DNA of 32,394 bases, the filler included, from an uncultured virus (IMG/VR IMGVR_UViG_3300016486_001479) (taxonomy: Duplodnaviria > Heunggongvirae > Uroviricota > Caudoviricetes). It is 3 parts of one record of this genome, joined end to end, with 100 filler letters (N's around TTAATTAATTAA, not from the genome) between each part and the next. Parts side by side here need not be neighbours in the genome. Positions count along the whole stretch, not along the records: positions 11,158 to 32,394 come from IMGVR_UViG_3300016486_001479; 2 more parts are not named here. One strand, written 5' to 3'. The notes below the pieces were generated by a model. The model had not been told where the DNA came from, ran no database searches, and saw only the letters and a list, made by a program, of their open reading frames with translations. The translations under genes were made by a program, and so were the position numbers. Positions 1 to 32,394 of the stretch are shown here, one piece after another. The stretch's first letter is position 1; each line of letters begins with the position of its first letter.

Positions 1-110
1 TGTTTGTGCCGTTTTCAGTTTCATACCAATTTAAGTATTATTGTATTGGTCCAATCCAAACATCGCTGTGTTTATGAAAAAATATACGTTAATTTTCAAT
101 AAGGGTTACA

Positions 111-1307
111 TTAGTAACTAACGGGAAAAGGAATCACATCGTGAATCTTCTCCGCTTTCGTCAAGAACATAACCAGGCGCTCAAATCCCATTCCGAACCC
201 AGCATGTGGAACCGTCCCCCATTTACGAGTGTCTAGATACCATTGCATAGATTTTGAATCCACGCCAGCTTCTTCCATTTGAGTTTTTAGCGTATCGTGG
301 TCCTCTTCTCGAACAGAGCCTCCAATCAACTCTCCAACTTCTGGGAACACCAGGTCAAAACAAATTGCCTTTCCACCTTCTCTCTTCATATAAAATGGTT
401 TGAGGTCCTGTGGCCAGTGAGTGATAAACACAGGGCCTTTGTGGTGCGCAACTATTTCACGCTCTAGTTCAGTTCCTACATCTTCTCCATATGACAAACC
501 AAACTCATCACATACTTCTTGATATGTTATTCGAGAATACCTGGCACCAACCTCAGATTTAAGTGATTCCAAGGTTACTCCCAACTCTTTTTGATGGCCA
601 CTTTTACCAAGTGAAACAGCCACTTTGGCAATTGTCATTCTCAGCATAGACTCGGCAAAATCCATTATTTGCTCTAAGTCATAATGAGCCAGCTCAGGTT
701 CAATCATCCAGAACTCAGACAAATGCTTTCTGGTTGATGATTTTTCAGCTCGAAAACATGGACCAAAAGTGTAGATTTTCCCCAACGCCATCATACCAAC
801 TTCTCCATGAAGCTGACCCGAAACCGTTAAATGTCGTTTGAGCCATTCTGATTCGGCTGAAAACTGTTCTCCAGCACCCTCACAATCTGAGCTGGTCATA
901 ATCGGTGTGTGATATTGAGATACTGACTCCTCATGCATAAACGAGTGTAATGCAAAGCTTGTTTCGCTTCGTGCGTGCATAATAGCGCACATGCGTCGGT
1001 CTCGCCCTCGTGTCTGAGGAATCGTTCTAAGAAAGCTTGAAGAGTGAAATTTAGGCTGAACTGGGTAATCTTCTCCAGACTCGCCAAGAACCTCAATTGA
1101 AGTTGCTTTGAATTCATAATCTCCCCTGGGGGTTCTCCCATCTTCACCCTGCATTTGAATAGACGCTCCAGCAGATAACCCTAGGGAGACTTCGCAGTCT
1201 GAGTGTTTTATTGTTACTTGAAATTCCTCTTGCCCGTCCGTGACGGCTAAGAATGTTAATGCTTTGGATTTACGCACGGAACGAATCCATCCTTGTCTTG
1301 TTTTCAT
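111..1307 (-). CDS. asnS: Asparaginyl-tRNA synthetase (class IIb), compact 398 aa
   Basis: N-terminal OB-fold GWIRSVRKSKALTFLAVTDG; LTVSGQLHGE; motif 2 FRAEKSSTRKHLSEFWMIEPE; ELIGGSVREE; motif 3 PHAGFGMGFERLV; C-terminal DVIPFP. Confidence 0.96.
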   Translation of the reverse strand: MKTRQGWIRSVRKSKALTFLAVTDGQEEFQVTIKHSDCEVSLGLSAGASIQMQGEDGRTPRGDYEFKATSIEVLGESGEDYPVQPKFHSSSFLRTIPQTRGRDRRMCAIMHARSETSFALHSFMHEESVSQYHTPIMTSSDCEGAGEQFSAESEWLKRHLTVSGQLHGEVGMMALGKIYTFGPCFRAEKSSTRKHLSEFWMIEPELAHYDLEQIMDFAESMLRMTIAKVAVSLGKSGHQKELGVTLESLKSEVGARYSRITYQEVCDEFGLSYGEDVGTELEREIVAHHKGPVFITHWPQDLKPFYMKREGGKAICFDLVFPEVGELIGGSVREEDHDTLKTQMEEAGVDSKSMQWYLDTRKWGTVPHAGFGMGFERLVMFLTKAEKIHDVIPFPVSY

Positions 1308-1334
1308 TTGTTTATTTTAAAAAAGTTTGGGCAC

Positions 1335-1361
1335 AAAAAAAACCGCTTAGTAGCGGCTTTT
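1335..1361 (-). terminator. Intrinsic terminator (attenuator) between the leader peptide and asnS
   Basis: Minus strand reads AAAAG-CCGCT-ACTA-AGCGG-TTTTTTTT, a GC stem plus U8 ending 27 nt upstream of the asnS ATG and oriented to stop transcription into asnS. Confidence 0.88.
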
Positions 1362-1384
1362 GAATATCGATGTTTTTCTATCCC

Positions 1385-1462
1385 TTAATTGGACATAACA
1401 ACCTTATTCATCAGCCGATTGGCGATGTTATTAAAATTGTTATTTAGAGAAAATGTTGTCAT
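1385..1462 (-). CDS. Asn-rich leader peptide, 25 aa (MTTFSLNNNFNNIANRLMNKVVMSN)
   Basis: Hand-translated ATG(1462) to TAA(1385); 8 of 25 codons are Asn, including NNNFNN; lies directly upstream of the terminator and asnS. Confidence 0.85.
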   Translation of the reverse strand: MTTFSLNNNFNNIANRLMNKVVMSN

Positions 1463-2001
1463 TGTCTTTTGAAGTCAGTTGCAAGTATATAGATAAAATA
1501 TTACAATACGCAGAATTATTACGATTTTAACCATATAAAGTTTCACTTTATAAAGCGACGACCCATGATTCTGAAGTCTATTAAGGGAATGTGAAAAATT
1601 TCAGTGTTTCTTTTAAAATCTCTATAAGCAGCTCTCCATCTAAAGCCTTGAACTAAATGACTTACTAGTAGAGCAAAAATAGGCTCACAAAATAAGTTAT
1701 AGAAACCCATAATCCCCACCCTCCAGATTTACCGCTCATATAAAGAATGCTGTCAATTAGCCAAATCAAAATAAAAACTGCTTTGACCCAGTTTTTGCTA
1801 GGGTTTTTGTAAACTTTGAGTACTGTTTTTTTGCCACGGACTGTCATATACATAAGTTTCAACTGCCTCCTGGATTGCATTTGTATCGTCTTGGTTCAGT
1901 ATATATGTTGCTTTTTCCATATTTTTTATTTTACAATTATAATCATTTCCAATGTTGGAATAACTTACATTACATTTCTTAGCAACTCAGTAATATTTTT
2001 G

Positions 2002-2643
2002 CTAGCTTCCAGCAAGGGTATTTTTTTTACCAGCCTCCAATAGTATTTTTCTAATTTGATTTCTAATTTGGGTTTCCCAAATAAAAGGATGAGCCTGCAC
2101 GGCCTTCTTGTAATGAAGCTTTGCTGGGACTTTCATAAAAATCTCATACTCTATTGTTAACTTTCTTCCGTCAGCTAAAGTCATATCAATGTATGTACAT
2201 TGGTCTTTTTTAGATAAGAAAGAAAACATTTTAGGACCCATTTCACGCCCAAGTTCTAGCGTTTTATTGCAATAGTATTTTTTTAATTTATGAGGAGCTG
2301 CATCAAACTCAGCATCAGAAAGTCCTGTTTTTTTTGACAAAACCACATCAATATACAGTTTTTTTAGGTTGAAAGGCAATTGACCGAACTCAGCTATAGA
2401 TACCCACCGCTTTTTTTCGATGTATTTCTCCATTTGAGAATGAGTAGCAGCTTCAATTTCGTGGCGTTCAAGCTCTTTTATTTGTGCAATTAAAACATTA
2501 ATATAGCACTTTTTTTGCGCTTTCGTAGCTGCAACAGTTTCGTCTTTATTCAAACGAATGCCCTTTTCTAGGAGATTGTCTATAAAATCCTTTTTTTCCC
2601 GCTTAGATTTATTATTAAAATCTTTTCTCTCGAAATGCACCAT
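2002..2643 (-). CDS. Hypothetical protein with about 7 degenerate ~27-aa helical repeats
   Basis: Repeats such as AEFGQLPFNLKKLYIDVVL, AEFDAAPHKLKKYYCNKTL and DETVAATKAQKKCYINVLI; start placed at ATG 2643, downstream of a CTATTTA motif, rather than the ORF-track TTG at 2700. Confidence 0.7.
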   Translation of the reverse strand: MVHFERKDFNNKSKREKKDFIDNLLEKGIRLNKDETVAATKAQKKCYINVLIAQIKELERHEIEAATHSQMEKYIEKKRWVSIAEFGQLPFNLKKLYIDVVLSKKTGLSDAEFDAAPHKLKKYYCNKTLELGREMGPKMFSFLSKKDQCTYIDMTLADGRKLTIEYEIFMKVPAKLHYKKAVQAHPFIWETQIRNQIRKILLEAGKKNTLAGS

Positions 2644-2648
2644 GTCCA

Positions 2649-2708
2649 TAAATAGGTCAGGTTTTGCTAACGCAAACCCTCTGTAGAAGCTTATTTTCAA
2701 CCTATTTA
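2649..2708. promoter_or_regulatory. Divergent pair of putative phage late promoters (CTATTTA)
   Basis: CTATTTA on minus at 2655-2649 and on plus at 2702-2708; the same motif recurs before ATGs at 5714, 19424, 23057 and (as TTATTTA) 32225. Confidence 0.6.
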
Positions 2709-2725
2709 ATAGAAAGACTTATAAA

Positions 2726-3004
2726 ATGGCACAACACAACGCAAATTACACAATAGTCCCTTTTGCTTCAGGGGCAAATGGGAAGCACATCTGCGGAGAT
2801 GGCGTCTCCGCATCTACTGTGCACCAAGTATACTGCACATCAGGGGGCGCTGTAACAATTGTAGCACTCGGAGGAGGAAATTTAACTGTGACTTTAGCTG
2901 CTGGACAGTATGTGAATGTTCTATGTAGCAGTGTTAATGTTGGTTCAGGAGCTTTTGTTGGCTTTAGGGCACTAGCAAATAGAGGAAATAGATTACTAGG
3001 ATAA
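2726..3004 (+). CDS. Small Gly/Val-rich beta protein, probably virion-associated
   Basis: 92-aa ORF with ATG in AT-rich context, preceded by the late motif, first gene of the neck cluster. Confidence 0.65.
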   Translation: MAQHNANYTIVPFASGANGKHICGDGVSASTVHQVYCTSGGAVTIVALGGGNLTVTLAAGQYVNVLCSSVNVGSGAFVGFRALANRGNRLLG

Positions 3005-3014
3005 TAAAAAACAA

Positions 3015-4193
3015 ATGAGCGCATCAATAATCGGCTGCCTAACAGGGGTCACATCATCAGAAAAGAGTAGAATATACAACAGGATTAAGATGTTGCTGGG
3101 TGCGCCTGTTGTTAAGGTTGAACTTCGTGATGAGCAATTTGAAGCGATGGTATGTCATAGTATTGAAGAATATTCTGTACACGTTGCAGACTGGTTTCTT
3201 CAAAATCAGCTTGCTGAAATTTTAGGTGTACCTAGTGAAATTGATTTGACATTAAAATATGTAGCAAACACGCAGTATTTTGAACGCTCTTGGGCATCTT
3301 CTATTGGTGAACAGATTGGATTAGGTGCTAATGGAAATAGAGAGCTTAAAACAGGGGTTATAGAGCTTACTGGGGGAACTCAAGACTACCTTATACAAGC
3401 GAATCGAGAAGTTATCGAGATTCTTTGGTTTACTCCGTCGTTTATCAATTTGTTTGGTCTTGACCCGTTCGCTAATACTAATATTGCATTTTCAGAATTC
3501 GGCGCATCTTTCGCTGGACATTCAATGTATCACGTAATGCCTGTGTTTGACACTATCATGACTGCGCAGGCTGCGGAAATGAGGAACAGGGTTCGTGGGC
3601 ACGAATACTCGTACAGTATACACCCAGGGCCAGATGGAACAAAACGAGTACGACTATATCCAATTCCAAGAAACACATCGACCGCTGGGTCTAGTGTTGG
3701 TATTGGAGGTGGTGCTGGAACACCAGGAACATGTTACTATAGATACTACGATAGGACTTCAGGAAATGGAAACCCAGAATATTCTGGAACTTCAGCAAAC
3801 CCTGGTTACACTGCATCGACAAGCACTGAACAAGGAAACGGGCTTGTTAGTTCTTTTGCTGATGCAGGATTCCATAATCTAAATTATGACCAATTAAACG
3901 ACAAGTCAAAGAAGTGGGTTCTGGATTATACGTTCGCTTTGGCCGCAAGAACACTTGGGCCAATGATTCGAGGAAAGTTTGACGGACAATTGCCTATCCC
4001 AGACGCGGAGCTCCGATTAAACTCAAATACACTGCTTGACATATCCAATCGTGAGATGGATAGGTTATATAAAAAACTAGAGGATGAACTCGAAAGACTC
4101 TCCTTCCGAAAGATTATGGAAGACAGGGCATCGATTCAAGAAAATCTCAACAAATCTCAAAGTTTCGGACCGCTTGATATCTGGATATACTAA
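3015..4193 (+). CDS. Neck protein (T4 gp13-like head-tail adaptor)
   Basis: N-terminal RIKMLLGAPVVKVELRDEQFE and C-terminal WVLDYTFALAARTLG..RGKF..LPIPDAELRLNSNTLL resemble gp13-family signatures. Confidence 0.8.
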   Translation: MSASIIGCLTGVTSSEKSRIYNRIKMLLGAPVVKVELRDEQFEAMVCHSIEEYSVHVADWFLQNQLAEILGVPSEIDLTLKYVANTQYFERSWASSIGEQIGLGANGNRELKTGVIELTGGTQDYLIQANREVIEILWFTPSFINLFGLDPFANTNIAFSEFGASFAGHSMYHVMPVFDTIMTAQAAEMRNRVRGHEYSYSIHPGPDGTKRVRLYPIPRNTSTAGSSVGIGGGAGTPGTCYYRYYDRTSGNGNPEYSGTSANPGYTASTSTEQGNGLVSSFADAGFHNLNYDQLNDKSKKWVLDYTFALAARTLGPMIRGKFDGQLPIPDAELRLNSNTLLDISNREMDRLYKKLEDELERLSFRKIMEDRASIQENLNKSQSFGPLDIWIY

Positions 4194-4262
4194 TGGAGCC
4201 AGGGGAATACAGCAGGTGGATTGCGGATAGTATCCTTAAAGCATCAGAGAAGGAAAAAGTTA

Positions 4263-4697
4263 ATGGCAAAAAGAAAGAAGGGCCGCAGGAGGGCGAGCAG
4301 GAAGAGTAAAGAAATAGTAGAGATTGATAAATTCAAACGCTATCAGACTCAGCTTCGAGTTCATCATTTGTACCCTGCAAAAAAAGACGGTTTTTGTGAC
4401 TGCGGATGCGGACAAGAGCTATCAGGGAGACAGAAACGGTGGGCAAGCACAAAATGTACAAACAAGGTCGTTAAAGAGTTTAAGATAATCAAAGGTGACA
4501 CTAAGGTTATCCGAGAGGAAATACAGAAACGAGACAAGGACGTTTGCGCCGAATGTAACGAGCCAGCTGATGTGTGGCAAGCAGACCATATCATTGAGGT
4601 TAGACATGGTGGTGGCGGATGCACACTAGATAACTTTCAAACCCTGTGCACTGTGTGTCATAAAAAGAAAACAAAGGAAAACTATAATAAGAAATGA
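4263..4697 (+). CDS. HNH endonuclease
   Basis: CDCGCG zinc motif; RDKDVCAEC...WQADHIIEVRHGGG...LDNFQTLCTVCHKKKT; start at ATG 4263; ATGA-type near-overlap with the next gene. Confidence 0.9.
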   Translation: MAKRKKGRRRASRKSKEIVEIDKFKRYQTQLRVHHLYPAKKDGFCDCGCGQELSGRQKRWASTKCTNKVVKEFKIIKGDTKVIREEIQKRDKDVCAECNEPADVWQADHIIEVRHGGGGCTLDNFQTLCTVCHKKKTKENYNKK

Positions 4698-5263
4698 GCG
4701 ACGATTTAAACGATATTGGAAGAAAACCTCAAGAAGTAGAGGACCATAATTCTACCCAGAAAGGTGTAAGAATGTTTTTTGGAAAGGAAGAGGCAGAGTT
4801 GTTTTCTTCTTTAGGTCGCGAAATCACAGAGGGATGGTTGCAGGAGAGTTTCTTGCTCTACAGGATAGACCTGCAGCAAACCTCTGTTCACCCTCTTTAT
4901 GGTGAAACCAAACATAAAGTTTATAAAGAGTCTGTTGAGGTGTTCGGACGGATAAATACTCAATCCGAGGATACAACGATGCATATTGATGGGGGACCAA
5001 TTAAACGTGGTCATGCCACAATGGAAGCTCATTTATACCTTGAACACTTACAAGAACTTGGTTTAGTTGTTCTAGAGAATGACCAAGATGTCGTTATGGA
5101 TTTAAAAGTGGGGGACTACCTGGAATTTAAAGGTCAGTTTTTCAAAATTCATGAGGATGGGTACGCTCAAATAAACAACCAAAACTCTTGGGCTGGTGAT
5201 AGAAGATTCTACATCACCATAAAAGCAAAAGAAGTCGATGAAGACCAATTTAACGCTAGATAA
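4694..5263 (+). CDS. Neck/head-closure protein (T4 gp14-like)
   Basis: LYRID..T.VHPLYGETKHKVY and LKVGDYLEFKGQFFKI patterns; position between the gp13-like and tail-completion genes. Confidence 0.6.
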   Translation: MSDDLNDIGRKPQEVEDHNSTQKGVRMFFGKEEAELFSSLGREITEGWLQESFLLYRIDLQQTSVHPLYGETKHKVYKESVEVFGRINTQSEDTTMHIDGGPIKRGHATMEAHLYLEHLQELGLVVLENDQDVVMDLKVGDYLEFKGQFFKIHEDGYAQINNQNSWAGDRRFYITIKAKEVDEDQFNAR

Positions 5264-5622
5264 TGAAGGTGCCAGAATACATATACAACGCTACGGTTGA
5301 AAACGTAGTAGACGGAGACACGATTGACTGCTTGGTTGATTTAGGGTTTAACACAACAAACAGAATCAGGTTTAGAATCAAAGATGACGAAGCTTATTTT
5401 GACACTCCTGAAACCTGGAGACCTAAAACAGAGGCGGAAGAAGCTCATGGTGAAGCAGCTAAGGCTAGAGCTAAAGAATTGCTGGAAGGAAAAAAAGTAG
5501 TGTTGAGGTCTGCAAAAAAAGGGAAGTATCGATACGTAGCCGAGGTGTTTATGGAAGACGGAAGCAGTTATACTGACTTAATGATTGCCGAAGGGTTTCA
5601 GAAGAAAGACTCTTACAAATAA
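5263..5622 (+). CDS. Thermonuclease (SNase-like) family nuclease
   Basis: YNATVENVVDGDTIDCLVDLGF..RIRF..DTPET..GEAAK..GKYRYVAEV. Confidence 0.88.
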   Translation: MKVPEYIYNATVENVVDGDTIDCLVDLGFNTTNRIRFRIKDDEAYFDTPETWRPKTEAEEAHGEAAKARAKELLEGKKVVLRSAKKGKYRYVAEVFMEDGSSYTDLMIAEGFQKKDSYK

Positions 5623-5713
5623 TTAATATTGATTCAATATATAATCCTTTTTTTTGAGTTATAACGCACATCCGCTTTCTTTTCGCAACCTATTTACAAG
5701 AAACACTTTGTAG

Positions 5714-7519
5714 ATGTCAATTCTGGACAATATTGGAGACAACTTAGATAGTCAGCACGAGAACCATAACTTCCTGCCTCAGAAAATTGAGTTAGAGGAT
5801 ATTGACCTTGGTGTAAAAAACTTTTTTGAAGGTCTCAACATCACGATGATGGACCAGAGTGGTCGTCAACGTCGCGTCCCTATTATTTGGCTTAATCAAG
5901 AGTTGTTTGCTCAGCGAAAGAATTACTGGGAAAGCTTGACTAATGAAAACGGAGAAGAAATTCAAAGACCGTTTATAGCAGTATCTAGAAAAGGAATTAA
6001 GCAGGGTACATCACCCAACAGAAGAACTATTCCATGGATGAAAAAATTTGGGTTCACAAGACCTAGGACTTTTGATGGAACCTTAATGGGGTACGACAAG
6101 TATATGGTTAGACAAGCTACTTGGGTAGATTGTGACTATGAAATTCGACTTGTCACCTCTTACATGGTAGACGTAAACGTTTTCTATCAAGAAATTCTCA
6201 GAGATGGCTTCTCAGATGGGCAAGGATATATGAATATTAATGGTCATCAGATTCGTTCAATCCTAGGAGAACCATCAGAAGACAATCAGGTATCAAGCAT
6301 TGATGATGAAAGAGTATTTCAGATTTCTGCTCCACTTGTGGTGCATGGAAAACTTTTTGACCCATCTGACCACGAAAAAAAGACCACAATCAATAAGGTT
6401 GTCGTTAAAATGTGTGAGGACGGCTCTGAGAATCAGGGGGTAGCAAAAACTTTTGGCGGTCAAAGCTCAGCTAGACCATTTAGAAATAGCTGCGACCCAG
6501 TTAATGTGTACAGTTACAATAATTTCTTATTATCTTCCGTCGCAGCTGGTCAGAGCTACATAATCTCAGCATCGACTGTATTAAATGTGTCTGGGACTAC
6601 TCTTGCAACGCTGGCTCCAGGGGAAATTTATGTTGTGCCTGCAGGCGCTAATGCGACTGTATTAGATTCTACAGGTGGTACACTAGCTTTAATTTCTGGC
6701 GGGCTAAGCGGAACAATTACAGATTCAACAATATTTAATTCCACTGGTGGAACAGTTGGGACAGTAACGGCACAAGGCGCGTTCCTTGCTCCTGATTCTA
6801 CTGTTTTCGATTACTCAGGAGGAACTCTTGCGAGCTTGGCGCCGAGTGGAAGATTTACAGTGGAAGCTGTTAATATTTTATGGTCATCAGGCGGAACAGT
6901 AGCAACACTAGGGCCTTCGAGTTCATACCCGTTAGAGGCTGTTACAGTTCTTAATCACACTGGTGGAACAGTTTTTAATGACGCCGAACAGGGTCAGACT
7001 AGAAGTTTGTCTGCGGGTGTAGTATTTAATTTTTCAGGAGGAACTCTTGCGAACTTGGCTCCAAACGGAGTGTTTACCGTAGCAGCTGCTACAGGTGTTG
7101 TATCAAACTCTGCTGGAGTTTTAAAACTCGATACTACGCTTGGTCCTGGTGATAGCTTTGCATATGTTGTCTCAGATTTAAAAATTTCAAATAACAGACC
7201 TAAACAGATATTCTCAATTTCTGGTGGAGGTTCCAGCTTTTTCTTAGATGATATATCATGGATTAATAGCGATGGAGCGTCTTTGTCATTTTTGCCCATC
7301 TATTATGATTTAGAAATGACTGCCCCTAATATTGACATAATCGACTCTTCAGGGATGTCTGCTAATACGGTTTTGTCTGGAACTGTTTATACAAATTTTT
7401 CAGGAATAGTTACAGTAGAAAACTCAAATAGCAGCTTTGTAACTGGGTATACTAGTTTTGGGACTTATCCATTATCAGACATAAGCATTTTAAATTCTTC
7501 TGGTGGAACAGTAGATACG
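5714..7519 (+). CDS. Tail completion/sheath-stabiliser-like N-terminal domain plus long repetitive Ser/Gly/Thr beta region (3' truncated at gap)
   Basis: First ~230 aa LPQKIELEDIDLGV..RVPII..RPFIAVSR..WVDCDYEI resemble gp15-like proteins; repeated [VI][LF]N[ST]SGGT[VL]ATL units follow; ORF runs into Ns at 7520. Confidence 0.6.
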
Positions 7520-7619
7520 NNNNNNNNNNNNNNNNNNNNNNNNNNNNNNNNNNNNNNNNNNNNTTAATTAATTAANNNNNNNNNNNNNNNNNNNNNNNNN
7601 NNNNNNNNNNNNNNNNNNN
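7520..7619. other. Artificial contig linker (44 N + TTAATTAATTAA + 44 N)
   Basis: Exactly 100 bp with a six-frame stop palindrome; identical structure at 11058-11157. Confidence 0.97.
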
Positions 7620-9058
7620 ATACAGCTAGATAGGGAAGCAGTTGAAAAAGTCGACGAAGAAGACCTTAAAGGTAGCCTGACGGGTAGCTTAGAATTCGTT
7701 TTATCGAAGGTTCTCATTGACTCAAAGAAAGGTCGTTTTTTGACAGAGATATAACCGATTTTCAAGGAGATGACATTATTGCTTCAGAGGATGCAACTGA
7801 TGTTCAAGAAAATAATATTATTTCTAGAGACGAAAAAAAGAGATAAGAGACAGAGTTTATTCGGTTATAAATGCAAATCTGGAAGAGATACAAAAAGAAA
7901 TTTCTGCCAAAAGATATGCGAGAACATATGGGAAACTAAATGCGCTCACAATTAGCAGAGTTTTAAACCAGATAGCATCAGACTCTGCTTATGTGATGGG
8001 AAGAATTTTAGAGGCTGGAATAAAAGGATATTCAGAATTCAAATTAACAAGAAAAGCAGCAGTCGAGCAGGATAATTTAATTGCTCGTCACTATCCTCTA
8101 CTGATTACAGAGGAGGGAGAGGAAGTTCCAGCAAAAGGAATATTTGGAATAGAAGAAGCGGGAAACGAGCTAGACTTTGTAAGAACATTTACCGCCGCAA
8201 TTACCCAAGGTATTCTAGAATTTCAGAATATTGCAAACATCGACACGACCGCTGTAAACGAAAACGTTGCACACCCGATAAGTGTTCTGGAACTATTTGC
8301 ACCAAAACCATATAATGGCTCAAGTTATACAAGCTTTGCTAAAGACATTTTAGGACGTTCAGCTATAGCGGCTTGGTTTACTAAAAACGACGTTATTACT
8401 GACCCAGGAGATGCAGACGAAGATAGAATCGACGCCCTTACTGATAAAGATATTCAGAACATATCAGCCAGTGACATACGAAGATTGCCAAATTCAGGCT
8501 CAGAATTACATAAGCAGCAACTAAAGAATTTTTGCACCTTCTGGACACGCCTTATCACTCCAGAAGGAACTGGTTTTAAGCTTCCAAATGGAGCATTAGA
8601 CACAAATGTGTTTGATTTAGAAGATTTTCTAAAAACTGATTCAGAAGATGCTGTGGATTCAGTTATTTTGAATTATGAGGTCGTAATTGAACATAATGGA
8701 CAAACAACTGAGATAGAAAAAATTACAACTCAAGAAGAGTTGAAAACTTTTGTAGCTGGGATAAACGACGACAAAAAGAGACCTGTAACGATGTCTGTAA
8801 AAGAAGCCTTAGAAGGCCTTTTCACGGGCGACTTGGCGTCTATAGACCAAGCCAGCATGGCTGGAGACCACTTTATAAATAACGGCGTGCCTTATTTTAC
8901 AGGAGTACACAAGAAGGAGAGAGATTTTCGAACTTTCTGGCTAGCTTATGAAAAAGACGATGCAAATAGAGCAAAAGAAGTCTTAATTGGGCAAGGCTAT
9001 GAAGCAGGTGATAACAACGATGCATCCGCCACCAATGAAAACTTTTATACATAGAGAA
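7620..9058 (+). CDS. Internal fragment of a very large structural protein, with frameshifts at homopolymers
   Basis: Reading can be carried from 7620 into the 7993 ORF by frame changes at T6 (7736-7741) and A7 (7833-7839); probably the same gene as 9599-10561 across the 9059-9598 gap. Confidence 0.5.
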
Positions 9059-9598
9059 NNNNNNNNNNNNNNNNNNNNNNNNNNNNNNNNNNNNNNNNNN
9101 NNNNNNNNNNNNNNNNNNNNNNNNNNNNNNNNNNNNNNNNNNNNNNNNNNNNNNNNNNNNNNNNNNNNNNNNNNNNNNNNNNNNNNNNNNNNNNNNNNNN
9201 NNNNNNNNNNNNNNNNNNNNNNNNNNNNNNNNNNNNNNNNNNNNNNNNNNNNNNNNNNNNNNNNNNNNNNNNNNNNNNNNNNNNNNNNNNNNNNNNNNNN
9301 NNNNNNNNNNNNNNNNNNNNNNNNNNNNNNNNNNNNNNNNNNNNNNNNNNNNNNNNNNNNNNNNNNNNNNNNNNNNNNNNNNNNNNNNNNNNNNNNNNNN
9401 NNNNNNNNNNNNNNNNNNNNNNNNNNNNNNNNNNNNNNNNNNNNNNNNNNNNNNNNNNNNNNNNNNNNNNNNNNNNNNNNNNNNNNNNNNNNNNNNNNNN
9501 NNNNNNNNNNNNNNNNNNNNNNNNNNNNNNNNNNNNNNNNNNNNNNNNNNNNNNNNNNNNNNNNNNNNNNNNNNNNNNNNNNNNNNNNNNNNNNNNNN

Positions 9599-10561
9599 CC
9601 AACTGATTGCTCGATGCTCAACGTGATGGCTGGGCGTTCGTACACATCCACAATTGATGTACTAGGAAATGCTCAAATATTTCCGATGCAATTTTTCTTT
9701 CTAAGAAATCTCCCAATGTTTGACGGACTGTATCAGATATTAAGTGTGAAGCACTCAATCACTCCGAACAATTTTGAGACGACTATGGAGGGAATGCGAA
9801 TGCGGTTTTATTCAGAGAACGACTACGGAGGAATATTTCCTATCACCATAGAGACCTTAGCTAAAACAGCAGAAGACAGAGGAGTTGAGTTAGAATATTT
9901 GAAGCCAGAAGGCGATAATTTAACAGCACCACAAAGCGAATATACAGGTGACGCAGACATCATTCCTATATCAGAATTACCTGGTAATAAAATCAAGTAT
10001 TTTCCTGTGTACACAAATAAATCTCGTTTTTGGACAGCTATCACTCCTGAAGAATTAGCGAATAAAATTAAGTCAAGTGTTACCGCTAATCTTGATATAA
10101 AAACAGCCATATTATTTACTGCCCTTAAGGAACAATACAATGGCGAAGTTATTGGTGGGTTTAACTATAACCATTTTGGCATTATGGCAGACATTGGTCG
10201 ATGGGGTAATAGTGAATTAATTAATGGAAGCATTTTATCAAGTGAAGGGAAAGGAGGGCAAGGTGTAAGAACAACTAAATATCGCGCTTTTGCTTCTTTC
10301 GAGAGCGATGAGAAAGGGTTGTTGTTTATGGCAAAAACTATAACTAGTAAAACGAAAAAACCTAGAACTGCACAACTTGAAAATGGAAAATCAGTCAGTT
10401 TCAAAGGCCCTATTACTAGAGATAATATAATGGATTATTATATTCTTAAATGGCTATCACCTGCTTTAACGAGTGTTGAACAGATTTTAGTTACAGATAG
10501 GGCTACGAATATACTTCGTTATCAGAAGTTGTGGGATAAAGCTCAAGGTTTATTGAACTAA
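9599..10561 (+). CDS. C-terminal part of a baseplate hub-like protein with a putative glucosaminidase/lysozyme-like domain
   Basis: IDVLGNAQIFPMQFFFLRNLPMFDGLYQILSVKHSITPNNFETTMEG resembles the gp27/VgrG-type terminal barrel; then KEQ..FNYNHFGIMA..YRAFASFESDEKG resembles GH73-like motifs; 5' end lies in the gap. Confidence 0.6.
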   Translation, partial: PTDCSMLNVMAGRSYTSTIDVLGNAQIFPMQFFFLRNLPMFDGLYQILSVKHSITPNNFETTMEGMRMRFYSENDYGGIFPITIETLAKTAEDRGVELEYLKPEGDNLTAPQSEYTGDADIIPISELPGNKIKYFPVYTNKSRFWTAITPEELANKIKSSVTANLDIKTAILFTALKEQYNGEVIGGFNYNHFGIMADIGRWGNSELINGSILSSEGKGGQGVRTTKYRAFASFESDEKGLLFMAKTITSKTKKPRTAQLENGKSVSFKGPITRDNIMDYYILKWLSPALTSVEQILVTDRATNILRYQKLWDKAQGLLN

Positions 10562-10621
10562 TTTTTTATTAGGCAAGCATGTGTTTGCGTTAAACGTATT
10601 TTTTTTAAACGCTACAGCACA

Positions 10622-10713
10622 CAGACAGTAGGATTAAAATGGGGCGTAACTGGGAAAACCTTACAGATAAGCCACGTTTTCAATTAAGAAAGGTACCACA
10701 TCAGAATTGCTAG
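10622..10713 (+). pseudogene. Relic of an M15-family peptidase (endolysin-type) C-terminus
   Basis: Reads VGLKWG then, after a 1-nt frame change, NWENLTDKPRFQL, matching the GLxWGGxW...DxPHF[EQ]L signature with His changed to Arg; no start or upstream domain. Confidence 0.5.
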
Positions 10714-10851
10714 ATAAATTTAATCGTAGCGAAACAGATTTACCTTATAAAAAGCTTCCCTTGAACATTTTTTCCTTATAAAACAACTTGATTTTACAAG
10801 AGTTTGGGTTCACTTTTAATAAACATTTTATAATATTTAAAACCAAACGTC

Positions 10852-11057
10852 ATGGCCAAATATGGGCGAATAATTAAGAAAAAAATAGGAAGAGAAATGC
10901 ATGCTTTCATAGTTAATGGAGACACTATGTTCGAAATTGTCGAGGGAGCTAAAATGTTCTCATTTCCTGACGTGTATAAATGTGGAAATTGTGGGGGAGA
11001 CCACCTTGCGCTTAGTTCTCATATCACTAAAGAGGATGAATTGCAGTACACACACAT
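10852..11057 (+). CDS. Hypothetical protein with CxxC zinc-ribbon start (3' truncated)
   Basis: ATG in AT-rich context; KCGNCGG; runs into the linker. Confidence 0.7.
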
Positions 11058-11157
11058 NNNNNNNNNNNNNNNNNNNNNNNNNNNNNNNNNNNNNNNNNNN
11101 NTTAATTAATTAANNNNNNNNNNNNNNNNNNNNNNNNNNNNNNNNNNNNNNNNNNNN
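11058..11157. other. Artificial contig linker (44 N + TTAATTAATTAA + 44 N)
   Basis: Same 100-bp structure as 7520-7619. Confidence 0.97.
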
Positions 11158-11158
11158 G

Positions 11159-11923
11159 GTCGAATTGGGCACGTTTGCTCAAAAACAAGGAATATTCCCT
11201 GTGTTGATTATCACCGAGAACAAGTTCTCCATAGAGAGAGCTGAGATTATGGGGCTAATCACCGACAAGAACTATTGTCACATCCATAATGATGTAGATA
11301 CTATTGAGGAAGGTTGTGACATTGTTGATAGGTATATCAAAATGCAAGAGAATGGAGAATTCCCAATGGACATCGTGTTTATCTGGGATTCTATCGGCCA
11401 AGCACAGTCTAACGCTGAGCGTGAGGCTGTTGACGCAGGAAAAGGTAGTGGTGGAATGATGTCTACAGCAAGAGTAATTCACCAGAGAATAAAACGACAC
11501 ATCTGCAAAAAGATAAACAGTTCAAGAAGAGATGATTATCCTTACACAAACTCTATCTTCTTTGTAAATCACGCTTACACTAAGCCACCAACACCACCAG
11601 CAACGATGTCATCTTTGGCACCATACGGAGGAGAAGGTATTTGGTTAGCATCAACATTTGTTATACAAATGGGTGGAGTTCAATCAAGGTCATCTAAAGT
11701 AGAAGCTACAAAAGATGGAATAAAAGTATCCTTTGCAATTCGAAGCGCCATTCGACTCGTTAAAAATCACGTAAATAACGTATCTGCTAGGGGAAAAATT
11801 CTCTGCACAGACCACGGCTTCATTATGGACGAAAAGAAAGCAATTGACGATTACAAAGCGTCGACAAAAGACGGGTGGAGTCTTGAATATGATAACGATT
11901 GGGACCATGTTAGCTTGGACTAG
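11159..11923 (+). CDS. recA: RecA/UvsX-like recombinase (5' truncated)
   Basis: IITENKF, Walker B IVFIWDSIG, FFVNH, PYGGEGIWLAS and VKNHV; Walker A lost in the gap. Confidence 0.8.
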   Translation, partial: VELGTFAQKQGIFPVLIITENKFSIERAEIMGLITDKNYCHIHNDVDTIEEGCDIVDRYIKMQENGEFPMDIVFIWDSIGQAQSNAEREAVDAGKGSGGMMSTARVIHQRIKRHICKKINSSRRDDYPYTNSIFFVNHAYTKPPTPPATMSSLAPYGGEGIWLASTFVIQMGGVQSRSSKVEATKDGIKVSFAIRSAIRLVKNHVNNVSARGKILCTDHGFIMDEKKAIDDYKASTKDGWSLEYDNDWDHVSLD

Positions 11924-11967
11924 AACTCTTTGCTAATACCTCTGAAAACATAAGTTCTTAGAATAGC

Positions 11968-12012
11968 GAAAACGCCTAAACTCATGAGTTGACATGAGTT
12001 TCAGGCGTTTTC
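11968..12012 (+). terminator. Long hairpin after recA, probable terminator
   Basis: GAAAACGCCT-AAACTCATG / CATGAGTTT-C-AGGCGTTTTC with a 6-nt loop. Confidence 0.65.
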
Positions 12013-12015
12013 TGC

Positions 12016-12045
12016 TTTGATGGTAACAGATATTTTTTATATTTG
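12016..12045 (+). promoter_or_regulatory. Bacteroidota-type housekeeping promoter
   Basis: TTTG-N18-TATATTTG matches the -33/-7 TTTG/TAnnTTTG consensus, 22 nt upstream of ATG 12068. Confidence 0.6.
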
Positions 12046-12067
12046 TAGAATAAATTATAATTTCAGC

Positions 12068-13093
12068 ATGCAGACTTTAATCTTGTACGGAGACTGGTTG
12101 GTTAAGCGCCAACATTTTAAGCGTTTGAAGTATGAGAACAAAGAGCAGAGGTTAAAGTGTGGAGGAATTGTTGGGTTCTTCGAGGCACTCAATTACCTTC
12201 TTCACCACGTTCGACCGTCAAGGGTTGTGGTGGCATGGGATGGTATGGAGGCTGGGGATACAAAGTACAAAAACTACCCTCCCTATCATCTTGAAAAGCA
12301 AAAAGAATGGGAAAAGAGAAAGCGACTCTATATTGAAACGGATTTTGGTGTGGAAACTGAACGTGAAGAACATGACTTGGCAATATTGAGACAAATAAAC
12401 AAATGTCAGAGACTTTTAGATAATTGCTCTGTTCGTCAGTTGATTTCAAAAAAAACCGAAGGCACAGATATGCTAGCTGGATATGTTAACCAATCAACAA
12501 AAGAAGGTGAGCGAATTATAATATTCTCTAGGGAGCACGAATTCTATCAATTGATAGATGATAACGTTTCTGTAATGACTCCAAAAATGAATTTGATAAC
12601 CAAGGCAAATTTTCAGAAGAAGCTTGGTTACAATATTGAAAATGAACTAATGCTTAATTGCTTCGTGGGAAACAGTTTTGTAGATGGAGTAGACAGGTTA
12701 AGTAGAGATAAAATCATTAAATTCTTCCCAATTATTAAAGATGAGAAATATACATACCAACAGATGTGTGAGGAAGCTGAAATCCTCCAGGAAGAAAAAA
12801 GCTTAATTGTTTATCGGCAAATCTTAGAGTCAAGAGACCTGTTGATTAGAAACGCAAGTATGCTTAATTTAGAAAACCCTTCTTTACAACTAGAAGACTA
12901 CGAGCAAATTAGTGAAACTATTTATTTGCCACTAAGCGAGGATAGAGACATACAAACAACAATCAGTTATTTCCGTTCAGACGGGTACGAAGATTACATT
13001 AGTGGAACTATAGAAGACTTTTTTTCAGTGTTTTATTCCTTAATGGTGAACGAGAGAGAGTACGGAAGAAACTACAACAATATACAACTATGA
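12068..13093 (+). CDS. 5'-3' exonuclease/FEN (T4 RNase H-like) fold protein with degenerate active site
   Basis: GGIVGFFEAL..RPSRVVVAWDG, EGTDMLAGYV and IFSREHEFYQLIDDNVSV align to PolI-N/FEN motifs; start placed at ATG 12068. Confidence 0.8.
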   Translation: MQTLILYGDWLVKRQHFKRLKYENKEQRLKCGGIVGFFEALNYLLHHVRPSRVVVAWDGMEAGDTKYKNYPPYHLEKQKEWEKRKRLYIETDFGVETEREEHDLAILRQINKCQRLLDNCSVRQLISKKTEGTDMLAGYVNQSTKEGERIIIFSREHEFYQLIDDNVSVMTPKMNLITKANFQKKLGYNIENELMLNCFVGNSFVDGVDRLSRDKIIKFFPIIKDEKYTYQQMCEEAEILQEEKSLIVYRQILESRDLLIRNASMLNLENPSLQLEDYEQISETIYLPLSEDRDIQTTISYFRSDGYEDYISGTIEDFFSVFYSLMVNEREYGRNYNNIQL

Positions 13094-13791
13094 TAGACAG
13101 ACAAGGATTTACATTTTACCCAGAAGACTGGTTGGATGATGCTAAGTTAAAGCATTGCTCTTTAACGGCGAAAGGGATGTGGATTGACCTTCTATGTCAT
13201 ATGCATAGAGGAGACCCATATGGTTACATGGTTTTTCGAAACAAAGTGATGTCAAGGTTTGATATACAGAAAATGTTGAGGGTAACAAATGAAAACGTAT
13301 TCAACAACGCATTTGGAGAGCTCTTTGACAAAGGCGTATTGCTTCAAGATTCATCAACAGGAGCCTACTTCAGCAAGCGCATGCTCCAAGAGCACAAGAA
13401 TAGCAAAATAAAGTCTGCAGACTTTCTTAAATCACCAACTTATCCAGTGGTGAAAGAAATTGTAGAGCACTTAAATTTGTTTGCAAAAAGAAGCTTCCCC
13501 ACAGACAGTTTGGAGACATTTGAGTTTGTAGAGAGATGGCTGAAAGACGGGAAAACAGTAAAAGACTTTAAAATAGTAAACGAAATAAAGACGCTAGAGT
13601 GGCAAGACAACGATAAGATGACAAACTTCATTCGACCGCGCACACTTTACGGTGATAAGTTTATAGAGTATCTAAATCAGAACCCAAATCACAGGCTTCA
13701 AAATGGGCACAGTTCTCGAAAATGGACAATCGGGAACTATTATGGAACAGCAACGCAACGAAAAGATACAGATGGACAAGAAGAATCATGA
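13090..13791 (+). CDS. Phage replication initiator-like protein
   Basis: N-terminal FYPEDWLDD..CSLTAKGMWIDLLCHMH (DUF1376-like); C-terminal DFKIV..KTLEWQDNDKMTNFIRPRTLYGDKFIEYLNQ (conserved phage C-terminal domain). Confidence 0.75.
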   Translation: MIDRQGFTFYPEDWLDDAKLKHCSLTAKGMWIDLLCHMHRGDPYGYMVFRNKVMSRFDIQKMLRVTNENVFNNAFGELFDKGVLLQDSSTGAYFSKRMLQEHKNSKIKSADFLKSPTYPVVKEIVEHLNLFAKRSFPTDSLETFEFVERWLKDGKTVKDFKIVNEIKTLEWQDNDKMTNFIRPRTLYGDKFIEYLNQNPNHRLQNGHSSRKWTIGNYYGTATQRKDTDGQEES

Positions 13792-15907
13792 AGTAGGGAC
13801 AAGAACTATAACAATTTACAAAAACACTTTCGACTCGAAAAACCCACATCACATTGATGTAACGAAAGCATTGGAGAGAATAAAGTCTGGTCATTCAAAA
13901 GAGTGGATTGAAGGTCTAAGAGCGCTTCCAATCACTGAGGAATTTAAAGAGCAGCGAAGCACTCTTAAAAAGAATCTGCCAGCGTACTCTTTTTCGGGAA
14001 AGTTTAAATGGAGAGCGAACGATGCAATCCAGGAATCTGCAGGATTAATTTGCCTTGATTTTGACCACATAGAACACTACGAGAAGTGGACAGGGGCATT
14101 AGAGAAGGATTCGTATACATACGCCTATTTCCGCTCTCCAAGTGGAGATGGTATCAAAGTGCTGATAAAAATCCCAGCAGTAATAAGCGACTATAGTAAG
14201 TATTTCGAAGCACTTCGAATGTACTTTAAGATGGACGACTTTGAAGGTTGGGATGATTTGAAAGATATTTCGAGGTTATGCTATGAGAGCTATGACCCAA
14301 ATCTATTTGTGAATCCAGATAGTAAGGTGTTTGATATCATGATTAAAGAGAAACCAGTGGTCACTGAGTTCTCTAAAGACGGAACAAAACTTTCAGACCG
14401 ACGTGAAGTTTATCGTCGAGTAAAAGCGTGGGCAGACAGGACAAATGATTATGGAGACGGAAACAAGCATAAATTTTTAGTTTACATAGCTTCAGCCTGT
14501 AATAGATTTGGGTTAAAGATGGATTTTGTCATCGAAAACCTAATCGAGGATTACCAACCCAGGGCATCTTCTGTTGACTCAAGAGACTTTAGAGAGATTG
14601 TAAAGAGGGTTTATATTACGTATGCTAATCAGCACGAAAACTCTTTTTTCACCCAAGAAGGTGAGATGAGCGACTTTGACCCAGAATCGCCAGCGCGTGA
14701 CGTAATATACTTGAAAGATATCAGGGAGGCGATGGTTCAGTCCTACATCAAAGGAGATGCGAAAGGAGAGACCACTTACTTTAATTCTATTGACCCACAC
14801 TGGAGGTGGAAGCTAGGAGAGGTGAACATTATGCACGGAATACCTAATCACGGTAAAACCACACTAATGCTCCAACTAATGCTTATTAAAAGCTTTAAAG
14901 AAGGAACAAAATGGGGCATTTTCTCACCAGAGCAAAACCCTCCTATTGACTTCTATAAAGACTTAATACATATGTATGTAGGGCAGTCCACAGAGCATTA
15001 TCACCCTAATCAAATGACACTTGCGGAGTACAACCGTGGAATTGATTTTATGATGGAGCACTTTTACTTTGTGTACCCAAAGGACGACACTCCGACTCCA
15101 CGATACATTAATGACAGGTTTGAAGAACTAATTATCAAGCATGACATCAAGGGGTGCATGACTGACCCATTTAACCAGTTGGATAATGACTGGGCATCAG
15201 CAGGAGGTAGAGACGACCAATATATCGGAGTGTACCTGAGCAAGGAAAAAAGATTCGCTCTGGACCACAACATATACAAAATTATCGTTTGTCACCCTAA
15301 AGGAAACATTGAGAAAGTTACTGACCGCAATCAGACCGACGATTTGATGAACGCAGGAAACCATCAGCTTCCTGACCAGTACAACTTGGCTGGTGGAGCA
15401 ATGTGGAGCAATAAAGTAGATAACTTGCTTGCAACGTATCAGCCATATTACCTCTCAAGACTGAGAGCTAGACGCACCCAAGGAAATGAAGCACACTTCG
15501 ACACGTTCCGACATCCTGGGCTTGTACAGTTTGTGTCTCAAAAAATTAAGAAGCAGAAACTCATTGGTCGCCCAGGTACGGCAAATTTGATTTACAATAT
15601 TGAAACAGCTAGGTATCATGAAGAAAAGCTAGACCACAGTTATGAGGACTCAAGTGTTGATGCAAAGGAAATTTACACTCCGTTCGATAAAGAGTATGTT
15701 CACCACGAGTCTATGTCAAACCCTGAGACGAAAGTTTCTGAGAATGATTGGTCAGCTTTTCAACAGCAAGAAGAAGAGAGAAGTGACTCAGAATCGACCG
15801 CGAGAAACGAAAAAGAAAGTCAACAACTAGAAGGCGAGCTCGGTTTGGACACGAACGACTGGGACCCAGAAGATTTTGAAGACTATGATTCCTTTGGTGA
15901 GGAATAA
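13742..15907 (+). CDS. Primase-helicase: BT4734/VirE-N-like prim-pol, PriCT-like helix bundle and SF4 (Twinkle/T7 gp4-like) helicase
   Basis: LKKNLPAYSFSGKF..GLICLDFDH..FRSPSGDGIKVLI..KDISRLCYESYDP; Walker A GIPNHGKTT, FSPEQ, TDPFNQL and IVCHP; start uncertain (13703/13742/13772). Confidence 0.85.
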   Translation: MEQQRNEKIQMDKKNHEVGTRTITIYKNTFDSKNPHHIDVTKALERIKSGHSKEWIEGLRALPITEEFKEQRSTLKKNLPAYSFSGKFKWRANDAIQESAGLICLDFDHIEHYEKWTGALEKDSYTYAYFRSPSGDGIKVLIKIPAVISDYSKYFEALRMYFKMDDFEGWDDLKDISRLCYESYDPNLFVNPDSKVFDIMIKEKPVVTEFSKDGTKLSDRREVYRRVKAWADRTNDYGDGNKHKFLVYIASACNRFGLKMDFVIENLIEDYQPRASSVDSRDFREIVKRVYITYANQHENSFFTQEGEMSDFDPESPARDVIYLKDIREAMVQSYIKGDAKGETTYFNSIDPHWRWKLGEVNIMHGIPNHGKTTLMLQLMLIKSFKEGTKWGIFSPEQNPPIDFYKDLIHMYVGQSTEHYHPNQMTLAEYNRGIDFMMEHFYFVYPKDDTPTPRYINDRFEELIIKHDIKGCMTDPFNQLDNDWASAGGRDDQYIGVYLSKEKRFALDHNIYKIIVCHPKGNIEKVTDRNQTDDLMNAGNHQLPDQYNLAGGAMWSNKVDNLLATYQPYYLSRLRARRTQGNEAHFDTFRHPGLVQFVSQKIKKQKLIGRPGTANLIYNIETARYHEEKLDHSYEDSSVDAKEIYTPFDKEYVHHESMSNPETKVSENDWSAFQQQEEERSDSESTARNEKESQQLEGELGLDTNDWDPEDFEDYDSFGEE

Positions 15908-16075
15908 AAAAACTTATTTAGCTGCTTTTATTGTCGTTTATAAGGGCTAAATGACGATGTGAAAAAACTAAGCCCGACTTAGTAAAAAGAAGCCATATTT
16001 AGAAAGGCCCCCCAAAAACTCAACTGGTTTTCGGATTGAGTATTAATAATTCTTAAAGACTAAAATTTAATTACT

Positions 16076-17065
16076 ATGAGTGAAAAGACGCTTGATAGGA
16101 TAGAGCCTATTTTACAAGAAAATCCAAACCGCTTTGTGATTTTTCCGATTCAACACAATGATATTTGGCAACACTATAAACAACAACAGGCGTGTATATG
16201 GACGGCTGAAGAAATTGATTTAGAGGCCGACCTTGTAGATTGGAATGATAAATTAAACGATAATGAGCGTCATTTCATTAAGCATGTTCTTGCTTTTTTT
16301 GCAGCTAGTGATGGAATTGTAAACGAGAATTTGGCAGAGAACTTCCTTTCAGAGGTTCAATATCCAGAGGCTAAGTTCTTCTACGGATTCCAAATAGCAA
16401 TGGAGAACGTACACTCGGAAACATATTCCCTATTAATCGATACCTACGTTAAAGACGGCAACGAGAAAGACAAGCTCTTTAGAGCGATAGAAACTCTTGA
16501 CTGTGTTCGCAAGAAAGCTGAATGGGCTTTAAAATGGATTGATGAAGGGACATTTGCTCAAAGATTAGTTGCGTTTGCAGCAGTCGAGGGCATTTTCTTT
16601 TCAGGAAGCTTTTGCTCTATTTTTTGGTTAAAAGACCGAGGATTAATGCCAGGGTTAGCTTTTTCAAACGAGCTAATTTCCAGAGATGAAGGATTGCACT
16701 GTGATTTTGCTGTACACATTTTCAACAAACACTTAGTGAACAAGATTTCTAAAGATGAAATCATTGAAATCATTAAAGATGCTGTCAATATAGAGAAAGA
16801 ATTCGTGACAGATGCATTACCAGTGAGTCTTTTAGGGATGAATGCTCTTCAGATGCAAAGTTATATTGAGTTTGTGGCAGACCGATTACTTGTCGAGTTC
16901 AACTGTCCAAAACAATATAATGCAATCAATCCGTTTGACTTCATGGAAAAGATTTCTGTGGACACAAAAACAAATTTCTTCGAAGGGCGAGTCGGTGAAT
17001 ACGCAAAGCCTGGAGTTGCCAGTGGGAAATCCTCCAGGACATTCAGCAAAGACGCAGATTTTTAA
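16076..17065 (+). CDS. nrdB: Ribonucleotide reductase class Ia beta subunit
   Basis: [48 protein letters not shown] and KTNFFE. Confidence 0.98.
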
Positions 17066-17071
17066 AGTAAA

Positions 17072-17130
17072 AGCCCCTATACTTAACCGATATGGGCAGT
17101 ATCGGATAGGGGCTCTTATTCTTTTTTTTT
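17072..17130 (+). promoter_or_regulatory. nrdB-nrdA intergenic bulged hairpin followed by a U-tract
   Basis: AGCCCCTAT/ATAGGGGCT outer stem and CCGATAT/GTATCGG inner stem, then CTTATTC and T9. Confidence 0.6.
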
Positions 17131-17149
17131 ACAACATAACAATCAAAAC

Positions 17150-19366
17150 ATGCAAGTTACTAAACGCAACGGCTCTAAGGAAGAAGTTAGGTTTGATAAG
17201 ATAGCTGCTAGAATTAAAAAGCAATGCTATGATTTATCGGAGGCAGTTAATTATTCAGAAGTAGCCCAAAAAGTTATTCAAGGAATATTCGACGGTGTAT
17301 CAACAACGCAATTAGATGAATTAGCAGCTCAGAAGGCAGCCGTTCTTGTTACAACACATCCAGATTACTCAAAGTTGGCAGCCAGAATAGCCATTACTTC
17401 ACTTCACAAGGAAACAAAGAAATTGTTTTCTCAGACAATAAAAGACCTCTACGAGTATGTCGACCCAATCACAAAAGCACCAGCACCGCTTATTAGCGAG
17501 GAAGCCTATGCGGTGGTGAAAAAAAACAGTGCAAGACTTAATGGGGCAATCATTCAAGACCGAGATTTTCAGCTTGACTATTTTGGATTCATGACAATGA
17601 AACGCTCGTATCTTCTTAAGACTCATGGAACACCAGCAGAAAGGCCTCAACATCTTTTTATGCGCGTTGCAGTAGGTATTCACATGGATGATATTGACAA
17701 AGCTATAGAGACTTATGATTTATTATCCATGAAGTATTTTACTCATGCAACACCTACATTGTTTAATGCAGGGACTCCAAAACCGCAAATGTCTTCCTGT
17801 TTCCTGTTAACGATGAAAGATGATTCTATTGATGGAATATATGACACTTTAAAGCAGTGTGCATTGATTTCACAATCAGCTGGAGGGATAGGGTTGAGCA
17901 TTCACAACATAAGAGCCAAAGGCTCTTATATTAAAGGAACCAACGGAACCTCTAATGGAATTGTTCCAATGCTTAGAAACTTTAACGACACAGCTCGTTA
18001 TGTTGACCAGGGTGGAGGAAAACGAAAAGGTTCTTTTGCAATCTACTTAGAGCCTTGGCATGCAGACATACGCGAGTTTCTTAATTTGAAAAAGAACACA
18101 GGAAAAGAAGAGATGCGTGCGAGAGATTTGTTTTACGCGATGTGGATTCCAGACTTGTTTATGAAACGAGTTGATGAAGGCGCAAGCTGGACTTTAATGG
18201 ACCCTAACGAGTGCCCTGGGCTTTCAGACTGCTATGGAGATGACTTTGAGAAGTTGTACACCAAATATGAGAGGCAAGGCAAAGGGCGTGAGACAATCCC
18301 TGCTCAAGACATTTGGTTCAAGATTCTTGAATCTCAAATTGAAACAGGAACTCCATACATGCTTTACAAGGATGCCGCTAACCATAAATCTAATCAAAAG
18401 CACTTGGGAACAATCAAGTCCTCTAATCTCTGTACAGAAATTATGGAGTACACTTCTCCAGATGAAGTAGCTGTTTGTAATCTTGCATCTATTGCGTTGC
18501 CAATGTATTTGAAGCAAACAAACACAGCTAAGACCCCAAGCAAGAAAGTGTACGAGTTTGATTTTGATAAGCTATATGAGGTTACAAAGGTGGTCACAAA
18601 AAACCTTAACAAGGTTATCGACCGAAATTTCTACCCAGTTGTGGAGGCTAAGAAATCAAACCTACGTCACAGACCAATTGGCATTGGTGTTCAAGGTTTA
18701 GCCGATGTGTTCGCTAAGATGCACGTGGCATTCGATTCGGAGGTAGCAAAGCAACTTAATAGGGAAATCTTCGAAATGATTTACTTCGCTTCTATGGAGG
18801 CCTCTATGGAGGAAGCTATGAAAGATGGAGCATATGAAACGTTCCCAGGCTCAGACCTAAGCAAAGGCATTTTCCAGTTTGATTACTGGGAAGAGTCTCA
18901 GCTCTCACCGAATCTAAATTTGGACTGGAATGGTCTAAAGGACAAAGTGAAAGAGTTTGGAGCTAGAAACTCTCTGCTGTTGGCTCCAATGCCTACAGCA
19001 AGTTGTCAAGTAATTGACACTGAGTTCTTTAGCCAAGGAAAAGTGAATAATTTCAAATCTATTTTAGAACAAAGTGGAATTGATTGGAAAACTATTGAGT
19101 CGGTTGATGCTCCACATTGGATTACTCTTAAAGAGTCAGTTATTGTTGACACGATGAATGGAGAGGTTGAAACTGATAAGATGTACTACAATGGGCATAA
19201 GCAGGTCTACCATATAGAAATGGAAGATGGGTCTACAATGGAGGCTACGGGAAATCATAGATTTCTTGTGAGTCGAACTACAGGAGATGAGTGGGTTTAT
19301 GTAAATGAGTTAAAAGAAGACGATGATATTCTAACTATTAAATGTGAAGAACTAATTGAAAACTAA
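17150..19366 (+). CDS. nrdA: Ribonucleotide reductase alpha, N-terminal part (618 aa) fused to split intein N-fragment (120 aa)
   Basis: ATP cone [21 protein letters not shown] and VCNLAS; NrdA similarity stops at LLAPMPTAS, followed by CQVIDTEF (block A) and ATGNHRFL (block B). Confidence 0.95.
19004..19363 (+). mobile_element. Split intein N-fragment
   Basis: Starts with Cys immediately after PTAS; TxNH block [14 protein letters not shown] end typical of N-inteins; acidic tail, then stop. Confidence 0.9.
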
Positions 19367-19392
19367 GTTGCGCCTGGCATGACAGCCTAAAG

Positions 19393-19424
19393 TTCTGTGC
19401 TATTTATTAATAAATAGCACAGAA
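19393..19424. promoter_or_regulatory. Perfect 32-bp palindrome containing the late-promoter motif and covering the endonuclease start region
   Basis: TTCTGTGCTATTTATTAATAAATAGCACAGAA is its own reverse complement; its last base is the A of ATG 19424. Confidence 0.85.
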
Positions 19425-19789
19425 TGGATAGGTTTAAAATTAATAATACAGAGATAAGAACTTTAAAGGGGGTATCTGATTTTTTCAGAAGAAACTCAAA
19501 CATTGAAATGGACAAATTAATATTTGACAACATCAAGGCAGGGTATGCATTAATTAAAATGCATGAGTCCTTAGATGTGAGTCACTTTATTTCTGCTTTT
19601 GAAGTAATTCAAAGCAAAGAAATGCCTGGCCATAAAGTAAGGGATAACATAAAAGAGTTGTCTGAGAGTTTTGATGGAGAAAGGTTTAAAAAATATGTAA
19701 AGTATAGATTAACCAATAAGACAGATTCTAACTCAGATAAGTTTTACCATTTAAAATGGGGTTTAGAGCTAGGTAATATTAAAAAGAAA
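19424..19789 (+). pseudogene. 5' part of a free-standing homing endonuclease, interrupted at about 19790
   Basis: Ends in KFYHLKWGLELG, the same repeat type as FIERHGEKKG/YIQQHGEDKG of the 3' part; same reading frame as the 20612 ORF; ORF runs on into the insert to a stop at 19894. Confidence 0.65.
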
Positions 19790-19874
19790 ATGCCTACAGC
19801 AGCAGGGTTACTCCTTATAAAGTGGAGTACTAGGTTTTTCCGTATACTTAGATTAATAAGAGACGCTATATTCT

Positions 19875-20474
19875 ATGAAAGGATTCAATTATAAAAAGGC
19901 AGTTCAATCTCTTGCCTTTCTAGCAAATCGCTTAGGAGGCGATAGTGGATTGAATAAAATGAAAGCCATTAAATTAATTTGGCTTTCGGATAGATTACAT
20001 CTCAATCGTTATGGTCGCACTATATCTGGAGATGTTTATTTTGCGCTACCATTCGGTCCAGTTCCATCTACAACAAGAGACCTGATGGAAGGATATGCGA
20101 ACTTAAGTGAAATAGAGAAATCATACTCCGAACTATATATATCATCAATAGACAAACATCACTATAAAGCTATAGAAGCGGGAGATAATTGCGTTTTCTC
20201 TCTGTCTGAGATTCAAGTATTACAAACAATTCTTGAGAATTATGGTTCTTGGGACCATTTCAAGTTGTCAGAATTCTCACACAAATTTCCTGAATGGAGG
20301 AAATATGAAGCAGCACTAAAGGGTCCAGGTCCATCTCGCTATGAAATTAGTTTGGAAACTTTTTTCGAGCAAGTGGAAAATGACCAAAGTGGATTATTCT
20401 CGGAATCAGAAGAGTATAAAGAACTTTCTAAGGAGATTTTTAGAGATAATGAAAAGCTAGCGCAGCTACTATAG
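19875..20474 (+). CDS. Panacea (DUF4065/SocA-like) antitoxin
   Basis: LNKMKAIKLIWLSDRLHLNRYGRTISGDVYFALPFGPVPS and LSEFSHKFPEW are typical DUF4065 signatures. Confidence 0.88.
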   Translation: MKGFNYKKAVQSLAFLANRLGGDSGLNKMKAIKLIWLSDRLHLNRYGRTISGDVYFALPFGPVPSTTRDLMEGYANLSEIEKSYSELYISSIDKHHYKAIEAGDNCVFSLSEIQVLQTILENYGSWDHFKLSEFSHKFPEWRKYEAALKGPGPSRYEISLETFFEQVENDQSGLFSESEEYKELSKEIFRDNEKLAQLL

Positions 20475-20478
20475 CTAG

Positions 20479-20661
20479 ATGCAATCAACCGAACTTCTGC
20501 TTCAAGGGTTAGCCGAAAAAAAGGTGTACTACTTCGCAAGTCAATCCATTAACTCCGCTGAACCGCATTATTGGATTGTAGTAAAGGTTAGTGAAAATCA
20601 AATAATCCATTTTGCGTGTTGTACTAGCCAATTTAAAAAAAGAAAGCTCTTCATGGGTTGA
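20479..20661 (+). pseudogene. Truncated putative cognate toxin (possibly PemK/MazF-like N-terminus)
   Basis: Starts 4 nt after the antitoxin stop; PHYWIVV..FACCTSQ resembles the PemK-like RPxxVV..xPxTS strand pattern; stops at 60 aa where endonuclease sequence resumes. Confidence 0.5.
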
Positions 20662-21514
20662 GAAGGGCTTTTCAGAGAAAGAAGCACTGGTTGAGATTGA
20701 TAATTTCAAATCTTCCAAAGCAACGTCTGAGAAAGGTTTTATAGAAAGACATGGAGAAAAGAAAGGGTTGAGCTTGTTTAAAGAGTTTCAAGATTCTTCA
20801 AAGCACACGAAAGAAAAGTATATTCAACAGCACGGAGAAGATAAAGGTAAAGATATGTGGGATAAGTACGTTGATGCAAAAAAAGAAACAAGCGTATTCA
20901 CTTCTAAACACTGGATTAATAAAGGATATAGCAAGGAGGATGCGGAAGAGATGAGAAAAAAGTTTCATACAGAAAATTTAAACACCTCTTCAGTGGATTA
21001 TTGGATATCAAAAGGCTTGTCAAAGAAAGAATCGATTAACAAAGTGGAGCAGATTTTTTTAAAGAAACAAGTACATTTCGGAAGAGCTTCTAAAGAGAGT
21101 CTTGTGTTTTTTCAACCGCTGTTTGATAAGTTTTCAAGCGAACTCGAAGTACTTGTGGGTATAGATGAGAGTAAGGAGTTAGGTATTTACGACGAATACT
21201 CCGCTTGCATGAGGTTTTATGATTTTTCTATTCCTGAGCGAAAAATCATAATTGAGTATCATGGCGAAAGATATCATCCAAACCCAGAAAGGCTAAGTAA
21301 GGAGGAGTGGAAAAATTGGGAATCTTGGAGATTAAAAGGCTCAGGTATTAATAGAGTTAAAATGTCTGCAGATGAAATACACAACATAGACCAGAGAAAG
21401 AAGGACTTAGCTTTAGAGAAAGGGTATAAATATTTAGAGCTTTGGAGCAGCTCAACTAAAGAGGTAAACAACGAGAAAGTAGAAGACTTTCTTCTTAAAA
21501 ACAATATAAAATGA
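20654..21514 (+). pseudogene. 3' part of a Vsr-like/EDxHD-type homing endonuclease
   Basis: Repeats WVEKGFSEKEA / WINKGYSKEDA / WISKGLSKKES, then FYDFSIPERKIIIEYHGERYH..DQRKKDLALEKGYKYLELW; no convincing start of its own; ATGA overlap with the C-intein gene. Confidence 0.75.
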
Positions 21515-21615
21515 AAGTAAAAAAAATAACACCAAGCAAAGTAAAGCCTACATGGGATTTAGCGGTACCAGGAGAGGAGCATTACATAATGGGGAACGGA
21601 TGCGTAAGTCATAAC
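21511..21615 (+). mobile_element. Split intein C-fragment
   Basis: Basic N-terminus; block F TWDLAV..HY; block G VSHN; Thr as the +1 residue. Confidence 0.92.
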
Positions 21616-22161
21616 ACAGCACAAATCCTAGGAAACAACGAATGTTTTGAGCCTTTTACTTCAAACATTTACGAGCGTAAAGTTCTTTCTGGAAACTTTG
21701 TATTGGTGAACCCTCACTTGGTTGAAAGATTAATCGAATTGAAAATCTGGGACTTTAATCTTAGAAATAAAATCATCGCTAACAGAGGCTCTGTCCAAGG
21801 AATCGATGAGATTCCAGAAGATATCCAGGATGTTTACAAAACTGTTTGGGAGATTAAGCAGAAAAATATTCTTGACATGGCAGCAGATAGAGGTGCATTT
21901 ATTTGTCAAAGTCAGTCTATGAATGTGTTTATTGACGAACCAGATTTTCAAAAATTAACCTCAATGCACTTCTATGGATGGAACAAAGGACTTAAGACTG
22001 GAATGTATTACTTACGGACAAAGCCTGCTGCAGATGCTATTCAGTTTACTGTGACAAAAAAAGCGCAAGAAGAACAATTAGACGAACCAACAGCTGATTA
22101 CGATGACCTACCTGCTAGACCAGAAGAAAGCGATTTTGATTGCTTTGGCTGTGGAGCATAA
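21511..22161 (+). CDS. nrdA: Split intein C-fragment (35 aa) fused to RNR alpha C-terminal part (181 aa)
   Basis: [24 protein letters not shown], then [32 protein letters not shown] and terminal CFGCGA. Confidence 0.95.
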
Positions 22162-22172
22162 TTTTGATGTAT

Positions 22173-22204
22173 AAAAAGACCTTCCTTAGTGGGGGTCTTT
22201 TTTT
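22173..22204 (+). terminator. Intrinsic terminator after nrdA-C
   Basis: AAAAAGACCTTC / GGGGGTCTTTTTTT stem with G-U pairs and a U-tract. Confidence 0.8.
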
Positions 22205-22230
22205 ATAATTAAAAAAAATTCTCCATGCTC

Positions 22231-22258
22231 TGCAAATAACATCTTGATGTTATTTGCA
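22231..22258. repeat. Perfect inverted repeat with 13-bp arms, possible operator
   Basis: TGCAAATAACATC-TT-GATGTTATTTGCA in the intergenic region before ATG 22302. Confidence 0.7.
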
Positions 22259-22301
22259 AGAAGAATTAATATTATATCAATATAATTAAAAGTAAAAAAA
22301 C

Positions 22302-22646
22302 ATGAAAAACCTAAAATTAAATCACAGATACCTTGTGATAGAAGAGGAAGGAGATATTCAAGAATGGAAGGTTATTGAAATATCAAAGTTTGCCTACAAA
22401 ATCCAAGACAACACAGATTATTCTGACGAACAAGGAATAGGAGTCGATTGGGTTTTAAAAGAAACTCTAGCTGCTCAAAAATCTGTAAAGCTTCTTGAAG
22501 ATTTGGGCCTAGAGCTTCCCCACATCTTTAGCATCCCTAATTCGTACATCACAAACAACACAGGCACCCCGTACAACCCAACACCGCCATCCACCTGTAA
22601 CAACGATTTAGGAGACGGAGGATGCGGTGGAGATTGCGTATGTTAA
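22302..22646 (+). CDS. Hypothetical protein
   Basis: 114-aa ORF with A-rich start context; Cys/Gly-rich tail. Confidence 0.7.
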   Translation: MKNLKLNHRYLVIEEEGDIQEWKVIEISKFAYKIQDNTDYSDEQGIGVDWVLKETLAAQKSVKLLEDLGLELPHIFSIPNSYITNNTGTPYNPTPPSTCNNDLGDGGCGGDCVC

Positions 22647-22713
22647 GGATAATTTTGGTTTATGCTTTGGATTTGATTTAAGTGCTCTCATATTATTCCA
22701 TAACAATGAAGCA

Positions 22714-22953
22714 ATGAAAAAGATGAAAAACATAGCCAAGTACAAAAAACACCACTCTAAGAAGGCTGGCAAAAAAAGAACTGTTGCTGAACAAAAAGCA
22801 AGAAGCGTTGGATACTCTAATAAGCTTGCTAGAAAGAAAGGGAAAGAAGAGAAAGAATTCATGCAATTTTCTGAATTCATGAAATCAGCACGTAATCAGC
22901 AAACTGGAGGAGAAGAGTTTGTTCCTGATTTTGATAAACCAGAAAAAGAATAA
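22714..22953 (+). CDS. Small Lys-rich hypothetical protein
   Basis: MKKMKNIAKYKKHHSKK..; ATG 22714 preferred over the overlapping ORF-track start. Confidence 0.65.
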   Translation: MKKMKNIAKYKKHHSKKAGKKRTVAEQKARSVGYSNKLARKKGKEEKEFMQFSEFMKSARNQQTGGEEFVPDFDKPEKE

Positions 22954-22996
22954 ATCAATATTTGTTGCCATAATTATTGTTTGTTTCTCATTAATG

Positions 22997-23032
22997 AAGA
23001 CGCCTGAGCTCTACCGCCAGGCGTTTTTCTTT
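22997..23032 (+). terminator. Intrinsic terminator
   Basis: AAGACGCCTG / CAGGCGTTTT followed by TCTTT. Confidence 0.7.
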
Positions 23033-23056
23033 ACCTATTTATTGAAAAGCTATTAA

Positions 23057-23359
23057 ATGGACAAAGCAACGCATATATTAAAGTTGGTGAAAGAGGCGCT
23101 TTCTCAAATGCCTCCACAAGTCCCACAGCAGCAAGCTAGGAAACCTGAGACAGTTGTTCAGTTTGATTCTCAAACAGAATCACCGTTTGCAGTGGTATAT
23201 TCAGAAAGAGGATTTTCCATCGATGGAACCAGGTTAAGTTTTGAGACTTTAGAGGATGCAATCAGCAAACAATACACGCTTACACTGCAAAATGGAGAAG
23301 GCCTTGTGCTGGACGCTGTAGCGATGCAAAAGATACTCAAATACAAAACACTTTACTAA
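23057..23359 (+). CDS. Hypothetical protein, putative late gene
   Basis: 100-aa ORF with CTATTTA at 23035; TAATG coupling to the next gene. Confidence 0.75.
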   Translation: MDKATHILKLVKEALSQMPPQVPQQQARKPETVVQFDSQTESPFAVVYSERGFSIDGTRLSFETLEDAISKQYTLTLQNGEGLVLDAVAMQKILKYKTLY

Positions 23360-23763
23360 TGGACTTAGAACATTTGAGACACACGGTTAGAGGTTACTTA
23401 ATGGAGTTTATGACTCAGAAAGACTTAAACCAAGTAGAGGATTATGCTGATGACTTATTCAGAGATGTTGGGGTAGACATAGAGTTCACCCACCACTTCG
23501 TTGATAGACTCAACGACCCAAGGAATGGTAAAGAGATTGAATCTCAAGAGCTAGTAGATTTATTCACAAAGACTTATAGAAAATATGGGCAGAAGATTCC
23601 AAATTTTAAAAAAGGAACAGAAGCGGTTATTATTGATTTAAATTCCAATATCAATATCCCATTCGCATTAAACAAAACTGGGAAGGGCCAGTATGAATTA
23701 GTTAATCAAACAATCATGCGAAAGAAAAACTTTCACACCCCAGACATGAAGTTAAAGGTTTAA
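23359..23763 (+). CDS. Hypothetical phage protein with FTHHFVDRLNDPRN motif
   Basis: 134-aa coupled ORF; HFxDR helix and terminal TIMRK strand reminiscent of RelE/BECR-fold proteins. Confidence 0.75.
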   Translation: MDLEHLRHTVRGYLMEFMTQKDLNQVEDYADDLFRDVGVDIEFTHHFVDRLNDPRNGKEIESQELVDLFTKTYRKYGQKIPNFKKGTEAVIIDLNSNINIPFALNKTGKGQYELVNQTIMRKKNFHTPDMKLKV

Positions 23764-24176
23764 TTAGACAATTCTTCTAAGCGCTTTCTCTCTCTCCATG
23801 TCAGCTCGTCAATTCCATGGGCACTGATTTTATCTAAAATAATATCAAGCTCAGATAGAGTCTTGCTTGAATTTGAACTACATTTGTCACGCTCATTATG
23901 ATACTCTTCAATGAAATTATGGAGATGAGTTTGGTCAAAGCTGTTATCGACAAAGAAATCTTCTATGTTATTTTCGGAGATGTCAACTAATAAAAATCCT
24001 GGCTCTAATTCAAACTTTAAGGTATGAAGGACAGTTTTTTTAGTTCTATTAGCCAATAATATAAAAGTAGTAGAGTCCAACGGTATAAAAGACCTGCCGT
24101 CAGCTAGCTCAAAAAGCTTATCATAGACCTCTTTTTCGTTGTCTATACTCTTAAATTTTATTAAAAATAGCTTCAT
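23760..24176 (-). CDS. Hypothetical protein with C-terminal DUF6576-like helix pair
   Basis: ELDIILDKISAHGIDELTWRERKRLEELS; start placed at MKLFLIKF. Confidence 0.7.
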   Translation of the reverse strand: MKLFLIKFKSIDNEKEVYDKLFELADGRSFIPLDSTTFILLANRTKKTVLHTLKFELEPGFLLVDISENNIEDFFVDNSFDQTHLHNFIEEYHNERDKCSSNSSKTLSELDIILDKISAHGIDELTWRERKRLEELSN

Positions 24177-24213
24177 CTTATATATGTACGAAGATGAGTA
24201 AAAAAAGTTACGC

Positions 24214-25010
24214 ATGAACAAAAGACTAGATGTGTTTGATTACGACGACACTCTGACATACACACCTACATTCGCAGAGTATATGGACTCAGACGAAAAA
24301 GGGGTCATAGACCTTGGAGTTTCTGGAGACGGAGCTGATAATAAGTCTCAACTCCGAAAATCCAAGCATATATTCAATATGATTTTTGGTAAGGATGTTA
24401 TTTTTCAAGTGAAAGGTGATTTTATTATTGTCGTTGACGCTAGAAACGGACGCCCTCTTCCTGGCGCCCAGATGGGTATTATACAGGATAAAATAGATGA
24501 CGTGGTTGATTCAACTCCAGCGAAAGAGTTTACTCAACGCCACGGTGTCCGACGGAGTGAAATGAGAGACTTTCCTGGGGCTTTCACTGAAAAACAAGGG
24601 TATCTTACCGTAAAAGAAATTAAAGGCTTTCATAAGGACGATTCAACTATTGGGTCAAAAGTAAACGAAAAACTCATTTCTGCTTATAATGCCGCTCAAA
24701 ACAAGATGATTGTTACGGGCCGAGATGAAAAATTAAAAAAGCAATAGACATTACACTGCGATGGGCTAATTTAGAATATCCAAACAGAGGTTTACATTGT
24801 TTTCCAGGAGCAGGAAAAATCGGAATCCCAGAGTGGAAATCCACTGTCATCTTGAAAGAGATAGAAGAAGGTCAATATGACGAAGTTCATTTTTATGAGG
24901 ACAAAGCCAATTGGTTAAAAACTACTGAAGACAAGGTTAGGGAAGTTTTCCCGAATGTTAATTTCTTTGGACATCATGTTACAAACATTAGAGATTCTAG
25001 GACTATTTGA
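24214..25010 (+). CDS. HAD-superfamily phosphatase, split by a -1 frameshift at about 24740
   Basis: Motif I VFDYDDTL and motif II IVTGR in frame 0; motif III EWK and motif IV FYEDK in the -1 frame, which ends at TGA 25008-25010. Confidence 0.75.
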
Positions 25011-25021
25011 CATAATTATAA

Positions 25022-25053
25022 TTTGTTTTCTGATTATAATCGTGCTACCTTTG
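25022..25053 (+). promoter_or_regulatory. Bacteroidota-type housekeeping promoter
   Basis: TTTG-N20-TACCTTTG, 30 nt upstream of ATG 25084. Confidence 0.65.
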
Positions 25054-25083
25054 AAGAAGAAACAAAAAATTAAAGGTACAGGT

Positions 25084-25545
25084 ATGCCATCTCGCAGAAT
25101 TAAACCAAGAATTCCCCCTCAGGTTCAACTACCTTCTTTGGGAGAAACTATTCAATCACAAACTATTCAATCACAAACTGTTCAAGAACCAGTTGTTCAA
25201 GAACCAGCTGTTCAAGAACCAATTGTCGCCGATAAGCAACAGCCTGTGTCTCAGCCATCGTTAGTAACAGAGGAGCAATTTAACAGCGTTCCAGACACCG
25301 CTGAATCAAAGCCTTATGATGAAACTTATTACAGTTTAAGTTCTGAGAAACATGGGGAACTTGAGTTTGACCTGGTTTCGCATAGGCAGAGAGGGTTGGA
25401 AAAGAGGTATTTAAATGTTCGCATCAAAGGGATGAGGATGGACAAAAAAGAGGAAGGCGCTGTGGAATGCCTAATGAATGTAACAAGTAAAGAAGACTTT
25501 GAAGAGTTAAAAGAGTTCTTTGCGAATCTTAATTGGAACGATTAA
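25084..25545 (+). CDS. Hypothetical protein with Gln/Pro-rich disordered N-half
   Basis: MPSRRIKPRIPPQ..; start chosen downstream of the promoter motif. Confidence 0.7.
   Translation: MPSRRIKPRIPPQVQLPSLGETIQSQTIQSQTVQEPVVQEPAVQEPIVADKQQPVSQPSLVTEEQFNSVPDTAESKPYDETYYSLSSEKHGELEFDLVSHRQRGLEKRYLNVRIKGMRMDKKEEGAVECLMNVTSKEDFEELKEFFANLNWND
25145..25226 (+). repeat. 15-bp coding tandem repeat, about 5.5 units
   Basis: AAACTATTCAATCAC x2, AAACTGTTCAAGAAC, CAGTTGTTCAAGAAC, CAGCTGTTCAAGAAC, CAATTGT (TIQSQ/VQEP units). Confidence 0.85.
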
Positions 25546-25575
25546 GATTTATAGTGTTTACCAAACTTCGCGGCG

Positions 25576-26146
25576 ATGCAAAAAGAAAGAGAAAGTAGCT
25601 ATTATAAGGAATCAGTTTCCGTAAAAAGCTATTACAAAGACATTAAAAAGATAGAAGTCCTTAGTGGGGATGACCAAGTTAAACTGGCTGTCAAGGCTAA
25701 GGCTGGAGACGAGAAAGCATTTCATGACTTAACAAAGACTAATTTGAGATTTGTTATTTCTGTGGCAAAAGAATATCTATACAGCGGACTTCCTCTGGAG
25801 GATTTAATTTCAGAGGGTAATATCGGCCTTATGGAAGCTGTTAGCAGGTTTGATGAGACAAAGGGTTTTAAGTTTATTTCCTACGCCGTATGGTGGATTC
25901 GCCACGCACTTATAAAAGCGGTAAACGACCACTCTGGGAACATCAGGCTCCCTGTAAATCGAATCAACTCCATCAACAAGATTGTAAAAACAAAAGAAAA
26001 GCTTTACCAACGTTTAGGTCGAGAGCCTTCTGATGAAGAAATCTTAGCCGAGATAGATGAAATTACAGAAAGCGATATTAAAAGCTTTAACATCAATGGA
26101 AACTTCGAAGTTTCTATTGATGACCAGATAAAATCTGACTCACAAA
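25576..26146 (+). CDS. rpoD: RpoD/SigA-family sigma70 factor lacking region 1.1 (3' truncated at gap)
   Basis: NLRFVISVAKEY, DLISEGNIGLMEAVSRFD, GFKFISYAVWWIR, IRLPVN and LGREPS. Confidence 0.92.
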
Positions 26147-27030
26147 NNNNNNNNNNNNNNNNNNNNNNNNNNNNNNNNNNNNNNNNNNNNNNNNNNNNNN
26201 NNNNNNNNNNNNNNNNNNNNNNNNNNNNNNNNNNNNNNNNNNNNNNNNNNNNNNNNNNNNNNNNNNNNNNNNNNNNNNNNNNNNNNNNNNNNNNNNNNNN
26301 NNNNNNNNNNNNNNNNNNNNNNNNNNNNNNNNNNNNNNNNNNNNNNNNNNNNNNNNNNNNNNNNNNNNNNNNNNNNNNNNNNNNNNNNNNNNNNNNNNNN
26401 NNNNNNNNNNNNNNNNNNNNNNNNNNNNNNNNNNNNNNNNNNNNNNNNNNNNNNNNNNNNNNNNNNNNNNNNNNNNNNNNNNNNNNNNNNNNNNNNNNNN
26501 NNNNNNNNNNNNNNNNNNNNNNNNNNNNNNNNNNNNNNNNNNNNNNNNNNNNNNNNNNNNNNNNNNNNNNNNNNNNNNNNNNNNNNNNNNNNNNNNNNNN
26601 NNNNNNNNNNNNNNNNNNNNNNNNNNNNNNNNNNNNNNNNNNNNNNNNNNNNNNNNNNNNNNNNNNNNNNNNNNNNNNNNNNNNNNNNNNNNNNNNNNNN
26701 NNNNNNNNNNNNNNNNNNNNNNNNNNNNNNNNNNNNNNNNNNNNNNNNNNNNNNNNNNNNNNNNNNNNNNNNNNNNNNNNNNNNNNNNNNNNNNNNNNNN
26801 NNNNNNNNNNNNNNNNNNNNNNNNNNNNNNNNNNNNNNNNNNNNNNNNNNNNNNNNNNNNNNNNNNNNNNNNNNNNNNNNNNNNNNNNNNNNNNNNNNNN
26901 NNNTTGATTTTCAAGAAGAAACAGTTGAATTATGGAGTCCTCTTGATTTAGAAGCGAGGAGAAAAATGATTGAAGAATCATGGTTATAATTCCAAAAAAA
27001 GTTATACTTTTGGATTATAAATCAAAAATC

Positions 27031-27862
27031 ATGGATACATTGAATTTACAGCTCACAAAGTCCATCGTATTCATTAAGGCGCATACGACAGGGTTAAAGC
27101 CGAATTTGGATAGGATTGTACAACTCACAATCACTCGATACAACCCAGACGGCACACAAAAGACAGGGACAAGACTAATTAACCCCGAAATGCCCATCCC
27201 AGAGGAGGCATCAAGTAGGAACGGCATCACCGATGATATAGTGAGCAGTCAACCCACATTTTTCAGCATAGCTCAAAATCTTCACCGCTTTATTGGCGAT
27301 GCAGACATCGCGGGGGTTCAATGTTGAATTCGACCTCAACTTTTTAATGGAAGAGTTTGCAAGAGCAGGCCTTGCGTTTTCTTGTTCAGACCGAAACATC
27401 GTAGACCTACAGTCTATGTATCACCAGATATCTCCAAGAGACTTCATCCAGGCATCAGCGCAATTTGCGAATCAAGATTTCATGAGAGGAGCTCCGATTG
27501 GTAGCGAGGCCCACACCGTGAACTATGTCAAAATCCTTAATGGGATGATTGATAAACATCAAGGTCAAATAATTACAGACAAAAACGGAGTTGAAAAGTC
27601 ATTCAACAACAACACATCATCTATTTCTGAGACATTCGGAAAAGGAAAAGGCGCAGTTGATATGAAAGGGCAGCTTGTAAAAGACGACAGCGGAAAAATC
27701 AACCTGAACTTTGGAAAGTATAAAGGAAGACCATTGGATGAAATCGTTACAACAGATATGGGGTATATCACGTGGATGATAAATTCAGAAAAAACTCCTA
27801 GAGACACAAAAAACATCATTGAGAGTTTCATTAAAAAAATGAACACTCCTCAACCTCAATAA
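27031..27862 (+). CDS. DEDDh/DnaQ-like exonuclease fold with degenerate catalytic motifs and C-terminal FGKYKG domain; frameshift at G5 27312-27316
   Basis: TTGL..DRIVQL..LINPEMPIPEEAS..NGITD; IAG|FNVEFDL joins two ORFs if one G is removed; LNFGKYKG..GYITWM. Confidence 0.8.
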
Positions 27863-27873
27863 CAAACTAGAGA

Positions 27874-29337
27874 ATGGCAAAAAAGCAAAAAGGAAGAGAC
27901 CTTAGCCAAATTGACATTTTCGACGAGATTCACGACAGACAACTTACAGAAGAGCAAAGGACATTTATTGAGTTCAAAGGAAAAGAGTCTATTGTCTTAT
28001 CTGCAGTTGCAGGAAGCGGTAAAACTTTTTCCTGTGTTGAACGACTAAAAAATTTAATTAGACGCGGGGTTGACCCATCTAGAATTATCTTTTTCTCTTT
28101 TACAAAGGCTGCGACCGAAGAATTAAAATCGAGAATTGGAAATGACCAAATTAAAATAACAACAATTCACTCATTCTGCTTCCATATCCTTAATAAGGCT
28201 GGCAAATGGAAAGATGTAACAAGCTGGTTTGACTTTGTCAAATGGTATAAAGAACAATTTTCTCCACCAAGACACGCATCGTCGGAAGAGAAAGAAGAGT
28301 TTTACACAAATATCAGTGAAATGTACACCAGTGCAGATGTTATTTCGTCTAAAATAGCTGCCTACAAGCTTATGCAGGCCGAAGGTGAAAAGTCTGCTTT
28401 TCCAAACTTTCTCTTGGAGTACGAAAGGTTTCAGAGAGAAACTTACGCTCGCGATTTCTCAGACATGTTGATAGAGGTTGATAAACTTTTCAAGGATGAT
28501 AAATGGCTTAAAATGTTCAAAGGTAAGTATGATTATATTTTTGTGGACGAGTTCCAAGACACATCTGCCTTGCAGTTAAGGGTTCTTTTATCTTTAAACG
28601 CTCGATACTACTACTTAATTGGAGACATATTTCAGTCAATATACGGATACTCTGGAGCAAACGCGAATCGATTGATTAAAATGCTCTCAGATAGGCGCAA
28701 ATCAAAAGAAATGACGCTGACAGTTAACTTTAGAAGTGACATTGAAATCGTTAATAATTCAAACTCGTATTCAGAATTAGAAGCACAGCCCAATTCCCCA
28801 ATGCCTGGAGAAGTGGATTACATCATTAGAACTAGCACTCAAGAATTGATAACAATTCTTGATAATTCAAGAGAGTGCGCCGTCCTGGTTCGAACTAACG
28901 CAGTGATTCGACAATTAGAAAAGAAGCTACTGGTGGAAAGGTACCCAATGAGGTATGAAAATTATCTCACAAAAAAAGATTTGGATGATATGAAAAAAAA
29001 CAAATCAAATCCTGTTTTAGATAGAAAAGTGAAAGATATGCAAAGTCACTTTGACTCTCCACAAGAGCTTATAGCGTTCATAAAAATCAACGAAGATTCT
29101 AAAAAATTTATTACTACCATTCATAAATCAAAAGGAAGAGAGTTTGAAGACGTAGTAGTGGTTAACTCATGTGCACCAGAGATATTAATAGACAATGGCT
29201 TCGTCCTTCCAAAAAAAGAGCTCAAGAAAGTAAGTTTCAATTATGATGCCAAAGACAGAGAGGCACAGAATATTCATTATGTCGCAGTAACAAGAGCTAA
29301 GCACAAGCTTTTTTATATGTTATGGGGAATCATGTGA
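27874..29337 (+). CDS. Compact UvrD/Rep-family SF1 helicase
   Basis: AVAGSGKT, TIHSF, VDEFQD, IGDIFQSIYGYSGA, NFRS, LVRTN, TIHKSKGREF and YVAVTRAK. Confidence 0.95.
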   Translation: MAKKQKGRDLSQIDIFDEIHDRQLTEEQRTFIEFKGKESIVLSAVAGSGKTFSCVERLKNLIRRGVDPSRIIFFSFTKAATEELKSRIGNDQIKITTIHSFCFHILNKAGKWKDVTSWFDFVKWYKEQFSPPRHASSEEKEEFYTNISEMYTSADVISSKIAAYKLMQAEGEKSAFPNFLLEYERFQRETYARDFSDMLIEVDKLFKDDKWLKMFKGKYDYIFVDEFQDTSALQLRVLLSLNARYYYLIGDIFQSIYGYSGANANRLIKMLSDRRKSKEMTLTVNFRSDIEIVNNSNSYSELEAQPNSPMPGEVDYIIRTSTQELITILDNSRECAVLVRTNAVIRQLEKKLLVERYPMRYENYLTKKDLDDMKKNKSNPVLDRKVKDMQSHFDSPQELIAFIKINEDSKKFITTIHKSKGREFEDVVVVNSCAPEILIDNGFVLPKKELKKVSFNYDAKDREAQNIHYVAVTRAKHKLFYMLWGIM

Positions 29338-29482
29338 AAAAAAAAGCAACCACGTGGCACAGTTTTCATGACATTAATTTTTTTATGTCTTTGACAGAAA
29401 AGCACTACAAATTTTTAGAAACCGCTAACAACATAAACATTAGTCATAATATTTCAGACTACCTATAACAAAGCACTATTTC

Positions 29483-29632
29483 ATGTTACGAAACACCTTT
29501 GCGCTCTTAGTTGTTTATTGTTTAATAATTCCAACCGTCTTCTTATTCACATCGGCTTTCTTCTTGTTTATTGCGGTTCCAATCTTAGTTATGGAGACAT
29601 GGAACAAACAAAGAAAGAACTCTATTTATTAG
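29483..29632 (+). CDS. 49-aa membrane peptide not in the ORF track
   Basis: MLRNTFALLVVYCLIIPTVFLFTSAFFLFIAVPILVMETWNKQRKNSIY; stop lies 2 nt before the NUDIX ATG. Confidence 0.55.
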   Translation: MLRNTFALLVVYCLIIPTVFLFTSAFFLFIAVPILVMETWNKQRKNSIY

Positions 29633-29634
29633 TA

Positions 29635-30090
29635 ATGAAAGAGCACGAACTAAAGCACAAACTAATTGGAGCAGGAATCCTTCCTATATGTTACACAACA
29701 GGACGAGTCTTGCTATGTAAACGTGGCGAGCACCAAAGCAATCCGCTTGAATGGGCAACCTGGGGAGGAGGATTCGAGGAAGGTCAAGATAAAACTCCAA
29801 AGGACTGTGCCAAAAGAGAGTTTTGGGAAGAGACTAGATGCAAAATCGACTATAAAATATCAAATAGACCAATCGATATCATAAACACTAATCATTTTAA
29901 ATATTACATTTATGCTGGTTTGTTTGATGCAGAATGGATTCCAGATATCGAAACTGAAAAAGAAGCTTCTGGTTGGGGCTGGTTTAAACTAGACGACCTT
30001 CCAGAAAACATGTTAGACGATTTGGCTGAGTTTTTTGAAAACGATGTCCGAATTGTAGAGAACTTAATTAGATTTTTCAAGAATAGGTGA
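29635..30090 (+). CDS. NUDIX hydrolase
   Basis: GAGIL..GRVLLCKR..WATWGGGFEEGQDKTPKDCAKREFWEET Nudix box; start placed at ATG 29635. Confidence 0.9.
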   Translation: MKEHELKHKLIGAGILPICYTTGRVLLCKRGEHQSNPLEWATWGGGFEEGQDKTPKDCAKREFWEETRCKIDYKISNRPIDIINTNHFKYYIYAGLFDAEWIPDIETEKEASGWGWFKLDDLPENMLDDLAEFFENDVRIVENLIRFFKNR

Positions 30091-30103
30091 TTATATTTGT
30101 CCC

Positions 30104-30361
30104 ATGCAAGAGCAAGTACAAAATGAATCATTTCATTCGGACGCAAATAAGATTTTTGAATCCTATTTGGCAACAGATGTCAAGCCCCGAATTATGATAA
30201 GAAACAAAAAAACTGGTCTAGTTATAGAGCACTCTGCAACAATGAACTATGATAAGCTGTTTTTTGACACAAAAGGACTTATATATAAAATCACTGACGC
30301 TGGAACTATTGTAAAAGTAGAATCCAACGACTTTGATACCGTAGTGGTAAAGGCTCTTTAA
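30104..30361 (+). CDS. Hypothetical protein
   Basis: 85-aa ORF between NUDIX and a terminator. Confidence 0.65.
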   Translation: MQEQVQNESFHSDANKIFESYLATDVKPRIMIRNKKTGLVIEHSATMNYDKLFFDTKGLIYKITDAGTIVKVESNDFDTVVVKAL

Positions 30362-30380
30362 GAGCATTAGTCTGAAAAGG

Positions 30381-30416
30381 AAGGGTTGGCGGTGCGATGT
30401 CAACCCTTTTTTTTTT
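30381..30416 (+). terminator. Intrinsic terminator
   Basis: AAGGGTTGGC / GTCAACCCTT stem with a long U-tract. Confidence 0.8.
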
Positions 30417-30449
30417 ATAGTTTTGCTATAACACAATAATCAAATTATA

Positions 30450-30728
30450 ATGGCATTGTACGTAAAAAAGAGCATCAATGTTGATGTTGAGATAACAGAG
30501 GAAGACATCACAAGAGCAATCGTTAAGAACTGGTTTAAAACGAATGAAGTTGCTTCAATAGTAACTGCGGGAAATGCTTTCCTTAGAGAAAATGGAGTAA
30601 CTAAATCGAACAACACAACGATGTGGGACGACGATTGGGGCAAATTAGCAATCTCTCTAAAGCAAAAATTCCCAAACCCTTCCGAGTTTGAGAATTTTTT
30701 GAGAGAGATAGAAATTTTATTAGATTAG
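30450..30728 (+). CDS. Hypothetical protein
   Basis: 92-aa ORF with ATG in AT-rich context; convergent with the next gene. Confidence 0.7.
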   Translation: MALYVKKSINVDVEITEEDITRAIVKNWFKTNEVASIVTAGNAFLRENGVTKSNNTTMWDDDWGKLAISLKQKFPNPSEFENFLREIEILLD

Positions 30729-32225
30729 TAGAGCGCGGTTCAAAGCTAATTCAAACAATCTAAAGTTCACAGCCTCTTCAAGATTTGCGTAGAAAGCGTC
30801 TGGGTCATCAACTTGAGCATAACGTTCGCCGTCGTCTCCAACTGCTCCCCACTCTTTTCCTGAGACAGGGTCGTATCCACCCATTGTTTTAGAGCTATCG
30901 TCTGCATTTGCGTCGAGTCCAAAGAAGTCGCCAGCAAAACTCGCCCCTAACTCTGGGTTTTTATTGATTATTTTTGCATACTTTTCATCAAAAACTTCTT
31001 GTCGAACTTTTAGGAACTTACCACTTTTAAACAGTGATGCAATTTCGTTCATTGTCTTTTTCACATAGAACTTAGAGTCTTCTCCAGGCCAGTTTCCGAA
31101 GTACTCAGAGATAGCTGGATATTGAGACACATTATCAACCATCCATTCAGCAAAGCTTTTCAAGCTGTCAAATTTCTCATTGTTAGAGATTACGGCTGAA
31201 TACATTTGCTTTTGGTGCATTGGTGGCTTTGTTCCGCCTAGAGCGTAAAGAGCCGCTTCTATGTCTTGAGCAGCACTCGCACCTAAGTCACCGTATTTAG
31301 AGATGTCAAAATAAGCTTCATCGTCTCCTTGGAGTTTTTCATAATCCTTGTCTACATCAGTACTTATATTCATTGACCGCCCTCTTGGTGTGCCGCTTCT
31401 ATCTTGCCTCTGACCCTTAGTCCCACCAAAACCAACGTCACCAAACTTTGAATCATTAGACATAATCTTGCTAATTCTATTTCTAGTGGAGCCAATTATG
31501 TAACTCGATGTCTTTTCGCCAGAACTAGCTACTTCTCTCGCTAAAGCCGTAGGAATGGTGTATGAAGCAATGTAATCATAAGCTTCAAGAGAATATTCGA
31601 CCATAGCCTCTTTGTTTACGTAATCTTGCCCTGTGTCAGGATTTACTTTTCGCGGCTTATAAAGCTGAACACTCATCCCAACCTGAGGCCCATACCATGT
31701 CCAGAAAAAGAAAGGCGTCGGGTTCCCAGCAGCATCAAGAGGAAAAAATATAAAACGAAGTCCATCTATAATGTTTCTCTTCATCTCAGGAGTCACAGCA
31801 GAAAGGCTAAGTGGCCCTTCCTCACCTAGCGGAGTATTATATGCTTGGACTAGAAGCTCAATTACCAAATCCAATGTTTGAGACTCTGCAGAAGCCCCTA
31901 AATCTCCTTTATTAGCATCTCCAATTGTTGTTTGGTAATTTATGTAACTACTCTTTCCTTTAATCATGGTTCGTGCAGCAGCTCCCCTAGAAACTATTGC
32001 CTTAGCCATTTCCTCCGCCTTCTGAGCGGTAGCTGGAGGTTTTACTTTCCCTTCCCTATTAGGCTGAGGAGCTATCAAGGCGTTGATAACTTGTTTGCGC
32101 ATTTCTCTAGCTTCAGGGCTAGCCGATTTCGGAGCCTCTTCGTCGGCTTCTGAAATCAAACTGTATTTTTTCTCAAAGGCCTTTACAAAGTTCTCGACCA
32201 GACTAAAGATTTTCTTCTTACTCAT
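30720..32225 (-). CDS. Hypothetical 501-aa protein, putative late/internal virion protein
   Basis: Long open frame; TTATTTA begins 24 nt upstream of the ATG; no recognisable domain. Confidence 0.8.
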   Translation of the reverse strand: MSKKKIFSLVENFVKAFEKKYSLISEADEEAPKSASPEAREMRKQVINALIAPQPNREGKVKPPATAQKAEEMAKAIVSRGAAARTMIKGKSSYINYQTTIGDANKGDLGASAESQTLDLVIELLVQAYNTPLGEEGPLSLSAVTPEMKRNIIDGLRFIFFPLDAAGNPTPFFFWTWYGPQVGMSVQLYKPRKVNPDTGQDYVNKEAMVEYSLEAYDYIASYTIPTALAREVASSGEKTSSYIIGSTRNRISKIMSNDSKFGDVGFGGTKGQRQDRSGTPRGRSMNISTDVDKDYEKLQGDDEAYFDISKYGDLGASAAQDIEAALYALGGTKPPMHQKQMYSAVISNNEKFDSLKSFAEWMVDNVSQYPAISEYFGNWPGEDSKFYVKKTMNEIASLFKSGKFLKVRQEVFDEKYAKIINKNPELGASFAGDFFGLDANADDSSKTMGGYDPVSGKEWGAVGDDGERYAQVDDPDAFYANLEEAVNFRLFELALNRALLI

Positions 32226-32394
32226 TTGATTATGCTTTCACATAAATAAGCCTAAAAAGCCCTTTTTCACCTATATCTTGTCTGATATAAAAAAAGTTAA
32301 ACAAATGTTTAAAAAAACCTTTAAAATACTTGCTAAATGTATTATAATTATAAAGATAAATTATAAATTTACAATTGGACAGGAGGCTAATGTT

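Follow-up and report, generated by a model that had tools for sequence, protein, structure and literature searches.

The window analysed here is a stretch of 32,394 nucleotides, filler included, from an uncultured virus. The DNA around the locus of interest is that of a large tailed phage, with a T4-type portal, terminase, sheath and baseplate. The phage also encodes PolIII alpha, RNR, a sigma-70-like protein and numerous tRNAs. The window itself has no tRNA according to ARAGORN. A 141-kb record of the same phage (G001, which has 89% of the window's words in common) yielded 15 tRNA matches, and tRNA-Asn is not among them. One locus with an AsnRS 100% identical to the window's (L079) lies on a 447-kb metagenome contig. 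We considered an alternative genetic code and rejected it, as ORFs read with code 11 cover 74-81% and there is no sign of recoding.

The window contains asnS on the minus strand (111..1307, with the ATG at 1307). Its predicted product is an asparagine--tRNA ligase (AsnRS) of 398 aa that matches TIGR00457 at equivalog level (370.9 bits, cut-off 342.6) and contains the Pfam tRNA-synt_2 and OB anticodon domains.

We found a short ORF rich in Asn codons upstream of asnS on the same strand (1385..1462, minus; start at 1462). It has 25 codons, MTTFSLNNNFNNIANRLMNKVVMSN, and ends with a TAA (1387-1385) that lies 75 nt before the asnS ATG. Eight of its codons specify Asn (codons 7, 8, 9, 11, 12, 15, 19 and 25), and five of these fall within the six consecutive codons 7-12 (AAU AAC AAU UUU AAU AAC; 1427..1444, minus), the putative regulatory cluster. 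To gauge how unusual this is, we screened all small ORFs (ATG start, 8-40 codons, either strand) for a stretch of 6 codons that includes 5 or more Asn. There was one among 417 in the window, one among 2157 in G001, and one among 2858 in a 132-kb record of a different phage (G002). In all three, the lone Asn-dense ORF adjoins asnS on its upstream side.

The leader ORF is followed by a predicted intrinsic terminator (1335..1361, minus), the hairpin of which has a folding energy of -10.8 kcal/mol. The hairpin sequence, UAUUCAAAAGCCGCU-ACUA-AGCGGUUUUUUUU, begins 18 nt after the leader TAA. Its 5' arm, AAAAGCCGCU (1361-1352), the loop ACUA (1351-1348) and a 3' arm of AGCGG plus U's (1347-1339) form a stem of five G/C-rich pairs that is extended by A-U pairs and runs into U8 (T8 at 1342-1335). 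The terminator is separated from asnS by 25 nt. A simple consensus scan gave the stem on the plus strand only (1343-1356). Our own terminator scan and both folds place it on the minus strand with the T8 as its tail, and the U-tract is far better on that strand. The 181-nt region as a whole folds with a z of -3.45 relative to shuffled sequences. An earlier note, made from the sequence alone, had claimed a 25-codon ORF with eight Asn codons and a GC-stem/U8 terminator just before asnS; both the sequence and the folds bear this out.

The 5' arm of the terminator has an alternative partner. The putative antiterminator strand, CGGCUGAUGAAUA ('region 2', B; 1405..1417, minus), is complementary to UAUUCAAAAGCCG (1354..1366, minus), the last 8 nt of which lie within the terminator 5' arm. 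The duplex of 1417-1405 with 1366-1354 has a predicted energy of -14.0 kcal/mol, a value equalled by 24 of 2000 dinucleotide shuffles. It consists of 5 bp (CGGCU:AGCCG), a 2x2 internal loop and 6 bp (UGAAUA:UAUUCA). The earlier note had proposed pairing between CGGCU (1417-1413) and AGCCG (1358-1354). That complementarity holds, and the antiterminator is longer than was claimed by the internal loop and the 6-bp helix. The entire antiterminator structure comes to -19.5 kcal/mol, compared to -10.8 kcal/mol for the terminator hairpin. With the flanking helix included, complementarity between antiterminator and terminator exceeded that of 98.8% of shuffles; the part that overlaps the terminator arm is 5 bp and by itself was not above shuffles (296/1000).

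The antiterminator strand can also be tied up locally. A 'region 1', CAUCGCC (1421..1427, minus), lies 0-6 nt past Asn codon 12 and pairs with GGCUGAUG in a hairpin of -6.8 kcal/mol. Both MFE folds contain the local GCC-AAUC-GGC hairpin that had been claimed. Outside this hairpin is a 12-bp helix, the putative anti-antiterminator, in which a 5' strand overlapping the Asn codons (AUAACAAUUUUA; 1432..1443, minus) pairs with a 3' strand complementary to the Asn-codon run (UAAGGUUGUUAU; 1395..1406, minus). The outer helix is part of the MFE fold, and it and the inner hairpin together reach -15.6 kcal/mol.

Asn leaders at related asnS loci

We found five diverged asnS loci that have both a leader with a run of Asn codons and a terminator. 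Their AsnRS proteins are 52-54% identical, and their leaders are MKSLSINNNNHNRKP (L005), MITMTINNNNNNELTGNV (L080), MKTMKTMTINNRNELTDNV (L081), METKLNNNNNLTDKV (L082) and MKQVSINNNNSNRLV (L083). The runs are 3 to 6 Asn codons long, with 4-7 Asn per leader, and the terminators lie 24-44 nt upstream of asnS. Loss of the Asn codons from homologous leaders had been set beforehand as the outcome that would count against an attenuator; the codons are kept at all five loci. In each of the five, the TGA stop codon of the leader is inside the antiterminator strand, GUCUGAU(G) or CCUGAC, and this strand is complementary to the loop-proximal part of the terminator 5' arm.

The pairings of the relatives covary. 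In alignment A7, which has little statistical power (five sequences, two of them close kin), 33 of 35 cells of the antiterminator helix are paired, compared to 17-34% when the partner is slid. Two pairs of this helix are changed on both sides and one is changed to G-U. For the terminator, 54/54 cells are paired in the same alignment, with 4 compensatory pairs. The leader-to-terminator region of the window is identical in four further aligned copies (L001-L004), and the AsnRS of these four and of L078 and L079 is 100% identical to that of the window. Since all copies are identical, the window's own version provides no covariation.

The transcripts of the relatives are probably almost leaderless. 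Passages of PMC7641319 describe a -7 box, TAnnTTTG, as conserved in Flavobacterium and Bacteroides. An exact match, TATATTTG, lies only 3-5 nt before the leader ATG in L005, L081 and L082, and it is this spacing that points to an almost leaderless mRNA. Enrichment of the -7 box ahead of ORFs is 2.4-fold in G002, where it peaks at exactly 4 nt from the ATG, and weak in G001. In the window, TATACTTG (1482..1489, minus) has one mismatch to the box and lies 19 nt before the leader ATG, which makes it a weak candidate for the leader promoter. Together with this box, a BT4734-like domain and a T9SS sorting domain encoded in G002 hint that the host belongs to the Bacteroidota.

The phage AsnRS proteins group in a single clade (100/100), separate from the AsnRS of cells and of other viruses. 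Asn leaders occur at three places of this clade: in the window alone, in L005, and in L080-L083. We found no Asn leader at clade members L009, L010/L011, L012, L014 and L016. At a sixth clade member, L015, the start of asnS is overlapped by an Asn-rich uORF (4 Asn in 6 codons), which is not accompanied by a terminator. Because the leaders can be aligned (alignment A4), the simplest reading would be common ancestry with several losses.

Such leaders are rare among viral asnS loci. Our scan of upstream regions covered 57 of 72 viral loci, the other 15 having been set aside because they were duplicates, matched only in part or had too short an upstream region. Among the 57, only the window copy and L020 (the same as L005) have an Asn-dense ORF and a terminator no more than 60 nt before asnS, and 54 of the remaining loci have at most 3 Asn in 6 codons. 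Further viral scans with the AsnRS of L083 and of L082 gave no new leader-bearing loci, and the 'phages' collection yielded two distant matches and nothing informative on the leader.

These data bear on the possibility that the hairpin with its U8 is simply the ordinary terminator of the upstream gene, the Asn-rich ORF being a by-product of A+T-rich intergenic DNA. The hairpin is indeed flanked by an A-tract and a T-tract, as in a two-way terminator, and the consensus scan assigned it to the plus strand. The phage also has gene-end terminators; our own scan gave 15 in G001, including an overlapping pair at a single site. However, most of the others lie 11-41 nt past a gene end, and the distance from the upstream ORF to this one is ~180 nt, with asnS starting 25 nt further on. 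In two phage records, the leader is the single most Asn-dense small ORF, both times before asnS. At least 5 Asn in 6 codons together with a terminator was found at 0 of 55 other viral loci, and at none of 79 mixed cellular asnS loci (L128, which is incomplete, was left out) does a uORF reach 4 Asn in 6 codons. Given these counts and the covariation in the relatives, we consider this explanation extremely unlikely.

Alternatively, the leader might affect translation or stability of the asnS mRNA, through ribosome delivery, re-initiation or a protective 3' hairpin on a short RNA, rather than cause conditional termination. mRNAs of the Bacteroidota type do without Shine-Dalgarno pairing, a point in favor of this explanation. 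There is also a proposal that leader genes boost translation downstream (PMC4833913), and the uORF of L015, overlapping the asnS start and without a terminator, fits as well. In contrast, a GC stem directly followed by U8 is the signature of intrinsic termination, and a pure translation model has no need of a conserved, covarying strand complementary to the terminator 5' arm. The 75 nt between leader stop and asnS ATG in the window also argue against it. We therefore regard an effect confined to translation or stability as very unlikely.

Leaders of other synthetase genes and the composition of the enzymes

We found that leaders of the same kind precede other synthetase genes. Further leaders were sought at terminators near gene starts in G002 and upstream of class I synthetase-like ORFs in G002, G156 and G157. 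A Gln leader, MIIISIYKNMSQTQTHIQQLQQQFDTKG, stands before a HAD gene and glnS (TIGR00440, 612 bits). Two Ile leaders, MRSTCIIIIHRLTPWIFQW and MNFNSIIIIRKSTPWYKPIG, stand before ileS genes (TIGR00392, 691 and 696 bits). Two Val leaders, MNNKSENNLVVVTDIVKMLV and MKHINSNNVVVVNRNPVC, precede short valS-like genes, and a Leu leader, MITTMNTNLLLLADS, precedes a short leuS-like gene. No leader stands before the leuS-like genes of G002 and G157.

With the Asn leaders, this makes 12 elements (six Asn, one Gln, two Ile, two Val and one Leu), and in 12/12 the codon run is cognate to the downstream gene. In all 12, the last codon of the run and the antiterminator strand are 8-18 nt apart, approximately as far as a stalled ribosome reaches. 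In 11 of the 12, the antiterminator strand and the terminator are more complementary than in at least 94% of dinucleotide shuffles. L082, L083 and the leaders with Ile or Val runs have segments complementary to the codon run, like that of the window. A covariance model of the Asn leaders scores the Val leader of G156 at 34.4 bits, and this Val leader has the terminator AACCCAUCAGAC in common with the Asn leaders. It thus seems that one scaffold has been reused with another codon run.

The window AsnRS contains no Asn in its 398 residues. As background, Asn accounts for 4.7% of residues in the window and 5.3% in G001 when all ORFs of 150 aa or more are taken, and the AsnRS is the sole Asn-free ORF of that size in both. 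The AsnRS of G002 is likewise the only one there. The five leader-bearing relatives have 0, 0, 0, 1 and 0 Asn, and leaderless members of the clade have 1-4. Among the outgroups, four cellular AsnRS have 10-20 Asn and two viral ones have 19 and 2. Outside the clade, Asn-free AsnRS are also encoded on viral contigs L035, L049 and L073, and L021/L022 have a single Asn. The AsnRS of A+T-rich giant-virus bins are 5-11% Asn.

Other synthetases of the lineage are similarly short of their own amino acid. Both IleRS (738 and 742 aa) are free of Ile, for which the background is 7-7.8%. Val is absent from both ValRS-like proteins (442 and 509 aa), and the GlnRS has one Gln in 522 aa. The LeuRS-like proteins have a normal Leu content (20-23 Leu).

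An asnS mRNA without an Asn codon should be translatable even when Asn-tRNA is scarce. Since an Asn-free enzyme suits a gene that is switched on when Asn-tRNA(Asn) is missing, the composition of the enzyme gives independent support to a reading of the leader as an attenuator.

Ribosome position and the choice between structures

We folded the transcripts of all 12 elements, cut just before the 3' arm of the terminator, with 31 nt masked to represent a ribosome. With the mask on the codons of the run (in the A site), the antiterminator was in the MFE structure of 12/12 elements. With the mask on the stop codon, it was absent from 11 of 12, the exception being the window. With no mask, the leaders of L005, L081 and L083, both Ile leaders and both Val leaders paired the codon run with the complementary segment downstream, an arrangement that leaves the terminator arm free.

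The earlier note had called for folds with and without a ribosome on codons 7-12. On the cut transcript of the window, that footprint put the antiterminator into the MFE structure, as anticipated for a stalled ribosome. The full-length transcript behaved differently: in equilibrium folding with ribosome masks, the terminator was present in every state and there was no switching. In the window without a ribosome, the terminator state (-32.7 kcal/mol) and the antiterminator state (-22.4 kcal/mol) are ~10 kcal/mol apart. With a ribosome on codon 11, they are ~1 kcal/mol apart (-21.1 and -20.0 kcal/mol, respectively). Since full-length equilibrium folds always give the terminator, any switch must be kinetic, and the structure that forms first would have to hold while RNA polymerase crosses the U-tract. 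For classical attenuators, the kinetic choice of structure is likewise inferred.

Our results are most consistent with a transcription attenuator of the ribosome-dependent, leader-peptide type, which would sense how much Asn-tRNA(Asn) is available and control the phage asnS accordingly. We give this reading a probability of roughly 0.8. The relatives keep the Asn run, the terminator and the antiterminator strand, and the lineage has sister leaders cognate to other synthetases; on these grounds, the attenuator proposed earlier is supported. We infer leader translation, ribosome stalling, the kinetic choice of structure and the physiological trigger.

Based on these features we suggest the following mechanism. 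Transcription would begin upstream of the leader, and a ribosome would translate its 25 codons. With Asn-tRNA plentiful, the ribosome would pass the Asn cluster, move over the antiterminator strand and reach the TAA stop. CGGCUGAUG would then re-pair locally with CAUCGCC, or the intervening ribosome would keep the distal partner away. Either way, the GC hairpin with U8 would form, and RNA polymerase would halt 25 nt before asnS. With Asn-tRNA scarce, the ribosome would stall on codons 7-12 and cover both the Asn-run helix and CAUCGCC. This would leave CGGCUGAUGAAUA free to pair with UAUUCAAAAGCCG as it emerges. The terminator 5' arm would be occupied, so that polymerase reads into asnS, the mRNA of which, without Asn codons, could be translated even during the scarcity.

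The window copy is a variant of this design. Relative to the five relatives, it has 4 extra bases, TCGC (alignment A4). As a result, the conserved CUGA is no longer in frame, nor is the TGA within GGCUGAUG, and the leader ORF extends as far as a TAA located 18 nt beyond the antiterminator strand. The insertion also gives rise to CAUCGCC, the pairing partner of GGCUGAUG. In our folding models, the layout of the window is of the trp type (1:2 / 2:3 / 3:4), with the extra local hairpin in the role of trp 1:2. A ribosome at the TAA leaves the antiterminator strand uncovered, so blocking would depend on steric exclusion together with the local 1:2 hairpin. We suppose that the local hairpin re-forms, and that the antiterminator helix cannot close around a ribosome that sits between its strands.

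These differences might instead mean that the window copy is decayed or rewired, the 4-nt insertion having moved the stop, with constitutive termination or read-through and loss of Asn sensing. The displaced CUGA, the failure of a ribosome at the stop codon to mask the antiterminator strand in the mask model, and a core overlap with the terminator arm of just 5 bp all favor this possibility. However, the insertion that displaced the stop also yields the trp-like 1:2 hairpin of CAUCGCC with GGCUGAUG. The eight Asn codons are retained, the enzyme is intact and Asn-free, and the leader-to-terminator region is identical in L001-L004, where the AsnRS is 100% identical, as it is in L078 and L079. 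It is also improbable that a helix would close around a ribosome parked between its strands. A decayed window copy is, in our judgment, unlikely; the Asn-sensing attenuator appears to be real and is probably functional.

Regulation and enzyme composition agree, and both suggest synthetases that are made on demand when one charged tRNA is missing. The cognate-free build would keep that shortage from blocking the synthesis of the synthetase itself. We lean towards the view that this huge-phage lineage (probably of Bacteroidota) has a self-contained emergency charging system, in which Asn, Gln, Ile and Val synthetases are free or almost free of the cognate amino acid and gated by cognate leaders. 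If this view is correct, the phage can detect the failure of one tRNA charging reaction in the infected cell and rebuild that reaction from nothing. Phage-encoded synthetases would then gain a concrete role, and the leaders would be the first cognate-attenuator regulon described in a virus.

Comparison with cellular leaders and known attenuators

The earlier note had asked whether Asn-rich uORFs lie before asnS elsewhere. They do in related phages, at the five loci described above. With a threshold of 4 Asn in 6 codons, there are none at 30 asnS loci from the phylum of a Cytophagales MAG (G003), at 6 of which the upstream stretch may be wrong because the longest ORF is not asnS-sized. Around 30 aspS loci, no ORF starting with ATG reaches this threshold within 1.5 kb, and 30 ileS loci have nothing leader-like; one has a 38-codon ORF with IIII.

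The Asn-leader covariance model had a single match in 151 cellular genomes of this phylum, a His leader before hisG (L294). This leader, MNFIQLHHHHSHTSPQARWK, is followed by a terminator, AAACCCGUCUG...CAGACGGGUUUUUU, in a layout like that of the phage leaders, and it shares with them the AAACCC...GGGUUUUUU style of terminator. Unlike the phage leaders, it is cellular, has His codons and precedes a biosynthetic operon. The His leader suggests that the leader design is of the host's kind. The negative results at asnS, aspS and ileS suggest that, within this sample of genomes, only the phages apply it to synthetase genes.

We compared the window to Rfam. There was no family match in the window at the gathering level. 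With E values up to 10, positions 1200-1700 gave six weak matches, and the only ones over the terminator were sub-threshold Trp, Leu and Phe leaders. The Trp_leader match (RF00513; same strand, 1333-1406; E 0.0096) scores 24.6 bits, below the gathering score of 41, and the window element is therefore not a member of that family. A T-box was rejected as a candidate: it had no match in the window at the gathering threshold and was not among the six weak matches in 1200-1700. T-boxes, found before aaRS genes of Firmicutes, resemble the proposed phage attenuator in that the synthetase gene is on when the tRNA is uncharged and that terminator and antiterminator are alternatives. Unlike the proposed attenuator, the T-box binds tRNA directly and needs no translation.

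In the literature outside subscription-only papers, we found no description of Asn-codon attenuators, of attenuators of phage synthetases or of cognate-free phage synthetases. As judged from sequence, our findings extend leader-peptide attenuation to asparagine and to viruses, with what appears to be one scaffold reused with different codon runs.

The earlier note had likened the locus to trpL, hisL and pheM. The likeness holds for the cognate ORF, the terminator, the alternative pairing, the cognate gene downstream and the conserved codons. The window copy follows the four-segment logic of trpL, with the codons before region 1, the 1:2, 2:3 and 3:4 pairings, and a U-tract. Unlike trpL, its leader has Asn rather than Trp codons and would control a synthetase rather than a biosynthetic operon. 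The five relatives differ from trpL further: their leader stop is within the antiterminator strand, and their mRNA is probably almost leaderless.

The closest parallels by function stand before synthetase genes. In the pheST operon of E. coli, the pheM leader is a leader-peptide attenuator with cognate codons and a choice between antiterminator and terminator. Passages of PMC1262725 place classical attenuators before trpS and leuS in Streptomyces (predicted) and before pheST in gamma-proteobacteria. Like pheM and the Streptomyces trpS and leuS leaders, the putative phage attenuator precedes a synthetase gene (asnS), with cognate codons and a terminator/antiterminator choice. Unlike them, it would read Asn, is borne by a phage and is one of a set that covers several synthetases per genome, and the synthetase that it would control lacks its own amino acid.

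Asparagine content of phage AsnRS

We found that the AsnRS encoded by the window (111-1307, minus strand) contains no asparagine in its 398 residues, against a background of ~5%. AsnRS relatives that are also preceded by an Asn leader contain 0-1 Asn, in contrast to 10-20 in cellular AsnRS. Low counts (0-2 Asn) were also found outside the clade that holds the window's AsnRS, in AsnRS genes on viral contigs (L035, L049, L073, L021/L022, L029 and L034/L076). No Asn leader was present before the AsnRS genes of these contigs. Judging from these sequences, depletion of the cognate residue seems to be more widespread among phage AsnRS than the attenuator.

Leaders upstream of other synthetase genes

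Two related huge phages have Gln, Ile (two), Val (two) and Leu leader peptides upstream of glnS, ileS, valS-like and leuS-like genes, each with its own predicted antiterminator and terminator. The leaders were located at L191:350-495 (plus strand), upstream of 17271 in L195 (minus) and of 8038 in L194 (plus), and ahead of the L228, L230 and L232 genes at 1426, 1465 and 1510, respectively. Among the enzymes behind these leaders, both IleRS have no Ile, both ValRS-like proteins no Val, and GlnRS a single Gln. The ValRS-like and LeuRS-like proteins (L194:8038-9366, L194:13443-14723, L230:1465-2994 and L232:1510-2775) are short (421-509 aa) and score under the NCBIfam cut-offs; the editing domain seems to be missing from them.

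In G156, a related phage record, the Val leader (L230:1315-1426, plus strand) has retained five Asn codons around its VVVV run. Its terminator is nearly the same as in the Asn leaders, and the covariance model built from phage Asn leaders gives it 34.4 bits. The comparison suggests that a single attenuator scaffold was switched from one amino acid to another.

The window, other copies and genome features

The leader-terminator region was the same in all aligned copies. Elsewhere, the window and its IMG/VR copy (L001) differ in homopolymer length at about 1826, 1803, 1796 and 1679. Owing to these four differences, a 126-aa ORF that is unbroken in L001 falls into three small ORFs in the window; assembly errors are the probable cause. 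The window and the 141-kb record of the same phage (G001) are colinear for ~15 kb. From there on, the coordinates in G001 are shifted, first by about 1.1 kb and further along by about 39 kb, so the two assemblies differ by large insertions or rearrangements.

Beyond its TAA, the leader's reading frame has no further stop for 26 codons and then reaches a TGA overlapping the asnS start codon as ATGA (window 1304-1387, minus strand). The phage also encodes a tRNA of the ochre-suppressor type, with anticodon UUA, that scores well (66 bits; L181:182-254, equivalent to G001:C1:44382-44453, minus strand). ORF cover gave no sign of genome recoding.

Intein-splicing domains matched the RNR large subunit, a T4-type portal and pieces of PolIII alpha (window 17150-19366, plus; L188:17057-19693 and 11384-13006, minus); PolIII alpha is split between two ORFs. 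Other gene products of G001 include a Cas3-like HD helicase, a Ro60/TROVE protein and RNA ligases. G+C falls to 0.24 at window 26001-28000, around the end of a sigma-70-like gene (25576-26907), compared to 0.36-0.41 in the rest.

A His leader in a cellular genome

In a cellular genome from the phylum of G003, a Cytophagales MAG, we found a His leader (HHHHSH; L294:1558-1620, minus strand) with a terminator, upstream of hisG (L294:597-1454, minus). The layout of this cellular leader is identical to that of the phage leaders.

What the first reader, a model, noticed from the sequence alone, without database searches (positions are those of the whole stretch)
19790..20653. Nested cargo: intact Panacea antitoxin plus amputated toxin inside the homing endonuclease inside split nrdA
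Seen: the endonuclease halves (19424-~19789 and ~20654-21514) share repeat types and reading frame. They are separated by ~0.86 kb containing an inverted repeat (TACTCC/GGAGTA, 19809-19829), a complete DUF4065 gene and only the first ~57 codons of its downstream partner. No transposase or terminal repeats are visible, and both junctions lie near similar A-rich strings (ATTAAAAAGAAA and TTTAAAAAAAGAAA). Known: Panacea antitoxins pair with diverse toxins, and TA systems can act in phage defence. Inference: the space between intein halves tolerates cargo, and the phage kept an orphan antitoxin as possible counter-defence while losing both toxin and endonuclease. An amplification or assembly chimera is a real alternative in this draft.
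Basis: partly seen in the sequence, partly recalled or inferred. Interest (0 to 1): 0.8.

Follow-up and report, generated by a model that had tools for sequence, protein, structure and literature searches.

The report
Phage stole a host antitoxin gene
A large salt-lake phage carries an 823-base piece copied letter for letter from a bacterial defence island, holding a whole antitoxin gene and only a stump of its toxin, dropped into a dispensable homing-endonuclease gene: it looks like a fresh theft of the antidote to a host suicide system.

Summary
The nested insert is real, but its left edge is at 19831/19832, not 19790. A near-identical virus record (G001) joins window 19830/31 directly to 20654 and so has an intact 422-aa Vsr-like homing endonuclease. 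The insert is 823 nt. It has no target duplication, terminal repeats or transposase.

It holds 43 nt of leader, a complete SocA/Panacea antitoxin gene (PF13274, E 7e-23) and the first 58 codons of its partner. The donor was found: metagenome locus L085 carries the same 824 nt at 100% identity. There the partner is whole (145 aa, MazF-like fold), and the pair lies between a Zorya II system and AbiE.

Contigs of four public salt-lake runs were laid. They show the empty site in three runs, the left junction with insert in two, and the donor context in two. An assembly chimera is therefore unlikely.

Best reading: a recent illegitimate-recombination capture of a host antitoxin, probably kept as counter-defence. 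The structure is well supported (about 0.9). The function is inferred (about 0.5). The split-intein plus free-standing endonuclease arrangement in nrdA is a known kind (Dassa 2009).

The parts
16076..17065 (+). nrdB (ribonucleotide reductase small subunit), context
   Evidence: phrog_86, E 1.4e-60
17150..19003 (+). nrdA N-extein (ATP-cone, all-alpha and barrel domains), ending ..APMPTAS
   Evidence: PF02867 E 2.7e-162, PF00317, PF03477. Boundary found by script.
19004..19366 (+). N-terminal split-intein half (120 aa, starts with Cys, holds the TGNH block) plus stop codon
   Evidence: PF14890 Intein_splicing, E 3.5e-6, below the gathering score. Coordinates.
19392..19425 (+). 15-bp RNA hairpin that ends in the endonuclease start codon. 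It is the kind of 5' hairpin described for fractured-gene endonucleases.
   Evidence: Fold -28.2 kcal/mol, z -5.4, 0 of 200 shuffles as good. Dassa 2009 passages.
19424..19831 (+). 5' part of the Vsr-like homing endonuclease gene (codons 1-136 of the 422-aa form). In this window it is also frameshifted at the A-run 19781-19785 (A5 instead of A6).
   Evidence: G001 and P0123 give the intact frame. The A insertion behind 19780 is in the contigs of X3, X5 and X16.
19832..20654 (+). 823-nt insert of bacterial origin (equally 19831-20653, because one T is shared). It is a clean insertion with no loss or duplication of phage bases.
   Evidence: G001 joint. Joint 'skips 823' in three runs. 824/824 identity to L085 8031-8854. 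Junction alignment.
19875..20474 (+). Intact SocA/Panacea (DUF4065) antitoxin gene, 199 aa, identical to the donor's
   Evidence: PF13274 E 7.2e-23. Identical ORF in L085 8211-8810 minus strand. 260 homologues, best 55-56% identity, named ones Bacteroidota.
20479..20653 (+). Stump of the partner toxin gene: the first 58 of 145 codons (strands b1-b3 of a MazF-like barrel). It lacks the family's invariant C87 and S129 and the nearly invariant N88. The ORF runs on into endonuclease sequence to 20661.
   Evidence: Full gene in L085 7769-8206. Alignment A2. Model and MazF matches.
20654..21514 (+). 3' part of the homing endonuclease gene (codons 137-422: helical repeats plus the Vsr-like catalytic domain). 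An accidental TTG at 20612 inside the insert opens a 300-aa ORF.
   Evidence: Catalytic domain matches I-Bth0305I at Z 9.5 and Vsr at Z 9.3.
21511..21615 (+). C-terminal split-intein half (35 aa, ends ..VSHN). Its ATG overlaps the endonuclease stop (ATGA).
21616..22161 (+). nrdA C-extein, starts TAQILGNNE
   Evidence: PF02867 positions 392-523, E 6.6e-44

Best explanation
SHOWN. The window is the replication region of a large phage from salt-lake metagenomes. Its nrdA is a 'fractured gene': N-extein plus N-intein, then a free-standing Vsr-like homing endonuclease gene, then C-intein plus C-extein. In one lineage of this phage, 823 nt of foreign DNA were inserted cleanly between codons 136 and 137 of the endonuclease gene.

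The piece is identical to part of a two-gene operon in another replicon of the same community. That replicon is most likely a Bacteroidota genomic island, where the operon lies between a Zorya type II system and AbiE. The piece holds 43 nt of leader, the whole SocA/Panacea antitoxin gene, and 58 of the 145 codons of a MazF-fold toxin.

INFERRED, mechanism of capture. During infection of the donor cell, a host DNA fragment was joined into a break in the phage genome, or was copied in by two template switches. This was illegitimate recombination: one junction has 1 nt of overlap and an imperfect T(A/G)GGTT match, and the other has none.

INFERRED, why it survived there. The endonuclease is dispensable for the phage. 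A fragment with a whole toxin would have been harmful, so only an antitoxin-only capture is tolerated.

INFERRED, function. The antitoxin is made from the nrdA/endonuclease transcript. It binds the host's toxin directly (type II neutralisation) when infection would otherwise free that toxin. This blocks a toxin-antitoxin abortive-infection defence. After the insertion the endonuclease gene began to decay: there is a 1-nt A-run frameshift in this window and further frameshifted pieces in other contigs.

CONFIDENCE. About 0.9 that this is a real, recent host-to-phage insertion. About 0.5 that it serves counter-defence. The figure given in the confidence field is for the whole chain.
For: Empty site. 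G001 shares 89% of the window's words. It joins 19830/31 to 20654 with flanks 100% (3047 nt) and 99.8% identical, giving one 422-aa ORF. That ORF aligns end to end with relatives of 425-436 aa (P0160 3-417, P0161 1-412, P0164 2-420).

Alleles in the protein collection:
- Intact form P0123: 24 contigs.
- N-part ending ..KVEY at the junction-made TAG (P0124): 6 contigs, longest 446,956.
- The window's own frameshifted N-part (P0129): 2 contigs.
- The 300-aa ORF that starts in the insert and crosses the right junction (P0121, P0122): 4+2 contigs, plus P0126 on 1.

Runs (4 of 24 listed runs laid, contigs only):
- Joint 19830 to 20654 in X3, X5 and X16, at depth 31, 18 and 7.
- Left junction with insert bridged in X3 (59-nt record, depth 8.7) and X16 (166 nt, depth 3.4).
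- Insert in a different context in X3 and X5.

Donor. L085 is 824/824 identical and holds SocA plus the 145-aa partner. Neighbours are ZorA2 5e-128, ZorB2 3e-83, ZorE2 3e-84, AbiEi 2e-51 and AbiEii 1e-99. G+C is 38.6% against the window's 38.4%.

Direction of transfer. 57 of 80 bacterial SocA loci have the partner directly downstream. Of those 57 partner ORFs, 49 are complete at 141-176 aa, 6 are shorter and 2 run off the contig.

Toxin fold. AF2 pLDDT 95.5. Foldseek top hits are all MazF (9ikd_B E 1.5e-4, TM to target 0.71; 30 matches at E<=0.001).

Pairing. The complex model supports binding but does not show it.
- Score 0.88, best of 3 controls 0.00.
- That mark was reached by 116 of 157 solved complexes and 2 of 215 mismatched pairs. 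These counts hold only roughly, because my own alignments were used.
- The runs agree in at least 88% of contacts, and the partner's pLDDT is at least 84.
- MazF-antitoxin complexes are solved, so part of the pass may reflect likeness.

Precedent. Phages use orphan or copied antitoxins against TA defences. PhiTE-F took ToxI from the toxIN plasmid by recombination (PMC3475682, passages). Other cases are AdfN (PMC11825919, passages) and AdfM (PMC13309987, passages).
Against: - No expression data: no RNA run was listed, and no promoter-like site on the + strand upstream of the antitoxin gene was found.
- The antitoxin is 100% identical to the donor's, so there has been no time for selection to leave a mark. 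A neutral passenger in a dispensable gene would look the same.
- The insertion allele is the minority where both alleles are seen (X3 8.7 against 31.3; X16 3.4 against 7.0). It was not seen in X5, although the donor is there.
- No contig of the four laid runs bridges the right junction. That junction rests on the window itself and on the ORFs.
- The pair is not a known defence system: PADLOC has no model hit for either protein.
- Only 6 of 29 homologous loci tested had a PADLOC hit (E<=1e-15) within 3 kb, and there was no background control.
- That the donor is the phage's host, or even a bacterial chromosome, is inferred from gene content only. The record is not held.
- The contig counts may include the same data assembled more than once.
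Confidence: 0.5

Rival explanations
1. Neutral passenger. A random piece of host DNA was joined into a break in a gene the phage does not need. It persists by hitch-hiking in one clonal lineage and does nothing for the phage.
For: - The endonuclease gene is dispensable and is already decaying (A5 frameshift; frameshifted pieces P0125-P0128).
- The insert is 100% identical to the donor, so it is very young.
- It is the minority allele in X3 and X16.
- No expression evidence exists.
- The window and G001 differ by several other large indels, so such genomes turn over DNA freely.
Against: - A random 823-nt piece of a genome of several Mb would rarely hold exactly one complete antitoxin gene with its leader and a disabled toxin. 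This is my estimate, not computed.
- The source lies between two defence systems.
- The allele is on contigs from several sources and in runs of 2017 and 2019.
Confidence: 0.35
2. Assembly or amplification chimera between the phage and a co-sequenced bacterium.
For: - The insert is identical to another replicon of the same samples.
- No laid contig bridges the right junction.
- The data are Logan contigs, not raw reads.
Against: - Phage and donor share only 1 nt (right) and 5 of 6 nt (left) at the ends, far below any assembler's word length.
- The left junction is bridged in two runs of different samples and studies.
- ORFs crossing the left junction are on 6+2 contigs, and those crossing the right junction on 4+2+1 contigs.
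- The insert-bearing allele exists in two forms (A6 and A5), which suggests later change.
Confidence: 0.04
3. The captured antitoxin works for the phage in another way, not against the donor's toxin. It could act as a protease adaptor like Caulobacter SocA (recalled), as a regulator, or against a rival phage's or a prophage's toxin.
For: - Panacea antitoxins pair with very many toxin types and can be evolved to neutralise non-cognate toxins (PMC8832971, passages).
- A viral contig (L001) carries a complete pair of the same two families.
Against: - The protein is identical to the cognate antitoxin of the donor's toxin.
- The complex model places it on that toxin's conserved residues (score 0.88 against 0.00 for the best control).
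- Nothing in the window suggests another target.
Confidence: 0.06

Closest known systems
Fractured genes: split inteins with a free-standing Vsr-like homing endonuclease (Dassa et al. 2009, PMC2677866; passages read)
   Same: - The order is N-extein plus N-intein, free-standing endonuclease gene, C-intein plus C-extein, in a phage nrdA.
- The endonuclease has a Vsr-like catalytic domain.
- A hairpin stands just before its start codon.
- Loss of the endonuclease is foreseen in their model.
   Different: - The intein sits at ..PTAS|TAQI.. (residue 618/619), 192 residues after the NLCTE thiyl-radical site. In the paper all seven NrdA loci are directly N-terminal to that site.
- Here the endonuclease is inactivated by inserted host DNA, which the passages I read do not describe.
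PhiTE-F escape phage that took the ToxI antitoxin from the toxIN plasmid by recombination (Blower et al. 2012, PMC3475682; abstract and passages)
   Same: A virulent phage copies the antitoxin, but not the toxin, of a host abortive-infection TA system into its own genome.
   Different: - That case was a laboratory selection, the antitoxin was an RNA, and the recombination used pre-existing pseudo-ToxI homology.
- Here it is a natural population, a protein antitoxin and no homology. The benefit is not shown.
Phage orphan antitoxins AdfN (PMC11825919, passages), AdfM (PMC13309987, passages) and T4 Dmd (only cited in PMC8832971's reference list)
   Same: A stand-alone antitoxin or antitoxin-like gene in a lytic or jumbo phage counters a TA defence.
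   Different: - Those are old, diverged acquisitions whose origin is inferred from trees. AdfN and AdfM are enzymes that reverse the damage.
- This one is a binding-type antitoxin, identical to its source, with donor and empty site still present.
PanAT (Panacea antitoxin / toxin) type II systems (Kurata et al. 2022, PMC8832971; Ernits et al. 2023, PMC10440598; passages)
   Same: - The donor operon has a DUF4065 antitoxin upstream of a small toxin.
- mRNA-interferase-type toxins are among the known partners.
- DUF4065 is reported in 17 phages.
- Neutralisation through C-terminal helices is described, and the model here uses residues 181-199.
   Different: - The partner matches no Pfam family and only has the MazF fold.
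- In the phage the pair is not a TA system at all, because the toxin is cut at residue 58.

Membership tests
SocA/Panacea (DUF4065, PF13274) antitoxin | Panacea domain above Pfam's gathering score | tested here: met
   82.1 bits against a cut-off of 25.7, E 7.2e-23, profile positions 3-112 of 113
SocA/Panacea (DUF4065, PF13274) antitoxin | Encoded next to a conserved small toxin gene (two-gene operon) | tested here: met
   Met in the donor (L085) and in 57 of 80 bacterial loci. In the phage only 58 of 145 codons of the partner are present.
SocA/Panacea (DUF4065, PF13274) antitoxin | Binds and neutralises its toxin | tested here: inconclusive
   The complex model supports binding but does not show it: score 0.88, best of 3 controls 0.00. 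The mark was reached by 116 of 157 solved and 2 of 215 mismatched pairs. At least 88% of contacts are shared and the partner's pLDDT is at least 84. Neutralisation needs an experiment.
MazF/PemK-type toxin (for the donor's 145-aa partner) | MazF/CcdB-like barrel fold | tested here: met
   Model pLDDT 95.5. Top Foldseek hits are all MazF: E 1.5e-4, TM to target 0.66-0.72, 10-18% identity.
MazF/PemK-type toxin (for the donor's 145-aa partner) | Match to the Pfam or NCBIfam sequence family | tested here: not met
   No MazF/PemK family was listed for 7 partners at E<=1 in Pfam. In NCBIfam the only E<=0.001 match for the 3 partners was a sub-threshold one to NF045891 (19.5-27.2 bits against a cut-off of 55). 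So it has the fold but is not filed as a family member.
MazF/PemK-type toxin (for the donor's 145-aa partner) | Toxicity / ribonuclease activity | not testable with these tools
Invariant columns are H29, C87 and S129.
Vsr-like (I-Bth0305I type) homing endonuclease | Vsr-like catalytic domain | tested here: met
   The model of the intact 422-aa form has pLDDT 90.7. VIA-align gives 3r3p_A Z 9.5, rmsd 2.7, 95 of 97 aligned, and 1cw0_A Z 9.3, rmsd 3.6, 113 aligned. Foldseek on the whole protein was weak (E 0.15-0.7, prob 0.87-0.96). tblastn finds phage genes annotated as VSR endonuclease at E 3e-9 to 3e-8. Invariant columns are D326, E337, H344 and K385.
Vsr-like (I-Bth0305I type) homing endonuclease | Site-specific cleavage of the endonuclease-free allele (homing) | not testable with these tools
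In this window the gene is broken anyway.
Fractured gene with split intein (Dassa 2009) | Intein halves at the ends of two ORFs of one host enzyme, with a free-standing endonuclease ORF between | tested here: met
   The N-half (19004-19363) starts with Cys and has the TGNH block. The C-half (21511-21615) ends HN and is followed by Thr. The extein halves are PF02867 positions 1-395 and 392-523.
Fractured gene with split intein (Dassa 2009) | RNA hairpin just upstream of the endonuclease start codon | tested here: met
   Hairpin at 19392-19425, z -5.4. Described in 15 of 16 loci in the paper.
Transposon / insertion sequence / integron-like cassette (for the insert) | Target-site duplication, terminal inverted or direct repeats, transposase or integrase | tested here: not met
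   Junctions are clean with a 1-nt overlap. None of 6 direct and 15 inverted repeat families has copies at both ends. The whole 823 nt is accounted for by leader, antitoxin and toxin stump.
Phage anti-defence gene (orphan antitoxin) | Expressed during infection and restores phage growth on hosts carrying the cognate toxin | not testable with these tools
   Only circumstantial: an intact ORF identical to the cognate antitoxin, with its source in a defence island.

The most novel reading that the evidence does not exclude
A natural 'caught in the act' theft of an antidote. A lytic, probably jumbo, phage has just copied the antitoxin of a host abortive-infection TA module out of a Zorya/AbiE defence island. 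The donor locus, the insertion allele and the empty-site allele all still coexist at 100% identity in one lake community. Decaying homing-endonuclease genes inside fractured genes would then serve as safe landing pads for such anti-defence cargo. The same observation names the phage's host lineage. It also marks an uncharacterised PanA/MazF-fold pair as an anti-phage system.
Probability: 0.4. Interest if true: 0.75.

Novelty: new variant of a known kind. Interest (0 to 1): 0.62.

Why it matters
Phage counter-defence genes are often thought to derive from host antitoxins, but the transfers seen so far are old and inferred from trees, or were made in the laboratory. Here the donor, the recipient and the unaltered allele are all at hand, with base-exact junctions.

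This makes several things directly testable:
- How the DNA was captured (end joining with next to no homology).
- Why only the antitoxin survives.
- Whether the allele spreads with the host's defence genotype.

It also gives a host link for an uncultured large phage. It nominates a widespread, unannotated Panacea/MazF-fold pair of Bacteroidota as a defence system. And it shows one way a homing endonuclease gene dies after fixation. If the insert is only a passenger, it is still a clean example of illegitimate host-DNA capture in a phage.

Tried and rejected
- blastn of 19300-21700 against 50,697 phage records: no match.
- Peptide-pattern scan of viral contigs with the endonuclease C-part: nothing. 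With the antitoxin: one distant locus, L001.
- The window's own assembly is not held. The record behind L085 is not held, so the donor's taxon could not be read from its genome. A neighbour's named relatives are Hymenobacter, Flammeovirga, Ekhidna and Bacteroidales, at low coverage.
- The donor-flank 30-mer is absent from viral contigs and from G001 with up to 2 mismatches.
- Exact look-up of the 145-aa toxin: not in the collection.
- Pfam and NCBIfam give no family for the toxin. PADLOC gives none for toxin or antitoxin.
- Sequence searches of the PDB with the endonuclease found nothing relevant. The single-sequence search had 0 hits. The profile search gave one chance hit at E 0.47.
- No RNA holder was listed among the 24 runs, so nothing can be said on expression.
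- The consensus promoter scan found no + strand site before the antitoxin, and overall 4 sites against 6.9 expected. The host's promoter type is probably not covered.
- In the four laid runs no contig bridges the right junction, and X20 covers neither junction.
- Defence neighbourhood of homologous pairs: 6 of 29 loci had a PADLOC hit within 3 kb, with no control. This is too weak to use either way.
- Earlier notes of this scan: none, by place or by sequence.
- Rejected: a transposon or cassette (no repeats, no duplication, no transposase).
- Rejected: the A-rich strings as recombination sites (not at the junctions).
- Rejected: deletion in G001 of an ancestral insert. The empty allele restores a full-length frame that aligns end to end with distant relatives.
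Full report
WHAT IS IN THE WINDOW. ORF listing and Pfam give this order:
- nrdB, 16076-17065.
- nrdA N-part, 17150-19366. Its last 120 residues are an N-intein half: it starts CQVIDTEFF at 19004 and has a TGNH block. Intein_splicing scores E 3.5e-6, below the gathering score.
- A 156-aa ORF, 19424-19894.
- A 199-aa SocA_Panacea gene, 19875-20474 (E 7.2e-23).
- A 60-aa ORF, 20479-20661.
- A 300-aa ORF, 20612-21514.
- A 216-aa ORF, 21511-22161. It begins with a 35-residue C-intein half (..VSHN) followed by TAQILGNNE and the end of the RNR barrel (profile 392-523).

PHROGs hits in the rest of the window show a phage replication module: primase/helicase, helicase, polymerase pieces, sigma factor and HNH endonucleases. 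The nearest held record, G001, is an IMG/VR virus record of 141 kb.

THE EMPTY SITE AND THE TRUE BOUNDARIES. G001 matches window 19000-19836 and 20654-22200 as adjacent pieces. In locus coordinates the right flank is 3047/3047 identical. The left flank is 99.8% identical over 1506 nt.

Reading G001 across the joint gives one ORF of 422 aa..GNIKKENAYSSRVTPYKVEY|WVEKGFSEKEALVEI... The window therefore carries 823 extra bases, 19832-20654. This is equally 19831-20653, because a single T is shared.

The inverted repeat at 19809-19829 and the first A-rich string are endonuclease sequence. The second A-rich string is toxin coding sequence that also stands in the donor.

The window also has A5 where G001 has A6 (19781-19785). 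That frameshift, together with an insert of 3n+1 bases, is why the two halves seem to share a frame.

IS THE UNINTERRUPTED FORM ANCESTRAL? The 422-aa protein P0123 is on 24 contigs. In a search of 1.84 billion representatives it has 1475 relatives at E<=0.001. The closest full-length ones (425-436 aa, 37-43% identical) align from residue 1-3 to 412-420. The insertion point lies inside a repeat that fits the family consensus Y...KG.S..EA...I.

An AF2 model of the intact form (pLDDT 90.7) has a helical-repeat N-region and a C-terminal domain (282-421). By VIA-align the best matches of that domain are:
- the I-Bth0305I catalytic domain (3r3p_A, Z 9.5, rmsd 2.7, 95 of 97 residues);
- E. coli Vsr (1cw0_A, Z 9.3, rmsd 3.6, 113 residues).

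Foldseek with the whole protein was weak, and sequence searches of the PDB found nothing. tblastn finds phage genes annotated as VSR endonucleases at E 3e-9 to 3e-8.

Together with the 15-bp hairpin that ends in the start codon (z -5.4), this is the fractured-gene arrangement of Dassa et al. 2009 (PMC2677866, passages). The intein site differs..PTAS|TAQI.., 192 residues after NLCTE. The paper's seven NrdA loci are at the thiyl-radical site.

WHAT THE INSERT IS. The antitoxin has 260 homologues at E<=0.001. The best are 55-56% identical, and all named ones in the top rows are Bacteroidota.

In 80 bacterial loci fetched with an alignment of 20 of them, the 58-residue translation of 20479-20652 finds a conserved ORF directly downstream of the antitoxin in 57 loci (E<=0.001). 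Of these 57 ORFs:
- 49 are complete at 141-176 aa;
- 6 are complete but short (67-118 aa);
- 2 run off the contig.

The family has no Pfam match (7 members) and only a sub-threshold NCBIfam match. Forty-four members align with invariant H29, C87 and S129. The AF2 model of the donor's protein (pLDDT 95.5) matches MazF toxins and nothing else at the top of the list (E 1.5e-4, TM to target about 0.7). The phage copy stops after strand b3 and lacks C87, N88 and S129, so it cannot be a working toxin.

THE DONOR. Laying the contigs of four of the 24 listed salt-lake runs on 19300-21200 showed three things:
- The empty-site joint ('skips 823', 19830 to 20654) is in X3, X5 and X16.
- Short contigs bridge the left junction of the insertion allele in X3 (19802-19860, depth 8.7) and X16 (19802-19967, depth 3.4).
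- In X3 and X5, contigs of 3.1-3.4 kb hold 19831-20654 without a single difference and then run on into unrelated sequence on both sides.

One of those loose ends, used as a pattern, found one metagenome locus, L085. L085 holds the 824 nt at 100% identity. There the antitoxin gene is followed by the whole 145-aa toxin gene.

Its neighbours are ZorA2/ZorB2/ZorE2 on one side, AbiEi/AbiEii on the other, and two integrase remnants. The neighbour proteins occur on contigs of up to 160 kb. A MORN-repeat lipoprotein among them has named relatives only in Bacteroidota.

G001 has neither the insert nor the donor flank. In X3 and X5 the donor contigs have about half to two-thirds of the phage contigs' depth. 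The donor is therefore a different replicon, most likely a bacterial genomic island rich in defence genes. That it is the phage's host is inferred from the identity of the 824 nt and the equal G+C (38.6 against 38.4%).

HOW IT GOT THERE. Three-way comparison of the junctions shows:
- no phage base lost or duplicated;
- one shared T;
- an imperfect six-base match (TAGGTT in the donor, TGGGTT in the phage) at the left end;
- nothing beyond the T at the right end.

No repeat family has copies at both ends, and there is no room for a transposase. This is the signature of end joining or template switching with minimal homology. It is not transposition, homing or homologous recombination.

The piece starts 43 nt before the antitoxin's start codon. 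Otherwise transcription must come from the nrdA/endonuclease operon.

IS IT AN ARTEFACT? The chimera reading still fails on these counts:
- Too little sequence is shared at the ends for an assembler to join them.
- The left junction is seen in two runs from different samples, studies and years.
- ORFs that can exist only with the insert are on several contigs from several sources. The N-part ended by the junction-made TAG (P0124) is on 6 contigs and P0129 on 2. The ORF that starts in the insert and crosses the right junction is on 4+2+1 contigs.
- The insertion allele occurs with A6 and with A5.

Weak points remain. The laid data are contigs. The right junction was not bridged in them. The contig counts may not be independent.

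WHAT IT DOES. Shown: an intact antitoxin gene identical to the cognate antitoxin of a MazF-fold toxin that sits in a defence island; a disabled toxin; and a broken endonuclease.

The complex model supports, but does not show, direct binding of the antitoxin to the full toxin:
- Score 0.88, best of 3 controls 0.00.
- The mark was reached by 116 of 157 solved complexes and 2 of 215 mismatched pairs, roughly, since my own alignments were used.
- At least 88% of contacts are shared between runs, and the partner's pLDDT is at least 84.
- Contacts run from antitoxin residues 105-111 and 181-199 to toxin residues 29, 88-90 and 129-135.

This fits what Ernits et al. 2023 describe for Panacea antitoxins that neutralise through C-terminal helices (PMC10440598, passages).

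Inferred: the phage supplies the antitoxin during infection and so keeps the host's toxin bound. This is how T4 Dmd, the PhiTE pseudo-ToxI/ToxI hijack, AdfN and AdfM work against other TA defences.

Against this:
- There are no expression data.
- There is no sign of selection. None is possible at 100% identity.
- The allele is in the minority where both are seen.
- The defence neighbourhood of homologous pairs is modest (6 of 29 loci, no control).

I put the counter-defence reading at about 0.5, the neutral passenger at about 0.35, and the rest at about 0.1.

NOVELTY. These are known: fractured genes with Vsr-like endonucleases, Panacea antitoxins in phages (17 phages in Kurata et al. 2022), and orphan antitoxins as phage counter-defence. 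Full-text searches for orphan antitoxins in phages and for Panacea with anti-defence returned 24 listed papers. Judged by their titles and the starts of their abstracts, none describes a Panacea antitoxin captured by a phage or host DNA inserted into a fractured-gene endonuclease (and also 43, 54, 55). Supplements were not read.

What is new here is the state of the evidence: a natural capture so recent that donor, insertion allele and empty site coexist unchanged. It is a new variant of a known kind.

Noticed in passing
window 7519-7620, 9056-9600, 11057-11158, 26146-26904: Apart from the insert, the window and the near-identical record G001 differ by several large indels. G001 has about 38.8 kb between window 7519 and 7620, about 1.5 kb where the window has 0.54 kb, 0.94 kb where the window has 0.1 kb, and 0.49 kb where the window has 0.76 kb. 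These may be mobile elements, strain differences or assembly joins.
   Followed up: no
window 4221-4697, 5263-5622, 11165-11923, 26980-27327: More endonuclease genes (HNH, E 8e-12; another endonuclease, E 2e-24). There are also short ORFs that match only parts of UvsX-like recombinase and DNA polymerase profiles. Other genes of this phage may also be in pieces.
   Followed up: no
L085 2-2754 and 9097-10811: The donor island holds a Zorya type II system (ZorA2, ZorB2, ZorE2) and an AbiEi/AbiEii pair, with two integrase remnants (5569-5814, 10813-11070). Unannotated genes lie between them, including a 165-aa and a 211-aa ORF without any family.
   Followed up: partly
L001 3884-4901: A viral contig of 72.7 kb carries a complete pair of the same two families: a 198-aa Panacea antitoxin and a 139-aa partner with the PHYF, TTSQ and DCN motifs. 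Viruses or prophages can therefore also hold the whole module.
   Followed up: no
L013, L014, L027, L047, L048, L064 (partner ORFs): In 6 of 55 bacterial loci where the partner ORF ends within the contig, it is only 67-118 aa instead of 141-176 aa. The toxin therefore decays in bacteria too, leaving orphan antitoxins.
   Followed up: no
window 21511-21514: The endonuclease stop and the start of the C-intein/nrdA-C gene overlap (ATGA), which suggests translational coupling. The insertion may therefore also affect how much NrdA C-part is made.
   Followed up: no
window 19373: C in the window and T in the contigs of X3, X5 and X16. G001 also has one substitution in this left flank that I did not place. 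The site lies in the spacer between the N-intein stop and the hairpin.
   Followed up: no
window 20516 and 20956: The 2010 run X20 has 1-nt deletions in low-depth contigs, one inside the toxin stump and one in the endonuclease C-part. These could be real variants or errors at depth about 3.
   Followed up: no
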